From a virus: a stretch of 48,695 nt of DNA. This document shows positions 1 through 48,695 of the stretch, piece by piece. The position numbers and the translations under genes are program-made. Positions within the stretch are counted from its first letter, which is position 1; every line of letters begins with the position of its first letter. Location of the stretch: the IMG/VR virus record IMGVR_UViG_3300029582_000014. The stretch is one strand, 5' to 3'. Under the pieces are notes generated by a model. That model searched no databases. It was not told where the DNA came from and was given only the letters and a program-made list of their open reading frames with translations.

Positions 1-99
1 CAATCAGCATAACAACGCCCACCACGGGCAGAATCTTTCCAAGGATTCCGCTGAATGGTCCCAAAATGGCCCCGCCCAGCTTTTGAAGCGGCCCGAACA
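1..99. repeat. 99-bp terminal overlap identical to 48597..48695 (circular closure of the contig)
   Basis: The first 99 nt (caatcagcataacaacgccc...gaagcggcccgaaca) recur exactly as the last 99 nt. One minus-strand ORF reads through the join in frame. Confidence 0.95.
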
Positions 100-2170
100 G
101 GGTTGACAGCTTCCCGAATCCCTTTGCAACCACGCTTCCGATCTTGCCAAGCGGTCCCGCAGCTACTACGGCCCCGGCCCGCCCCAAAATCCCGGTAATG
201 GTCCCCGCAACTCCGGTGAACGCCCGCGTCGCCAGTCCTCCCACGCTTGAAAACATACGGGAGAACACGCCGCCCGCGGCTCCGGTAATCCCGGAAAACA
301 GGTTTCCGACCCTTGTTCCGGCGAACATCTGCCCGAACGCGCGGCCTACGCCGCCCGCGGCGCTTCCGATTCCACCGAAATACCCGGTCACGCTTCTTGC
401 AATGCCTTTGACCTTGCTTGCAAACCCCACGGCCTCCGCACCAGCAACCGCCGTCCGTCCTTTGAATAGGGCCATAACCTTTTGAATGGTCAGAACCCCG
501 CCTTTCAGTTCAAGGAATCCCAGCTTCGTAACGGTTGCCGCGGCTTTGAACGCCAGCAGTCCGGCGGTCACTTTTGCAATGGTCCGCACCAACTCCGGGT
601 TTTCCGCCGCAAAGTCAGAAAGTTTGATGACCAATTCGGACAACTTTTCCGCGCCCTCCGACACAAGCGGAAGGAACGCGTCACCGATCACGATTGCCAG
701 CTTTGAAAGACTGTTCTTCGCAAGCTGTACTTTGTTCGCTGTTGTGTCCGCGCGGGCCGCGTACTCCGATTCCATGCTTCCGGCGTATTGCGCCGCGTCT
801 CCAACCTTGTTGAAGGAATCTTCCAGCAGTTCGACGTTTTGAATCAGCGGCGCGATTGCGGCCACAGATTCTTCACCGAAATAATCTTTCAGGGCCGCAA
901 CCCGTTCCGCCTCCGGCAACTGCTTTACAGCGTCGATGAAGTCCAGAATTGCGCCCTTCGCGTCCACCTGCATTCGGTTCGCAAGGTCTGTCGCGGAAAT
1001 CCCCAGCTTGTTTAGAACGTTCTGTTGCCGGGTGGTCACGGCGCTTCCCGCGGTCATGGTCGTCATAACCTTTTTAATTCCGGTTGCGGCCACGTCCTCA
1101 TTTACGCCGACCGCGACAAGGGCCGCGCCCATTGCGGCGATCTCTCCGCTTGCAAAGCCCGCAACTTCTCCCAGCGGTCCAATCTTCGTGACGATGGTTG
1201 AAATCTGTTCTGCGTTTGCCGCGGTCGTGTTGGAAAGGTAGTTGATTTTATCGGACAGCGAAATAACTTCGTCCTGCGTCATGCCGAACGACGTTCGCCA
1301 TTTTGCCATCCATTCGCCCGCCTGATCTGCGGAAATGTCGAACGCAACGCCCATTTTGGCCGCGTCCTCCGCAAAACGGGTGATTTCCTCTCTGGCAATG
1401 CCAGCCGAACCAGCCGCCGCCGCAATTTCCGTCAGTTCCTTTGCCGTCATCGGGATTTTTGCTGACAGGTCCAAGATCGCGTCACGCATATTGTAATATT
1501 CCTGCGTAAGCTCTCCCGTCCCGCTGTCTTTCAGCCCGTCAACAACCTTTGCCACGTCCGACATTGCGGATTCAAAATCCATCGACGCTTGAACAGGCCC
1601 GGCGTAAACCGCCGCGCCCAGCGCCGCCGCCGTCCCGGTAATAGTCGCCAACTGGCCCTTTGTCGCGGAGATCGCGGCGGAATTCTTTTCAAGTGCGGAA
1701 TTGACCCGCGCCAATTCCTCTTGACTTTCCCGCAGTCGGTCATAGGTCCTGCGTAACCGCTCGTTCTCTTCGCTCAAATTCGCCGTGTTCACGCCCGCGT
1801 CGGACAGTTCAGCGCCCAGCGATTGCAGGCGGCTTTCCTGCTGTTCAATCCGCGTGGTGGTCTGCGCAATCTGCCGTTCGTTCCGGGCCAGCTTTTCCCG
1901 TAATTCGTCGGTCGGCTCTTCCGTTTCGCTGATCTCCCGTTGTAACCGCTCATGCTCCGCGGTCAGCCGTTCCAGCTTTTGACGGTTCGATTCAAGGGCG
2001 CTTTCCTGTTTCCTGTATGCGTCGATCTTCCCGGTGATGGAATTCAGCTTTGAAAGGGCGTTTTGCTGTTGCTTGATGGTATTCGTCGCGGCCTGAAACG
2101 CCGCGTTGAAGTTGCCGCCCAGCGCCGCTTGCAGTTTGAAGAGAAGTTCATATTCCTTTCGCCCCGCCAA
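1..2170 (-). CDS. Tail tape measure protein, N-terminal ~723 codons. The ORF runs off the window start and continues at 48596->47416, about 1116 aa in total.
   Basis: The minus frame is open from 2170 to 1. Hand translation gives a coiled-coil N-terminus (..QKLERLTAEHERLQREISE..) followed by SMDFESAMSDVAKVVDG..AKIPMTAKELTEIAAAAGSAGIAREEI, typical of TP901-type TMP cores. It lies directly after the tail chaperone. 2170+1181 nt = 3351 = 3x1117, so the two pieces are in frame. The TTG start at 2170 is tentative because there is no nearby in-frame ATG. Confidence 0.85.
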   Translation of the reverse strand, partial: MAGRKEYELLFKLQAALGGNFNAAFQAATNTIKQQQNALSKLNSITGKIDAYRKQESALESNRQKLERLTAEHERLQREISETEEPTDELREKLARNERQIAQTTTRIEQQESRLQSLGAELSDAGVNTANLSEENERLRRTYDRLRESQEELARVNSALEKNSAAISATKGQLATITGTAAALGAAVYAGPVQASMDFESAMSDVAKVVDGLKDSGTGELTQEYYNMRDAILDLSAKIPMTAKELTEIAAAAGSAGIAREEITRFAEDAAKMGVAFDISADQAGEWMAKWRTSFGMTQDEVISLSDKINYLSNTTAANAEQISTIVTKIGPLGEVAGFASGEIAAMGAALVAVGVNEDVAATGIKKVMTTMTAGSAVTTRQQNVLNKLGISATDLANRMQVDAKGAILDFIDAVKQLPEAERVAALKDYFGEESVAAIAPLIQNVELLEDSFNKVGDAAQYAGSMESEYAARADTTANKVQLAKNSLSKLAIVIGDAFLPLVSEGAEKLSELVIKLSDFAAENPELVRTIAKVTAGLLAFKAAATVTKLGFLELKGGVLTIQKVMALFKGRTAVAGAEAVGFASKVKGIARSVTGYFGGIGSAAGGVGRAFGQMFAGTRVGNLFSGITGAAGGVFSRMFSSVGGLATRAFTGVAGTITGILGRAGAVVAAGPLGKIGSVVAKGFGKLSTLFGPLQKLGGAILGPFSGILGKILPVVGVVMLI

Positions 2171-2174
2171 ATCC

Positions 2175-2360
2175 TCACCCCTTTTCGCGCTGTCTTTGCT
2201 CCGCGGTGACGGCGTTAATCTCCCGAATCCACGCCGTGATCTCTGTCGTGTTCATATCAAGCCAGAAGTTCACGGGTGTAAACGTGGCCTGCGCCAGCTT
2301 GAAGCACTCCCGCCGCCACCAGCGGGCCGGGCCTTTTAATAGCCCGTGTCGATTAAAAAA
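2175..2360 (-). CDS. -1 frame extension of the tail chaperone (gpE+E-prime / G-T-like frameshift product)
   Basis: From the slippery site the -1 frame is open for 62 codons (FFNRHGLLKGPARWWRRECFKLAQATFTPVNFWLDMNTTEITAWIREINAVTAEQRQREKG). It stops at TGA 2177..2175, just before the TMP start. Confidence 0.65.
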   Translation of the reverse strand, partial: FFNRHGLLKGPARWWRRECFKLAQATFTPVNFWLDMNTTEITAWIREINAVTAEQRQREKG

Positions 2361-2746
2361 CTTCTTGCCGCGTTCGTGATCTTATTGAAGTCCTTTAATG
2401 GCATAGCGTCGAGAACGTCGCTTCCGATACCCGCGGCCTTTGCCGCCATCTTCGCTTGAAAACTCCGGGAGATTTCAGGCGCAAGGGCGTATTCGTTGTT
2501 CATCTGCATTTCGTCCTCAATCGCCACCATGTCGCGGCCCGTCATGCGCTCAAAATTGAACGTCAGTTCGGTATAGGTCTTTCCGGCATACTCAAACGGC
2601 CTCTTGAACACGTGCGTATAAACGCCCGTGTCAGCCTGTACGGGCTTTTTCTGCTCCGCCGGGGTAGTTTCATTGCTCACGGCTTCCGGCGCGCCTGCGG
2701 CCTGCTCCGCCCCCTCTGCGAGGGTGTTTTTCAGGTTGTCACTCAT
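2336..2746 (-). CDS. Tail assembly chaperone (P2 gpE / Mu gp41-like), zero-frame product of 136 aa
   Basis: ORF lies between the tube and TMP genes. RBS is cggaggaatcgaacATG. Size, position and sequence (..FERMTGRDMVAIEDEM..) fit the tail chaperone family of contractile-tailed phages. Confidence 0.8.
   Translation of the reverse strand: MSDNLKNTLAEGAEQAAGAPEAVSNETTPAEQKKPVQADTGVYTHVFKRPFEYAGKTYTELTFNFERMTGRDMVAIEDEMQMNNEYALAPEISRSFQAKMAAKAAGIGSDVLDAMPLKDFNKITNAARSFLIDTGY
2354..2360 (-). promoter_or_regulatory. Slippery heptamer T TTT TTA for programmed -1 ribosomal frameshifting
   Basis: Zero frame reads aga agT TTT TTA atc, five codons before the chaperone stop. This is a canonical X XXY YYZ site. 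Confidence 0.65.
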
Positions 2747-2802
2747 GTTCGATTCCTCCGGTTCTTTATTTCAAATTTCAAATGCAGAGAAGGGCATAAG
2801 AA

Positions 2803-2830
2803 AGCCCAGCAGGGAGAACCCCGCCGGGCT
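2803..2830 (-). terminator. Hairpin overlapping the tube gene stop codon (possible attenuator or terminator)
   Basis: 12-bp stem (two G-U pairs) with a 4-nt loop, followed on the minus strand by TTCTTAT. Confidence 0.35.
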
Positions 2831-3348
2831 TATGCCTTTCCAAGTGCTTTTCGCACGTCGGCCAGATAGTCGGTCCCGTTTACGTAGTAAATGAAATTGA
2901 TAATGTCAATTTCAAGAACCTTTTTCCCGTCGATGTAGGTTGCGAAATAGGTTGCCGCATACTCCCCGGACGCTTCCGCGGACGCGGCGGGGGCCAGCTT
3001 GCCGGGGGCAAACTTCGTCGGTGTGACCATAAGCACGTGCTTAACGGCCTGCTGGACGAATTTTCCGGCGGTGTTGTCCCAATACTGCTGTGCGGCGCGC
3101 AAATCAAGCTGGTGATTGCGCGGCTCCGCCAGCTTTACCGCGTCCGCCGTGACGGACCGGAAATTCAGGGTCAGCGTCATTGCCTCGATGTGGCCGACGA
3201 AAGCGCCGTTGAACGCGCCAGAAATGCCCGCGCCCTTGACCTCTTCCGTGATCTGCGTAATTTCAGGAAGCGTGACTTCCGCCATCCCGTAAAACTCCGT
3301 TGCGTCCTCATACACGGCAAAGTTGGTTGTGCCGTTGTCAACTTTCAT
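2830..3348 (-). CDS. Major tail tube protein (P2 FII-like)
   Basis: 172 aa, immediately downstream of the sheath gene. The N-terminus NFAVYEDATEFYGMAEVTLPEIT..GAG fits the contractile-tail tube family. Confidence 0.85.
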   Translation of the reverse strand: MKVDNGTTNFAVYEDATEFYGMAEVTLPEITQITEEVKGAGISGAFNGAFVGHIEAMTLTLNFRSVTADAVKLAEPRNHQLDLRAAQQYWDNTAGKFVQQAVKHVLMVTPTKFAPGKLAPAASAEASGEYAATYFATYIDGKKVLEIDIINFIYYVNGTDYLADVRKALGKA

Positions 3349-3362
3349 TTCCTGTTACCTCC

Positions 3363-4793
3363 TTACGCCGCCAGCGCAGACGAAACGTATTCCGCGTCGT
3401 ACTCCAACACGAATTCGCATTCCTTCATCGGGCTGGGCGGGGTCAGATAGATGTGGAAAACAGCCTTTCCCGCCATAAGCGCGGTTTGGCTGTTTTCCTC
3501 TTCCAGAAACTCCACGCGCCCGCCCAGCAGTTTTTCCTCATTGACAAGGCCGTTCAGCCAGATATTGACCGAATCAACAATGCTGTCAATCAGGCGGCGG
3601 GTCATTTTCTTGTCGATCTTGTTCCAGTAGGAAAGGACCAGCGAATTAGCAACCCAACCGAACATCCGGGAGACGGAAATAAAATAGTTCTTTACGTCCG
3701 TGTCCGCCGGATAGCAGGCAGTTTCATTGCCCCACAGCACATACCCGCCAATGAAGTTCAGCGCGGTTACAATGCCGTTGCTGTTCAGGTAGTTTGCTTG
3801 ATTCAGGTCCAGCAGAACGGTTGTTCCGTCCGCGAGGCACGCCCGGTCGATCTGCAAGGTTTTGTTGGACGGGCTTTCCGCCGGGCAACCTCCGTTGTCC
3901 GAATCGGTCGCCGCCATCAGGCCCGCGGCGTGGACCGACGCGTGGAAGATGTAGTCGCCAAGCCCGAACATCGGCCAGCACAGAATTTCCGCCTTGTCGT
4001 TCATGTTCTGCTCTTTCTTCCACTCCGTAGCGTCCGAATAGTACGTGACCTCCGTAGTGTCAACGTCAATCAGGGCCTTTGCGCCCGTAAACACGGTGTT
4101 GATCGCCTCCGCCTTCGCCTTCATAATTGCGGCAACAGTGGATTTGTGGGACCAGCCCGGCGCAAGAATCAGGTCGCACACGATTCCGTATTTCGGGAAA
4201 ACCTTGTCAATCAGTTCAAGGCCGGAATACTTCTTCGTGTTCGCGTCAAACCCGCCGATGATCTCTGTTTCAGTAATCTTCGAGGGGTCCACTGCGTCGA
4301 ACGTAATTGTCAGTTCTCCCGTCTCTGCCGGAATGCTCCCGCCGTCCAGCACCTCAAGAATCAGGTTTTCGCCCTCGTAGAACAGGTCGAAATCCTCTCC
4401 CACGGTGTAAGAAGTGACCTGCACCGTGTCTTTCAGGGCTTCCAGAGGAAGCAGAACCTTTCCGTCGGTCAGTTGGTACTGCTGTTCCGAAACGGTCTTT
4501 TTGTGCTTCTCCGGGTTCAGAACGTTCACGAAAACCACCGGGGACACGCCGTACAGCTTGAATTGTGCGTAAATCGCTTCGCAAATCGGGTATTTCTCCC
4601 AATCGTCGCTGTAACCGAACGCGGCCACGGCCTCCGCGTAACTCTGGCACATGATCGGGTCGTTCACGGCTCCGCCCACGGTATGCGCGGGGGCCGCACC
4701 CACTACAAAGGCAAGGCCGGAATCCGCCGTTACAGGGGTAGAAACGGACGTGTCAACCTGCCGCGTCGATACGCCATGAAAATACTCTGCCAT
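3363..4793 (-). CDS. Contractile tail sheath protein
   Basis: 476 aa, sheath-tube-chaperone-TMP synteny, sheath-like N-terminus (GVSTRQVDTSVSTPV..AFVVGAAP). Confidence 0.85.
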   Translation of the reverse strand: MAEYFHGVSTRQVDTSVSTPVTADSGLAFVVGAAPAHTVGGAVNDPIMCQSYAEAVAAFGYSDDWEKYPICEAIYAQFKLYGVSPVVFVNVLNPEKHKKTVSEQQYQLTDGKVLLPLEALKDTVQVTSYTVGEDFDLFYEGENLILEVLDGGSIPAETGELTITFDAVDPSKITETEIIGGFDANTKKYSGLELIDKVFPKYGIVCDLILAPGWSHKSTVAAIMKAKAEAINTVFTGAKALIDVDTTEVTYYSDATEWKKEQNMNDKAEILCWPMFGLGDYIFHASVHAAGLMAATDSDNGGCPAESPSNKTLQIDRACLADGTTVLLDLNQANYLNSNGIVTALNFIGGYVLWGNETACYPADTDVKNYFISVSRMFGWVANSLVLSYWNKIDKKMTRRLIDSIVDSVNIWLNGLVNEEKLLGGRVEFLEEENSQTALMAGKAVFHIYLTPPSPMKECEFVLEYDAEYVSSALAA

Positions 4794-4796
4794 TGG

Positions 4797-5357
4797 TTAA
4801 ACCTCCCTGTTGCCGCGCATTGTAGAAACAATGTCGCTGTAATACTTGTGTGCGAGATTGCCGGGCGTTTTCACCTTCACGGAAAACGCGGCGTACTTCT
4901 TCACGGGGACAATCAGCTTTTCCACAAGGGGGTAATCCTTCACCACGTCCGCCAGATAGGAAATCACGTCCGAAAACCGTCCGTTGAACACGGCGTTTTC
5001 CCGCAATCTGCCTTTCGGAAGGGTCGGTCCGGCGTAAATGAACAGGTCGTACCCCTCCGGCTCCTTCTGCGCGCTCTCTGCGCCGTTTTCAGCGCCGGGG
5101 GTATCTTCACCCGCTCCGGCGTTCTCCGCGCCGTCCTGTGCGCTCTCTGCGCCATCCGCGGCGGCTTCCGGCCCGTTCCCGCCCGTTCCATCTGCGGGCG
5201 GCTCTGTGCCTGCTCCGGCGGCTTCTGCGGCGTTGTGGGCTTCCAGCGCGTCGAGAATCGCCGTTTTTGTCATGCTGTCGTCAGCCGTCACGCCGTTTTC
5301 TGCGGCGATTTTCAGCAATTCGGCCTTTGTCATACTGGCCTTGAATTCTACTGCCAT
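4797..5357 (-). CDS. Virion-module protein with two N-terminal HeH/SAP-like motifs and an Ala/Gly/Glu-rich linker; function unknown
   Basis: 186-aa ORF packed between the neck genes and the sheath. It carries the motifs TKAELLKIAAENGV and TKTAILDALEAH, then low-complexity sequence. Confidence 0.7.
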   Translation of the reverse strand: MAVEFKASMTKAELLKIAAENGVTADDSMTKTAILDALEAHNAAEAAGAGTEPPADGTGGNGPEAAADGAESAQDGAENAGAGEDTPGAENGAESAQKEPEGYDLFIYAGPTLPKGRLRENAVFNGRFSDVISYLADVVKDYPLVEKLIVPVKKYAAFSVKVKTPGNLAHKYYSDIVSTMRGNREV

Positions 5358-5836
5358 AGCTTTTGAACCTCACTTTCAACAATGGGAATATCCCAAATTG
5401 TCATCATTTCCCCCAAGTAATAGGGGGCTGTGCTGTCCGGGTAAACGATCATTTCAAGCGGAAGTTTCAGCATATACCGTTCTGCAATTACGTTGTCTTT
5501 CAGAAGGGCAATCCGAATCCGGTTCAACAGATTCAGGACGCACGTTGCGCCCTCGCTTCCGTCCTCCGAATACGTGGCCGCTACAATGCGCACCATACAT
5601 TCACATTCCGCCTGCTGTCCCGGCTCTTGCGTGTCCGTGCTTTTGATGTACTGCAACAGCAGGTAGGGGATTTGCTGTGTCTCTGCCGTCTTGTTTGGCA
5701 GGCGCATTTTGTAAACCTCCGCGGCCCGCTCCTTCTGCTCACCGCTCTTTCGGTCAACCCGGACAGGCAAAAGAATGTCCTTTGTCTCCCGCTTTACGAA
5801 CGCTTCCAGCGCGTCCAAAAGGTCTAAAGGTGTCAT
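5348..5836 (-). CDS. Putative neck / tail-completion protein
   Basis: 162-aa ORF in the head-to-tail connector block. Start and stop overlap the neighbouring genes. No family firmly recognised. Confidence 0.6.
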   Translation of the reverse strand: MTPLDLLDALEAFVKRETKDILLPVRVDRKSGEQKERAAEVYKMRLPNKTAETQQIPYLLLQYIKSTDTQEPGQQAECECMVRIVAATYSEDGSEGATCVLNLLNRIRIALLKDNVIAERYMLKLPLEMIVYPDSTAPYYLGEMMTIWDIPIVESEVQKLWQ

Positions 5837-5839
5837 TGC

Positions 5840-6406
5840 TTACCCTCCGTAGCCGTTCAGAATTCGGGTGATTTCGTGTTCAAGCCGCTTGTTTACAACT
5901 TCCTGCGCCTTTTCCTCCACCTGCTCCACAACGACGCTGTTTCCCGCCATCTGCGCGGCGGACGGTCCCATGAATTCGGTGATAGGCAGGCGGCTTGTCC
6001 CGTCCCTCTCAAACATTCCCGTGTGTCCGCTCTTCATTTTTGCAATGAAAGCGTGTGCAAACGGGGTCCGTCCGCTCTCATTCAGCACCGCCGCCGAAAC
6101 GGTCGCGCGCTGAACGGGCAGGGTGGGGGACACGTTGAAACGGTAAAGCGGGATTTTGTACCCTGCGAACGAAACCGTCCCCACAACTCCGCCGTCGGTC
6201 TGCTGGGTCCGAACCTTGATTGTGCTTTCCGCCCGGACGTTCTGCCGGGAAATCGCATAGACGCTCGTTATTCCTTTCAGGGCTTCCGTCCGAACGGTGC
6301 TGTTCGCCCTGCGGATAACATTTGAAATTGCTTTTTCCGCGCCTTTCGGCACGCTGGAAAGAATCAGGTTCACCCGCTCGATCTGTTCCGCGGTTATTTG
6401 AATCAT
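5840..6406 (-). CDS. Putative head-tail connector / tail-completion protein (gpZ-like placement)
   Basis: 188-aa ORF in the connector block, translationally coupled to the upstream gene. Confidence 0.6.
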   Translation of the reverse strand: MIQITAEQIERVNLILSSVPKGAEKAISNVIRRANSTVRTEALKGITSVYAISRQNVRAESTIKVRTQQTDGGVVGTVSFAGYKIPLYRFNVSPTLPVQRATVSAAVLNESGRTPFAHAFIAKMKSGHTGMFERDGTSRLPITEFMGPSAAQMAGNSVVVEQVEEKAQEVVNKRLEHEITRILNGYGG

Positions 6407-6738
6407 TCGGTCAACATCTCCAAATAAAGCACGACTTCCCCGGCCTCCGGGTGAACCTTTGTGATCTGGTAAATATGGTCCCCGATCTCCATATTCACCC
6501 CTTTTCGGGGAATTCGTTTCAGCAGGGAAAGAGGGGCGTAAACCACAAGATCGACAAGAACCAAGCCGTCTACGTGGTCCGTAGACGGCTTTTTCCGGTC
6601 TTGCGCGCCCCCGTCGTCAATGATGATCGGCCCCTTGTAGCGGATTCCGTCAATCCAGAATTCCACAACGTCAGCGTGTTCCCGGCTGTTGTGGAATACT
6701 GCCGTCAAGTCCCGCTCCACCTGATCTTTGAAGTTCAT
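6403..6738 (-). CDS. Putative head-tail joining protein
   Basis: 111-aa ORF directly after the major capsid gene, with overlapping stop/start. Confidence 0.6.
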   Translation of the reverse strand: MNFKDQVERDLTAVFHNSREHADVVEFWIDGIRYKGPIIIDDGGAQDRKKPSTDHVDGLVLVDLVVYAPLSLLKRIPRKGVNMEIGDHIYQITKVHPEAGEVVLYLEMLTE

Positions 6739-7793
6739 TACAGCACCTGCGCCACGTACCAGCTATTGACCTCATGGGGGACGGTAAGCGGCTTGCTGTT
6801 GATTTGCAGGAAGCGTCGGTCGGGGCGGCGCTCAACCCATGTCTGCGGCACCTTGTCGCCCTCCACGGTGACAAAGGTTTTGCCCTCATCGGGAATCATG
6901 GTGATTGCGCCGTAGTAAATGGAGTAGTCCGCCTCTGTGGACATAAGGGCCAGCGTCTTTTCCGGGACAAGTGGCTTGTTCTCCGGGGCCTCCGGCTCCG
7001 TCCAGTCGTCCAAATACCATTCGTTGTACTGGTAGATGTCCAATCCCAGTTTGTGAATCGTGCCGACGTAGGTTACGCCGTTGGGAAGCAGGCGGGGCCG
7101 GATAACCGCGAGATCATAGGCTTTTACGTCCAAAACCTCTTTGACCTTCGTATGGTTGACAAACGCCGTTGCAACGTCCTTCGCCATAATGCAGATATTG
7201 CAGTTCACGAAACCTTCCCGCTGTACGATTTCGTGCCAGCGTTCAATATCGGCCAGCGGGTCGCTCTGCGCGTTGTCCCACTTCTTTTCCGCCGGAACGG
7301 TGGTTTCTTTGTTGGTGAAGCTAAAGTCGATCACTTCGTTCACGCCCTCACCGACAATGGGAATCTGCCCGGTAAAGATCGCGGTTGCCGCCATCCACTC
7401 TTCCCGGCGCACGATCATTTCGTTCAGTTCCCGCAAATCCTCCGCCAGCTTCTCCACGGCGCGTTCTGCGGGCTTTCTCCCGCTGTACGGGTCCTCGCCC
7501 GCGGCCCGCTCTAACAGGTCGTCAACGGTGGTAATCTTGTTCGGGGCCAGCAGAACGGGAGTGTAGGTCTTTGTCTGATAGCCCGTGTTCAGAATGGTTT
7601 TTCCGCCCACCTTCGGGTGGACAAAGGGCGCGAGGGCGCGGGACCCCTTCTTGAAGTCCACGTCAACGCTCTTCGTGTTGAACGTCTGCCGGTTCTTGAA
7701 AAAGGTGTCGCGGAAAAACGTATGCACCGGGGGCATACGCCGGACCAGCTTCCCCAGCGTGCGGGGGGTGTAGATTGTTGTCTCGATAGCCAT
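6738..7793 (-). CDS. Major capsid protein, lambda gpE-like
   Basis: 351 aa. The N-terminus IYTPRTLGKLVRRMPPVHTFFRDTFF..VDVDFKKGSRALAPFV is typical of the capsid protein E family. It follows a gpD-like decoration gene. Confidence 0.85.
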   Translation of the reverse strand: MAIETTIYTPRTLGKLVRRMPPVHTFFRDTFFKNRQTFNTKSVDVDFKKGSRALAPFVHPKVGGKTILNTGYQTKTYTPVLLAPNKITTVDDLLERAAGEDPYSGRKPAERAVEKLAEDLRELNEMIVRREEWMAATAIFTGQIPIVGEGVNEVIDFSFTNKETTVPAEKKWDNAQSDPLADIERWHEIVQREGFVNCNICIMAKDVATAFVNHTKVKEVLDVKAYDLAVIRPRLLPNGVTYVGTIHKLGLDIYQYNEWYLDDWTEPEAPENKPLVPEKTLALMSTEADYSIYYGAITMIPDEGKTFVTVEGDKVPQTWVERRPDRRFLQINSKPLTVPHEVNSWYVAQVL

Positions 7794-7808
7794 TGCGTTT
7801 CCTCTCCT

Positions 7809-8192
7809 TTACTTCAAAAAGATTCCGATATTGCGGAACGCCGTTGTCAGGGTGTCCACGGTTACGCTGTCCGGGAGATTGATTGCGTCCGCGAAAAATT
7901 CGCCCGTCAGGTACACCACGACTTCTTCCCCGGCGGCGGCATCGTCGGCGGCGATACCGTAAATCCCCGCGGTGGTGTTCTCATACTCCGTCTTTGCCGG
8001 GGTCGTGCTTCCGCTGTCCGCCGCGGACGCTTTCACCTTGACGACGGGTTCAACCTTCCCGTCGGTCAGCTTCACGGGGTCATATTTCTTGACGGTCTTT
8101 CCGCTGGCAACCTCTCGAACCGCAGTTGCAACGGGATAATCGCCCGCAAAGAAATTCACCGGGCTTGTCTGGTCGCTCTGAATCTGATACAT
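7809..8192 (-). CDS. Head decoration protein, lambda gpD-like
   Basis: ATG at 8192 is preceded by aaggaggaagaaatc. 127 aa, MYQIQSDQTSPVNFFAGDYPV... Positioned between the protease-scaffold and the capsid gene. Confidence 0.75.
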   Translation of the reverse strand: MYQIQSDQTSPVNFFAGDYPVATAVREVASGKTVKKYDPVKLTDGKVEPVVKVKASAADSGSTTPAKTEYENTTAGIYGIAADDAAAGEEVVVYLTGEFFADAINLPDSVTVDTLTTAFRNIGIFLK

Positions 8193-8205
8193 GATTTCTT
8201 CCTCC

Positions 8206-9357
8206 TTACTTCGTTTCGGGGAACAGCTTGTCAATGGCCGCGTCTACGTCGTCCGCGCCATCGTCGCCGCCCATGCCCTCGCGCTGGCCTCCGGCTCCAA
8301 CCTTGCCCGCGCCGCTCTTCACCGCGTCGTCGTCGCGGTCCTGAATGTACTTGCCGCCCTGCTTCTTCTGCTCCGCGACAATCGCCTTTGCCACGTCGCC
8401 CGCAGAAATGGGGTTCTTGAACTTCGCGTCGTTCACGATGGTTTCAAACCCCGCAAGGGCCACGTCCTCGATGTCCTGAATGCGCTTACGCTCCGCGTCC
8501 ACCGCCGCTTCCTCGATCTGCTTTGTCAGGTCCGGGAACGCCGCTTTCAGCCCATCCACGGTCTTGATGTCCTTGATTCCGTCCATACTTTCTTCGCTCC
8601 TTTTTGGTGTGTTTTGGGTGATGGTATTTGAAAAACCGCCGGGCGTGCGGGCCGTCAGGCGGTTTAACAACGATATGGTCATGTTTGGGTAGCGGTTCAG
8701 GTCCAGTGAAACGCTGTTCACGACAATCTTTGCCCCGTTTTCAACGGTGGTTTCCGCGTCCTCGAACATCAGCTTGTCGCAGAACCCAGCTTCGACGGCC
8801 TGTTTTCCGTCATACCACGTTTCCGCCGCCATGATAGAGGCGATTTCGTCGGCGGGCTTCCCGGTTTTCAGGGCATACCCGTTCACGATAGACTGCTTGA
8901 TGACCTTGATTTCGTCGGTCAGCTTCACAAGGTCGGCTTCGTTGAAATAGCCCAAAAGCCCCATTGACGGGTCATGCACCATGAAAACGCCGTTCCCCGG
9001 AATCTCGATCACGTCGCCCGCCATAGCGACGATAGTTGCCGCAGACGCGGCCCACCCGTCGATTTTTACGGTGATCTTCGCCGCATTGTCTTTCAGGCGG
9101 GTATAAATGGCATTTGCGGCGAACACGTCGCCACCGCCGCTGTTGATTCTTACGACGATTTCCGGGACGGCTCCCAGCGCGTCCAATTCCTCCGTAAACT
9201 GCCGGGGCGTTACTTCATCCCCCCACCATGTTTCAGAGGCAATGTCGCCGTATAGAATCAGTTCCGGGGCGGCGTTTTCCTCCGCCGCGGCCCGGAACGT
9301 CCAGAAGTGTTTATTTTTCGGCTGGGCCTTCGGCCTGCTGTCCTGTTTCTGTCCCAC
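8206..9357 (-). CDS. Prohead serine protease (ClpP/S49-type) fused to a scaffold-like C-terminus
   Basis: The motif INSGGGDVFAANAIY..GWAASAATIVAMAG is a ClpP/SppA-like core. The C-terminal half is charged and helical. It is positioned like lambda gpC/Nu3. Confidence 0.8.
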   Translation of the reverse strand: MGQKQDSRPKAQPKNKHFWTFRAAAEENAAPELILYGDIASETWWGDEVTPRQFTEELDALGAVPEIVVRINSGGGDVFAANAIYTRLKDNAAKITVKIDGWAASAATIVAMAGDVIEIPGNGVFMVHDPSMGLLGYFNEADLVKLTDEIKVIKQSIVNGYALKTGKPADEIASIMAAETWYDGKQAVEAGFCDKLMFEDAETTVENGAKIVVNSVSLDLNRYPNMTISLLNRLTARTPGGFSNTITQNTPKRSEESMDGIKDIKTVDGLKAAFPDLTKQIEEAAVDAERKRIQDIEDVALAGFETIVNDAKFKNPISAGDVAKAIVAEQKKQGGKYIQDRDDDAVKSGAGKVGAGGQREGMGGDDGADDVDAAIDKLFPETK

Positions 9358-10861
9358 TTTCTTTTACCTCCCGTAGCATTTTTTCTTCCCGCTTTAGCTG
9401 TGCGGCGTTCCGGTAGAAGTCAGAACCGTTCATTTCCATTGCCTCGCGGTCGCGGGTGGAAAAGCCGTTTTGAACCCGCTTTTCCGCCGCGGTGACTTCC
9501 TGCACCGGGTTCAAAAGCCCTTGCGCTGGCCCGTTCCATTCCGCGCCCGTGTATGCCTTGCGAATCATCGGGTCAGAAAAAAAGCCGGGCGCGGGGATTC
9601 TTCCCTTTGCCACAGCTTCCGCGAACCACTCTTCATAAATTGGCTGGCAAAAGTCGTTTGCAAGCCATGTCCGGTACATTCTGAACATTTTCCACGCCTC
9701 CAACAGCGCCCCGCGGGACGCGCTGTACGACGCGTTGAAGTTCTTTACCAAAAGTTCATAGGGGATTTCAAGGGCCGCGCCGATCTGTCGGCAAATGGAA
9801 ACCACGAACCCGTCAAAGGCCGTGTTCGGTCTGCCGGGGTTCATGTCATGGGCCTTTTCCCCTTCGTTCAAGTCTACAATAGCGCCGGGGGCAAGTTCAA
9901 TCGTGCTGTCGTCGCCTGCGTCCACCTGCGCTTCCTCCGGTATGATTTCGCCAAATCCGCCGTCGCTGGACGTGGATTCCTTTTCGATGAATACCGTGAA
10001 CATACCGGAAACCACGGCGGCCACAAGTTCCGCGTCCGTGTAGCGTCCTAATTGTTTCAGCGCCTCGATCACCGGGGCAAGGAACGGCACGCCGCGGCGC
10101 TGTCCGATTCTCTCCCGGTTCATAATGTGAAGCACGTTCCGCCGCCCGGTCTTTTCTCCCCACGCTTCAACCCGCGTCCACCCGGTTTCTGTGAATTCGT
10201 AGGAAAGAGGGTGGTGCTTGCTGATATGGTATGCGACGACTTCGCCCGCGTCGTTGGTTTCTACGCCGCCGATAATATGCGGGTCTACGGTCCCGTATGG
10301 GTTGCTCAACCTGTCCGCTTCAATCAGACAGATTCGGAGGTCATAGGGGCAATTTGCCCGCTTTGTGACTGGCAGGGTTGCGATCACGTCGCCGCTCATT
10401 AGCCAATTCAGAAACGCCAGTTGTTGCAGTTCATAGAAGTTGTCCAGCCGTTCGAGGTCGCACGCCGTAGAATCCGCCCACAAGGAAAATTCCCGCTCGA
10501 TCTTCCGTTCAAGGTCCCGTGCGGCCTCTTCCTCGATTCTCAAAACCTCATAATCAAGTTGACTTTTCAGGCGGAGGCCGGACCCGACAACATTTGTCCG
10601 GCACGTTTTCAGCGCGCCCGTTGCCAGAGGAACGCCCATGTAGAGATCGCGGCAACGTTGCCGTAGGACGGAAAGGTTATCTTGTATATCCTCTTTCGCG
10701 GACCCGCCGCCGTACAGCCATCCTAAAAGCGATTTTTTGGTTTGCGACGCTCCGTAATTGCTGTACCCGCTGTCCAGTATTTCCAGCTTTCTCCGGGCCG
10801 CGGCACGCTTTACCGCTCTTTGCGGTGACACCGCGGCAATCGCCCGGTCAAACAGGTTCAT
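9311..10861 (-). CDS. Portal protein, lambda family
   Basis: 516 aa, downstream of gpW and TerL. The N-terminus MNLFDRAIAAVSPQRAVKRAAARRKL..GYSNYGAS is typical of lambda-type portals. Confidence 0.85.
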   Translation of the reverse strand: MNLFDRAIAAVSPQRAVKRAAARRKLEILDSGYSNYGASQTKKSLLGWLYGGGSAKEDIQDNLSVLRQRCRDLYMGVPLATGALKTCRTNVVGSGLRLKSQLDYEVLRIEEEAARDLERKIEREFSLWADSTACDLERLDNFYELQQLAFLNWLMSGDVIATLPVTKRANCPYDLRICLIEADRLSNPYGTVDPHIIGGVETNDAGEVVAYHISKHHPLSYEFTETGWTRVEAWGEKTGRRNVLHIMNRERIGQRRGVPFLAPVIEALKQLGRYTDAELVAAVVSGMFTVFIEKESTSSDGGFGEIIPEEAQVDAGDDSTIELAPGAIVDLNEGEKAHDMNPGRPNTAFDGFVVSICRQIGAALEIPYELLVKNFNASYSASRGALLEAWKMFRMYRTWLANDFCQPIYEEWFAEAVAKGRIPAPGFFSDPMIRKAYTGAEWNGPAQGLLNPVQEVTAAEKRVQNGFSTRDREAMEMNGSDFYRNAAQLKREEKMLREVKESGTETGQQAEGPAEK

Positions 10862-10881
10862 TTTGCTTCACGCCCCCCTTC

Positions 10882-11118
10882 TCACAGGTCCCGCGGCACC
10901 GCCCGAACAACGCGGTTCCGCCCGCCGTGGCGCTCGATAGTTTCCAGCCGCGCAACTTCATTGTTCCAAAATTCGATTTGCTGTCTGATCTCCCCAAGGT
11001 TCGCTTTTGTCAGGCTCCGCGAACCGATTGTGTAACTCTGGTGTGTCGTGACCTCCAATTCCGCTTCCAGCCAAGCGGACAGGTGCTTTCGTGCAATTTC
11101 AAGACTGATTCCAGCCAT
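10882..11118 (-). CDS. Head-tail joining protein gpW-like
   Basis: 78 aa between TerL and the portal, with lambda gpW-like sequence (..AWLEAELEVTTHQSYTIGSRSLT..). Confidence 0.75.
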   Translation of the reverse strand: MAGISLEIARKHLSAWLEAELEVTTHQSYTIGSRSLTKANLGEIRQQIEFWNNEVARLETIERHGGRNRVVRAVPRDL

Positions 11119-12933
11119 TTACAAAATCCCTCCCGTGGACCGTCTGCCGCGCCGCTTCTGCGGCACCGGGGCGGCTTCCCGCTCCGGCTTCTTCAATACT
11201 GGGTTCGCAATTTCCAGCGCGACAGTCGCATAATTCCGAATGTCAAGCGGCTCATTCCGCTTGTAGCCCCCGTCTTTCAGGGTCCAGACATATTGTGCTT
11301 TTCCTTTTTTGTAGGTGATGACCATTTTTTCGGCGGTCAGGCCGCGGAAATACTCTTGTGTGTACCCCCGGTCCTTTTCCCGCGGGAAATGGCAATAATT
11401 CGGCCCCTCTTCCTGCACCGCCAACCGCTGATACAATAGCGCCTTTCCAGTGTCAACGCCCACGGTGAAAAGGGGGGCTTTGATATTATTTGCCGTTGAC
11501 GGCCTGTTGAAATACGGTACTTCTGCGCCGCCTTTGCCCTTTATTGCGAACACGCGCCGGGCGGTCCGTTCTTTGCAGAATCGGTAAACCTGCGTCGTGA
11601 AGTGTCCGCCGGAATCCACGCAGGCGCAAATGATTTTCAGCCGCCGCCCGTCCGCCGTCGTGAACGTCTGCGAAAGAAAGCGGTCCAGTTCATCCCATAC
11701 AGGTTTCAGCTTCAAGTCTCCGTAGATCGCTTGATACTTGATACCCCAGCTTTCTTTATCAACGCCCCAACCGACAACCTCCACTTCAAAGCGGTCGTCC
11801 TGAACGTCCACGCCCGCGGTCAGCACAAGCACTTCTTCCGGGACCTCGCAATTATAGCGTTCCCGCCGCTTGTAAAGGTCGTCCGTTTCGATCTGTTCGC
11901 CCTCTTCCTCCCACGTTTCGCCCATTTCGGTATTTGTCCACGCTTTCAGAAGTTCGATATTGCCTTTTTTCTTCTCTTCGTTCGCGGTCAGGAATTTTTC
12001 GACGATTTCCCGCCACTCCACAAAGAGGGAGGCAAGGGCGTTCAGGTGAAACCCCCGGACCTTCCTTTCCGGGTGGGCCGCAACAAATTTCCCTTTCCTG
12101 AATTGCTCCTTCCATTCCGTTTCGCTGGAAACCACGCCGCACGCCGGGCAAACGCACCCGATGTCGTCCAGCTTGTCTTTGTCGAATATGATGTTCGCCC
12201 ACAAAAGGGGGGTGTATGCCCCGCACGCCGGGCAAGGTACGTTCCATTCCTCTTGTGTGCTGTGTTCGTACTCAACCGCAATCCGTGACGTTTCCTTGAT
12301 GGTCGGCGTACTGACGCAGACTTCCTTCTTGTTCCAGAAGGTCGCAAGCCGCTTCCCGGCCAGCAAGAGGGGGTCGCCCTCATTTCCAGCCGTGGCCGGG
12401 TAGCGATCTATTTCGTCCGCAAGCAGAATCCGAATTGGGCGGGAGGCAAGGGAGGAAGGGGAATTTGCCCCAACCATTGTGACGTGTCCGCCGGGGAATA
12501 TCTTTTGCAAGATGGTGTTTCCGCTGTTCCGGCTCTTGTCGTTCACCTTATCCCGCAGAACGGGCGTGTCCCGCAACATCGGCGTTAGGCGGTCCTTGCT
12601 GAACGTCTCCGCCATTTGAATGGTCGGTTGCATGACCATAATAGGCGACGGGTCATAGTGCATATAGTAGCCTATGGGGTTCAAAATCAGCGCGTCGGTT
12701 TTCCCGATCTGCGCCGCCGACATGATGACGACCTTTTGAACCCGCATATCGCAAACCGCGTCCATGATCTCGCGTTGGTATGGGGCCTTTGACGTGCGCC
12801 AGCGCCCCGGCTCCGCCGACGATTCAGAGGAAAGGCGGCGGTATTCGTCCGCCCATTGTGAAATTGTCATGTCCGGTGGAGGGGCCAGCACTGAAAAAAT
12901 CCGGGTGAACAGGTCAACCGTCGCTTTTTTCAT
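11119..12933 (-). CDS. terL: Terminase large subunit, lambda GpA family
   Basis: 604 aa. The N-terminus ..ISQWADEYRRLSSESSAEPGRWRTSKAPYQREIMDA.. is characteristic of GpA-type terminases. Confidence 0.9.
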   Translation of the reverse strand: MKKATVDLFTRIFSVLAPPPDMTISQWADEYRRLSSESSAEPGRWRTSKAPYQREIMDAVCDMRVQKVVIMSAAQIGKTDALILNPIGYYMHYDPSPIMVMQPTIQMAETFSKDRLTPMLRDTPVLRDKVNDKSRNSGNTILQKIFPGGHVTMVGANSPSSLASRPIRILLADEIDRYPATAGNEGDPLLLAGKRLATFWNKKEVCVSTPTIKETSRIAVEYEHSTQEEWNVPCPACGAYTPLLWANIIFDKDKLDDIGCVCPACGVVSSETEWKEQFRKGKFVAAHPERKVRGFHLNALASLFVEWREIVEKFLTANEEKKKGNIELLKAWTNTEMGETWEEEGEQIETDDLYKRRERYNCEVPEEVLVLTAGVDVQDDRFEVEVVGWGVDKESWGIKYQAIYGDLKLKPVWDELDRFLSQTFTTADGRRLKIICACVDSGGHFTTQVYRFCKERTARRVFAIKGKGGAEVPYFNRPSTANNIKAPLFTVGVDTGKALLYQRLAVQEEGPNYCHFPREKDRGYTQEYFRGLTAEKMVITYKKGKAQYVWTLKDGGYKRNEPLDIRNYATVALEIANPVLKKPEREAAPVPQKRRGRRSTGGIL

Positions 12934-13408
12934 TGTCTGCCACCCTTTCCCCGAATGTGGATTTGAAGTCGGAAAGTTCCATCAAGGCTTCGTCTATATG
13001 CTCTTTCAGCAGGGCAAATATTTCTGCCTTGTCCGTCTTTTTGCAGAGGACCGGGGCCAGCTTCGAGGGAATCGCCATCAGCCGGGATTTGAAGTTTACC
13101 AGCATATCGGTCATAACGGCTTCGATGTCCTCCGCCGAATGCAGGGTTCTTTCCTTCAACTGCAATTCGTATTCCTCATTTTTCCGCTTCGCCCGGACCA
13201 GCTTTGCCCGCTCCGTGTTGTAATCTATCGTTTCTTCGCTCTCCGGGTTCCGTTTTCGGAGGTAGTTTATATAGCGGTGGTTCGTGTCGATCAAGTCGTA
13301 CAGGCCGGGGCGCGCCTCTGCGATCACCTTTTCGTCGCGCAACTGCCGCACGCGCCGTTCGGACACGTCCAAAAACCGTGCAACCGCTTTCGCGTCGTAA
13401 AGTTTCAC
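12914..13408 (-). CDS. Terminase small subunit, Nu1-like (winged HTH)
   Basis: GTG start at 13408 after gggaggggtgaaaaagg. The N-terminal HTH reads KAVARFLDVSERRVRQLRDE. It overlaps the TerL start. Confidence 0.7.
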   Translation of the reverse strand: MKLYDAKAVARFLDVSERRVRQLRDEKVIAEARPGLYDLIDTNHRYINYLRKRNPESEETIDYNTERAKLVRAKRKNEEYELQLKERTLHSAEDIEAVMTDMLVNFKSRLMAIPSKLAPVLCKKTDKAEIFALLKEHIDEALMELSDFKSTFGERVADNEKSDG

Positions 13409-13556
13409 CCTTTTTCACCCCTCCCGCGCTTTTTTGACGCACCCCCTATAAAAAATCCGGGCCGGGCCGGAAGCGTTCAAAAAATTTTCGTGGCTAAAAA
13501 AACGCCGGGCCTCGCCGGACCCGCAGGCGAGAATTTCCGCCAGAAGGACCCGCGGT

Positions 13557-14519
13557 TTAGATTTCCAATTCGTCCGGCTCTTCCGCTTCGTCGTTGATCT
13601 CTCCCGTGTCAGGGTCGATGTCATAAGCCCCCGAAAGTTTCTGCTTTGCAAGATTATATTTCCGCTCTTCGAGGCGAACCCGGCGGCTCTCCATCTCATA
13701 GCCCTTGATCGAATCCAATAGTTTAATGATTCGCCCGTGTATCTTGTTTAGTTCGGCTTCCAGTTTCATAACACGGTCGAACACGCTTGCTTTTATAACG
13801 GTCTGCATTGTCACGTTGTAGCCCTCGCGTTCAAGTTCGCGTTCCTTGTCGCCCGTGGTGTCCTGCAAGGCGGCAATCTCACGTTGCAGGCGTTCCAGCT
13901 TCTTTTCCTGCTGTCTGGTTGGCTTCTTTCCCTCTGTCCCGTCCATATCCCAAAGCAGGGTATCTTCTTCCCGTTGCAGGGCTTCCAGCTTCTCCCGCTG
14001 TTGCTCTAACCGCGCTGTTCCTTTTGGGGTGCGCATTTCAACAACACGGTCAATATACAGCGCGTCCGGGTCGCCCTTTTCAAGCGCCGTGATTTTATTT
14101 TGCAGGTCGGCTTCTTTTGCAATAAGCAACTGCAATTCTGCAAGCATATTTGTTTCAGTGTCCAGCGTGATTCCCTCGATATATTCCCGCTGTTTAGGCG
14201 GGAGATCGCAAAGCCGAACCGTCGAATATGCCCCGTGTGTTTCAGCATTCTTGTTCCCGATAGGCGCGCCAGCGCCCGCGGCGTTCTTGTTCCCCGGCTG
14301 GCCCCCTCGCTTCCTTTTCGGCTTCTGCGCTTCAAGGGCCGCTTGCCAACCATCAAGGCTTTTCCATTTCCGCACCTGTTCTGGCTTCGCGCCCACCTTT
14401 TCGGCAATCTGCCGGGCGGTCATGGTCCCGCCGGATTCAAGCCATACCCGGCGCGCTTCGTCCCGCTCCAGGCTTCTTTCGCGTGCCATGCGCCGCGGCC
14501 TCCTTCGTTTGTTTTTCAT
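13557..14519 (-). CDS. HTH / GNKNA-repeat protein (YjcR- or small-terminase-like DNA-binding protein) with a coiled-coil C-terminus
   Basis: 320 aa. It has an N-terminal HTH (TARQIAEKVGAKPEQVRKWK) and GQPGNKNAAG..PIGNKNAETHGAYS repeats, as seen in some phage small-terminase-like proteins. Confidence 0.6.
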   Translation of the reverse strand: MKNKRRRPRRMARERSLERDEARRVWLESGGTMTARQIAEKVGAKPEQVRKWKSLDGWQAALEAQKPKRKRGGQPGNKNAAGAGAPIGNKNAETHGAYSTVRLCDLPPKQREYIEGITLDTETNMLAELQLLIAKEADLQNKITALEKGDPDALYIDRVVEMRTPKGTARLEQQREKLEALQREEDTLLWDMDGTEGKKPTRQQEKKLERLQREIAALQDTTGDKERELEREGYNVTMQTVIKASVFDRVMKLEAELNKIHGRIIKLLDSIKGYEMESRRVRLEERKYNLAKQKLSGAYDIDPDTGEINDEAEEPDELEI

Positions 14520-14550
14520 TTTTCGCTTCCCGGCTCCCCGCGGAAGCGCG

Positions 14551-14583
14551 TAAAAAACGGGCCATGTTCAAAACATGGTCCGT
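14551..14583 (-). terminator. Rho-independent terminator (usable on either strand)
   Basis: Arms are acgggccatgtt / aacatggtccgt: a 12-bp stem with one G-U or mismatch and a 3-nt loop. On the minus strand it is followed by TTTTTT. Confidence 0.65.
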
Positions 14584-14686
14584 TTTCCTTCGTCCGGGCG
14601 GTTTGCCGCCGCACCCCGCCCGAATCGTTGTGTTCATTTTCCACAATACCAATTTTACCACGAAAAACGGGCAATGGGTGGCAATC

Positions 14687-15220
14687 TTATTTTTCCGGGA
14701 AGCGGTAACGTGAAATGGTCTTATTCACCGCAAAACGCTTCGCCAGACGGTCCAGCGCAACGGCCCGAATGTTCCGACATTGCCGTGGGCTATAATTGAC
14801 ACGCGCTGACAGGCGTTCCCATTGTTCGCCGTTTATGTAGAACCCCAAAACCAGCGCCTTTTCCGTATAGTTCAGGCACTTCAATTCTTCTGCGATCTCC
14901 GCTTTCACGCGTTCGGTTTCCTCATTTTCCCGGCGTAGTCGGTCAATGGTCCTTGTAACCGAACCGGGTATATTCAGCACAACGCGTTCAACCGGGTTTG
15001 AAGTCGTCCCTTTTCCGTGTGGCATACCGTCGGAATTGACAGCGCCCAGCGTGGAATAATACTGATCTTCGAGGTTCTTTATAACCCGCTCGTTCATTTT
15101 GATTGCTTTGTCTGCGTCCCGGTAATAATGCAGAATCACAATAACTTTTTCCCTGTTCACGTTCGCTTCCTCCGCTTTGCTGTCAGGGCGGCTTGTATAT
15201 TCGGCGGTAAATGTGTTCAT
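14687..15220 (-). CDS. Putative late-gene transcriptional regulator (ArpU/RinA or sigma region-4-like HTH)
   Basis: ATG at 15220 after ggagggtggaaa. It lies immediately upstream of the packaging genes. The C-terminal HTH-like segment reads YSPRQCRNIRAVALDRLAKRF. Confidence 0.5.
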   Translation of the reverse strand: MNTFTAEYTSRPDSKAEEANVNREKVIVILHYYRDADKAIKMNERVIKNLEDQYYSTLGAVNSDGMPHGKGTTSNPVERVVLNIPGSVTRTIDRLRRENEETERVKAEIAEELKCLNYTEKALVLGFYINGEQWERLSARVNYSPRQCRNIRAVALDRLAKRFAVNKTISRYRFPEK

Positions 15221-15521
15221 TTTCCACCCTCCGAATTTCCGCCCGGTATTTCTGTTCGATAACCCTTGCCCGCGCCCGGTTCTGCTTTCTCCGCCGGGCG
15301 CGCGGCTCTTCCGCGATGTCAAGCACGCCGCTTTCTTCTATCCGCTCCCACGCGTCGGAAAGAATGTTGAACGCTTCCGCAACTACGCCGAATGCCATTG
15401 CAAGCACTTCCGCGGCCTGCCGCAAGGTTTCCGCCAGCTTTTCCGTTTTTATCCCCGCGGCCCTTAAAACCCGCGCGGCGGCGTTTGCCTGCTCCGTGGT
15501 AATCTCGTATTCAAGTTCCAT
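15183..15521 (-). CDS. Hypothetical protein
   Basis: 112-aa ORF in the minus-strand array. No family recognised. Confidence 0.55.
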   Translation of the reverse strand: MELEYEITTEQANAAARVLRAAGIKTEKLAETLRQAAEVLAMAFGVVAEAFNILSDAWERIEESGVLDIAEEPRARRRKQNRARARVIEQKYRAEIRRVENEHIYRRIYKPP

Positions 15522-15531
15522 CGGCGCGTCC

Positions 15532-16794
15532 TCATTCTTCGTCCGGGTAGCAGATGTATTCCACCGAACACAAGATTTTCAGCGTCTTTCCGCAATGGGG
15601 GCAACGCACAGGGCCGACGGCCTGTGTGCCGAATGTGTTGTAACGGGTGGCCTGTCCCGCGTCGAAAGATTCCCCGCAGAAAGGGCAAATGCCACGCCCA
15701 ACGCACCGCGTTTCTTTCGGCGCTTGTCTTTCCGTCTCTGCTGGCCTACGCGCGGCCTCTGTCTGTTCTTCCTGTTCCTCCGGGTTATCTTCCCCGGCGG
15801 GCGTGCCCGGCGTGTCCTGTGCGCTCCGCTGGCCGTCTCCGGGCATTTCTGCTTCCGTCTGGTTGTCCCATTCAATTTCCGGCGGCTTCACCGTGGACGG
15901 TATGCAATGCGCCGGGGGTGGTGGTGTCTGCTCTCGCTCCCGGACGGGTTCGGCGGGCGGGGTGTTTTTCTCTTCGCCCTGCGGCGGGGGAGGGGGCGGG
16001 GCCGTTTGTGGCTTCCGCTCTCTTGCGGCCTTTATGGAGATTTCCCCGGTTCTCCGGTAGTCATCGAATGCGGCACGCTGTTCTTCTTCCGGCAATCCTG
16101 CCAGTTCATAGGCGGTCGAAAGGTTTATGCGGTCCTCTTTCAATTCCTCTTTGAACTCCGGGGACAAGTGGCGAATGATGGTGTCATATCTTCCGATCTG
16201 CGCCGGGCTTGTGTGAAGCACTTTTGCGATAAAATCGCGGGTCCCGTCTGCCTGAACCCCGCTGTCTCCGAACACGGTTGCGACAATCCTTTGCAGGACG
16301 GCCACGAACCGCGGACGGGTCTTTGCCTTTTCCAGCACGTCCCGCAAGTAGCGCACTTCCTCGATCTTGTCCCACGCCGTTTTCTCCCGCTGGGAGTTGG
16401 TTACAATCAGGTTCAGGCCGTCCCGGATTTCCTGATCTTCCGCCGCTTCTTCGTTTGGCTCCACGGAACAGGTGACGAATTCATATTGCGGTTTTCCATC
16501 TTCCACAAGGGACAGCGACGCGAGGCGGCGGCGGTGTCCTGCAATGACTTTGTATTTCCCGTTTTCGAGCGGGACGACGGTTAGGTTTTGCAGGACCTTC
16601 CCGGCGATCTCGATTGCCGCTTTCAGTTCTTCAATCTCCCGCATGGAATAGAAGTTATCTTCTGACGGCACAAGGTCAAAGACGCTGATTTTCTTAATCT
16701 CGCTTTCAGCAGGGCGGGGCGGGGTGTTTCCGCCGCCCTCCGCCGCCTGCCGTGAAGCGTCGTTCAAAATCTGGTTCAAATTAAATCTTCCCAT
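15532..16794 (-). CDS. parB: ParB-like N-terminal-domain protein with a Pro-rich linker and a C-terminal zinc ribbon
   Basis: The ParB/Srx box reads KVIAGHRRRLAS. It follows parA. The C-terminus reads CPFCG...CPHCG. Confidence 0.8.
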   Translation of the reverse strand: MGRFNLNQILNDASRQAAEGGGNTPPRPAESEIKKISVFDLVPSEDNFYSMREIEELKAAIEIAGKVLQNLTVVPLENGKYKVIAGHRRRLASLSLVEDGKPQYEFVTCSVEPNEEAAEDQEIRDGLNLIVTNSQREKTAWDKIEEVRYLRDVLEKAKTRPRFVAVLQRIVATVFGDSGVQADGTRDFIAKVLHTSPAQIGRYDTIIRHLSPEFKEELKEDRINLSTAYELAGLPEEEQRAAFDDYRRTGEISIKAARERKPQTAPPPPPPQGEEKNTPPAEPVREREQTPPPPAHCIPSTVKPPEIEWDNQTEAEMPGDGQRSAQDTPGTPAGEDNPEEQEEQTEAARRPAETERQAPKETRCVGRGICPFCGESFDAGQATRYNTFGTQAVGPVRCPHCGKTLKILCSVEYICYPDEE

Positions 16795-16828
16795 AATGTG
16801 CGCCCCTTTCTGTCCGAATCGGACGGTT

Positions 16829-17599
16829 TTATTCCTTCCCGCGGTTCAGGTATTCCCGCACGAATGCGATATAGTCCATAGCTGTTCCACTCCGGCGGCT
16901 ATATTCTGCAATCGGCATTTCCGAAAAGGTGCTTTCGGTGACTTTCTCTGAATACCGAATGCGGGTGTCAAATACAGGGTATTCCGGGCGGCTCCGCAAC
17001 CACGCTTCGCCCTGCTTCTCTGCGTCTGCCCTGATAAAGCAGGTAATCAGGCACCCGGCCAGCCGCAAACGCGGGTTCAGGTCGTCCCGCGTGTCCTCGA
17101 TCTGCTCTTTCAGTTCTGCCAGCCCGTCGAAAGCGTACTTGTCAATTTTGATCGGAATAATCACGTCGTCAGAGGCGACAAGGGCGTTTATTGTGGAAAT
17201 GTTGATGTCAGGTGCATTGTCGATAATGCAGAAGTCATATTGCCCCGCTACGGGGTCCAGCGCGGCCCGGAGGCGCGTTTGCTGTGGCCGGGTGGTGTCC
17301 ATCAAGACTTCCATATTCGCGCGAATTAGCGTCATGTTAGCGGGCAATACGTCGATGTTCTCGAACCGGGTCTTTTTGATGACTTCCCGCACGTCCATCC
17401 GCCGGGCGGTCAGAACGTCGGAAAGGCTCTTGTCGTCGTAGGAATGTACCCCGAACGCCTTTGACGTGTTGCCCTGTTTATCGTTATCCACAAGTAAAAC
17501 CCGCTTTTTGTGGAAAACCGCGAGGACGTGTGCCATGTTGTCGGCGGTCAGCGTCTTTGCCACGCCGCCTTTTAGGTTGATGATTGATATAGTTTTCAC
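16829..17599 (-). CDS. parA: ParA-family partition ATPase
   Basis: Deviant Walker A motif NLKGGVAKT at the N-terminus. 256 aa, immediately upstream of parB. Confidence 0.85.
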   Translation of the reverse strand: MKTISIINLKGGVAKTLTADNMAHVLAVFHKKRVLLVDNDKQGNTSKAFGVHSYDDKSLSDVLTARRMDVREVIKKTRFENIDVLPANMTLIRANMEVLMDTTRPQQTRLRAALDPVAGQYDFCIIDNAPDINISTINALVASDDVIIPIKIDKYAFDGLAELKEQIEDTRDDLNPRLRLAGCLITCFIRADAEKQGEAWLRSRPEYPVFDTRIRYSEKVTESTFSEMPIAEYSRRSGTAMDYIAFVREYLNRGKE

Positions 17600-17642
17600 C
17601 GTTCAAACCTCCTTGCTGAATTTGTCCCGCTCCGGCGGGTGA

Positions 17643-17882
17643 TTATTTCCGTTTCTTCTTCCGCGGCGGCGCTTCCAGCCGCACCAGTGGGCCGCGCCCG
17701 TCCAGTTCATACAGGAATACGGCTTCCCCGGTCTGCGCGCTGTACTGGCACACAATGTCGGTGATCGTGCGGACCGCCGCCGGGAATTTGAACGCCAGTT
17801 CCGGCGGGTGTATTTCCCGCCCCGTCACGATCTTGTCGCCTATCTCATAGGGGCAAGAGGCGGAAATTTTTATGGTCGTCAT
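17643..17882 (-). CDS. Small hypothetical protein, paralogue of 17918..18280
   Basis: Shares the blocks CP[YF]EIGDKI, ITDIVC, FLYELD and LVRLE.PPR with the upstream gene. Confidence 0.65.
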   Translation of the reverse strand: MTTIKISASCPYEIGDKIVTGREIHPPELAFKFPAAVRTITDIVCQYSAQTGEAVFLYELDGRGPLVRLEAPPRKKKRK

Positions 17883-17917
17883 GTGGTCGCCTACTTTCTG
17901 TTCAGTCCGGCGCGGTG

Positions 17918-18280
17918 TTACCCAAACCGCCGCTTGATGTATGCCACGAATTCCGGTGGAAGCAGACAGCCGTTTTCACCTTCTCCGCAACCCTTCTTTC
18001 CGTTCTCCCGGTCCACCGCCTGCCGCTCCCGTTCCTGCGGTCGCGGCGGCATTTCGAGGCGCACCAGTTTCCCGCTGTCGTCCAGTTCGTAAAGGAATTC
18101 TGTTTTCCCGCTCCGAACGTAATTCATACACACAATGTCGGTGATCGTGTGTTCCTCTTCTACAACTGCCGCCGGGTCAAGTCTGAACGCCTCTGCCTCT
18201 CCCGGCGTTGCCCTCCGTCTGCTCTTGATTTTGTCCCCGATCTCGAAAGGACACGTTGCGTTGAATGCTGTGAATTTCAT
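17918..18280 (-). CDS. Small hypothetical protein, paralogue of 17643..17882
   Basis: Internal ATG at 18280 is preceded by acggaggccgaataATG. The longer 230-aa reading has no RBS and an Arg/Gly-rich head. Confidence 0.65.
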   Translation of the reverse strand: MKFTAFNATCPFEIGDKIKSRRRATPGEAEAFRLDPAAVVEEEHTITDIVCMNYVRSGKTEFLYELDDSGKLVRLEMPPRPQERERQAVDRENGKKGCGEGENGCLLPPEFVAYIKRRFG

Positions 18281-18470
18281 TATTCGGCCTCCGTTCTTTA
18301 TAGTGCTTTTTGCAAGCGGGCGTTCTCTGCGAATAGGTCCACCGCCCCGGCTTAATCGCACACGTTCCCGCCGCCGACGGGTAATCCCCGTTTTTTCCTC
18401 GAACGAAATGTTCGCACCCTCCGCACGTCCCGCGGTCTGTTCTGATTTCGTGCGGATAGTTCCCGCGCAT
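18177..18470 (-). CDS. Possible Cys-rich small protein overlapping the next gene's start
   Basis: ORF begins MRGNYPHEIRTDRGTCGGCEHF..GTCAIK..ACKKHY and fills the 194-nt gap 18281-18474. Its last ~35 codons overlap the 17918..18280 gene in another frame. Confidence 0.4.
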   Translation of the reverse strand: MRGNYPHEIRTDRGTCGGCEHFVRGKNGDYPSAAGTCAIKPGRWTYSQRTPACKKHYKERRPNNEIHSIQRNVSFRDRGQNQEQTEGNAGRGRGVQT

Positions 18471-18474
18471 GGTG

Positions 18475-19137
18475 TCAGCCCTCTTCTTTCTCTCCGGGGA
18501 AGTCGATAATTTCCCCGGTGCTTTCGTCCACGTTGATTCTGCATTGCGTTTCGTCCACGGGGTTCGCCGCGGGGCGGGCCATCTTCTGAACTTCCAGCGC
18601 CCGGCGGCATTGCTGGGCCAGTTCTGAAAGCTGATACACGAACTTATCGTTGATGACGCTATAAGGCATGATGACCGCCGCGAGGAAAAACCCGGTCTTT
18701 GCTACGATGTACGGCGTTCCTTGCGGGGTTGCCCGCTCGTACAACTGGACCATTTCTATAACATCTTCCAGCGGTGAAAGGTATTTGTTCTGAATGAACG
18801 AAATCCCGTTTCTTGTCTGTAACGGCTTCAAAATCCCGCCGTCGTACACTACGGAAAGGCCGTCGTCCGAAAGGCGGCGTTCTGTCGGGTCCACGTCGTC
18901 AAGGTTGATTCCCTCCGGCGCTGGCCCGTGGCGGAATATGATTTTCTCTTGCTGTTTGGCCGAAATATCGAACATGGAATAAATATTTTCTTCGTCCATG
19001 TACGGAAGTCCGGTGATCGGGTAAATCGCGTACCCGTCGCCCAGCCATTGCGAAACCACGTCGTCCCGCTCCGCGCGGTCATAAAGACAGAACATCTTTG
19101 TTTTTCCGCACAAGGAAGCTACTTTCTTTAGCTTCAC
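18475..19137 (-). CDS. Hypothetical early protein
   Basis: 220-aa ORF whose start overlaps the upstream stop. No family recognised. Confidence 0.7.
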   Translation of the reverse strand: MKLKKVASLCGKTKMFCLYDRAERDDVVSQWLGDGYAIYPITGLPYMDEENIYSMFDISAKQQEKIIFRHGPAPEGINLDDVDPTERRLSDDGLSVVYDGGILKPLQTRNGISFIQNKYLSPLEDVIEMVQLYERATPQGTPYIVAKTGFFLAAVIMPYSVINDKFVYQLSELAQQCRRALEVQKMARPAANPVDETQCRINVDESTGEIIDFPGEKEEG

Positions 19138-19334
19138 GGGGTTTCACCGCCTTTCTTTTCGAGATATTCCCGCATGACCCGGACAGCCACGCGGCACGCC
19201 TCTTCCGTGGCCGCAAGCACCGCTTCCGAACCTCTGAACCCTCCGAAATATCGGTAGTCGAACAGGGCGGCGCGGCTTGTCTCCGGGTCAAGGATTGCGA
19301 TTGCCTCTTCAACCGTCATTCTCTGGTCGTTCAT
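19134..19334 (-). CDS. Small hypothetical protein
   Basis: ATG at 19334 after gaggcggcggga. 66 aa. Confidence 0.5.
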   Translation of the reverse strand: MNDQRMTVEEAIAILDPETSRAALFDYRYFGGFRGSEAVLAATEEACRVAVRVMREYLEKKGGETP

Positions 19335-19344
19335 TCCCGCCGCC

Positions 19345-19818
19345 TCACTTTCTGCGCCGCTTCCGGCGCTTCTTCTGTTCTGGTTCTCGCGGCTCCGGCG
19401 GGTTGGTCCATTCCGGCGGCACGATCTCTTCGCACAACACTTCCAGTTCTTCCACGTCCTCCGGTCGGAAGCATAGGACCCCGGCGGGGTCATAGGTCCC
19501 CGCGGCCCAGTCCGCCTTGAATTTTTCGAGGTCCTTTTTATATCGCGGGTATGGGTGGACCTGTTCGGAATAATAAATTCCCATCATCATTCTTTCGTCG
19601 TCCGCCGGGTCCCAGTTATGCAGGTGGTAGGAATCGTGGTTGTCATAGGCCCACATGGAAAGCAGAACAACCAGCCCGTCGAACGCTTCGTCCGCCCGCT
19701 GTATGTCCTCAAAATCCCGGTAAGTCATTCCTTGCCCGGTATACCTCTCCCGGATTTCCTGAATGGTCTTGCCTCCCGTATGGAGGCGGCACCGAACAAC
19801 TTTCGGTTGATAGTTCAT
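19345..19818 (-). CDS. Hypothetical protein with a basic C-terminal tail
   Basis: 157-aa ORF, ATGA-type coupling with the upstream gene. Confidence 0.7.
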   Translation of the reverse strand: MNYQPKVVRCRLHTGGKTIQEIRERYTGQGMTYRDFEDIQRADEAFDGLVVLLSMWAYDNHDSYHLHNWDPADDERMMMGIYYSEQVHPYPRYKKDLEKFKADWAAGTYDPAGVLCFRPEDVEELEVLCEEIVPPEWTNPPEPREPEQKKRRKRRRK

Positions 19819-20636
19819 GTATTTTCACCTTCGCTTTCCGGCCCATCGGTTAGAAATTCAATGGTCGCCGCTTTCATGGGGCGCGCCGGGCGGAAGATCG
19901 TCTTTGTCCCGAAATAGCAAATATTTTCGGCTCTGTTCCACTCCGCCGGGCCGTTATAAATCACGGTTCCGATGGATTGCCCGTTTTGCCGGACGCAGTA
20001 TGTCCCGTATTCGTCTATTTCCGAATAGGCCGTTGGAAGCAGTAGGAGAACGTCAAGCGGTATGTCTCCCAGCAAAATTTCCTTTTTCGCTGGTTCTATC
20101 GCAATTTCTCCGTTCCGGTCCATTTCCAGCAGGAACGCCCCGGCTTGCCTTGTCAGTTCTTGCGGCGGTGGGAAACTGCTTCCGGGCGTTTTGTGGTTCA
20201 GAAAGTTTAACGCCAGCTTATAGGTCGCCTTTTTGATTCTCCGCCTGCACGCCTCTTCTTCGTCCCAATTCCACCAACCCTGTTTCCCACGGGCCGGGAA
20301 CGGTTCGTCGAACATGACCGGGTTTTCAAGAACCCACGCGAACCGCCCCGGCGAATAGTCGCCCAAAAGCCGCTCCCGGTCATCCAGACTGTCCACAAGG
20401 TTTTCAACAGGTACGCAATCGACGATTTCCACGGTCCCGACCACCGCGCCGTAATGAAGTTCCATTGATTCCGGTAATACCGAATCAAGCGCAACGCTGA
20501 TATAGTCCGGCCCTCCGATTGCCGCATGGACCGCCACGCGGCCCCGAATGCTGGTCCGCCGCGGGCGGGTTTCGTAATGCTTCAACCCCGCCGCGATTGC
20601 GAACGCGTATGGTTGGTATACGGTAAAGGCTTTCAT
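19815..20636 (-). CDS. ASCH (PUA-like) domain protein
   Basis: The N-terminus MKAFTVYQPYAFAIAAGLKHYETRPRRTSIRGRVAVHAA matches the usual ASCH-domain start. Confidence 0.6.
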   Translation of the reverse strand: MKAFTVYQPYAFAIAAGLKHYETRPRRTSIRGRVAVHAAIGGPDYISVALDSVLPESMELHYGAVVGTVEIVDCVPVENLVDSLDDRERLLGDYSPGRFAWVLENPVMFDEPFPARGKQGWWNWDEEEACRRRIKKATYKLALNFLNHKTPGSSFPPPQELTRQAGAFLLEMDRNGEIAIEPAKKEILLGDIPLDVLLLLPTAYSEIDEYGTYCVRQNGQSIGTVIYNGPAEWNRAENICYFGTKTIFRPARPMKAATIEFLTDGPESEGENT

Positions 20637-20884
20637 TCTGCGTCCTCCTTGAATCCCGACAGCGTTTTGAACCGCTCCGCCTCCTTGAACGCGGCTTCAA
20701 TGTCCCGGTTTCCCGCTCCTTCGACTTCCACGCGCACGATGTCGCCCGCGCGGTGTACGGTGATTTTCCGGGGTTGCCGAATGGCCTTGATAATCCCGGC
20801 CACAGCTTCGCCCGCCGCGGCAACCAGAACCACGGCCCCCAGCCAAACCCAAAAGGACGAAAAGATAAACCGCAAAACCTCCAT
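20633..20884 (-). CDS. Small membrane protein
   Basis: 83 aa with one N-terminal hydrophobic helix (FIFSSFWVWLGAVVLVAAAG). Confidence 0.6.
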   Translation of the reverse strand: MEVLRFIFSSFWVWLGAVVLVAAAGEAVAGIIKAIRQPRKITVHRAGDIVRVEVEGAGNRDIEAAFKEAERFKTLSGFKEDAE

Positions 20885-20886
20885 TG

Positions 20887-21114
20887 CTATTTCCTCCGTT
20901 CCAGCCTGTCGGCTATGTTCAAAATTCCGGTCATTGCTTCACGAATGTTCGTGTCGGTGTTCGCCGTGATCGACAGTACCCGCGCAATGTCCCGCAGTTC
21001 CTCCGCCGCGGCCACGGCCTCCGCCGCCGCGCCGGATTCCTTCATGCACTCCGGGCAAAGTAGCAAGCCCTCTGCGGTCGGCTCTCCGCACCGCTCACAC
21101 TTTCGGAGTTTCAC
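20887..21114 (-). CDS. Small zinc-ribbon protein
   Basis: GTG at 21114 after aagggggg. Sequence reads KCERCGEP...CPEC. Confidence 0.5.
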   Translation of the reverse strand: MKLRKCERCGEPTAEGLLLCPECMKESGAAAEAVAAAEELRDIARVLSITANTDTNIREAMTGILNIADRLERRK

Positions 21115-21128
21115 CGCCTGCACCCCCC

Positions 21129-21425
21129 TTACACGGGGTAGCCGAAAACAAAGAATGTCCCGGTCAATATCGCGCCCAGCAAGAACCCCAGCCACGCGAT
21201 CATAAGCACCGCAAGGACGTTTTCGGCCCATCCCGCTACACGCAAGGCCCATCTTGCCGCCGCCAGCGGCCCGCGGCGGCGCTGTGCGGCCCGTTTTGCT
21301 TCCGGGTTATCCCGGTTCATGTCGTATGTATTCGCCTTTTCAGCCGCCGCCAGTTTCGGCGTGAAGTGCTTCCGCACCGTGAAGATCACCCAAAAGGCAA
21401 GGACGATCACGCTTCCCGCTGTCAT
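21129..21425 (-). CDS. Small membrane protein (2 TM)
   Basis: ATG at 21425 after gggaggaagtgca. Hydrophobic N- and C-terminal helices. Confidence 0.55.
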   Translation of the reverse strand: MTAGSVIVLAFWVIFTVRKHFTPKLAAAEKANTYDMNRDNPEAKRAAQRRRGPLAAARWALRVAGWAENVLAVLMIAWLGFLLGAILTGTFFVFGYPV

Positions 21426-21537
21426 TGCACTTCCTCCCGTTCTCTGGCCCATGTGCATTCCGCGCAATCTTCCAATTCTCCCGTGTCCAGCGGGCAAGGC
21501 TCCATTTCGGCCCACTCCGGCTTCCCGCAATCATATT

Positions 21538-21723
21538 TCATCGGTCGTTCTCCTTTCCTCCGGTATGCCCGCGCAAAGCAAGCATTTTTTCACGAACCAG
21601 TTTGTCAACCACTCTTCCCGGCGTTTTTAACCCGCTCATGGTAACAAGGCGGTCAAGGTTGTATGCTGTCTGCGGCGTGACGCGGACCGTCACTTTCTGC
21701 CGGTGCTGTTTCCCTTTTTTCAT
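21538..21723 (-). CDS. Ribbon-helix-helix (CopG/Arc-like) small protein
   Basis: ATG at 21723 after ggagggaaaccggaa. Sequence reads KVTVRVTPQTAYNLDRLVTMSG. Confidence 0.5.
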   Translation of the reverse strand: MKKGKQHRQKVTVRVTPQTAYNLDRLVTMSGLKTPGRVVDKLVREKMLALRGHTGGKENDR

Positions 21724-22300
21724 TTCCGGTTTCCCTCCATTTCTCCATATTGCAGTCCGCCCCGCGAATCCACCGCCCTTCGATCTGGTGGGTGTAGTCC
21801 AGAAACAGGACCGCACCATTGAACCGGATTCGGAATGATTCAAGGTCCGCCGCGGTTACGTACTTTCTTCCGAAACATTGCTTCATGTCCCGCCAAATGA
21901 ACCACGGAACGAAAAAGAAGTCGTTTCCGATTCCGGCGCACACAGCGGCAAGCGCGCCCCGCCGGGAATGGTGTTCCAGCGCGTCTTGCTGGGGCTTTGT
22001 TAAAACTTCCTGTTTCATGCGCTCCCCGGTGGTGTACTTCGCTTCAAATACGATAGACCGCCCACCGTCCAGCGTCCCTTGAAAGTCCGGTTGCGCTCTG
22101 GCCGTGAACCGTCCCTTGAAAATCCCGTCCCGGCTCTTTTCAAGGACCCGGAACGGCTCCGGGGTCTTGTCCACATCCGCCCGGCCCCGCTCCGAATACA
22201 AGGCGCACGCGGCTTTTATGGCCCGCTCGAAAAACTGCCCCTGCGCGTTGTTTGCCTTGTTCCGGTATTGCTGGGCGGCGCGCCTCTGGTCAATCTGCAT
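21653..22300 (-). CDS. recU: RecU-like Holliday junction resolvase
   Basis: The motif PDFQGTLDGGRSIVFEAKYT is typical of the RecU catalytic core. 215 aa. The C-terminal tail overlaps the next gene. Confidence 0.6.
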   Translation of the reverse strand: MQIDQRRAAQQYRNKANNAQGQFFERAIKAACALYSERGRADVDKTPEPFRVLEKSRDGIFKGRFTARAQPDFQGTLDGGRSIVFEAKYTTGERMKQEVLTKPQQDALEHHSRRGALAAVCAGIGNDFFFVPWFIWRDMKQCFGRKYVTAADLESFRIRFNGAVLFLDYTHQIEGRWIRGADCNMEKWRETGNEKRETAPAESDGPRHAADSIQP

Positions 22301-22303
22301 GGG

Positions 22304-22471
22304 TTATCCCTCCAATTCCTCCCGCTCCCGCTGGTCGTGGTCTGGACAGGGGAACGGCTCTGTCCGGTAGCACTCTTCGCAACATTCGTCGCACACAGTT
22401 TCCCCGCGTCGGCGGTGGTATTCGCAAGGCCGGACCCGCTCGACAGGTTTTCCGCATATTGCGCAATTCAC
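22304..22471 (-). CDS. Cys-rich 55-aa protein (not in the ORF track)
   Basis: Hand-translated: VNCAICGKPVERVRPCEYHRRRGETVCDECCEECYRTEPFPCPDHDQREREELEG. The GTG overlaps the upstream TGA. It fills an otherwise empty gap. Confidence 0.45.
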   Translation of the reverse strand: MNCAICGKPVERVRPCEYHRRRGETVCDECCEECYRTEPFPCPDHDQREREELEG

Positions 22472-23019
22472 CGTTCCACCCCGCTTTCCAGCGCGGCCCG
22501 CCGGGAATGGTGTTCCATTCCCATCATCAGGGCTTCAAGTTTCAGGGCTTCTTCCCGGCTGATTTCCCGCGGCGGCGGCAATTCGTCCCGTTCTTTTCCC
22601 TCCGGTGGGAAAATCCCGTTTTTTATCAGGAATGCAGAAAAGAACCTGTCCATTTCCTCTTCCAGCGCCTCGCGGAAAAAATCATAGTCGAATTGAATTT
22701 CCAGCCGTTCCGCCGCGGTGCATTCAATCCCGACTTGCTTTCGCTTTCGCCCCGTGTATTTCCCTACGCAACCATAAGCCGCGCGCCCGGTCACGGAATA
22801 GATCACCTGCGAAAGCAATTTCCGTTCAATGGGTGTTGTATACCTGAACCACGCCATTTCCCGGCGTTCTTCTTCCAGTTCCGCTTCCGTGATTCCGTAC
22901 TGCTTCATCAGGCGGTCAAGGGTTGCCGCGGCGGATTCCTGTTCCCCAGCAACGCCCCGTTCGGCCAATGCCTGAACGCGCCGGATTTTCTGCAAAATCC
23001 GCTCCCGCTCCGCCGTCAT
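22468..23019 (-). CDS. Hypothetical protein (DUF2786-like N-terminus)
   Basis: 183 aa. The N-terminus ILQKIRRVQALAERGVAGEQESAAATLDRLMKQYGI resembles DUF2786 (recalled from memory). Confidence 0.6.
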   Translation of the reverse strand: MTAERERILQKIRRVQALAERGVAGEQESAAATLDRLMKQYGITEAELEEERREMAWFRYTTPIERKLLSQVIYSVTGRAAYGCVGKYTGRKRKQVGIECTAAERLEIQFDYDFFREALEEEMDRFFSAFLIKNGIFPPEGKERDELPPPREISREEALKLEALMMGMEHHSRRAALESGVER

Positions 23020-23549
23020 CCCCGCTCCCTCTCTTTCTCTGCTTCTGTTGCCATCATGTCGGCGGTATGCAGGGCCAGCACAAGCGGGGTCCGCTCCATT
23101 GCCGCCGAAAGGGAATAGCTTCCGCCGCGGGCCGCGTCGTCATACGCTCCCATGTGCCAGCGAATCGCAAGGGCTTCCGGCTCTGCCAGCTTCATAAACT
23201 GCTGAATCAGGAAAACAGATTTTTCCCCGTGGCCGAAAGGGAAGTGGTCTTTCACGGTGTAGCTTCCGTCCGCCTGCTGGTGGTAGAAGTCCACCTTGCA
23301 GAGATCGTGAAGCAGGGCGCATATTGCGCGGGTTTCCATCGTGTAGTCCTTCACATACGGTCCGTCAATCAGGGCGAAATAAACGTTCAAACTGTGATCG
23401 ACAAGCCCGCCGGGGTAGGCTCCGTGAAATCTGGTGCTTGCCGGGGCGGTGAAAAAGTCGGTGCTTTCCAGCCACGCCAGCAGTTCCGGCGCGCCCGTCC
23501 GGGTAATCTGTGTTTGGTAAATATCTTTGAACCGCTCTTCGTTTGTCAT
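23016..23549 (-). CDS. HD-domain phosphohydrolase
   Basis: Contains FHGAYPGGLVDHSLNV ... ALLHDLCK ... GHGEKS. Confidence 0.75.
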   Translation of the reverse strand: MTNEERFKDIYQTQITRTGAPELLAWLESTDFFTAPASTRFHGAYPGGLVDHSLNVYFALIDGPYVKDYTMETRAICALLHDLCKVDFYHQQADGSYTVKDHFPFGHGEKSVFLIQQFMKLAEPEALAIRWHMGAYDDAARGGSYSLSAAMERTPLVLALHTADMMATEAEKERERG

Positions 23550-24472
23550 GTGTGCAACCTCCGTTCCTTGTGCCGCTCCAAGTATTCGCCCCAGCTTTCT
23601 TTCAGGTATGACCGCCCGTAAATAAACCGCTGGGCGAATTCCTTTTGAAGCGCGTTTGGTATGATTCCTTTCCGCTCGTTCCGCTCCGGCTGTGCGTATA
23701 TGCTGATACCCTTTAGGCGTTTCAGCCGCTCTACCCGGTAGGCCGCGTTCTCCACGTCCTCCGTGACAAGCAGGTAAATAAACAGGTGATACGGCTTCTT
23801 CCCGTGGTTCCCCAGCAGTTCCGCCGCCCGCTCGATTGCCTCAATCTGCGGTATCTGGTCGCACGAAAAGCGAATGAACCGAATCCACGTCAGCCGCGCC
23901 AGTATTCCCGCTATGCGGTCATCGACCAACCGCGCGTCCATGCCTTGATTTAGGTCTATCGCGTACCCGCTCCCGATCATGCTTTCAAGCTGGGAAATTC
24001 CGTATTCGGAAGCAAGAATGTTGTTGTCCATCAGGACAAGTTTGTTCGCGTCCGGGCGCACAACCTGTTTCCATTCCCTGTACGGCTTTATTCCGCCCTC
24101 TTTTTCCGGGACCACGCACCACGGGCAACGATTCGGGCAACCGCGGGTCAAATATCCTATTGCATAGTCGCATTCCGGGTAAATGCTGTAATCGGGAAAG
24201 GCCGCGTCGATCTCCGGCGGTAACTGCTGGTTTATCGGTATGTCGTCATATCCGGTCCCGCCGCGTATTGTGTCCGGCGGCAAATACAGGTTTTCCGGTG
24301 TGAAGTCAAATACTTTGCTTGAATACACCCGGTCATACTGGCACATAGGGGACCACCATTCGACGGAATCCCCGCGGGCTTTGTGGTAGGCCGAAATCTT
24401 CATCAAGGCATAGTTCGGAAAGGTCTTGTGCCTCATGTACTCCTGTTCCGCGTCGTGAAGTCCTATCCGCAT
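23546..24472 (-). CDS. Radical SAM enzyme
   Basis: CX3CX2C cluster motif in GYLTRGCPNRCPWCVVPE. ATG at 24472. Confidence 0.7.
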   Translation of the reverse strand: MRIGLHDAEQEYMRHKTFPNYALMKISAYHKARGDSVEWWSPMCQYDRVYSSKVFDFTPENLYLPPDTIRGGTGYDDIPINQQLPPEIDAAFPDYSIYPECDYAIGYLTRGCPNRCPWCVVPEKEGGIKPYREWKQVVRPDANKLVLMDNNILASEYGISQLESMIGSGYAIDLNQGMDARLVDDRIAGILARLTWIRFIRFSCDQIPQIEAIERAAELLGNHGKKPYHLFIYLLVTEDVENAAYRVERLKRLKGISIYAQPERNERKGIIPNALQKEFAQRFIYGRSYLKESWGEYLERHKERRLHT

Positions 24473-24485
24473 AGCACACCCCGCT

Positions 24486-24866
24486 TCACAACTCCACAAT
24501 TCCGCCGATATTGTCCACGTCGGCCCGCGTGACGCTCCGGCGCTTCAATATTCCGGCGATCACGTCCCCGTAACGCTCCCAGCGTGCGGACACAAGGGCG
24601 AAATACCGCAATTCCGGGTTTGCCCGCGCCCGGTTCTGCAAGCATTGCATAACGTGGTCGTCAATCTCCATTTTCAGGGGATAGACGGCGATCTTTCCCG
24701 TTTCCTTGTCCACCTCCCGGCAAACCACCATTAGGCGCATTCTCTGTAATGGCTTTTCCGGCTCCGCCGCCGGGCGCGGGTCCCGCTCCTTATGCGCGCA
24801 ATCGCAAGGTTCACCCGCGTCCAAATGCGCCCCGCAATTTGGGCATTCCCGGTAAGGTGTTCCCAT
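24486..24866 (-). CDS. Hypothetical protein with an N-terminal zinc ribbon
   Basis: 126 aa. Sequence reads CPNCGAHLDAGEPCDC. Confidence 0.65.
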   Translation of the reverse strand: MGTPYRECPNCGAHLDAGEPCDCAHKERDPRPAAEPEKPLQRMRLMVVCREVDKETGKIAVYPLKMEIDDHVMQCLQNRARANPELRYFALVSARWERYGDVIAGILKRRSVTRADVDNIGGIVEL

Positions 24867-24881
24867 GTTGACCGCCCCTTT

Positions 24882-25639
24882 CTACATGAAATCAAAAAAG
24901 CTGATCTGGTTTTCTTCTAACTCGAAATTTCTTTCAATGTCCTGTAGGCCCTCGACAACCCGAAATTTTCCCGGCCTCACGGTTTCCGGGTCCGTTTGAA
25001 TTTTCATCATTTCTTCCCACAAATCCGGGTGGTGCTTCCGTAAATGCCGCAACTCTTCGTCCCGCGCATTCGGGCAGAAGAAACACCCCCCCGCTTTGTG
25101 AATTCGTAGATCGGGGACAACAGGCCCCGTTCTTTGCAAAGGTTCCGCGCCATTTCCTGCGTGTAGCCATACTTGACAAGCAGATAGCAACCCTCCGCCA
25201 GTTTTTCTTCCTTGATTCGGTTTTGTTCATCAACGCAAATTCCTTCATAGTAAACTGCTCCGGGGTGTTCTTTTCGGAATTTGTTCAGCGGGGGCAATTT
25301 GCAATCCCGTTTTATACTGCACCAGCCCTTCTTCCCCGAAAGCGGAAAGCCGTGTTTTTTCCCGGTCCGCGGCCCTTTTGTTACCCGCGATTCCATCCAT
25401 TCGCGGGCGGTCTTTTCAGCCCGCAACACGATTGTTTTTACTCCGCGTTGCTCAAAATACGGAATCGCGGTGTTGTATATGAAATCCCGATGTTCTGGAA
25501 CTTCCGCCGATCTTTCTTTGTCAAACATGATTTCGCAATAGACAAGGGCCGAAAGAGGTTCACCCTTTTCGATTGCAAGAATCGCCGTTGCTGTGCTGTC
25601 TGCCCCGAACGAACAGGACACGAAATATTCCTTTTTCAT
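24882..25639 (-). pseudogene. PAPS-reductase / PP-loop ATPase-like gene split by a frameshift in a G7 run
   Basis: ORF 25007..25639 starts with the PP-loop-like motif VSCSFGADST. After the G7 tract (plus-strand C7 at 25086..25092) the conserved ..GGCFFCPNARDEEL.. C-terminus continues in ORF 24882..25190. One extra G would restore a single ~253-aa frame. Confidence 0.75.
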
Positions 25640-25648
25640 TTCCTGTCC

Positions 25649-26470
25649 CTATTCCTTCTTGCGCAATTTCAGATAAATTGACCATCCCGTGAAGTCGTTG
25701 TATTCATACTGAACCCCGTAATCTTCGTCGGTTGGGGTCCATCCTGGGTACTTCTTTTCCCAAAACTCCCGGCCCGGACGCTCCCGCGCCCATTTTTCGA
25801 CCTGTCGGTGGTTGTACTTCCCGTCGTTGGTCCTGCTGTATGGCCGTTCGAGGTTGTGCGAGGAAGTCCACCGCTTCTTCCCGCCGCTCTGCTTCACAAG
25901 GTAGGTACAGAGGGCCGCAATCCCGTTTTCGTCCGATTGCAGGCGGTCAGCATTGCAAAACCCGATTCGGTCGCCCTTCTTCTGTCCCTTTCGCTTCCGC
26001 TTCCTCCACAACTCTTCCACCGCGTCGCGGTCCAGTCCGCCCGACATGATTATGTGGTGGTGAATTCGGACGGGCTTTTCACTGTTCCGCTTTGTGGTGT
26101 AGGCGGTGACAAGCATATATTTCAGGGGCGGCAAACCTTCCTTCTGCCTGCGGTATTGGACCCGGCGGAGGTAGTTTGTGACCTCCCGTTCCGCTTCCTC
26201 CACCGTGGCCGGAAGGTATTTCCCGCTGTATGTAGCCGTCACGTGCAACGCCTCCGGGTCACTCCCGAAATTCAGGTTTGCCGTCTGTATGAAGTAGCGC
26301 CGGGCGTTTTTGTCATTCAGGTTCTTTTGCTTCGGCTCCGATTCCCGGACCTTCTTTGACCGCTTCCCGCGGCCCGATGATAGCTTTTGCGTGTCCGTGT
26401 AGGAAAAAATATCGACTTCCCTATACCGATCACCGCAATAGATTTTCTTTTCTCGAATAAAGCAACGCAC
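25649..26470 (-). CDS. HUH rolling-circle replication initiator (Rep)
   Basis: GTG start. HUH motif in PVRIHHHIIM and a Tyr motif in ALCTYLVKQ. 273 aa. Confidence 0.65.
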   Translation of the reverse strand: MRCFIREKKIYCGDRYREVDIFSYTDTQKLSSGRGKRSKKVRESEPKQKNLNDKNARRYFIQTANLNFGSDPEALHVTATYSGKYLPATVEEAEREVTNYLRRVQYRRQKEGLPPLKYMLVTAYTTKRNSEKPVRIHHHIIMSGGLDRDAVEELWRKRKRKGQKKGDRIGFCNADRLQSDENGIAALCTYLVKQSGGKKRWTSSHNLERPYSRTNDGKYNHRQVEKWARERPGREFWEKKYPGWTPTDEDYGVQYEYNDFTGWSIYLKLRKKE

Positions 26471-26547
26471 TTTTGCTTCACCTTCTTTCTATGGGACAGT
26501 GAAGCGGGCGTGTTGTGCTTTTCCGGCCTATGCCGTAGTCGATAGGT

Positions 26548-26600
26548 GCAAAGGGGGAAGAGGGTTCCTATCCTGCGCCCCCTCCCTCTTCCCCCTTTGC
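26548..26600. repeat. Perfect 17-bp inverted repeat (gcaaagggggaagaggg / ccctcttccccctttgc) with a 19-nt loop
   Basis: Read directly. It lies about 80 nt upstream of the Rep start. Confidence 0.9.
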
Positions 26601-26607
26601 AATCCCC

Positions 26608-26657
26608 CTTCACCCTCGGCGGCGCAAAGAGAGAGAAAGAGGGAAGAGAGGGTGGAG
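26608..26657. repeat. Second inverted repeat (cttcaccctc / gagggtggag) around a 30-nt purine-rich loop
   Basis: 10-bp stem with one G-U pair. The loop is ggcggcgcaaagagagagaaagagggaaga. Confidence 0.7.
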
Positions 26658-26767
26658 CGGGACGGCCCTTCAAGTCTCCCTGTTTTCCTTTACTGCGTGA
26701 CAAGGCTTCGCCGGAACGTTAATACCCATTACAAGCCCGCCACGCCGCGTAAAAACGGCGCTTTTTA

Positions 26768-26796
26768 TTGACTTTTCCGCCGTTCTCTGCTATACT
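26768..26796 (+). promoter_or_regulatory. Sigma70-like promoter: TTGACT, 17-nt spacer, TATACT, with an operator-like ATACTTGCGTTAG overlapping the -10
   Basis: Read directly. -35 at 26768..26773 and -10 at 26791..26796. Confidence 0.55.
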
Positions 26797-26802
26797 TGCG
26801 TT

Positions 26803-26930
26803 AGGTTGATAGATGATATATTTTCATCGGCGGAATCCGCTTCGTGTTGCTCTGCAAAGCACCACGGGACGGTTTTTCTTATGCTGTTTTTACTGCGGCG
26901 GGGAGGGGGTCAACCCTCCACCGCCTTTTT
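26803..26930 (+). ncRNA. Candidate ~128-nt small RNA between the promoter and the intrinsic terminator
   Basis: The promoter at 26768-26796 and the terminator at 26897-26930 bracket a segment with no credible ORF. It is antisense to the leader between the VR2 gene and rep. Confidence 0.4.
26897..26930 (+). terminator. Intrinsic terminator on the plus strand
   Basis: Stem GGCGG-GGAGGG / CCCTCC-(A)-CCGCC, 6-nt loop, then TTTTT. It overlaps the stop codon of the minus-strand VR2 gene. Confidence 0.6.
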
Positions 26931-27644
26931 GTCTGTCTCTTCCTGCGCGATCTCTTCCGCGTCCTGTTTCGACTGGAATAAGGCGGCAACCGCCGCGCCC
27001 AGCGCGTCGCCCCACAAATAGGGCGGGTAATCTTCCAGCGCGGACAAGATCGCTTCCGCGGCTTCCTGCTTCATTTCTTCATGCCGCGCGGCCTGCTCCA
27101 CATCGTCCGCCCCCTCTCCGGGGATAGATACCGAAATTTCATATTTCAGATAGCAAAGCGGGCGAACGCCCCTGTAGCCGTTGCACGCATGGCGCCAGTC
27201 CAAAGCGCCGGAGGAATTGACGCTGCGGACGCTGCAAGAGTAGGACGCGTCGCACGTCCACGGGGTCAGGTTCCAGCACCACACGTCCACGGGCGGGGTG
27301 ATGTCCCGATACTTCCGGCACAGCGCGTCGGACCGCAAGGCGATCTTGTCCACGGCGGTTCCGTAATCGGTCATTCCGTCGTCGGCGGTCAGGTCGCTTT
27401 CCCAATCGAGGAACGCGGCCCGGTCTGCGCCCTCCGCAACCAGCGCGTCGAGGAACGCCCCGTTCAGTTCCCGGCGCAAAGAGGATTTCCGCCAGTCGTT
27501 GCAGTTCTCTTCATCGAATGCCCGGAGAAAAACAGGCTCCGCGGCCAGACAGAGGGTTCCCGCTCCGATGTCCTCGAATTTGACCCACTCTACGCCGCCA
27601 TACAGAAAACGTGCGCCCTGCGCCAGTTCAGAAAGTTTCTTCAT
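26910..27644 (-). CDS. DGR variable protein 2 (244 aa), a paralogue of the N-terminal domain of the 572-aa target
   Basis: Contains VR2 (aa 132-164, ..DASYSCSVRSVNSSGALDWRHACNGYRGVRPLC..). It shares W..S.LR..LN and DKI motifs with the other target. Confidence 0.85.
   Translation of the reverse strand: MKKLSELAQGARFLYGGVEWVKFEDIGAGTLCLAAEPVFLRAFDEENCNDWRKSSLRRELNGAFLDALVAEGADRAAFLDWESDLTADDGMTDYGTAVDKIALRSDALCRKYRDITPPVDVWCWNLTPWTCDASYSCSVRSVNSSGALDWRHACNGYRGVRPLCYLKYEISVSIPGEGADDVEQAARHEEMKQEAAEAILSALEDYPPYLWGDALGAAVAALFQSKQDAEEIAQEETDKKAVEG
27154..27249 (-). repeat. DGR variable repeat VR2
   Basis: 96-nt near-copy of TR. The 11 differences all fall at TR adenines (coding strand). There is also one C/T difference near the 3' end. 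Confidence 0.9.
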
Positions 27645-27957
27645 GGTCGTTGTCCTCCTTTTGAAATTCCTGTTTGATGTCCCTGAACCAATCCCGCACC
27701 GTCACGGAAGCTACGTAAAAGAAAACGGGGAGGAAGAGGGCGAAAACCTCGCCGCCGATTGCCTTATATCCCCGCTCCGCGAGGGCATAGGCCGCGCCCG
27801 CTCGAAACAGCAGGATTCCGGCCACGGTTAGGGCCGCGTACTTCGCCACGTTCAGCCAGAACGCCCGGCGCGCCTTTCTCTGCCTGCTCTTTCTGACCCG
27901 TCGCCGCGGTCGGGCTTGTCCCGCTCCAACCGTGATTGTGATAATCTCTTGTGTCAT
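27628..27957 (-). CDS. Small membrane protein (2 TM)
   Basis: ATG at 27957 after aaggaggacccaca. ATGA overlap with the upstream stop. Confidence 0.6.
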   Translation of the reverse strand: MTQEIITITVGAGQARPRRRVRKSRQRKARRAFWLNVAKYAALTVAGILLFRAGAAYALAERGYKAIGGEVFALFLPVFFYVASVTVRDWFRDIKQEFQKEDNDHEETF

Positions 27958-28166
27958 TGTGGGTCCTCCTTCGCCAGTTCGATTCTCTCCTGTGATACGA
28001 TCACGACAGAATGGTTGTTCCGGTCCTTTAGTTCGGCCTGCACCCGCAAGCCGCGCCCGGTGTGGTTCTTCCGGTAGATCAAGGCCGAAATCCGCTGATA
28101 TGTAATCCCGCAGTAAACCACGGGGCATTCCTCCATGAATGCGGCCTTTACTTCTTCATGGGTCAT
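27954..28166 (-). CDS. Small hypothetical protein
   Basis: 70-aa ORF, coupled to its neighbours. Confidence 0.6.
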   Translation of the reverse strand: MTHEEVKAAFMEECPVVYCGITYQRISALIYRKNHTGRGLRVQAELKDRNNHSVVIVSQERIELAKEDPQ

Positions 28167-28330
28167 TTCACGTTGCCTTTCCGGGAAATCTCATATTCGG
28201 CCCCATAACGGCGGCGCTTGCACCGCCAGCAGGTAATTTTCATGTTCTTCCCGCCTCCGACGCGGGTTATTTCGTGCTTCCCGGCCTTTTTCAGTTCGAG
28301 GAAGCAGGGCAAACAGAATTTGCGCTTCAC
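28163..28330 (-). CDS. Small zinc-ribbon-like protein
   Basis: GTG at 28330 after ggagggggtgaaact. Sequence reads CLPC...CWRC. Confidence 0.45.
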   Translation of the reverse strand: MKRKFCLPCFLELKKAGKHEITRVGGGKNMKITCWRCKRRRYGAEYEISRKGNVK

Positions 28331-28334
28331 AGTT

Positions 28335-28592
28335 TCACCCCCTCCGGCTCCGTCGAAAGTCCCCTGCGTTCGGGCAGGTTTTCCAATGCGGCACAAAGGC
28401 AACTGGAAGTTCTGGCCGCTCTTCCTCCGGGCGGGCAATCCGCCCAACAATTACAGCGCCGTCATCCAAAACGAAACAGTCGCACCCTTCGCCCTCGATC
28501 ACGAATACAGGTTCAGGGTCAACGGGCATATTCCGTCCCGCCGTGGTCTTTATCCATTCGATTTGTGCGCCACAACCGCGGCAAATGCTCAT
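28335..28592 (-). CDS. Small hypothetical protein (CxxC N-terminus)
   Basis: ATG at 28592 after gggaggcggaaac. ATGA overlap with the upstream gene. Confidence 0.55.
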   Translation of the reverse strand: MSICRGCGAQIEWIKTTAGRNMPVDPEPVFVIEGEGCDCFVLDDGAVIVGRIARPEEERPELPVAFVPHWKTCPNAGDFRRSRRG

Positions 28593-28771
28593 GTTTCCGC
28601 CTCCCGCTCGATCACTTCGCAATCTTCGGCGCGGATTCCCAGCGAATTCCCGCCGTGGTGGATGAAATAGACCTTTTCGTTACGGACCCCGTATGAGATT
28701 CCGCAAACATCAAAAACGCGCCCCGCGTCCACCAGCGGAATTCCCGTGTCGCGGGTGATTCTGATTTTCAC
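28589..28771 (-). CDS. Small hypothetical protein
   Basis: 60-aa ORF in the array. Confidence 0.5.
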   Translation of the reverse strand: MKIRITRDTGIPLVDAGRVFDVCGISYGVRNEKVYFIHHGGNSLGIRAEDCEVIEREAET

Positions 28772-28775
28772 GCTG

Positions 28776-29165
28776 TCACCCTCTTTCCCAAATCCGCTTG
28801 ACTTCTTCGCAACAGTAGTCCGCGCCGTTTGTCAGCACCCAGTCTTTCAGGTCGTCCCGCTGTGTGCGCTTGCAATGCCGTTCCAGCGCGTCGAAATCGT
28901 CTTGCAGGGTGTCCGGGTTCAGGAATTTCAGATTTTGCCCCGTGCCGAACGCCAGTTCAGCCGAAACCACAATGCACCCCGTCCCGTCGTAGGTATCCGG
29001 GTGAATCCGAATGAACAGGTTCCCCAGCTTCATTTTGAAGTAGCCGGGCATTGCAACTTCTTCTTTTTCAAGGCCCTTTGCGGTCCCGAATTCCTGCACC
29101 GCAACCGCGCGGGCGGTTTTCAAGGTCAGCTTCACGCCGCCGGGGTAGTTCTTTTTCATGGTCAT
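28776..29165 (-). CDS. Hypothetical protein
   Basis: 129-aa ORF in the array. Confidence 0.65.
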   Translation of the reverse strand: MTMKKNYPGGVKLTLKTARAVAVQEFGTAKGLEKEEVAMPGYFKMKLGNLFIRIHPDTYDGTGCIVVSAELAFGTGQNLKFLNPDTLQDDFDALERHCKRTQRDDLKDWVLTNGADYCCEEVKRIWERG

Positions 29166-29605
29166 TCCGCCTCCCGCTCGAATCGGATTTTCATTTGTGC
29201 GGGGTATAGGTCAACCGTTGGCCGTCGTCTCCCGGTCCACCGCAATCCCCCGGCTTGTCCTACACACTTCCAGCCCGCGGCCCGCAGACTGGCCCCGTTT
29301 TCGCTTTCCAGAATGTAAGTCACCAGCCGTTTATATCCCATAGCGCGGGCGGCTCTCCATGCGGCGGCATATAGCATTGAACAGGCATTGCGGGTCCCAT
29401 CCGTGCATAACCTGTTCACTTCCAGCGTCCAGCCGTCGTCCAAATGACGGGCCACAGGTCGCCCCACAATGGCAACTCCCACAATCTTTTCGCCATCGGA
29501 AAGCCCGATGGAAAACTTGTGGCCTACGGTCGGCCCGTGGTGTCTGTGGTTCTGTTCGACGAACGCGTTTGCCTCTTTTAGCTTGATCGGCACAACTTCC
29601 AGCAT
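29162..29605 (-). CDS. Hypothetical protein, possibly GNAT-fold acyltransferase-like
   Basis: 147 aa. The sequence ..ANAFVEQNHRHHGPTVGHKFSIG..VGVAIVGRPVARHLDDGWTLEVNRLCTDG.. resembles a prophage family I recall as GNAT-related. This is a weak assignment from memory. Confidence 0.6.
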   Translation of the reverse strand: MLEVVPIKLKEANAFVEQNHRHHGPTVGHKFSIGLSDGEKIVGVAIVGRPVARHLDDGWTLEVNRLCTDGTRNACSMLYAAAWRAARAMGYKRLVTYILESENGASLRAAGWKCVGQAGGLRWTGRRRPTVDLYPAQMKIRFEREAE

Positions 29606-29829
29606 TAGACCGCCTCCGCCGCCACAGTTTCAAGGCCCAGCCACCAGCCCGGACTATTCCGTTTATCCTCATAGGGACAAGGGCTTCCGTCGTCACAACT
29701 GACTTTCCCGCACCCGGCGCAATAGTTCCGCTGGAATTCTTCGTCCCACGGCCCTTCCAAGATCGGCAAGCCCCGCAAGAATGCGGCCAGCGTCTCCGGG
29801 TTTTTGGTGATCGCTTCAAAATTAGTCAC
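29605..29829 (-). CDS. Small Cys-rich hypothetical protein
   Basis: GTG at 29829 after aaggaggtttgcgcg. It overlaps the upstream TAA. Confidence 0.5.
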   Translation of the reverse strand: MTNFEAITKNPETLAAFLRGLPILEGPWDEEFQRNYCAGCGKVSCDDGSPCPYEDKRNSPGWWLGLETVAAEAV

Positions 29830-30097
29830 CGCGCAAACCTCCTTGTAAATTTCCCGCCGCGGGCTTCCCCCGCCGTTTGAAACTCTCCTGAACCCGCTGT
29901 TGCGCAAGAACGGGGCTATACGCCCGCCGTTGGTTGCGGTCCAGCCCTCCGGTTTCCCCGCGCTTCAACTCGCGGTACACCGTCGCCGCTGTCACTCCCA
30001 GCCCGTCGGCTATGTCGGCCACGCGGTCGCCGTTCAGGTAGCGGGTTGAAATCTGCTTCCGGTCCTGAAAGGTTATATATCTGTACTGCCGCACCAC
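29822..30097 (-). CDS. Stand-alone IS30-type HTH protein (resembles a transposase N-terminus)
   Basis: 91 aa. ..ITFQDRKQIS..ADIADGLGVTAATVYRELKRG..YSPVLAQ.. parallels ..LTKYDRYKLE..QIAEELHVHVSTIYREIKRA..YNPDGAE.. in the adjacent transposase. Confidence 0.65.
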   Translation of the reverse strand: MVRQYRYITFQDRKQISTRYLNGDRVADIADGLGVTAATVYRELKRGETGGLDRNQRRAYSPVLAQQRVQESFKRRGKPAAGNLQGGLRGD

Positions 30098-30148
30098 GTT
30101 TCACCCCCGTTTCTCTTGCATTTCACGGCTTTTCGTGATATAAAAAAA

Positions 30149-30246
30149 TAAATGCGATAGAACTTGCACCCGTCGTTCGACGTGGTGTTTGTTCTTTCGC
30201 ATTTAATATTACAAGGCGCGTTCGCAAATGTCAATAGTAAATGCGA
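30149..30246. repeat. AT-rich island with three copies of TAAATGCGA
   Basis: Copies at 30149..30157 (+), 30197..30205 (inverted) and 30238..30246 (+), in a 178-bp AT-rich gap between the HTH gene and the transposase stop. Confidence 0.7.
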
Positions 30247-30275
30247 AAAAAATATAAAAAAATATATTTAGACCG

Positions 30276-31322
30276 TCAGGCGAGGGCCGCGAGGCATTCC
30301 CGGAAACAAATTTCAGCGGTTTTCCAGCCCAGTATTTCCCGCGGATAGTTGTTAATCCAATCTTCCGCCCGCTTCACCGCGGCGGCGCTCACGGCTCCGA
30401 AATCCGTTCCCTTTGGAAACTTCCGGCGAATCATTTTGTTCTGGCATTCGTTGGACCCGCGTTCATAAGAGGAATACGGGTGACAGAAATAGGCCGTCGT
30501 CCGCCTCCGACCCTTCCGCACGGCGGACCGCTCCAGCCGCTCCACGTCGGAGAACTCCCCGCCGTTGTCGAACGTGATCGTCTGGAACGCCTTTGCGAAA
30601 AGGTCCGCGCCGAATCTCCGTTCGATCTGGTCCAGCGCCTTTATTACGCTGTTCGCGGTCCGGTCCTTGATTCTTGCAATAATTTCCCATCGGGTCAAAC
30701 GCTCTGTCAGTACAAGCAAGGCTTTTGACCCGTCTTTTTTGCTGTAAACCGTGTCCCCCTCCCAATGCCCGAACGTGGTTCGCTGGTCCACTATTTCCGG
30801 GCGCTTATCAATGCTCTTCCCGTTTTGCCGTTTCCCGGTCTTTTTCACGGTTCGATAGGGGCGCTTCCTTTTTGGCTTCTCCGGCAAGTCTGCGTTGGTC
30901 AGGGACAGAAAAACCCCTTTCGTGATATAGCTGTAAAGCGTACTGACGCAGATTGACGTTTTGAACGCCTTCCCCTCTAACTTGATGTCAGCGAGGGCCG
31001 CGGCGGGTGAACGATCTTCGTCAAGAATTTTCCGTTCGATATAGTCCGCAAGTTCATAATCATTCCCAATTTTCAGGGGCGCGCCCTTTGCGGCAAGGTT
31101 TTCCCGGTATCTTTTTTCGGCTCCGTCCGGGTTGTAGCGATCTTCCACAATCCACGTGTCCCCGTCTAAATACTGCCAGCGGGCGCGCTTAATCTCCCGG
31201 TAAATCGTGCTAACATGAACGTGCAGTTCCTCCGCGATCTGTTTTTTTGAACACTTCATGTTCAGCATAGCTTCCAGCTTGTAGCGGTCGTATTTTGTCA
31301 GGTGACTAAAGCAATGTCCCAT
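30276..31322 (-). mobile_element. IS30-family DDE transposase gene (348 aa). Element ends are not resolved.
   Basis: N-terminal HTH (STIYREIKRA) and a DDE core including FGHWEGDTV. RBS is acggagggccagacgATG. Confidence 0.85.
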
Positions 31323-31343
31323 CGTCTGGCCCTCCGTATGGAG

Positions 31344-31370
31344 AAAGCCCGCCCAATCCGGGCGGGCTTT
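31344..31370. terminator. GC-rich hairpin between the operator-promoter and the transposase start
   Basis: Arms agcccgccc / gggcgggct (9 bp) with a 5-nt loop, flanked by AA and TT. Confidence 0.45.
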
Positions 31371-31412
31371 CGTATTTCTTTCTTCCGCGGGGTTCCCTCC
31401 GCCTTTTCGGGC

Positions 31413-31441
31413 ATTATAACACGTTTTTTATACTAACGCAA
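31413..31441 (-). promoter_or_regulatory. Strong sigma70-like promoter: TTGCGT, 17-nt spacer, TATAAT, overlapped by operator ATACTAACGCAAGTAT (31430..31445)
   Basis: Read on the minus strand: TTGCGTtagtataaaaaacgtgtTATAAT. It points toward the transposase and the early operon. Confidence 0.6.
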
Positions 31442-31450
31442 GTATTCTTT

Positions 31451-31699
31451 TCAATTCTCTTCCTGCTCTGCAAGCCATTCCATAGACACGCCCAGCACCT
31501 TTGCCAGAACCACAAGTTCATAATCTGTGACGAATCGTGTTCCGATCTCAATTCGGCTCACGCTGTCCCGCTCCATCGTGATTCCCGCAACCTGCAACCG
31601 GGCGGCAAGGTCCGCTTGATTGATTTTCAGCCGCGCCCGCGCCTCTTTCACCCGGTTTCCACATAGGTTCTTCCGGCCCTTGTAATCGTATATTTTCAA
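31451..31699 (-). CDS. XRE/cI-like HTH repressor (82 aa)
   Basis: TTG start after ggggaggaagaaaaa. The HTH reads LKINQADLAARLQVAGITMERDSVSRIE. Confidence 0.8.
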   Translation of the reverse strand: MKIYDYKGRKNLCGNRVKEARARLKINQADLAARLQVAGITMERDSVSRIEIGTRFVTDYELVVLAKVLGVSMEWLAEQEEN

Positions 31700-31716
31700 T
31701 TTTTCTTCCTCCCCGT

Positions 31717-31777
31717 GTGTTAAAGTTTCGCATTTTTCTTGACTTTAACACGCGGCTTGTTAATAATTGTGTTAAAG
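31717..31777. promoter_or_regulatory. Three GTGTTAAAG half-sites (31717, 31743 inverted, 31769) spaced 26 bp apart, overlapping a TTGACT promoter (31739..31767, plus strand)
   Basis: Read directly in the divergent region between the XRE gene and the lipoprotein gene. Confidence 0.6.
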
Positions 31778-31864
31778 GTCAGAATCACAGAAAGCACGGT
31801 GAAGATTCTTTCCTCAAAATACAATGCCGCCCGGCACACCGGACGGCGGAACGGAGGATTCCAA

Positions 31865-32560
31865 ATGTCGAAAAGATTTCTTGCTCTGCTGGCCGCGGTT
31901 TCGCTGGCCGCGTCCCTTTCCGCCTGCGGCGGTGTCCTTGTCGATCTGGACACGCCCAAATCAGAAGAGTTGTCCGCCCAATATGACTTCTACCCGGATT
32001 CTATGAATACTATCCGGGCCGACATGGGGATTACGCCGGAACAGGCCGATGAAGTTTTCATTGTCCTTGCTTCCTGCGGCCTGAACGAAAAGGTCACAAG
32101 CATTTCTGAAAGCGACGGCGTTTATACCGTGTATTTCGGCGGCAATTCTCTTGATGTCACCTTGTCCGACGGTGTGGTTGAAACCGTCTATTCTGGTCAA
32201 GATATGCTTTACCCGGAGGCCGTCAAGCATAATGTCTTAATGGACTATGACCCCATTGTAACGGACCTGAAAAGCGGGAACGGTGATGTCGTCGGCCAGC
32301 GCGCCCACATTCGTATTATGAAATCCCAGCTTGAAGAGATCACAGAAGAGAACTTCCGGGAGTTTGCCGAAAGCGTTGTGAAGGACAGCGGCTATAATTG
32401 GGTTTCGATCATCTGCGACGACGGGACCGGGATTTGCTTCACTGGCTCCAATACCATTCACGCCGATTACGGGACCATTGACAACGACGGCACGGTTCCC
32501 GCTCCCGTCGGAAGCATTGATTTAACAGAGGGTGGAACATACGTATATACTGAAAATTGA
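31865..32560 (+). CDS. Secreted lipoprotein (231 aa)
   Basis: ATG at 31865 after ggaggattccaa. The signal peptide plus lipobox reads MSKRFLALLAAVSLAASLSAC. Confidence 0.8.
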   Translation: MSKRFLALLAAVSLAASLSACGGVLVDLDTPKSEELSAQYDFYPDSMNTIRADMGITPEQADEVFIVLASCGLNEKVTSISESDGVYTVYFGGNSLDVTLSDGVVETVYSGQDMLYPEAVKHNVLMDYDPIVTDLKSGNGDVVGQRAHIRIMKSQLEEITEENFREFAESVVKDSGYNWVSIICDDGTGICFTGSNTIHADYGTIDNDGTVPAPVGSIDLTEGGTYVYTEN

Positions 32561-32570
32561 ACCAGACAGC

Positions 32571-32600
32571 AAAGCGGCGGGCGCAATGCCCGCCGCTTTT
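32571..32600. terminator. Bidirectional intrinsic terminator
   Basis: Arms aaagcggcgggc / gcccgccgcttt form a perfect 12-bp stem with a 5-nt loop. A-run on one side and T-run on the other. Confidence 0.75.
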
Positions 32601-32601
32601 G

Positions 32602-32883
32602 TCATCGAAACATTTTGTCTATAACGTATCTCGCATATTCCGCCCCGATGTCATCCAGTGTTCGCACGCCGGAGAAATCCGCCCCGCCGCACACAGCTTC
32701 GCGGATAGTTCCATAGAACGCGGCCCACTTTTCGCGCGGCTGTGCTTCTACGATCTCCCGCACCCGCTCGAACGCTTCGCGGCCCATCAGCAAGGCAAGG
32801 TTGGTTCTTTCTTCTTCCAGTTCCGCGAGTTCCGCGGCCATTTCCTCGAACCGCGGGTGAAACGCTACGGTGTAGTTATCCAT
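32602..32883 (-). CDS. Hypothetical protein downstream of the RHH gene
   Basis: ATG at 32883 overlaps the end of the RHH gene by 8 nt. 93 aa. The start could also be 32895 or 32913. Confidence 0.55.
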   Translation of the reverse strand: MDNYTVAFHPRFEEMAAELAELEEERTNLALLMGREAFERVREIVEAQPREKWAAFYGTIREAVCGGADFSGVRTLDDIGAEYARYVIDKMFR

Positions 32884-33088
32884 TTTCCGCTCCATTCTTT
32901 GCCGCCGCGTCAAGCGTGGTTTCTATCCACTCATTCAGCGACATTCCCGCGGCGGTCGCCGCGGCCTGATAAACCGCCTTTTTTCCCTTCTTCACCATCG
33001 GATAAATCCGATCATAGTTTTCCGCGTTATATTTTCGCTTTGCATTCGTCGCCGCCTGTCCCCGCGGCGTTTCATATTTCCCGGCCAT
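32876..33088 (-). CDS. Ribbon-helix-helix / Arc-like DNA-binding protein (70 aa)
   Basis: ATG after aaggaggtttcgga. Contains ..YDRIYPMVKKGKKAVYQAAATAAGMSLNEWIETTL.., typical of an RHH antitoxin or regulator. Confidence 0.6.
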   Translation of the reverse strand: MAGKYETPRGQAATNAKRKYNAENYDRIYPMVKKGKKAVYQAAATAAGMSLNEWIETTLDAAAKNGAENG

Positions 33089-33114
33089 TCCGAAACCTCC
33101 TTTTCGTTTTGCTT

Positions 33115-33143
33115 ATTGTACCACGCGCCAGATACTAACGCAA
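33115..33143 (-). promoter_or_regulatory. Promoter of the RHH gene: TTGCGT, 17-nt spacer, TACAAT, overlapped by operator 33132..33147
   Basis: Minus strand reads TTGCGTtagtatctggcgcgtggTACAAT. Confidence 0.55.
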
Positions 33144-33217
33144 GTATAAAACTTGCACATACTAACGTGAGTATATTTGTGCATTTTCCCATCTTGCTTT
33201 TATACTAACGTTAGTAT
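33132..33217. promoter_or_regulatory. Cluster of three 16-bp palindromic operators, ATACT-N6-AGTAT
   Basis: Sites: 33132..33147 atactaacgcaagtat; 33159..33174 atactaacgtgagtat; 33202..33217 atactaacgttagtat (perfect palindrome). Confidence 0.7.
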
Positions 33218-33222
33218 ATAAT
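33194..33222 (+). promoter_or_regulatory. Promoter TTGCTT, 17-nt spacer, TATAAT, with the operator inside the spacer
   Basis: Read directly. It drives 33369..34601. Confidence 0.6.
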
Positions 33223-33368
33223 CATAATCAGAAAGAGGGAACACAAGCCGCCCGGTCGCTGGGGCGTAGAGTTCAGCGACGGCCAACCTTACGGGCCGAC
33301 ACGAAAAGGGGGCCGACACGGTAACAACAACACTTCAACTTCTGGTTTCATATATGGGAGGTAATCAC

Positions 33369-33941
33369 ATGAAAAAGTTTGAAATTGGCAAGGAATACTT
33401 CGACCGTAGCGCCTGCAATTACGATTGCATTTTCACTATCAAGATCATCAAGCGCACCGAAAAAACCGTCACGTTTGAGCGTCACGGCAAAACCCGCCGG
33501 GCAAAACTGTTCTGCGACGACCGCGGCGAATACATCATTCCCGACCGCTATTCTATGGCCCCGGTTTTCCGTGCTGAATGCGAGGTTCAGCCGGAGGAAG
33601 AGGCCCCCGCCGCGGAGGAATCCACCGTTTCCGCTCCCGCGGAGGACGTGGCCCCCTCTAACGTCGTCACCATTTCCCAGCCCGCCGACGATAGCACCGT
33701 GATTGTGATGATCGGCCAGCGCGTCGAACGCGTCTGCGGTGCCTGCTACCCTGTGGAGGGCGGAACGGTCATCGGCTTTGAAGATGTCCCCGACGGGCGG
33801 TTCTTCCGCGGCGGCGTGTTCGCGTGGATTCGCTGGGACGACTGCCCGGACCATCCCGAACGGGTCCGCCTCTCCGACATTCACCGCCGCGGCTGGCGGT
33901 CCGCGGGCGGCTCCGCGCTGGGCGTGTTCGTGGCCGGATAA
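33369..33941 (+). CDS. Hypothetical protein (190 aa)
   Basis: ATG at 33369 after gggaggtaatcac. No family recognised. Confidence 0.65.
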   Translation: MKKFEIGKEYFDRSACNYDCIFTIKIIKRTEKTVTFERHGKTRRAKLFCDDRGEYIIPDRYSMAPVFRAECEVQPEEEAPAAEESTVSAPAEDVAPSNVVTISQPADDSTVIVMIGQRVERVCGACYPVEGGTVIGFEDVPDGRFFRGGVFAWIRWDDCPDHPERVRLSDIHRRGWRSAGGSALGVFVAG

Positions 33942-33947
33942 ACAACC

Positions 33948-33974
33948 GGGGCGGCGCAAGCCGCCGCCCCTTTT
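33948..33974 (+). terminator. Intrinsic terminator or attenuator
   Basis: Arms ggggcggcg / cgccgcccc (9 bp) followed by TTTT. Confidence 0.6.
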
Positions 33975-33994
33975 CAAAGAATGGAGGAATCGCA

Positions 33995-34285
33995 ATGAAA
34001 TCATATAAGGGCTATTCCCGCGCACAACTGATCGACATTTTGGCCGATTACGCCGTTTTTACTGCAACCGTCAACAACCAGCACGGCGGCACGCTCCAAA
34101 ATACCAACAAGGGCGATTATGTTGGGCTTTATAGCACCTACCCCATGACCTCCCGGAAATGCCCCGCATTCTCCCTGTCTGTTATGTTTGACCGCATGAA
34201 CGCAGAGATCGCAAAGGCGGCGGAAATTGCTTCTTTCTGCGTTCCTTCCGCTAAAGAAGGGAGGCGGCGGCTCCGTGGCGAATAA
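33995..34285 (+). CDS. Hypothetical protein (96 aa)
   Basis: ATG at 33995 after ggaggaatcgca. Confidence 0.6.
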   Translation: MKSYKGYSRAQLIDILADYAVFTATVNNQHGGTLQNTNKGDYVGLYSTYPMTSRKCPAFSLSVMFDRMNAEIAKAAEIASFCVPSAKEGRRRLRGE

Positions 34286-34295
34286 GCCCCACCGC

Positions 34296-34601
34296 ATGAC
34301 CCGGACGGCCCGCACCCGCTCCCGCAAGTTTGCGGGGCGGTGTGAGGCTTGCGGAAAGCCCCTTTGCAGTTGCCGGGCGTACCAGTATACCGACGAAAGC
34401 AACGGTGCAATCACCGCAAACGCCCCTTTCCTTTGCCGGGAGTGCTACGAAACCCGCTACGGGGTGAAGATACCGACGGAGGTTGACGCATACAAGGCCC
34501 GCTTGCTGGGCGCGCTGGGCCGCTATTCGGAGTGGACCACGGACGCGTCCGCCCGCGATCTGGTGTTTCGCATTATGCGCCTGATCGAAAATACCGATTG
34601 A
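34296..34601 (+). CDS. Hypothetical Cys-rich protein (alternative GTG start at 34275)
   Basis: Sequence reads CEACGKPLCSC...CRECY. The RBS gaagggagg lies upstream of the GTG at 34275. Confidence 0.55.
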   Translation: MTRTARTRSRKFAGRCEACGKPLCSCRAYQYTDESNGAITANAPFLCRECYETRYGVKIPTEVDAYKARLLGALGRYSEWTTDASARDLVFRIMRLIENTD

Positions 34602-34605
34602 CCAT

Positions 34606-34642
34606 GCGCCGCCGACCTCCCACGGCGGCGCAAATCTTTTTC
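34606..34642 (+). terminator. Intrinsic terminator
   Basis: Arms gcgccgccg / cggcggcgc (9 bp, perfect) with an 8-nt loop, then aaatcttttt. Confidence 0.7.
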
Positions 34643-34662
34643 AAATTTTTTCGTTTTCCCTC

Positions 34663-34691
34663 TTGACTTTATACTAACGTTAGTATATAAT
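34663..34691 (+). promoter_or_regulatory. Promoter TTGACT, 17-nt spacer, TATAAT, with palindromic operator 34671..34686 inside the spacer
   Basis: Read directly. 34668..34706 is an exact 39-bp copy of 33199..33237. Confidence 0.7.
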
Positions 34692-34730
34692 CATAATCAG
34701 AAAGAGCGAAACGAACGGAGGTTTTCAAAA

Positions 34731-35144
34731 ATGAAAAGAACCATGAATAAAATCCAGAAATCCTACATGACCGCAAAAGCCCGCGTTCAGGAAGTGGAAT
34801 CCCAGCAAGAGGCCATCGAAAAGAAGTACATTGCCGACAACGGTATTGTCAACCCGGACGGCTCCGTTCCCGAATTCCTGTACTGCATGGACGACGACGC
34901 GGCCTTTGAAAAGGCAAACGACGAATGCGCCGCATTGATCGCCGCCGCTGGTCTGGAAGCGGCCCTGCTTTCCGCCCGCTCCGACCTGAAAGCGGCGGAA
35001 GATCGCCTGATTTCCTACGGCCTGTCTCTTGCCCCCGCCGGGGTCCGGGCCACGCTGGAAGGGGCCGTTCAGCGCAACGCCGCCACCCGTGCAAAGGTCC
35101 TTGATCTCGCGTTCCGGCTTGATGTGTCCACGGTCCGCGCGTAA
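34731..35144 (+). CDS. Hypothetical protein (137 aa)
   Basis: ATG after acggaggttttcaaaa. Confidence 0.65.
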   Translation: MKRTMNKIQKSYMTAKARVQEVESQQEAIEKKYIADNGIVNPDGSVPEFLYCMDDDAAFEKANDECAALIAAAGLEAALLSARSDLKAAEDRLISYGLSLAPAGVRATLEGAVQRNAATRAKVLDLAFRLDVSTVRA

Positions 35145-35200
35145 GATAAAAGCGGGCGGCGTAAACCGCCGCCCGCCCCATCAGAGAAAGGGGAATTGGT

Positions 35201-35431
35201 ATGAACAAAATCCGCCGCAAGGCCCTTCAAGAAATCTTCGATAAGCTGTCCGCCCTCTCTGACGAACTCGAATCCATCAAAGAGGAAGAGGACGAAAGCC
35301 GGGAGAATATGCCCGAAAGTCTGCAAGGTTCGGAACGCTATGAACAGTCTGAATCTGCCTCATACAGCATTGATGAAGCGATAGAATCCATCTCTTCCGC
35401 GTGTGACAGTATCGAAAGCGCAATGGAGTAA
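35201..35431 (+). CDS. Small, very acidic hypothetical protein (76 aa)
   Basis: ATG after aaaggggaattggt. Glu/Asp/Ser-rich (..ELESIKEEEDESRENMPESLQGSERYEQSE..). Confidence 0.55.
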   Translation: MNKIRRKALQEIFDKLSALSDELESIKEEEDESRENMPESLQGSERYEQSESASYSIDEAIESISSACDSIESAME

Positions 35432-36604
35432 ACAAAAAAGCCCGCCGGGGGTATTGGAGGCCCCGCCGGGCTTCGTGGCCGTTCCTGCGCCTCCTGTGGC
35501 CGTCTCCGCGGTGTCGTAGGTGATATAGGGTAACTTTCCGTGTTTGGTCCACCTGCGCCCGTTCAGGCCGGAGATAGCGCCGATATTCAGGCACGCCGTC
35601 ACCTGCACACAGTTCTTGAACGCCGGGGAACATTCGATCACCTTTCCGCCGCCGATGTAAACGCCGATATGACCTTTCAGCCACACAGCTTCCCCCGGAA
35701 TAATCTTGCTGAAATCGGTTGACAGGCCGGAACACTTCGTAATCATCGTGTCGGCCCCGATGTCCGGCACGCCGCCGGAGGCATAGGACGCGCCGCCGTA
35801 GGTTTTGGACGCGTCGCCGCACCAGCCCCACAGCACGCCTTTAATCAGGCACACGCAGTCGAATCCATAGACAGGTGGATTCTTGTTTGCCGCGGCCTTA
35901 ATCATTGCCGTTCGTGCCGCCTGCTTGTTGTAACTGTGGTTTGTGCAATACCGAGACACATTTCCCCCGGTCAGGGGCGCGCCAAAGCACCCCATGACAT
36001 AAAGGGTTTTGTAATGGTCCACGATGTCTTGCAGTTTCTCAATGAATTCAGACGCTTTCATTTTCCCGTCTCCCTTCGCGTCTGCGGGGCTTCCCGCCCC
36101 CGCCGTGGTATTTGACCCGCCGCCTGCTCCGGCCTGTCCTGCGCCGTCGTAGGCCGTTAGGCCGTATGATTCGATAAGCCGAATCAGCTTGTCCGCGTAC
36201 TGCGGGTCCGTGGCATAGCCCGCCGCCTTGATCGCCCGGCAAGCGGTTTTATAGTCCCGCTCCCCGATGACGGCTTTGTACCGGGCCGCGCCCGTGAGTA
36301 ATGCCGAATGGTCCGCCACGCTCTCTTCCCAACTGTCGTATGCCCGGAAAAGGGCCGTCACGGTGGTAAAGTTCACGCCGTCGTAACACTCTTGCGTTTT
36401 TGTGCTGTAAACGCGTCCCTTCCAGCTTGTCCCGGCCTTGATACCGAACAGGGCGTTTGCCTTGACGGTCAGCCCGGATTTACCCCAGCCGCTTTCCAAG
36501 ATCGCCTGTGCGATAGTCAAGGAGGCAAGCACGCCGCTTTTCTGCATATCTGCCGCGGCCAGCGCGCCCACCCGCTCGATAAATGATTTCTGTTCCTGTG
36601 TCAT
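35360..36604 (-). CDS. Endolysin: N-terminal GH73 glucosaminidase plus C-terminal NlpC/P60-type peptidase
   Basis: Contains AQAILESGWGKS..FGIK (GH73) and GFDCVCLIKGVLWG..GHIGVYIGGGKVIE (Cys/His peptidase). The 3' end overlaps the convergent gene. Confidence 0.85.
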   Translation of the reverse strand: MTQEQKSFIERVGALAAADMQKSGVLASLTIAQAILESGWGKSGLTVKANALFGIKAGTSWKGRVYSTKTQECYDGVNFTTVTALFRAYDSWEESVADHSALLTGAARYKAVIGERDYKTACRAIKAAGYATDPQYADKLIRLIESYGLTAYDGAGQAGAGGGSNTTAGAGSPADAKGDGKMKASEFIEKLQDIVDHYKTLYVMGCFGAPLTGGNVSRYCTNHSYNKQAARTAMIKAAANKNPPVYGFDCVCLIKGVLWGWCGDASKTYGGASYASGGVPDIGADTMITKCSGLSTDFSKIIPGEAVWLKGHIGVYIGGGKVIECSPAFKNCVQVTACLNIGAISGLNGRRWTKHGKLPYITYDTAETATGGAGTATKPGGASNTPGGLFCLLHCAFDTVTRGRDGFYRFINAV

Positions 36605-36617
36605 TGGTGTTCCTCCG

Positions 36618-36986
36618 CTATGGCTGAATATTGTTCAGGTCCACGGGTATTCCCTCCGTCGCCGTCGGGTTCGCCCGCTTGATCTTCACAACGTTTTCCG
36701 CCTTTGCTTTCCACGAATAAAAGCCGATAGCCGTTGCCGCCGGGGTCCCTACGTAGGCAAGAAACACGCCTAATTGGTTTGGGTCCAGAATGACGGCCCG
36801 CGCGCCGACGATAAACCCCGCAAAATAGGTCAAAAGCACCGCCGAAAGAACCAGCTTTGAAAATTCGATCTTCCGGCGGTCCTGCTCCTTCTTCCGGCGG
36901 CTTCGCCGTCCCCCGAATAGGAGGACCGCGGCAATTCCGCCCGCAAGCCCGGCGGCGGCGCTTATGATGTACTGCACGTCCCGCAC
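36618..36986 (-). CDS. Holin-like membrane protein
   Basis: 122 aa with several predicted TM segments, immediately upstream of the endolysin. Confidence 0.55.
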   Translation of the reverse strand: MRDVQYIISAAAGLAGGIAAVLLFGGRRSRRKKEQDRRKIEFSKLVLSAVLLTYFAGFIVGARAVILDPNQLGVFLAYVGTPAATAIGFYSWKAKAENVVKIKRANPTATEGIPVDLNNIQP

Positions 36987-36992
36987 CGCCTT

Positions 36993-37421
36993 TCATAAAA
37001 AATCGTGTTTAATCAAGCGGTCGTCGTACACCCGCTTGATATTGGCAACCGCGTGAACGGCGCGGTTGTTTTTGTAGTCCGGGTGACTTTCGCAATACTG
37101 TTCGTAAAAGTCAATTTCGCTTAAAACCTCTATGAACTCTTCCCGCGTGTGGGGAATATCCCTTAAAAGTTCGTTGTTGAACCGCAAGATCGCGGCCCGG
37201 TGCATATCCGCATTTCGCGCGTCGTCTGTCCTGATGTGGTCATCAAGGGCTTTCCGGGTAGCTTCCAGCTTTTCGATCACGTCCCCATTGATCGCCCGCC
37301 CGATTGCTTTTCCAATGGCCGACCACGGGTTGATCTTAATGGGGGAAATCTCCACCAGCGCCAGAAGCAGGACAACGGCCCCAATAATTCCGCCCCCGGA
37401 AAGTAATTCTTTGATTGTCAC
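36993..37421 (-). CDS. Lysis-cassette protein with an N-terminal TM anchor
   Basis: 142 aa. The hydrophobic N-terminus reads GGGIIGAVVLLLALVEI. Confidence 0.6.
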   Translation of the reverse strand: MTIKELLSGGGIIGAVVLLLALVEISPIKINPWSAIGKAIGRAINGDVIEKLEATRKALDDHIRTDDARNADMHRAAILRFNNELLRDIPHTREEFIEVLSEIDFYEQYCESHPDYKNNRAVHAVANIKRVYDDRLIKHDFL

Positions 37422-37426
37422 GCCCT

Positions 37427-37903
37427 TTACCTCCCGTGGACAAAATCACTGTAAACGCTTTTCAGCGAATATGGTTTAACGTCGGGCGGTTCTCCGCTTT
37501 CTCCGTAAACTGCCCGTTCGTATTCCCATATCAGAAACCGGGCCGTGTCCTCCGCCCAAATCGCAAGGGGCATAATAAGAAACCACAGCAGGCCGAACGC
37601 CGGGCATACCTGCCCCAGCAGGTTTCCCGGTTGGTTGCTGTAATCCCATACGCCAAGCCCTAACCAGAGGTTCAGAACGCACCCGCTTACAAACTCTACC
37701 GCAAGCACGATCAACGCCCCGGCCACCGATTGAACGATGACCGGGGCGCGGTAGAATCCGGGCCGCTGGTTGATTTCCCCCACAAGCACCCCGCAAAGCC
37801 CGCCTACAATCAGCATGGACGGGTGAGAGTACCCCCGGAAGCAGGTTTCAAGGGCCACATATACGCACCCCAGCGCGGCCCAAATAGTCAATATGCGTTT
37901 CAT
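37427..37903 (-). CDS. Polytopic membrane protein
   Basis: 158 aa with 4-5 hydrophobic helices. Confidence 0.65.
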   Translation of the reverse strand: MKRILTIWAALGCVYVALETCFRGYSHPSMLIVGGLCGVLVGEINQRPGFYRAPVIVQSVAGALIVLAVEFVSGCVLNLWLGLGVWDYSNQPGNLLGQVCPAFGLLWFLIMPLAIWAEDTARFLIWEYERAVYGESGEPPDVKPYSLKSVYSDFVHGR

Positions 37904-38388
37904 TTCGTACCACCACCCGCGGCCTCAATGATTGCCGCCATGCTTGCGGCAAGGTCTTCCGGAAGTTCCGCGCCGTATGTGATCGCCTCCACTTCGTCCA
38001 GTCCCGCCCGCGCAATCCACGCGTTTACATGGTTGCAGTAGGTCCGGTGATAGAAGATGTGCGCCGTCGCCGCCGTCGAAATTTCCGTGAATTCCTGCGC
38101 TGTAAACATTCGGCACAGTTCCCCGTCCGCGTGATAGGGGACCGCTTCGGCCCCCTCCTTTACGAACGTGTATTGTGCCATGATTTCCGTTTGGTCGTGT
38201 TCTGTCAAGCTGAAATGCTTTCCGCCCACGTCAATTCCCGCATAGATTGCCGCAGAACACGCAAGGCCGATTTCCTCTTTCTTTGCCTCCCGCACCTGTG
38301 CAATGTCGGTCCAGTCGTCGGGGGGCTTAATGCCCAGCCGGACAAGTCGCAGATTCCGAATACTATCTTCTTTGTGCTGTACGCTCAT
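37900..38388 (-). CDS. Putative tail-fibre assembly or accessory protein
   Basis: 162 aa. ATGA-coupled to the end of the DGR target gene. Positioned like P2 gpG. Confidence 0.55.
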   Translation of the reverse strand: MSVQHKEDSIRNLRLVRLGIKPPDDWTDIAQVREAKKEEIGLACSAAIYAGIDVGGKHFSLTEHDQTEIMAQYTFVKEGAEAVPYHADGELCRMFTAQEFTEISTAATAHIFYHRTYCNHVNAWIARAGLDEVEAITYGAELPEDLAASMAAIIEAAGGGTK

Positions 38389-40103
38389 TCAAAATTCCCC
38401 CCAACAGAAGAAATAAAGCAATCTCCGCTTGCGCCGTTGCGCTTCACCTTGATTCGGAAGTTGAATCCCCAGCTTTCCGCCGTCTTTGTCTCATTGGAAA
38501 AGAAAAACTTGCTCCCGCTGTTCACCGCCTGCGTCACGTCCTCCCACGTGGGGGAATCGTCGTTGCCGTTGTTGCACACTTCCACGGTAAATTCCGCGCC
38601 CGCGGGAATCTGCCGGGTGACGCTCATAATTGCTTTTGTAATCATAGCGTCCGCCGGAAGCGGGGTTGCAAGGGTGATTTCAATTTCCGTTTCGTTCTTG
38701 CTGAACGTATAAGTCCGGGTCGCGGCTCCGCCGTAATTGTCTGTTGCCGTGATCGTCAGCGTGTGGGACCCATTGGACAGCTTCACCCATTCGTCCGCTG
38801 TCACGTTGAACGTGTATTCCTGCCCGCTGGTCGCCGTGTAGGACCGCTTTTGCACGCCGTCGATCTTCTCAACAACGGTGATCGTCTGGCCGCTGTCTAC
38901 GTCCGTAACCGTGTACGCCTGTGAGAACGCCCCGGTCTTTGCCCCAAGGTCCGAATCACTCCCGCTGATCGTTGGCGGCGTGTTGTTCACCACGGTTCGG
39001 GTCTTGCTTGTGGTGTTGGCCGATTCCGCGCCCGCGCTGTCGTAAGCCCGGACCCGGTATGCAACGCTTGTCCAACCAAAGGTGATATTGTCCGTGTAAT
39101 TCCGGTTGATTCCCTTGTAGACCTGCGCCCAGCTTCCGCCGTTGTTCTGCCGCTCCAAAATGTACCCCGACAGGTTCCCGTCCGCGTCGGTGGAGGCCCC
39201 CCAGCTAATTTCAAGGGTGGACCCGCCGCGCACCGTCTCCGGGACCGTGATTGTGGACGGGGCGGAGGGGGCGCGGTTCCAAATGATCGTGTATGCGCCG
39301 TCCGAATCCTGGTTATCAGATACCAAGATGTCAGATTTGATATTACAAAGCGGGCGAACGCCCCCGTAGCCGCGGTACGCATTGAGCCAGTTCAAAGCGC
39401 CGGAGGAATAGACGTCGCGGACGTAGTAAGAGTTGGACGCATAGGCATCCGCCAGCCACCAGTACCAAGGCGAATTTGCATTCAAACTGCTGTTTGTGTA
39501 CTCGCTCTTGCTGACCGCCTCCGCCGTCGGCTTCGCCTGCCGGGAAGCGTCGTTGCTGAATATGGCCAGTTTGCTTCCGGCGGTCACGTCGCCGGACAAG
39601 CCCACTTCCGTACAGGTCGCAAGGAAGATTTTGTCCGTGCAACTCTCTGTTCCGCCTCCGTCCACCTGTGCTTTGCCGACGGTGTGGGTGGTGGTCAGCA
39701 GGGCGGCAAGGAAGTTCGCGGAGAACCCCGCTAAAAATCCCGCTTCCTGCTGGTATTCGTTGTAGTTGTCCCACACGTTCGCGTTGCTGGGCGGCGCGTC
39801 CTGCCCGTGCTGGGCCGAATACCACTGACCCGCCGCCGCTTGACTGTTCAGCCATTGGCGGATATTGGCATAAATCCATCGGTTATTTCCGTAGCGTTTC
39901 CGGTTGCTGTCGCTGTTGCCGCTCTCGATAGCGTCAAAGCATTTCAGCGAAATAATGCGTTCAGTAATCAGCGTGACGGAATTTGCGGGGTAGCCCGCAT
40001 GGTTCTTGTCCGCGATCTTCCAAACAATCGCCTTGCCGTTGTATAGCGTTCCGGTGTCCTTTACCAGCGCGCCCGCGGCAAGCGAACTCAACGCCTTTGC
40101 CAT
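38385..40103 (-). CDS. DGR variable protein 1: fibre/receptor-binding-like protein (572 aa) with an N-terminal variable lectin-like domain, FN3 and beta-rich C-terminal domains
   Basis: Contains VR1 at aa ~222-253 (..AYASNSYYVRDVYSSGALNWLNAYRGYGGVRPLC..). An FN3-like segment follows (PSAPSTITVPETVRGGSTLEISWGAS..YRVRAYDSAG). RBS is aaggagtgaaggaacATG. Confidence 0.9.
   Translation of the reverse strand: MAKALSSLAAGALVKDTGTLYNGKAIVWKIADKNHAGYPANSVTLITERIISLKCFDAIESGNSDSNRKRYGNNRWIYANIRQWLNSQAAAGQWYSAQHGQDAPPSNANVWDNYNEYQQEAGFLAGFSANFLAALLTTTHTVGKAQVDGGGTESCTDKIFLATCTEVGLSGDVTAGSKLAIFSNDASRQAKPTAEAVSKSEYTNSSLNANSPWYWWLADAYASNSYYVRDVYSSGALNWLNAYRGYGGVRPLCNIKSDILVSDNQDSDGAYTIIWNRAPSAPSTITVPETVRGGSTLEISWGASTDADGNLSGYILERQNNGGSWAQVYKGINRNYTDNITFGWTSVAYRVRAYDSAGAESANTTSKTRTVVNNTPPTISGSDSDLGAKTGAFSQAYTVTDVDSGQTITVVEKIDGVQKRSYTATSGQEYTFNVTADEWVKLSNGSHTLTITATDNYGGAATRTYTFSKNETEIEITLATPLPADAMITKAIMSVTRQIPAGAEFTVEVCNNGNDDSPTWEDVTQAVNSGSKFFFSNETKTAESWGFNFRIKVKRNGASGDCFISSVGGNFE
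39346..39441 (-). repeat. DGR variable repeat VR1
   Basis: 96-nt near-copy of TR. The 10 differences all fall at TR adenines (coding strand). There is also one C/T difference near the 3' end. Confidence 0.9.
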
Positions 40104-41329
40104 GTTCCTTCACTCCTTGTCTGTTTTTCTCCCTCCGAAAGCGTGTTGCGCACTTCTTCGGGGCTTGCGAGGTAGCCGCAGAAATAGCTTTCTCCGGCGG
40201 TTCTCGCTTTTCGCTTCCCGTTCAGCCATACGCTTTCAGGGAAAAGGCTTCTGAAAATCTGGTCCGTTTCCCGGATAAGGTGATAGCAGTTTCCCTTTTC
40301 CGCGTGGCTCCGCCAGCTTCCGTAAGACTGTTCGATTGCCGCAAGGGTGATCTTCCCCTTGTCCAGTAACGCCCGCTGTTTCTTTAGCTTCCGTTTCTCA
40401 TTGCTCTTGCTTGCCCTCCTAACCTTGCGAACTACTTTGCCCGAATCGGTCAAATACGTATGGAATCCCAAGAAATCAATTCCGTTGCGCAACGGGAAAA
40501 TGTTGGTTTTGTGGTTCAGCGTCAGCCCCAGCCGGGCCACATACGCTTGAATTTCCCGGAGGCAATACTGCAAATATTCCTTGTCCTCATGGATTAAATA
40601 GAAGTCGTCCATATATCTTCCGTAATACCGGATTCCCAGCTTTTCTTTTATGAAATGGTCAAGTCCCGAAAGGTACATGACCGCGAACCATTGTGAAGTC
40701 TGGTTCCCAATGGGAATTCCGGGGTTTTCGGTGCTGTCAATTATCATGTCAACCAGCCACAGAACGTCCCGGTCGTGGATAAATTGACGCACCATGCGTT
40801 TCAGCTGTTCATGCTGAATCGAGTAGAAATACTTTGTGATGTCGCATTTCAGAACCCAGCCGTCCGCATAATGGGCGGCGCGCGGGTCGGGCCGCGGCAA
40901 CCCCTCCTCCCGGCACCGTTGTTCCTCCCGCGCTTTCCGCTCAAAATAATAGGACCGCATAAACTCTTCCAGTCTATACAGTCCGTCGTGGGTCCCGCGG
41001 CCCTCTTGCGACGCGTAGTTGCCGCGGATAAAGGTCCGGGAAAATGCAGGCTCTAAAACATTGTCACATAAAGAGTGCTGAACAACCTTGTCCTTGAACG
41101 CATTTGTCATTACAATACGTTCTTTCGGCTCATACACCCGGAAAACAAAATAGTCCGACACGGTGTACGTCTTGTTTTTCAGCATGATTGACAGCAGGCA
41201 GAGGGCTTCCAGCAGGTTAGCTTCAAACTTCGCCACGCTGGGCTTTCCCCTCTTGCCCCGGCGGGCCTTTAGAAACCCCGCGTACAGGTTCCCGAAATCA
41301 TGGACCCGCTCGAATTGGGTTTGTTGCAT
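40088..41329 (-). CDS. DGR reverse transcriptase
   Basis: ATG at 41329 after aaggagcaattttttatt. Carries the motifs IPIGNQTSQ (DGR-type I/LGxxxSQ) and YMDD. 413 aa. Its stop overlaps the target gene start by 16 nt. Confidence 0.9.
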   Translation of the reverse strand: MQQTQFERVHDFGNLYAGFLKARRGKRGKPSVAKFEANLLEALCLLSIMLKNKTYTVSDYFVFRVYEPKERIVMTNAFKDKVVQHSLCDNVLEPAFSRTFIRGNYASQEGRGTHDGLYRLEEFMRSYYFERKAREEQRCREEGLPRPDPRAAHYADGWVLKCDITKYFYSIQHEQLKRMVRQFIHDRDVLWLVDMIIDSTENPGIPIGNQTSQWFAVMYLSGLDHFIKEKLGIRYYGRYMDDFYLIHEDKEYLQYCLREIQAYVARLGLTLNHKTNIFPLRNGIDFLGFHTYLTDSGKVVRKVRRASKSNEKRKLKKQRALLDKGKITLAAIEQSYGSWRSHAEKGNCYHLIRETDQIFRSLFPESVWLNGKRKARTAGESYFCGYLASPEEVRNTLSEGEKQTRSEGTWQRR

Positions 41330-41583
41330 AATAAAAAATTGCTCCTTGCCGTGTATAGAATCCGCCTTGCGGCGGTCGCAGACGCGCCGCGCCTGCCGTC
41401 GCAATGCTTCATCATCGGACCCCACCACGCGCCCGCGGTGGGGCGGAAGCTGGTTCCCGTGGGCCTTGCTTCACCAATCTTGTATTTACCGTCATGCTGT
41501 CACCACGGCGGAGGGATACGGCTTCCTTTGATGGTGGTCCTCTGTTTTCAGCCGTTCGGCTTACTCATTTCGCGGTATTCCAC

Positions 41584-41679
41584 CAGAGCGGGCGAACGCC
41601 CCTGTTGCCGTTGTACGCATTGTTCCAGTTCAAAGCGCCGGAGGAATTGACGTTGCGGACGTTGTAAGAGTTGGACGCT
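41584..41679 (-). repeat. DGR template repeat (TR), non-coding
   Basis: Lies 33 nt after the avd stop and 254 nt before the RT start. It contains 22 adenines, including 9 AAY triplets in the VR reading frame. Confidence 0.9.
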
Positions 41680-41712
41680 ACAAGCCGTACCCCAAGAAAA
41701 ACGCCCCGGCGA

Positions 41713-42132
41713 TCACCGCCGCGGCGCGTTTCCTCTTTTCTGTTGCAGGGCGGCGAACCGCTCCCGGTCCTGCTTTTTCCACTTTGCTGTCATGCGCTTT
41801 ACGTCAAGGATATAATTTGACCATGCGGCGCATTGCTCCGCGGAAATCCGCTTGCATTCGTGGGAAAGCTCCACCAGAAACAGGGCGGTTTTGCACTCCG
41901 TCAACGCCTTTTTCTGTTCGTACTGCCGTTCCCGGAATTCCTGCGGGTCGGAAACGTCAAGTTCGTTCGCCTCCTGTACGTGCTGGAAGATGTCAAGCAC
42001 AAGATCGCAAACCCGGTTTGCAATCGTGAATCGGTATTTATTCGGAAACCTCTTCGCGGTCGCCATCTTGAACGTGTGCTTGACTAAATCCTTTGCCTTT
42101 ACAATGATGACGAACTCTTTTTCATCTGCCAC
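41713..42132 (-). CDS. avd: Avd-like accessory variability determinant (four-helix-bundle protein)
   Basis: Sequence ..IIVKAKDLVKHTFKMATAKRFPNKYRFTIANRVCDLVLDIFQHVQEAN.., small and basic, directly upstream of TR. The start is ambiguous (GTG 42132 or TTG 42165). Confidence 0.75.
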   Translation of the reverse strand: MADEKEFVIIVKAKDLVKHTFKMATAKRFPNKYRFTIANRVCDLVLDIFQHVQEANELDVSDPQEFRERQYEQKKALTECKTALFLVELSHECKRISAEQCAAWSNYILDVKRMTAKWKKQDRERFAALQQKRGNAPRR

Positions 42133-42364
42133 GCAGTAAGCACCGCCTTTCCCTGATTTTCTCAATCTCCGCCGGGTCCCCCTCGAACCGGAATCCCCAT
42201 TCTGTGACGGTCAGAACCGCCCGCGCTCCGGTGTACGTCCTCCCGCTGATCGTCAGTTCGTCAGCGTCGGAGGCGCACGCCGCGCAAGGCGGTTCGATCT
42301 CCACAAACAGGCTTCCAATAATGCAGGACAGTTCCCGCCGGGTACACGCAAAGTCCGTCAACAT
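42122..42364 (-). CDS. Small hypothetical protein between the fibre gene and avd
   Basis: 80 aa. Its ATG overlaps the fibre stop (ATGTTGA). Confidence 0.5.
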   Translation of the reverse strand: MLTDFACTRRELSCIIGSLFVEIEPPCAACASDADELTISGRTYTGARAVLTVTEWGFRFEGDPAEIEKIRERRCLLRGR

Positions 42365-43248
42365 TCAATGCGGTTCCGTTCCGCGTTCCAAATGCCCTTT
42401 GTCATTACAACCCCTTCAAGGGAATCAAATTGCACAAGGTACGGGTTTCCTGTGATATTCTCGAACAGGCCATCTTCCACGCGGGAAACGCGGCTTTCCA
42501 GCCCGGCAATCGCGGCCAGCGCCTCCGCCGCGTCCGCCGCGGCCTGCGCCGCCTGCTCCGCGCCCGCGCTCCACCCGGCCTTTTCCTCTGCCGTGGTGTG
42601 AATGTCCGTGTCCTCCGTGTGGTCAATCAGTCCGGAAATTGCGGTGTCGTAGTTTCCCATTGTGGTGGGGTTCACGTGAATGTCGCTGTTGTTGACGTGG
42701 GAATTCAGGTCGGTAACGTCCGCTTTCTTGTCAAACTCCGTTTTGTGGGCCGCGGCGGAAGCATTGTGGGTTTCAATGTCCTTCTTTGTGGCCGTAACCA
42801 CGTTCGGGTCGATGACAAAAGAGATCGCGCCCGTGTTGGAAACCTCAATGTGCATGGTCAGTTCGATTTCCCCGGCGGCTCCGCTGGTGATGATGACTTT
42901 TTCCGTGTCCGGCGTGTTGCATACGGCGATCATGTGCGGCCCCTCCGCGTCATCGTCGAACACGCCCATTTCCCGAATAGTCCACCCGCCCACGTCGGAG
43001 GGGACCACGGCCACAATGTCAATCATATTCGGGGATTGTTCGTTGACCTCAACGCGGGTCACGTCCCCGCGCCATTTTTCCCCCTTTAGCGCGGTCATGG
43101 TGGAATCCGGCTTGTAATAGCTTCCGCCGCCGTCACCGACGGCCAGCTTTACAATATTGACCTTCTGGCCCTCCATGACGGCTTGTGTGATAAGCTGAAC
43201 GCCTACGTCGGTCACAATGCTTCCGTATGTATTTTCGATTTCTGCCAT
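42358..43248 (-). CDS. Tail fibre protein (P2 gpH-type N-terminal collar domain)
   Basis: The N-terminus ..GSIVTDVGVQLITQAVMEGQKVNIVKLAVGDGGG..ALKGEKWRGDV.. is typical of the phage tail-collar fibre domain. It follows the gpI-like gene. Confidence 0.8.
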   Translation of the reverse strand: MAEIENTYGSIVTDVGVQLITQAVMEGQKVNIVKLAVGDGGGSYYKPDSTMTALKGEKWRGDVTRVEVNEQSPNMIDIVAVVPSDVGGWTIREMGVFDDDAEGPHMIAVCNTPDTEKVIITSGAAGEIELTMHIEVSNTGAISFVIDPNVVTATKKDIETHNASAAAHKTEFDKKADVTDLNSHVNNSDIHVNPTTMGNYDTAISGLIDHTEDTDIHTTAEEKAGWSAGAEQAAQAAADAAEALAAIAGLESRVSRVEDGLFENITGNPYLVQFDSLEGVVMTKGIWNAERNRIEC

Positions 43249-43250
43249 TG

Positions 43251-44015
43251 TTACGCCTCCGTTCTATTTTGTGGGAAGATTTCAAGTTTCCCCGTCTGCT
43301 GAATGTACCCGACGCACTGTACGCGCCATTCGGTGTTCATTTTCCGGTAAACGTGCGGGTAAATATCCACGCGCACCCCGAACGTGTGGGCGGCTCCGGC
43401 CTGCACGCGGGCTTCTTCCTCGATGTCCTCCGCAAGATACGGGAACACTTCAAGCCGCACGCCCACGGAATGCACCGCCGCGGCGAAAACGGTTGCCCGC
43501 TTCTCGATCTGGTAGCTGATCGCCTCCAAATGGGACCGGAGGTTTTTATAAAAGCGCACCCGCTCCAAAACCGCCGCCTGCCGGTCCGCCGAAACGCCCG
43601 AATCTGTCGCGCCTATGATGACCTTGAACATATACGGTTTTCCGCCGTACTCGAACCATTCCTTGACCTTCGTTCCGGGGTACACAGCCCCCAGCGCGGT
43701 TTCGACAGCGTATTTCGTTCCCAACTTCCGGTGAATTTTCACGCTGTCTTTGATGGTCTGCCGCTTGACTTCCAGCGGATAGGAATAATCGTACCAATCC
43801 ACGTGAAGGTCATAGGCGAGAATATCAAGAATCGGTTCTTCCAGTTCATCAATCCGGGCGTAAATGATATTTTTCCTGATCTGCTGGGCCGTTGTCTGCA
43901 ACTGCTCCGCGATCACCGTTGCAACGGCAAGCATATTCGGGTCGTTTTTCAGGACAGGGGGGAGGGCGCGGGTAAAGTCCACCGAATACAGGTCATTGTC
44001 ATTCACTCTCCGCAC
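43251..44015 (-). CDS. Baseplate / tail protein I (P2 gpI-like)
   Basis: 254 aa. Contains ..LPPVLKNDPNMLAVATVIAEQL..ILAYDLHVDWYD.. Synteny is J-I-H. Confidence 0.75.
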   Translation of the reverse strand: MRRVNDNDLYSVDFTRALPPVLKNDPNMLAVATVIAEQLQTTAQQIRKNIIYARIDELEEPILDILAYDLHVDWYDYSYPLEVKRQTIKDSVKIHRKLGTKYAVETALGAVYPGTKVKEWFEYGGKPYMFKVIIGATDSGVSADRQAAVLERVRFYKNLRSHLEAISYQIEKRATVFAAAVHSVGVRLEVFPYLAEDIEEEARVQAGAAHTFGVRVDIYPHVYRKMNTEWRVQCVGYIQQTGKLEIFPQNRTEA

Positions 44016-45123
44016 CCCCGTTCACAATCGAGGTTTCCCCGATCTGCGCAACGGCGTTGTCTGCAACGGTGGTAAAGGCCGGGGACCGCACTTCAACGCG
44101 CTTCACCCCGGCTTCCATCAGCAGTTGAATCAAATAGGACGGATTCACGTCCCGCCCCATGCGTTCGGCCTGCCACGTTTTGAACTTCTGCACCGCCGCG
44201 GCCACGTTCTCCGAAATTACTTCGTCGGACAACGCGCCGCCCTCTTGCGTGTAGTAGGTCACGTCAACGTCATATTCCACCGTTTCCGGCGCTTGAACGG
44301 TCACATAGTCGGTCAATGGCCGCACATTTTCGGCGCTCAAAATGCCCGCTACGGTGTCCAGCATTTCTTTTTCCGGCAATGCGCCGCCCACCAGCAGAAC
44401 CCGCACGTCTACTTTCCCCGGCTCCGGTGAAGTTGCTTTCACGTCCGCAATCAGGGCCGACGCGGATTTTGCGTAGTATTCATATCCGCCCAGCGGCCCC
44501 GCGGTGGAAAAGGTTTCGACGCTCTCCCGCATACGTTCATAGAACGCCGCGTCGCTCTCTTCGTCGGCTCCGCCCTCGCTCTCCGTGGTGTTTGCCACGC
44601 TTTGAAAATACGGGAAAACGTCAATGGGTTGTTTGATCTGCCCCGGAATGAACCCGTTTCCAATTTCTCCGGCCTGTGCGCACTCCGCTTCCACGTCTCC
44701 GGACAACTTTCCCGCCGGAATCGTCAGGTCCTCCGTCGTCTCAAACACAATTTCCCCGTCCGGCGTGGCGCGGGTCCCCGCCGGAATGGTCGTCGGCCCA
44801 TCCAGCGCGATTGACAGGGTATAGCGCAAAGTCGTTCGCGACTTTTCCGGCTCCAATCGGTAAGTGTCCTTGAACAGTTCCGCAAGGGAATCCAGATATT
44901 CGCCCTCTGCATACCGCGGCACGTTCTGTTTGGCCGAAAAGTCAATATTGACCCGCTCTTGAACGATAATATCTGCCACCCACAAAATGAAGAGACGCGC
45001 CGGGTCCGCCGGGTACAGCGTGCGGCCCGTGAACGTCTCATACCCTCGAATCAGGGCGTTTGCAATGGTTTCCGTGTCCGTCTCCACAAAGGAAATGTCC
45101 GGGTAACTCCTATTCGTCGGCAA
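43999..45123 (-). CDS. Baseplate J-like protein
   Basis: 374 aa, positioned between the gp25/W-like and I-like genes. Confidence 0.8.
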   Translation of the reverse strand: MPTNRSYPDISFVETDTETIANALIRGYETFTGRTLYPADPARLFILWVADIIVQERVNIDFSAKQNVPRYAEGEYLDSLAELFKDTYRLEPEKSRTTLRYTLSIALDGPTTIPAGTRATPDGEIVFETTEDLTIPAGKLSGDVEAECAQAGEIGNGFIPGQIKQPIDVFPYFQSVANTTESEGGADEESDAAFYERMRESVETFSTAGPLGGYEYYAKSASALIADVKATSPEPGKVDVRVLLVGGALPEKEMLDTVAGILSAENVRPLTDYVTVQAPETVEYDVDVTYYTQEGGALSDEVISENVAAAVQKFKTWQAERMGRDVNPSYLIQLLMEAGVKRVEVRSPAFTTVADNAVAQIGETSIVNGGAESE

Positions 45124-45430
45124 TGATATTCACCTCCACAACTGGAATCATCGACCCCGGCGTGTCTCCCAGTTCAAAGGTCACGTTTTCAACCTCCGCC
45201 CGCGGCTCAAACGCGCTGATTGCCTCCATGACCTCCGAAATTAGGATAGATTGTGCCGCCGGAATCGGCTTGTCAATAAAGCGTTGCGACAGCCCCAGCC
45301 CCCTTTCCAGAGGGACGGAGAATTTCGGCGTTGATATGATGACCGCCACGTTCTGTAAAATCTCTTCAAGCGTGCTTTCCGGCGCAAGGTTGACCGCTTC
45401 AAGGGCGAACGCTTTTACTGTATAGGCCAT
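45110..45430 (-). CDS. Baseplate wedge protein (gpW / gp25-like)
   Basis: 106 aa. Sequence and position upstream of gpJ fit. Confidence 0.7.
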   Translation of the reverse strand: MAYTVKAFALEAVNLAPESTLEEILQNVAVIISTPKFSVPLERGLGLSQRFIDKPIPAAQSILISEVMEAISAFEPRAEVENVTFELGDTPGSMIPVVEVNIIADE

Positions 45431-45442
45431 GTCCCGCCCCTC

Positions 45443-45844
45443 CTATCTGCTGGAATATGATTGCATGGTGACATTGACCGACGCGACAAGCAGGTTTCCC
45501 CATCTGTCATACCGCTTCAAGGAATTTGAAAGTTTCGTGATAACCCACTTGTTCGTCCCGTAGGCTTTTGGCCCGATAATCAAGTAATGGGCTTCGCCCC
45601 TTCGCATGGTTTGAAGCAGGTTCGCAACCTCTGAAATCGGGTTCACGCCCAAAAAGGCGGAAAAGAACATGGTAAATGTCATACTTTCCACGCCCTGCCC
45701 GGTAAACTCCAAAAGTGGCTCCTTCAGGTGTCTTTCATGTGTGGCATACTTCACCGAACTTTCCCATTTCAGGTCGTCAAATGTTTTGATCGAGGACCGG
45801 GAAACGTAAAAGGTAAAGTCTCCCCAGTTTCCAATCGTCGCCAT
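45443..45844 (-). CDS. GpU-like tail/baseplate protein
   Basis: 133 aa. The pattern ..W.Y..HER....LEFTGQG.E..TF...F... resembles the P2 GpU family. Confidence 0.55.
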   Translation of the reverse strand: MATIGNWGDFTFYVSRSSIKTFDDLKWESSVKYATHERHLKEPLLEFTGQGVESMTFTMFFSAFLGVNPISEVANLLQTMRRGEAHYLIIGPKAYGTNKWVITKLSNSLKRYDRWGNLLVASVNVTMQSYSSR

Positions 45845-45847
45845 AGA

Positions 45848-46183
45848 TTAAATACCCCCGATCACGAACCCGTCGCCGTCATCCGTCGGAAGGTAGATAC
45901 AAAGCACATAATCGCCCGGAGACGGTAGCCACGGTTTGATTATGACGGCGTGACTGTGGGAGGCAAAGGCCGCGTCTCCGCCCCCGCCGCTTTCTTCTTC
46001 CGTCCTCTGCGGGGCGTTTTTGGCCGGAATGAAGGGTGGGTTTTTCAGCACCTTCAAATTCCCGGAGACAATCGGCTCTTGCCCCTTGTCCCGAAATGTG
46101 ACGCGTGCGGTTCGCTCCGCCTCATTGACGGAGGAAACCCAACCCGTCCGCACAATATTTTTCAAAACTGATAATTCGCTCAT
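45848..46183 (-). CDS. Baseplate spike / assembly protein V-like
   Basis: 111 aa. OB-fold-like N-terminus (RTGWVSSVNEAERTARVTF), positioned after the gpD-like gene. Confidence 0.65.
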   Translation of the reverse strand: MSELSVLKNIVRTGWVSSVNEAERTARVTFRDKGQEPIVSGNLKVLKNPPFIPAKNAPQRTEEESGGGGDAAFASHSHAVIIKPWLPSPGDYVLCIYLPTDDGDGFVIGGI

Positions 46184-47217
46184 TAGTAGCCCTCCAAAAC
46201 CCGCCGCAAGGTCACGTCGGTTTTGTACCCGCTCCGCGAAATGCTGTGCGTTGCCGTTTCGATGATGTATTTCCCATCGAACGCGCCGTACCCCGCAACC
46301 TGCACCGTAACCCCAGCTACAAGGCGCAAGTCCCCGGCCAGTTTGAACGACGCTTTGAATTCACCCTTGTTCTTCTGCCGCAACCGCTTCATTGCCAGTT
46401 GCCGGGCCTCTTCGCGGGTGGAAACCTTTTCGTTGACTTCAAGGACCTGTCCGCTTTCGTCCGCGTCCCGCGGGGTGTAGGTATATTCAATCGTCGTTCC
46501 TGTGTTCGGGTCCGTATAGGACACGTGGCATTTGCTGTAAGACGCGTCATGCAAGCTGGTTGAAAATGACCAGTTTCCCACGTCCGCGCTCCCGCGTTGG
46601 ATGGTCCGCACCGCGTCTTTCTGCTCATAGTCCGCCGCGTCGAAAAGCACGATAATTTTTGCCGTGACTTTCAGCGAGATTCCAGCGGCCTTGCAAAGAC
46701 GCTGTAAAAACGTGATGTCGGATTCCTGCATTTGCTCTTTCCGGGGGTAGAACGGATTTGACGCGGATTCAAACATACAGGTAAGGCCGTTCGTCCCCGC
46801 GATCTCATTTGCAATACCGGAAAGGGTGTAGTTCTCCCACGCTTTCGTCTTTTTCTGCGTCCGTATGGTGGAGGAATAGGGGATTGACCCTGCCTTGATC
46901 GTCGCTTTTGCGGGTGGGCCGGACCCGTCCACAGTGTCTATTTCAAACACGCCGCAGTCAAGAACCCGGTCCTTTCCGTCGGATTCCCAGTTCTTTTGAA
47001 CGATCACGGCGGAGATTTCCGCGCCCTTTGACGCGGAGGGCGTATTCAGCCAGTTTCCCAGCCATACGCCCTCCCGGTCGTCAAGGGATAGTTGTAAATC
47101 ATCTGTTTTATCCTCTTCGTTGTCCGTGTAGGTCATCGAAAGAAGATTCCTGTTGATGTCTGCCGATATGTCCACACCCTCAAAGGTTAGGCGGATAACA
47201 GTTCTTCGCGCGTTCAT
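46183..47217 (-). CDS. Baseplate hub / late control D-like protein
   Basis: ATG at 47217 in an ATGA overlap with the gpX stop. About 344 aa. Synteny is X-D-V. Confidence 0.75.
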   Translation of the reverse strand: MNARRTVIRLTFEGVDISADINRNLLSMTYTDNEEDKTDDLQLSLDDREGVWLGNWLNTPSASKGAEISAVIVQKNWESDGKDRVLDCGVFEIDTVDGSGPPAKATIKAGSIPYSSTIRTQKKTKAWENYTLSGIANEIAGTNGLTCMFESASNPFYPRKEQMQESDITFLQRLCKAAGISLKVTAKIIVLFDAADYEQKDAVRTIQRGSADVGNWSFSTSLHDASYSKCHVSYTDPNTGTTIEYTYTPRDADESGQVLEVNEKVSTREEARQLAMKRLRQKNKGEFKASFKLAGDLRLVAGVTVQVAGYGAFDGKYIIETATHSISRSGYKTDVTLRRVLEGY

Positions 47218-47444
47218 GCCGTCCCCCTCTTCCACGGCGGCAACTCCGCCGAAACCTTTTCGTCTGGGTCCGGTATGGTCAGCACGATTCCGGCGGGGAA
47301 GAGGAAAAGGCGGCGGTATTCCGGGTTCTGCTTCATCAGCTTGTCCGTGTACGCTTCGTCGCCCAGTGTCTTATAGGCGATTCCGTCCCACATATCCCCG
47401 GCTATGGTGGTGTATTTAGTCATAATTCCGCCGCCTTTCGTCAT
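47214..47444 (-). CDS. Tail protein X (LysM-like)
   Basis: 76 aa. YTTIAGDMWDGIAYKTLGDE..LTIP is a gpX/LysM-like motif. It follows the TMP. Confidence 0.75.
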   Translation of the reverse strand: MTKGGGIMTKYTTIAGDMWDGIAYKTLGDEAYTDKLMKQNPEYRRLFLFPAGIVLTIPDPDEKVSAELPPWKRGTA

Positions 47445-48695
47445 CCTCCTGTTGCCGTTGCCGTTCGTCGATCTGGTCCAGCAACTCTTCGTCGTGCCTG
47501 CGCAACATTTCTTCGATGTCCTCCGCCTGCGCGTCGCTTCCCACGTGGAAAACGGGCGCGCTGTGGATTACAACCGACGATTGCCGCGCGCCAGCCGTCA
47601 CCGACGGGGCCGACACGCTGGGGGCCGTCGCGCCCGCATAGGCCATTTGCAGGGCCGGAACGCTTATGCCCGCCCGAATGGTGTTTACCGCGTTTGCGAG
47701 GTTTCGGAAAATGCTTCCCGTCTCCGCCGCATTGAAAACGGTCCGGTTCCGTGCATTGGTCACAAGTTCCGCGCCAGCTTCGCCCGCTATGAACGTGTCA
47801 GGCGTGTTCTTCGTGCCTTTTGCAAAGGTCGGAAGCAACGGGATATTGATTCCCTTTCCTCCGATTCCGGGGACCCAATCAGGAATTTTCAGCTTGTTCA
47901 GGCCGGAAATCACGCCGTTCACAAGGCCGATAATTCCGTTCAGTGCGCCGCTTGCAATGCTTTTCAGCGAATTCCAAACGCCGCTGAATATTCCTTTTAC
48001 GCCTTCCCAAACACGGGTCCAATCTCCGGTGAAAATGCCCGCGAACACGTCCACAATTCCTTTGATTGCGGTAAGCGCCCCGGACACAACCCCTTGAATG
48101 GTCTGTAACGCAACGCTTATGATGTTCTGAATGGTTGGCATAAGGAATTGAATCACCGACATAATCGCCGTTGCAATGGTGGAAACGACTGTTGCCAGCC
48201 CTTGCAGAACGGAAGCGATAGTCGGTGCCCACTCCGCGAACGCCTGCGCGATCTGCGGCAAAACGGTTTGAACAATGAAATTGAATAGTTGTTCCACAAT
48301 CGGGCGGACGTAGGTGTTCACAAACTCGATGAACCCCGAAAGGATATTCCACACAGTTTGAATAACTGTGATCGCCCCGTCAATGGCCCCCGTTGCTTCC
48401 TCCCCGAATAGGTTAATCAGGAAGTCCCGCGCGCCGCCCAAATTTCCGTCCGTGAAGATATTCTTGATGGTGTTCCCGATATTCGAGATCGCCGCAACCA
48501 CCTTGTCAAAGACAACCAGCCCGGCTTCCCCGAATACCCGCCCGATCACTTCACGCACTTTGTCCAGATTGTCCCGGAGGATTTGCACCGCCGAAACAAT
48601 CAGCATAACAACGCCCACCACGGGCAGAATCTTTCCAAGGATTCCGCTGAATGGTCCCAAAATGGCCCCGCCCAGCTTTTGAAGCGGCCCGAACA
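47416..48695 (-). CDS. Tail tape measure protein, C-terminal part (continuation of 2170..1 across the junction; 48597..48695 duplicates 1..99)
   Basis: The frame is open to the window end. The sequence is Gly/Ala/Ile-rich with repetitive helical character. The stop is at 47416. Confidence 0.85.
   Translation of the reverse strand, partial: FGPLQKLGGAILGPFSGILGKILPVVGVVMLIVSAVQILRDNLDKVREVIGRVFGEAGLVVFDKVVAAISNIGNTIKNIFTDGNLGGARDFLINLFGEEATGAIDGAITVIQTVWNILSGFIEFVNTYVRPIVEQLFNFIVQTVLPQIAQAFAEWAPTIASVLQGLATVVSTIATAIMSVIQFLMPTIQNIISVALQTIQGVVSGALTAIKGIVDVFAGIFTGDWTRVWEGVKGIFSGVWNSLKSIASGALNGIIGLVNGVISGLNKLKIPDWVPGIGGKGINIPLLPTFAKGTKNTPDTFIAGEAGAELVTNARNRTVFNAAETGSIFRNLANAVNTIRAGISVPALQMAYAGATAPSVSAPSVTAGARQSSVVIHSAPVFHVGSDAQAEDIEEMLRRHDEELLDQIDERQRQQEDDERRRNYD
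48597..48695. repeat. 99-bp terminal overlap identical to 1..99
   Basis: Exact identity on direct reading. Confidence 0.95.

Follow-up and report, generated by a model that had tools for sequence, protein, structure and literature searches.

The question raised by this locus is whether a phage DGR can rewrite a gene that lies among replication genes, far from its template, and what the product of such a gene would do. To our knowledge, phage DGRs are understood almost entirely as tropism switches acting on tail or decoration proteins. Should the product studied here prove to be no part of the virion, programmed hypermutation would have a further use inside the cell or after lysis, for instance in counter-defence, exclusion, or sensing.

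The window (the whole stretch of 48,695 nt that was analysed) holds the circular genome of a myovirus-like gut phage, ~48.6 kb in size and with one DGR. The circle measures 48,596 bp, positions 1-99 being the same as 48597-48695 of the window. The features discussed below are collected in Table 1. The account that we prefer, with a probability of roughly 0.85, is that VR2 is a real second homing site for the one DGR of this phage, that it is active at present, and that its product is an early-gene binder. As for the narrower statement that target 2 is a DGR target, it is nearly certain.

Table 1. Coordinates of the DGR components, both targets, and neighbouring features in the window
Feature	Position	Strand	Description
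HUH-type replication initiator	25649-26470	-	directly downstream of target 2; phrog_3584 E 5e-80, Pfam REP_ORF2-G2P E 6e-7
Target 2	26910-27644	-	244-aa stand-alone DUF6273 protein, phrog_9958 family
Acidic C-terminal tail	26910-27119	-	aa 176-244 of target 2, predicted helix-loop-helix
Globular DUF6273 domain	27120-27644	-	aa 1-175 of target 2
VR2	27154-27248	-	codons 133-163 and two bases of codon 164 of target 2
Upstream ~110-aa ORF	27628-27960	-	basic N-terminus, two hydrophobic segments
Best promoter-like site	30206-30234	-	TTGACA-17-TAATAT, upstream of early operon; consensus match only
Target 1	38385-40103	-	572-aa tentaclin: N-terminal DUF6273, then Ig-like domains
VR1	39346-39440	-	codons 222-252 of target 1
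DGR reverse transcriptase (RT)	40088-41428	-	Pfam RVT_1 E 3e-14
TR (template repeat)	41584-41678	-	95 nt, 21 adenines
Avd-like accessory gene	41713-42165	-	Pfam bAvd E 4.6e-5

The DGR cassette and its repeats

The RT translation contains IGNQTSQ, an instance of the I/LGxxxSQ motif that we take to be the mark of DGR-type RTs, and the TR precedes the RT ORF by 156 nt. The Avd-like ORF (150 aa) has the canonical placement upstream of the TR, its bAvd match of 24.3 bits being under the Pfam cut-off of 40 bits. Target 1 matches phrog_10993 (tentaclin/'Hoc-like') with E 1e-244 and DUF6273 with E 2e-33 over aa 41-257. The initial annotation had called this protein fibre-like, a label to be corrected to tentaclin/'Hoc-like', as the protein is no demonstrated fibre.

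The 95-nt repeat is present in three copies (VR2, VR1, and the TR), all on the minus strand, and sequence comparison indicates that the single TR serves both VRs. VR2, whose sequence had been quoted correctly, has 11 mismatches with the TR, 10 of them at TR adenines (hypergeometric P = 3e-7, given 21 A in 95 nt), while VR1 has 10 mismatches, 9 of them at adenines. The substituted sites in VR1 are largely different from those in VR2, which agrees with the earlier suggestion that the two repeats diversified independently. The sole non-adenine mismatch, 3' CTTTG in the VR versus CTCTG in the TR, is common to VR1 and VR2, as had also been noticed for the former motif. Both VRs share the GC-rich 3' terminus GGGGCGTTCGCCCGCTTTG, where the TR reads ...CTCTG. 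Once related genomes are included, all VR 3' ends (VR1 and VR2 of the window, and L086-L092) read ...GCCCGCTTTG, a putative IMH-type end that would confer directionality, versus ...GCCCGCTCTG for all TR 3' ends (window, L087, and L089); TR homology breaks off just past this signature. Read in the VR frame, the TR comprises 9 AAY, 2 TAC, and 1 AGG codons. The 12 diversified codons of VR2 are 135, 137, 138, 141, 143, 149, 151, 152, 154, 155, 157, and 158, and 12 variable residues correspond to about 10^12 combinations.

According to the mechanism established for Bordetella phage BPP-1, the TR RNA would be reverse-transcribed with adenine misincorporation, and the cDNA would replace any VR bearing the cognate 3' initiation (IMH-type) sequence. 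The distance of 14.3 kb between TR and VR2 would be no obstacle, since cDNA transfer would act in trans. The BPP-1 VR has a downstream DNA hairpin/cruciform, and such hairpins are absent from some DGRs. In the window, DNA folding of the VR 3' flanks gives z-scores of +0.13 for VR2 and -0.36 for VR1 with no common stem-loop, and a shared 3' DNA hairpin as homing element was ruled out because these values are near 0. The 28 nt past both VRs have ~71% DNA similarity, a value that conservation of the last beta-strand (C-x-[LI]-K-x-[ED]-I-x-V-S) can explain.

Regarding diversity in relatives, the VR2 set consists of 119 homologues with 80-95% identity and describes between-sample diversity. At the 12 codons with TR adenines the VR2 entropy equals 2.56 bits, compared with 0.27 for the non-A codons of the VR and 0.25 elsewhere, which bears out the second, remote DGR target proposed by the initial annotation. 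For VR1 the corresponding values are 2.57 bits at A codons versus 0.05 outside, and the residue spectrum at variable sites (Y/N/D/S/G) is alike in both targets. In two related genomes, L087 and L089, the TR is 100% identical. Across related genomes every VR differs, and the distinction between CTTTG (VR) and CTCTG (TR) is kept. A single full-length relative was found in IMG/VR, with its three copies arranged in the same way, and the DNA search of the annotated phage collection returned short distant matches only.

These values also bear on the reading of VR2 as a fossil, or as a coincidental TR-like segment of a paralogous DUF6273 gene that is not rewritten. Targets 1 and 2 are paralogous, so some similarity is expected, and VR2 has no significant hairpin on its 3' side, as such a reading would have it. 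However, the two genes are barely alignable beyond the 95-nt core and ~28 nt, yet the VR2 core is 88% identical to the TR and differs from it at adenines only, save for the shared 3' C/T. Moreover, VR2 peptides are distinct in 119 of 120 homologues with variation limited to TR-A codons, and VR2 is not a fossil since its entropy at these codons equals that of VR1. Adenine specificity, population entropy, and an invariant TR accompanied by differing VRs thus refute a fossil or chance repeat, which we regard as highly improbable. As contrary outcomes, the initial annotation had named a VR2 that stays invariant among related genomes and a disruption of the ORF in them. Neither is the case, and what the relatives display is a varying VR2 and a constant TR.

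The protein encoded by target 2

The 244-aa ORF described earlier does exist, and its translation matches phrog_9958 with E 2.7e-59 (residues 2-193 on profile positions 5-202 of 210) and Pfam DUF6273 with E 9e-6. According to tblastn and alignment, it has 35-40% identity to nd4/nd12 tgt2 and ~29% to the Toutatis/Lelie proteins. Several further features had been read correctly from the letters, namely the paralogy with target 1 that is limited to the N-terminal DUF6273 domain of the latter, the absence of a signal peptide or TM segment, and the 80-aa acidic helical tail. Hydropathy reveals no TM or signal-like N-terminus (maximal 19-residue Kyte-Doolittle mean of 1.09). The VR sits in the C-terminal part of the DUF6273 domain and is followed by 80 residues, the last 69 of which have a pI of 4.05 and 18 D+E versus 5 K+R.

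The AF2 model of aa 1-178 has pLDDT 80.4 and pTM 0.80, and its pLDDT drops under 50 in VR segment 130-154; for full-length target 2 pLDDT is 68.8, and the tail is modelled as two helices with modest confidence. Target 2 would be a soluble protein made up of one predicted ligand-binding DUF6273 domain carrying 12 variable residues and, after it, an acidic tail of two helices. The sole confident match of the domain model in a Foldseek search against PDB is the DUF6273 N-terminal domain of 9qa6 (probability 1.0, TM 0.55), which is also the only solved structure matching the target-2 family in the PDB profile search (E 2.9e-5). No Mtd chain is present at E<=1 in the profile search or among the Foldseek results, and Foldseek against PDB retrieved no C-lectin DGR target (Mtd/TvpA) for superposition with either of the two AF2 models. 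Target 2 opens directly with DUF6273, the beta-prism and beta-sandwich modules of Mtd being absent. The C-lectin fold assignment for the DUF6273 targets has already been published.

Acidic tails of variable length are also present in nd4, nd12, Toutatis, and Lelie. In a full-library search, all tail homologues turned out to be C-termini of members of this same family, which rules out the tail as an independent module. The apparent HAD-like fusion to the tail in P0374 represents a deletion/fusion within the same locus and is no evidence of modularity, since the neighbour on the upstream side is usually the HAD-like gene. For P0346 and P0359, in which the VR marks the join between a tentaclin N-domain and the target-2 tail, the simplest explanation is that they are assembly chimeras via the shared 95-nt repeat.

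Genomic address and related systems

Target 2 lies outside the tail module of the window genome, and its early-gene placement directly upstream of the HUH Rep is as the initial annotation described (Table 1). The stop of the upstream ORF overlaps the target-2 start by 17 nt. This 2-TM ORF is kept in window-like lineages (L007 and L005) and absent from nd4 and Toutatis, and was ruled out as a family-wide partner for this reason. The consensus scan detected no promoter-like site and no local terminator immediately before target 2.

The survey of gene position in relatives, which had been suggested as a check, found an early marker within <=7 kb of the small target in 58 of the 69 informative loci from other genomes, with 237 of 238 early-marker matches co-oriented with it. 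A structural marker is found within <=7 kb in just 1 of the 69 loci, a weakened negative since the structural-marker set is small (four proteins, all from this window). Early-operon synteny is observed in nd4, nd12, Toutatis, Lelie, and three further loci (L005, L006, and L007). The neighbours include Rep, Gam/ERF/SSB, methyltransferases, Mom, and VRR_NUC and are heterogeneous family-wide; in Toutatis the small target is upstream of an annotated Q antiterminator. Besides the early-operon address, the survey adds a distant clade in which an entire DGR and two tandem small targets lie within the replication module, between DnaB/Dam and Rep.

The arrangement of a tentaclin by the RT and a small distal DUF6273 target has already been described for nd4/nd12, Toutatis, Lelie, and CP11 (PMC10743442, PMC11792537, bioRxiv 10.1101/2024.10.15.618418), and the two-target architecture is therefore not new. 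For the same reason the locus itself is no discovery. Its value is that of a well-documented member, together with comparative evidence that sharpens a testable question, namely the conserved early-operon address and the occurrence, inside replication modules, of complete DGRs that have tandem small targets.

Like target 2, nd4_tgt2 and nd12_tgt2 (Baykov et al. 2023, PMC10743442) are small, consist of DUF6273 only with short flanking helices, carry the VR close to the domain's 3' end, have an early-region address, and share their TR with a tentaclin (DUF6273+Ig) encoded beside the RT. The window phage, however, represents a different lineage, with HUH Rep, PAPS-reductase-like, and radical-SAM genes downstream instead of Gam/ERF/SSB/DnaC as in nd4. 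Its target 2 has a longer acidic tail (69 aa) and is without the N-terminal DUF3310-like extension of nd12 tgt2. Toutatisvirus gp24, Lelie orf58, and CP11 also have a distal second VR, at 17,480 nt from the TR in Toutatis (bioRxiv 10.1101/2024.10.15.618418; PMC11792537). In these Toutatis-type small targets the VR is at the DUF6273 C-terminus as well, and both VRs vary among cognate genomes. The Toutatis gene likewise lies in the early region, with a same-family replication initiator a few kb downstream of it, and the small target is a Toutatisvirus core gene found in 98.8% of genomes (bioRxiv 10.1101/2024.10.15.618418; PMC11792537). In contrast with target 2, gp24 (~29% identity) has 215 aa and a short tail, and Toutatis encodes a large serine recombinase, whereas the window phage encodes an IS30-like transposase.

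As for BPP-1, its Mtd resembles target 2 in that a ligand-binding surface close to the C-terminus is rewritten from the TR specifically at adenines, and its VR also has an IMH-like 3' end differing from the TR. Mtd is, however, a trimeric tail-fibre tip built of beta-prism and beta-sandwich and encoded beside the DGR in the tail module, while target 2 is a single domain in an early operon 14 kb off, with no sequence or Foldseek similarity detected. Distal second VRs near counter-defence genes (e.g. methyltransferases) are reported for induced human-gut prophages (PMC12629997), and read analysis of Roseburia phage Shimadzu orf43/44 showed that both VRs are modified (bioRxiv 10.1101/575076). Like the window phage, these temperate gut phages have a second VR that is distant from the RT cassette. 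They probably belong to other lineages, however, and Lagaffe/Shimadzu-type targets are Mtd/FGE-like, not DUF6273.

Possible roles of target 2

A diversified binder made with early genes is likelier to be free and non-structural than to be a tail-tip protein of the Mtd type, and the earlier remark that such a context is unusual for a receptor-tropism role is reasonable. We give target 2 an even chance of being non-virion, gene order being the one line of argument for an early, non-virion product; attachment to the virion is possible, with a probability of about one third. Target 2 could work inside the cell, during infection or in the lysogen, or after its release at lysis.

According to a hypothesis published for nd4/nd12 tgt2 and Toutatis gp24 (PMC10743442; bioRxiv 10.1101/2024.10.15.618418; PMC11792537), these proteins have an Mtd-like role. 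Applied to the window, target 2 would be a virion-associated receptor-binding or adhesion protein docking via its C-terminal helical tail, and VR2 diversification would widen host or ligand tropism. The TR and the variable-site residue spectrum shared with the tentaclin are consistent with this, as are extracellular DUF6273 domains in bacteria and the core-gene status in Toutatisvirus, which is expected of an essential receptor-binding protein. The conserved acidic helical tail is also at hand and could be a virion-docking element. The co-oriented early/replication address in 58 of 69 loci and the position upstream of the Q antiterminator in Toutatis, however, argue against an Mtd-like role, as do the absence of the Mtd trimerisation modules (an N-terminal beta-prism and beta-sandwich) and the lack of Mtd/TvpA similarity by sequence or Foldseek. 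No virion proteomics or expression evidence for small-target family members was found in the family literature. Overall, we hold an Mtd-like function to be conceivable, at clearly less than even odds.

Placing the binder inside the cell would fit its location in the early operon, where the neighbours are Rep, Gam/ERF/SSB, methyltransferases, Mom, and VRR_NUC. Here target 2 would be made early or in the lysogen and act as a counter-defence or host-takeover factor, or as a sensor or excluder of competing phages, with the DGR tracking variable protein targets. Cytoplasmic DGR-diversified C-lectin 'antigen sensors' have reportedly been proposed in bacteria, which counts in favour of this role, and so do the lack of a secretion signal by hydropathy and the tandem small targets with their own DGR in the replication module of the distant clade. 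The distal second VRs that adjoin counter-defence genes in gut prophages (PMC12629997) point the same way. All of this, however, is guilt by association; target 2 has no partner, enzymatic, or effector domain, the neighbours are heterogeneous across the family with the upstream 2-TM ORF kept in some lineages only, and known DUF6273 domains are extracellular. An intracellular binder is rather unlikely. It is likewise doubtful that the small DUF6273 DGR targets in general make up a widespread family of hypervariable, antibody-like binders that are expressed early, stay out of the virion, and are directed at variable host-defence or competitor-phage proteins, and are not receptor-binding proteins. 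Such binders would act inside the infected cell or lysogen or after release at lysis, and the tandem-target DGRs in replication modules would be dedicated to this binding.

Whichever role applies, the window locus is a clean, active case of a second target in an early/replication operon, an arrangement found in many Clostridia prophage lineages.

DUF6273 in bacteria is typically found in secreted or surface proteins, e.g. as the N-terminal domain of IgA peptidase, which fits an extracellular role for target 2. The matching structure 9qa6 is this domain from the Thomasclavelia ramosa enzyme (PMC12402451). Unlike target 2, it belongs to a multidomain protease that is secreted and anchored by sortase, and is no DGR target, and the catalytic efficiency of the IgA peptidase is unchanged when the DUF6273 domain is removed (PMC12402451).

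Template copies and variation of the two targets

The window has three minus-strand copies of a 95-nt sequence (VR2, VR1, and TR in the table), and the one at 41.6 kb is the diversity-generating retroelement's (DGR's) template repeat (TR). The remote variable repeat VR2 differs from it at 11 positions, 10 of which are TR adenines (P = 3e-7), and the mismatch sites of VR1 and VR2 are largely different sets. The sole non-adenine mismatch is common to both: the TR ends in CTCTG and the VRs in CTTTG. Similarity to the TR ends directly after this point, and no significant hairpin was found in the 3' flanks of the VRs. Re-deriving the repeat copies and the ORF frame showed the initial annotation to be correct as to the sequence, coordinates, description, and 14.3-kb distance of VR2.

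Features of the window in transcription order, all placed genes being on the minus strand
Feature	Position (nt)	Strand	Remarks
Terminase, then portal	11119-12933 (terminase)	-	
Baseplate genes	43-45 kb	-	reached through the origin after terminase and portal
Tail-fibre N-terminal domain protein	42358-43248	-	followed by DGR block (Avd-like gene, TR, RT, target 1)
Avd-like ORF	41713-42165	-	bAvd E 4.6e-5, under Pfam cut-off
TR	41584-41678	-	adenine-rich, 21 A in 95 nt; between Avd-like ORF and RT
Reverse transcriptase (RT)	40088-41428	-	RVT_1 E 3e-14; IGNQTSQ in translation
Target 1 (tentaclin)	38385-40103	-	572 aa; phrog_10993 ('Hoc-like head decoration') E 1e-244; DUF6273 residues 41-257, then Ig-like domains
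VR1	39346-39440	-	10 mismatches to TR, 9 at adenines
Membrane proteins and endolysin	35360-36604 (endolysin)	-	downstream of target 1
IS30-like transposase	30276-31322	-	HTH_38 + rve; head of early region
HTH DNA-binding protein	29822-30097	-	phrog_11420; head of early region
Two-TM ORF	27628-27960	-	~110 aa; stop overlaps target-2 start by 17 nt; arginine-rich N-terminus, two hydrophobic segments
Target 2	26910-27644	-	244 aa
VR2	27154-27248	-	in frame, codons 133-163 of target 2
HUH-type Rep		-	downstream of target 2; phrog_3584, E 5e-80

According to the established DGR model, the RT would copy TR RNA with adenine misincorporation, and the resulting cDNA would replace any VR with a cognate 3' end. 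Since VR1 and VR2 share their 3' end, one TR would serve both, at 2.1 and 14.3 kb, respectively. With 12 variable codons (9 AAY, 2 TAC, and 1 AGG), roughly 10^12 protein variants are possible.

A protein search with target 2 returned >700 homologues, and Shannon entropy per column was computed on target 2 aligned with 119 homologues, namely the full-length ones among the best 120 of these >700 (80-95% identical). Mean entropy is 2.56 bits at the 12 TR-adenine codons (135, 137, 138, 141, 143, 149, 151, 152, 154, 155, 157, and 158), 0.27 bits at other VR2 codons, and 0.25 bits across the rest of the protein, with 119 of the 120 VR2 peptides being distinct. The same analysis of target 1 (120 homologues, 91-100% identical) gave 2.57, 0.07, and 0.05 bits, respectively, and variable sites of the two targets have the same residue spectrum (mostly Y/N/D/S/G). 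Related IMG/VR contigs and the window have TRs that are 100% identical, and each VR differs at adenine sites; one such contig of 49.4 kb repeats the three-copy layout. VR2 is thus not a fossil, because entropy is confined to adenine codons, nearly all peptides are distinct, and the TR is constant while the VRs differ. Far from being invariant while VR1 varies, VR2 is diversified at the population level equally to VR1, the differences being between samples, which bears out the proposal of a second, independently diversified target.

In two metagenomic proteins, P0346 and P0359, the N-terminal DUF6273 domain of the tentaclin passes exactly at the VR into the C-terminal tail of target 2. They are likely assembly chimeras formed via the shared 95-nt repeat, the alternative being real recombination between VR1 and VR2; whichever their origin, they call for caution with metagenome assemblies of two-target DGR phages.

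Gene order around target 2

The 99-nt terminal direct repeat of the window (1-99 = 48597-48695) implies a circular or terminally redundant genome of 48,596 bp. A divergent regulatory region lies between the endolysin block and the IS30-like transposase; a Mom-like protein gene and small ORFs lie between the HTH gene and the two-TM ORF, and genes for PAPS-reductase-like and radical-SAM proteins follow Rep. The earlier placement of target 2, within the early region and with Rep directly downstream, is correct. The sole strong promoter-like site on the minus strand is at 30206-30234; target 2 is neither directly preceded by a promoter-like site nor directly followed by a terminator-like one.

Related phages were also surveyed for the gene and its position. 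Scanning one genome per species yielded 77 loci, mostly from Oscillospiraceae, Ruminococcaceae, Acutalibacter, Lachnospiraceae, and Christensenellales, 69 of which are informative (at least 4 kb total flank). An early/replication marker lies within 7 kb of the target at 58 of the 69, and 237 of 238 such marker matches are co-oriented with it. A structural marker lies within this distance at 1 locus of 69, a negative weaker than the early-marker positive because the structural set comprised only four proteins from the window. As for individual relatives, the homologue in phage nd4 overlaps both neighbours, and the genes after it are annotated as DNA polymerase III alpha, SSB, and DnaC. A related contig has the order HTH, IS30-like, small ORFs, target, Gam, ERF, SSB, DnaC-like, and RecU. 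In Toutatis and Lelie the homologue is surrounded by methyltransferases and a prohibitin-like gene, and both a replication initiator and an annotated Q antiterminator follow a few kb downstream.

Avd/RT lies within 2 kb of the target at 13 of the 69 loci, and 12 of these 13 form a distant clade (26-33% identity; L080 at 9908-13411, L070, L072, and other loci in the range L070-L084) from prophages in Faecousia and other Oscillospiraceae MAGs. Here DnaB/Dam lie upstream of the DGR, and Rep or SSB, then TerL, downstream; no tentaclin was found near it. L080 has the order DnaB, Dam, small DUF6273 genes A and B, Avd, adenine-rich TR, RT, Rep (of the same Pfam family as that of the window), TerL, and portal. 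Genes A and B each contain a VR, and TR adenines account for 11 of 12 and 15 of 17 mismatches. Judged by its sequence, the clade has a complete DGR that would serve two tandem small targets within the replication module.

The exception is L026 (Neglectibacter sp. X58, 10001-10405), where similarity of the homologue to target 2 is limited to residues 2-137, with an RT-like match about 0.6 kb downstream; this gene may be interrupted, e.g., by a group II intron or other retroelement.

Published relatives, protein features, and possible role

Several publications describe the two-target architecture. In phages nd4 and nd12 a single TR is shared by two targets, the 'tentaclin' (DUF6273 + Ig domains) and the small DUF6273-only 'tgt2', which was modelled as a C-lectin-like globule with short flanking helices and proposed to have an Mtd-like receptor-binding role (Baykov et al. 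2023, PMC10743442). Faecalibacterium prophages Lelie and CP11 have large and small DUF6273 targets, whose function was termed 'not entirely clear', and both VRs vary in genomes cognate to CP11 (PMC11792537). In Toutatisvirus the second VR is 17,480 nt from the TR and lies in a core gene (98.8% of 173 genomes); both targets persist in some phages that lack a DGR (preprint 10.1101/2024.10.15.618418). Read analysis showed that both VRs are modified in Roseburia phage Shimadzu (10.1101/575076). Target 2, with 35-40% identity to tgt2 of nd4/nd12 and ~29% to Toutatis gp24, is a new lineage of this described kind.

Target 2 matches phrog_9958 (function not annotated; E 2.7e-59, residues 2-193), and its Pfam DUF6273 match falls in the C-terminal part. 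The two targets align confidently only around the VR, with weak similarity at the domain N-terminus. Two features reported initially for target 2 hold: neither a hydrophobic segment (maximum Kyte-Doolittle mean 1.09) nor a signal-like N-terminus is present, and the tail after the VR is acidic and predicted as helical (residues 176-244, pI 4.05, two helices). A tail search matched only within the target-2 family, and in all 4 lineages compared the DUF6273 domain is followed by an acidic tail, which varies in length. AlphaFold2 gave pLDDT 68.8 for the full-length protein and 80.4 (pTM 0.80) for residues 1-178, the VR segment being <50 in both models. The sole Foldseek match in the PDB is the DUF6273 N-terminal domain of a Thomasclavelia IgA peptidase (9qa6; probability 1.0, TM 0.55), and the same chain is the sole match in a sequence profile search.

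Regarding its role, we consider target 2 a putative non-virion binder with a probability of about 0.5, which includes a truly intracellular role as a weaker possibility. Production with early genes is favoured because the position in an early operon is conserved, the gene overlaps an early ORF, and whole DGRs occur in replication modules. A putative virion-attached binder is a more tentative reading than the non-virion one. Three observations speak for a virion or extracellular setting: bacterial DUF6273 domains are typically extracellular, the gene is core in Toutatisvirus, and the conserved tail could be a docking element.

Other elements of the window and its relatives

The two-TM ORF with the same 17-nt overlap occurs in window-like lineages (L007, L005) and is absent from nd4 and Toutatis. 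Many relatives have a small HAD-like phosphatase gene just upstream of it, which the window lacks. An apparent HAD-like fusion, P0374, is explained by a deletion at this locus, since a HAD-like gene is normally the neighbour on the upstream side. The target-2/Rep pair is flanked (23546-25639, 29162-29605) by genes suggestive of DNA modification: radical-SAM (phrog_9298), PAPS-reductase-like (phrog_424), and Mom-like (phrog_1384).

No tyrosine or serine integrase was found among the scanned window ORFs, and the IS30-like transposase is probably the phage integration enzyme; its pair with the HTH gene also occurs in nd12 and several relatives. A 57-nt element has two copies, 91% identical, in the lysogeny/regulatory region (33185-33241 and 34654-34710), each carrying the palindrome TATACTAACGTTAGTATA along with promoter-like hexamers of the form TTGAC(T)...TATAAT; the two resemble paired promoter/operator sites of the genetic switch. 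A 121-nt direct repeat (17649-17769 and 18029-18149; 74% identity, copies 380 nt apart) sits between the replication and packaging genes.

Follow-up and report, generated by a model that had tools for sequence, protein, structure and literature searches.

The window, i.e., the whole stretch of viral DNA analysed here (IMG/VR record IMGVR_UViG_3300029582_000014, 48,695 nucleotides), carries on its minus strand a diversity-generating retroelement (DGR). A reverse transcriptase (RT) gene, the accessory gene avd, and a template repeat (TR) form a cassette with a first target gene containing a variable repeat (VR1), and a second target gene with its own variable repeat (VR2) lies at a distance. These features and the genes next to them are as follows.

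42358..43248, minus strand: tail-collar fibre protein (Pfam Phage_tail_fib, 158 bits; PHROG 1780), upstream neighbour outside the DGR
42122..42364, minus strand: 80-aa ORF between the fibre gene and avd (PHROG 21058, E 5e-17), present in 18 of 18 related loci
41713..42132, minus strand: avd (accessory variability determinant), 139 aa from a probable GVG start (GTG at 42132); the mechanical ORF extends to 42165
41584..41678, minus strand: TR, 95 nt with 21 adenines and nine AAY codons in the VR frame, non-coding
41330..41583, minus strand: TR-RT spacer of 254 nt, conserved as a structured RNA that presumably serves as the priming/scaffold part of the DGR RNA
40088..41329, minus strand: DGR reverse transcriptase, 413 aa, with ATG at 41329, an AAGGAG ribosome-binding site upstream, and the motifs IGNQTSQ and YMDD
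38385..40103, minus strand: target 1, "tentaclin"-type, 572 aa, with an N-terminal DUF6273 followed by FN3/Ig-like domains
39346..39440, minus strand: VR1, encoding residues ~221–252 of target 1
37900..38388, minus strand: DUF4376 tail-fibre-like protein (Pfam DUF4376, 43.5 bits; PHROG 1348, "tail fiber protein"), downstream neighbour outside the DGR
26910..27644, minus strand: target 2, 244 aa, with only the VR-bearing end of DUF6273, in the early/replication block 12 kb from the cassette
27154..27248, minus strand: VR2, encoding residues ~132–164 of target 2

The original prediction of a DGR with the order avd-TR-RT-target, adenine-specific differences between its repeats, and a second VR elsewhere was borne out in the tests run. 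The distances it gave were all confirmed, namely 33 nt between avd and TR, 254 nt between TR and the RT ATG, and a 16-nt overlap of RT and target 1 (40088–40103), and both RT motifs are present. The RT matches Pfam RVT_1 (53.5 bits), and its best match among solved structures is bRT of phage BPP-1 (8ub7, 127 bits, E 8e-36), whereas a group II intron RT scores 45 bits (E 5e-11). Its IGNQTSQ motif aligns with IGSLTSQ of bRT. A tblastn search with the RT returned 143 phage records, and the named matches listed are DGR-bearing groups (BPP-1, Bacteroides phage p00, crAss-like phages, and Faecalibacterium phages). Judged from its sequence, the RT most likely belongs to the DGR clade. The Avd-like ORF, which sits directly 5′ of TR as in other avd-TR-RT cassettes, matches PHROG 3206, "Avd protein of DGR" (E 1.5e-25). 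Its scores against Pfam bAvd (24.3 bits) and NCBIfam DivGenRetAVD (33 bits) are both under the curated cut-offs, with the full profile length aligned, and a sequence search with Avd against the PDB gave no match.

On re-examination, the coordinates and sequences predicted for TR, VR1, and VR2 were as described, and tabulation of the alignment by base placed the mismatches on TR adenines, apart from one C>T change common to both VRs. However, the repeat had been taken as 96 nt long, with 10 adenine differences for VR1 and 11 for VR2; these counts hold over 96 nt, but position 1 of that repeat (A in TR, T in VR1, C in VR2) is T in all VR1s and C in all VR2s of the same lineage. Since this position is constant for each VR type, it belongs to the flank and the true repeat is 95 nt. 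Over this length, adenines account for 9 of the 10 differences between VR1 and TR (p 2e-6) and for 10 of the 11 between VR2 and TR (p 3e-7; hypergeometric, 21 adenines among 95 positions in both cases). The sole exception lies three bases from the 3′ end, where both VRs have T in place of C at position 94. When each TR adenine was replaced by N, the resulting pattern matched TR, VR1, and VR2 and nothing else in the window, and it had no match in 100 shuffles. Both VRs are in frame inside long ORFs, and in this frame all 21 repeat adenines occupy codon position 1 or 2, while position 1 of the 96-nt repeat, outside the true repeat, is at codon position 3. The nine AAY triplets that had been noted in TR were found, and no minus-strand ORF of more than 34 aa crosses TR, in agreement with its proposed non-coding nature.

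Target 1 contains DUF6273 at residues 41–257 (Pfam, 116 bits) and matches PHROG 10993, "Hoc-like", over its full length (E 1e-244). An AF2 model of residues 1–276 has a pLDDT of 95.9, and in this model VR1 forms a β-hairpin with strands at residues 227–231 and 237–241, predicted to lie on the protein surface. Foldseek matched the target 1 model to the DUF6273 domain of the T. ramosa IgA peptidase (9qa6, E 8e-16) and to many phage DUF6273 proteins, and gave no significant match to C-type lectins or Mtd. The Ig/FN3 region (residues 276–496) resembles FN3con (4u3h) at residues 276–366 (E 0.003) and the tail fibre 31he at residues 368–496 (E 6e-6). Target 1 itself is part of the tail or virion-surface module. 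In target 2, DUF6273 similarity covers residues 116–167 (Pfam, 26 bits), and the protein matches PHROG 9958 (E 3e-59). Its AF2 model has a pLDDT of 45, from a shallow alignment in which all sequences are at least 80% identical. Profile-profile comparison of the two targets found only 56 columns in common, around the VR.

Natural variation was compared between assemblies, not within one population. TR is identical to that of the relatives L006 and L007 (0 differences in 96 nt), and the remaining cassette differs by 1–3%, whereas VR1 differs from theirs at 12 and 13 of 96 nt (12.5–13.5% of positions), 11 and 13 of these differences being on TR adenines. A similar picture was obtained for VR2 in five phages that are 97–98% identical, where 19 of the 22 adenine columns are variable, compared with 1 of 74 non-adenine and 24 of 939 flanking columns. 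Retrieval from metagenomes anchored on the flanks yielded 9 distinct VR1 and 13 distinct VR2 sequences, with ~50% of adenine cells changed versus 2–4% of non-adenine cells, and a pattern scan of metagenomes gave 18 loci. Among 32 distinct target 2 proteins, each Asn-templated site has 8–11 residue types, while no variable site outside the VR has more than three; the 90%-identity clusters of target 2 comprise 940, 360, and 4856 member sequences. The VRs thus vary at TR-adenine columns while TR is invariant, indicating that diversification is recent or ongoing. Turnover is not constant, since five contigs of one study (L222, L225, L229, L231, and L232) have an identical VR2. On these sequence comparisons, the DGR is real and apparently active.

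The 3′ ends of TR and the VRs share the GC-rich segment GGGGCGTTCGCCCGCT, and the sequences part after position 96. The C/T difference at position 94 had been interpreted as a mark distinguishing IMH from IMH*. This interpretation was not upheld, because the difference is absent in sister lineages, whose TR has T at position 94 too, and in others a C is found at the next base. Other DGRs are known in which IMH and IMH* do not differ (PMC5758913). In the window lineage, all 22 distinct VRs retrieved (9 VR1 and 13 VR2) have T at position 94, i.e., the TR base at this position was never transferred to a VR, and information transfer therefore begins 5′ of it. This places a hard constraint on the start of transfer, between TR positions 77 and 94, with the first templated base predicted at positions 78–93. 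No hairpin was detected after VR1 or VR2, as DNA folds of 85 nt at each VR end were no better than shuffles (z −0.41 and +0.34). A GC-rich inverted repeat downstream of the VR occurs in only 34% of DGRs (PMC5758913) and is thus not a defining feature of the family.

The spacer between TR and RT is kept in 14 lineages. Its alignment supports seven helices with 29 pairs, of which 13 have changed on both sides; shuffled alignments gave 5.6 ± 1.6 such pairs (0 of 500 reached 13) and slid controls gave 2–5. When the spacer was folded on its own, its minimum free energy was not significantly better than that of shuffles (z −1.84), and the structure is supported by covariation, not by energy. A candidate priming region is predicted at spacer A52–A57, beside the GGTGG/CCACC helix. 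RNAalifold also proposed that the TR 3′ end pairs over a long range with the ribosome-binding site of RT (columns 28–32 and 299–303), but this pairing has no both-side changes and was rejected. Rfam has no match to the spacer or anywhere else in the window, and no sequence resemblance to the BPP-1 spacer is visible by eye.

Could such repeats arise without a DGR? A coding segment might have been duplicated and then have diverged by point mutation or gene conversion, next to an RT of retron, group II, or defence type that has nothing to do with the repeats. Indeed, NCBIfam, which holds no DGR RT model, gives group II RT/maturase as the best match of the RT (94.9 bits), yet this score is far under its cut-off of 300, and the scores of all retron and Drt models, such as Drt3a (59.8, cut-off 200) and retron St85 (42.9, cut-off 235), are likewise far below theirs; the RT is nearest to bRT. 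Ordinary paralogous repeats also fit poorly with targets that have no detectable similarity beyond the 56 columns around the VR and with a TR that has no ORF. Adenine specificity (p ~1e-6) together with TR invariance refutes this explanation, to which we give practically no credence. A second alternative is an element that has ceased to mutagenise, with its parts still present and its TR/VR differences as relics. In its favour, all the variation was seen between assemblies, some contigs carry identical VR2 sequences, and no IMH-proximal hairpin was found. Against this, the ORFs of RT (including the catalytic YMDD), Avd, and the two targets are all undamaged, and genomes with 97–99% identity, which are nearly alike in TR and flanks, have VRs that differ entirely. 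Hundreds of distinct sequences within a 90%-identity cluster of target 2 and the structural constraint on the spacer RNA argue in the same direction, and a fossil DGR is thus very unlikely.

The original prediction further described the element as an insertion between two tail-fibre genes. The recent entry of a mobile DGR into a tail-fibre operon that already existed would agree with the position of the cassette between the tail-collar fibre gene and the DUF4376 fibre-like gene, and a hint of module exchange comes from a sister lineage in which Avd is only 56% identical while RT is 86–89% identical. However, the arrangement fibre-orf80-avd-RT-target1 is found at the same place in all 18 relatives of the upstream fibre gene for which sufficient flanking DNA is available, and no empty, DGR-free fibre locus was found among them, so the claim of insertion was not sustained. 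The order recurs in the phages nd12 and nd4, the RT of nd12 being only ~62% identical, and the GC content across the cassette (0.54–0.57) is not distinctive. Recent insertion is therefore improbable, if somewhat less so than a fossil element. The same cassette, with mismatches confined to adenines, occurs at over 40 loci of IMG/VR, with RTs as little as 57% identical, and also in nd12 and nd4. In IMG/VR, 562 relatives of the RT were found, and a set of bacterial assemblies with one genome per species yielded at least 411, most of these in Oscillospirales. Prophages related to the window lineage occur in Oscillospirales, with cultured hosts such as Acutalibacter intestini M00204 and Oscillibacter sp. 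1-3.

The preferred reading, which we regard as very probable, is a functional two-target DGR of the tentaclin type in a complete, circular, myovirus-like genome of ~48.6 kb with a host among gut Clostridia (Oscillospirales). To date, such a design has been published for nd4 and nd12, which have avd-TR-RT, a "tentaclin" target, and, at a distance, another target that is small (Baykov et al. 2023, PMC10743442); the window is thus a new example and not a new kind of system. Tentaclins begin with a lectin-like DUF6273 domain, have one to four Ig-like/FN3 domains after it, and carry a seven-residue consensus in the C-terminal Ig domain (PMC10743442). Correspondingly, target 1 has an N-terminal DUF6273 with its VR on a predicted hairpin and Ig/FN3 domains after it. 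The cassette had no megablast match among GenBank phages, and its link to nd12 and nd4 was seen only with blastn and tblastn. The window is a third lineage beside these two phages, with 66–71% nucleotide identity to them.

The closest layout is that of nd12 (OR777946.1), which has the same order avd-TR-RT-target1 with the same 16-nt overlap of RT stop and target 1 start. Its target 1 (~579 aa) combines N-terminal DUF6273/C-lec with Ig/FN3 domains and has its VR towards the 5′ end, and its second target is a small DUF6273 protein encoded ~12 kb further downstream, away from the structural module. All of its TR/VR mismatches are on adenines, and an IS30-family gene occupies the corresponding position. 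The phage nd12 differs in its RT (62.6% amino-acid identity), its cassette (~71% nucleotide identity over 39%), its TR (102 nt with 28 adenines, versus 95 nt with 21), its target 2 (294 aa, versus 244 aa), and its genome size (33–36 kb, versus 48.6 kb). The nd12 record annotates a "major tail protein" and no tail sheath, whereas the window has a sheath gene, although a sheath gene of nd12 is reported in the paper (PMC10743442). The phage nd4 (OR777945.1) shares a myovirus-like genome (46–49 kb), the cassette order, a target 1 of 569 aa, and a target 2 of 234 aa in the replication block ~9.6 kb from VR1, and a relative of it is reported as a prophage of the Oscillospirales species Flavonifractor plautii (PMC10743442). 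Its nucleotide identity is ~66% over 35% of the cassette, its RT/target overlap is 11 nt, and its TR has a different sequence with 25 adenines. More distantly, the Toutatis-type DGR also has two DUF6273 targets with the VR at the C-terminal end of DUF6273 and gut Clostridia hosts, but its RT is ~44% identical and DNA similarity is confined to 242 nt of the RT gene.

The BPP-1 element (mtd-avd-TR-brt) has an RT of the same clade as that of the window, the two being 29% identical across 84% of the length. Both elements have avd, place a spacer between TR and RT, mutate specifically at adenines, have a GC-rich 3′ end common to TR and VR, and follow the AAY codon design. As predicted, the gene order differs, with target 1 downstream of RT instead of upstream of avd; yet this order is already published, the avd-TR-RT core as architecture B1 of Wu et al. 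2018 (PMC5758913) and the whole layout in nd12 (PMC10743442). Further differences are the presence of two targets, the DUF6273 fold in place of the Mtd trimer, and VRs that are internal (residues 221–252 of 572 and 132–164 of 244) and not at the target C-terminus. The BPP-1 spacer is also shorter (~144 nt, as TR ends at 1832 and brt starts at 1977, versus 254 nt), and BPP-1, like Legionella, has a GC-rich hairpin after the VR, of which none was found after the VRs of the window.

By analogy with BPP-1, from which self-priming, the role of Avd, retrohoming of cDNA, and ligand binding are taken, the element may act as follows. An RNA spanning the 3′ end of avd, TR, and the 254-nt spacer would fold into a conserved structure, from which the RT-Avd complex would prime itself at the spacer, copy TR, and misincorporate opposite adenines. 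The cDNA would then replace the homologous 95 nt in two genes, the adjacent target 1 and target 2, 12 kb away. In target 1, the Ig/FN3 domains may form the stalk of the lectin-like domain, and the virion probably displays the protein. Changes would be limited to residues from AAY, TAC, and AGG codons on the surface β-hairpin, which could provide a large repertoire of binding specificities.

Target 2 might instead be an early-expressed, non-structural hypervariable binder rather than a virion receptor-binding protein. This idea, which is speculative and on balance doubtful, is based on its location outside the structural module in the window, nd4, and nd12, on its replication and DNA-modification neighbours (a replication initiator at 25649–26470 and a Mom-like gene at 29162–29605), on the overlap of its start with the stop of the upstream early-block ORF, and on the lack of an obvious signal peptide. 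If it were true, a phage DGR would diversify an intracellular protein in parallel to a virion adhesin from one template, and the intracellular protein could engage, e.g., variable host or rival-phage factors.

Existing knowledge of DGRs is unchanged by this finding. Collectively, the results extend the published two-target DGRs of tentaclin type in phages by a third lineage, which is widespread, and the comparisons are clean evidence of natural diversification in both targets. They also offer two usable leads, namely the constraint on the start of information transfer and the spacer RNA, which is backed by covariation, absent from Rfam, and contains a candidate priming region.

The diversity-generating retroelement (DGR) of the window comprises the following elements:

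41713–42132, minus strand, avd
41584–41679, minus strand, template repeat (TR)
40088–41329, minus strand, reverse transcriptase (RT), 413 aa from an ATG preceded by an AAGGAG site
39346–39441, minus strand, variable repeat VR1, in target 1 (38385–40103, 572 aa)
27154–27249, minus strand, variable repeat VR2, in target 2 (26910–27644, 244 aa)

The repeats lie where the original prediction had placed them. Over 96 nt, VR1 and VR2 differ from the TR at 10 and 11 adenines, respectively, and share a C>T change at position 94. Among the same-lineage sequences recovered, position 1 is T in all VR1 and C in all VR2; being constant within each target, it is flank and not a mutated site. The true repeat is 95 nt long, with 9 (VR1) and 10 (VR2) adenine-site differences. 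Mismatches so concentrated on adenines have chance probabilities of 2e-6 (VR1) and 3e-7 (VR2), and a pattern with N at every TR adenine matches only the three copies in the window and nothing in 100 shuffles. In the VR frame, which contains the nine AAY codons described, none of the 21 adenines of the 95-nt repeat falls on a third codon position. The TR is non-coding, as claimed (minus-strand ORFs across it are all ≤34 aa), and the spacings are also correct: avd and the TR are 33 nt apart, 254 nt separate the TR from the RT ATG, and the RT and target genes overlap by 16 nt. The C/T at position 94, proposed to distinguish IMH from IMH*, is not a conserved mark: the TR of sister lineages has T, and others have C at position 95; DGRs with identical IMH and IMH* are known (PMC5758913). 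No hairpin 3′ of VR1 or VR2 is better than shuffles; only about one DGR in three has downstream repeats of this type (PMC5758913).

Natural variation was compared between assemblies from different samples, without imposing adenine specificity. In five phages 97–98% identical over 1035 nt around target 2, variable columns amount to 19 of the 22 VR2 adenine columns, 1 of the 74 other VR2 columns, and 24 of the 939 flanking columns. The cassette differs from those of two close relatives (L006 and L007) by 1–3% throughout, except in VR1, with 12.5–13.5% difference (11 of 12 and 13 of 13 changes on adenines), and in the TR, where 0 of 96 positions differ. Together with previously collected loci, a metagenome search that used only GCGTCC and the 3′ flank as anchors yielded 9 different VR1 and 13 different VR2 sequences. 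Changes affect about half of their adenine cells, with the frequency order G > T > C, compared with 2–4% of other cells, mostly in diverged lineages with their own TR. Among 32 distinct target-2 proteins, each Asn-templated site shows 8–11 residues and variable sites outside the VR at most three; target 2 clusters at 90% identity have 940, 360, and 4856 members. The element is a real DGR whose activity, judging from these sequences, is very probably current or recent. An identical VR2 with a single change off the adenines (G>A at position 41) is carried by five contigs of one ENA study series (L222, L225, L229, L231, and L232); this points to a single circulating clone and not to constant turnover.

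The RT contains the IGNQTSQ and YMDD motifs, as predicted. Its best match among solved structures is BPP-1 bRT (8ub7, E 8e-36), with group II and retron RTs well behind, and every score against the NCBIfam retron, group II, and Drt models is far under the cut-off. The RT matched 143 GenBank phage records; the named phages among the matches listed belong to DGR-bearing groups, i.e., BPP-1 (29% identity), Bacteroides phage p00, crAss-like phages, and Faecalibacterium phages. The Avd-like ORF is identified as Avd by PHROG 3206 (E 1.5e-25), with scores under threshold in Pfam and NCBIfam. In a sister lineage (L241–L245), identity to the window is 56% for Avd, 86–89% for RT, and 85% for the fibre protein; either Avd would have been exchanged or its evolution would far outpace that of the other cassette parts. 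The RT frame is open for 33 codons 5′ of the ATG (41330–41428, up to a GTG at 41428), overlapping the conserved spacer RNA. Since alignments of distant relatives start at the ATG only, this extension is probably untranslated. Just 5′ of the TR, at 41698–41721, the avd stop overlaps a hairpin that resembles a terminator and has a T-run (CGGCGGTGATCGCCG GGGCGTTTTT); this hairpin does not reach significance against shuffles but, if functional, would restrict avd read-through into the TR.

In BPP-1, bRT-Avd primes from the 2′-OH of spacer A56, copying starts at TR G117 within the GC-rich TR 3′ end, and almost the entire spacer is required (PMC6182149). By analogy, an avd-TR-spacer RNA of the window would be copied by RT-Avd in this way. 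The 254-nt spacer is kept in 14 lineages and folds into seven helices with 29 pairs, 13 of which are changed on both sides; shuffles give 5.6 ± 1.6, with 0 of 500 reaching 13, and a slid-partner control gives 2–5. In one covarying helix, the last TR base together with spacer nt 1–4 (GGTGG) is paired with spacer nt 47–51 (CCACC). Directly after it lies an invariant CAAAGGA (spacer 54–60), a candidate priming region. Position 94, which is C in the TR, is T in 22 of 22 distinct VRs, and the last mutable TR adenine is at position 77. Information transfer thus starts between TR positions 78 and 93, within GGGGCGTTCGCCCGCT, similar to BPP-1.

Target 1 contains DUF6273 at residues 41–257 (116 bits), followed by FN3 and tail-fibre-like β-sandwich domains, and matches PHROG 10993 end to end. 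The AlphaFold model of residues 1–276 is confident (pLDDT 95.9), and its VR forms a β-hairpin with strands 227–231 and 237–241. Foldseek retrieved many phage DUF6273 proteins and, from Thomasclavelia ramosa IgA peptidase, the N-terminal DUF6273 domain (9qa6, E 8e-16), but C-type lectin domains only at E > 1; thus, the C-lec assignment of target 1 comes from the literature. In target 2, the DUF6273 match is limited to the VR-bearing end; the protein also matches PHROG 9958, and AlphaFold gave no usable model. The profiles of the two targets share 56 columns, with nothing detectable outside them. Many target 1 homologues in the protein database are only ~250–263 aa long and stop at the VR. These look like metagenome assemblies that broke off where the VR is heterogeneous, and would indirectly point to within-sample variation.

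The window ends (1–99 and 48597–48695) are an identical 99-nt direct repeat, and genes for small and large terminase subunits, portal, protease, major head protein, sheath, tape measure, baseplate, tail-collar fibre, and endolysin are present. Both features identify the window as the complete, circular genome of a myovirus-like phage, about 48.6 kb (48,596 nt) in length. The cassette lies in the tail module, in the order tail-collar fibre gene, 80-aa ORF, cassette, and DUF4376 fibre-like gene. It had been described as inserted between tail-fibre genes, yet the order fibre-orf80-avd-RT-target 1 is found in 18 of 18 fibre-gene relatives with enough flank, 11 of which also have the DUF4376 gene. 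No empty site was found among close relatives of the fibre protein, and insertion is thus not supported. Elsewhere, plus-strand ORFs at 3300–5366 (688 aa, antisense to the minus-strand sheath gene at 3363–4793) and 15211–16584 (457 aa) have no PHROG match; such ORFs probably arise artefactually on the GC-rich antisense strand. Direct repeats of 121 nt (17649–17769 and 18029–18149; 74% identical, 380 nt apart) adjoin a ParA-like gene (16829–17599) and may be paralogous small genes or partition sites.

Target 2 is located 12 kb from the cassette amid replication and DNA-modification genes, including those for a replication initiator and Mom-like, PAPS-reductase-like, radical-SAM, and IS30-like DDE proteins. 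The radical-SAM and PAPS-reductase-like genes (23546–25639) and the Mom-like gene (29162–29605) flank it, which suggests that the early region contains a DNA-modification module. The IS30-like DDE protein (HTH_38 and rve; 30276–31322) adjoins a 91-aa HTH-only paralogue (29822–30097). Because an 'IS30 family transposase' occupies the matching relative position in nd12, this gene is probably a phage integrase rather than an inserted IS element. Two 91% identical copies of a 57-nt promoter-like repeat (33185–33241 and 34654–34710) contain a perfect 18-bp palindrome, TATACTAACGTTAGTATA, and a degenerate third copy lies nearby (about 33158–33175); they look like candidate repressor operators of a lysis/lysogeny switch.

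The avd-TR-RT core corresponds to architecture B1 of Wu et al. 2018, who also listed phage targets that are not adjacent to the cassette, and internal VRs in a minority of cases (PMC5758913). The cassette is 66–71% identical (blastn) to those of phages nd12 and nd4, whose DGRs have two targets (Baykov et al. 2023, PMC10743442). Their target 1 proteins ('tentaclins'; 569 or 579 aa) combine an N-terminal DUF6273/C-lec domain with Ig-like domains and have a VR near the 5′ end; target 2 is a small DUF6273 protein of 234 or 294 aa, and adenine-site variation was described in 54 nd4-like and 13 nd12-like genomes (PMC10743442). As in the window, the TR precedes and target 1 follows the RT in both records; the RT/target overlap is likewise 16 nt in nd12 but 11 nt in nd4, and VR2 is found 12 kb (nd12) or 9.6 kb (nd4) further downstream, not among the structural genes. 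The same pair of 'large and small' DUF6273 targets is known from Faecalibacterium phages Lelie and CP11 (PMC11792537). More than 40 IMG/VR loci contain the same cassette, with mismatches confined to adenines and RT identity down to 57%. RT relatives number 562 in IMG/VR and at least 411 in bacterial species-representative genomes, mostly Oscillospirales (including Acutalibacter, Oscillibacter, and Dysosmobacter), the best being 'Bacterium 210917-SL.2.15' (89% identity). The original prediction described the element accurately, whereas the novelty it implied does not stand: the DGR is a new lineage of a two-target design published in 2023. Target 2 lies in a replication gene block in the window and nd4, and none of the three lineages (window, nd4, and nd12) has it within the structural module.
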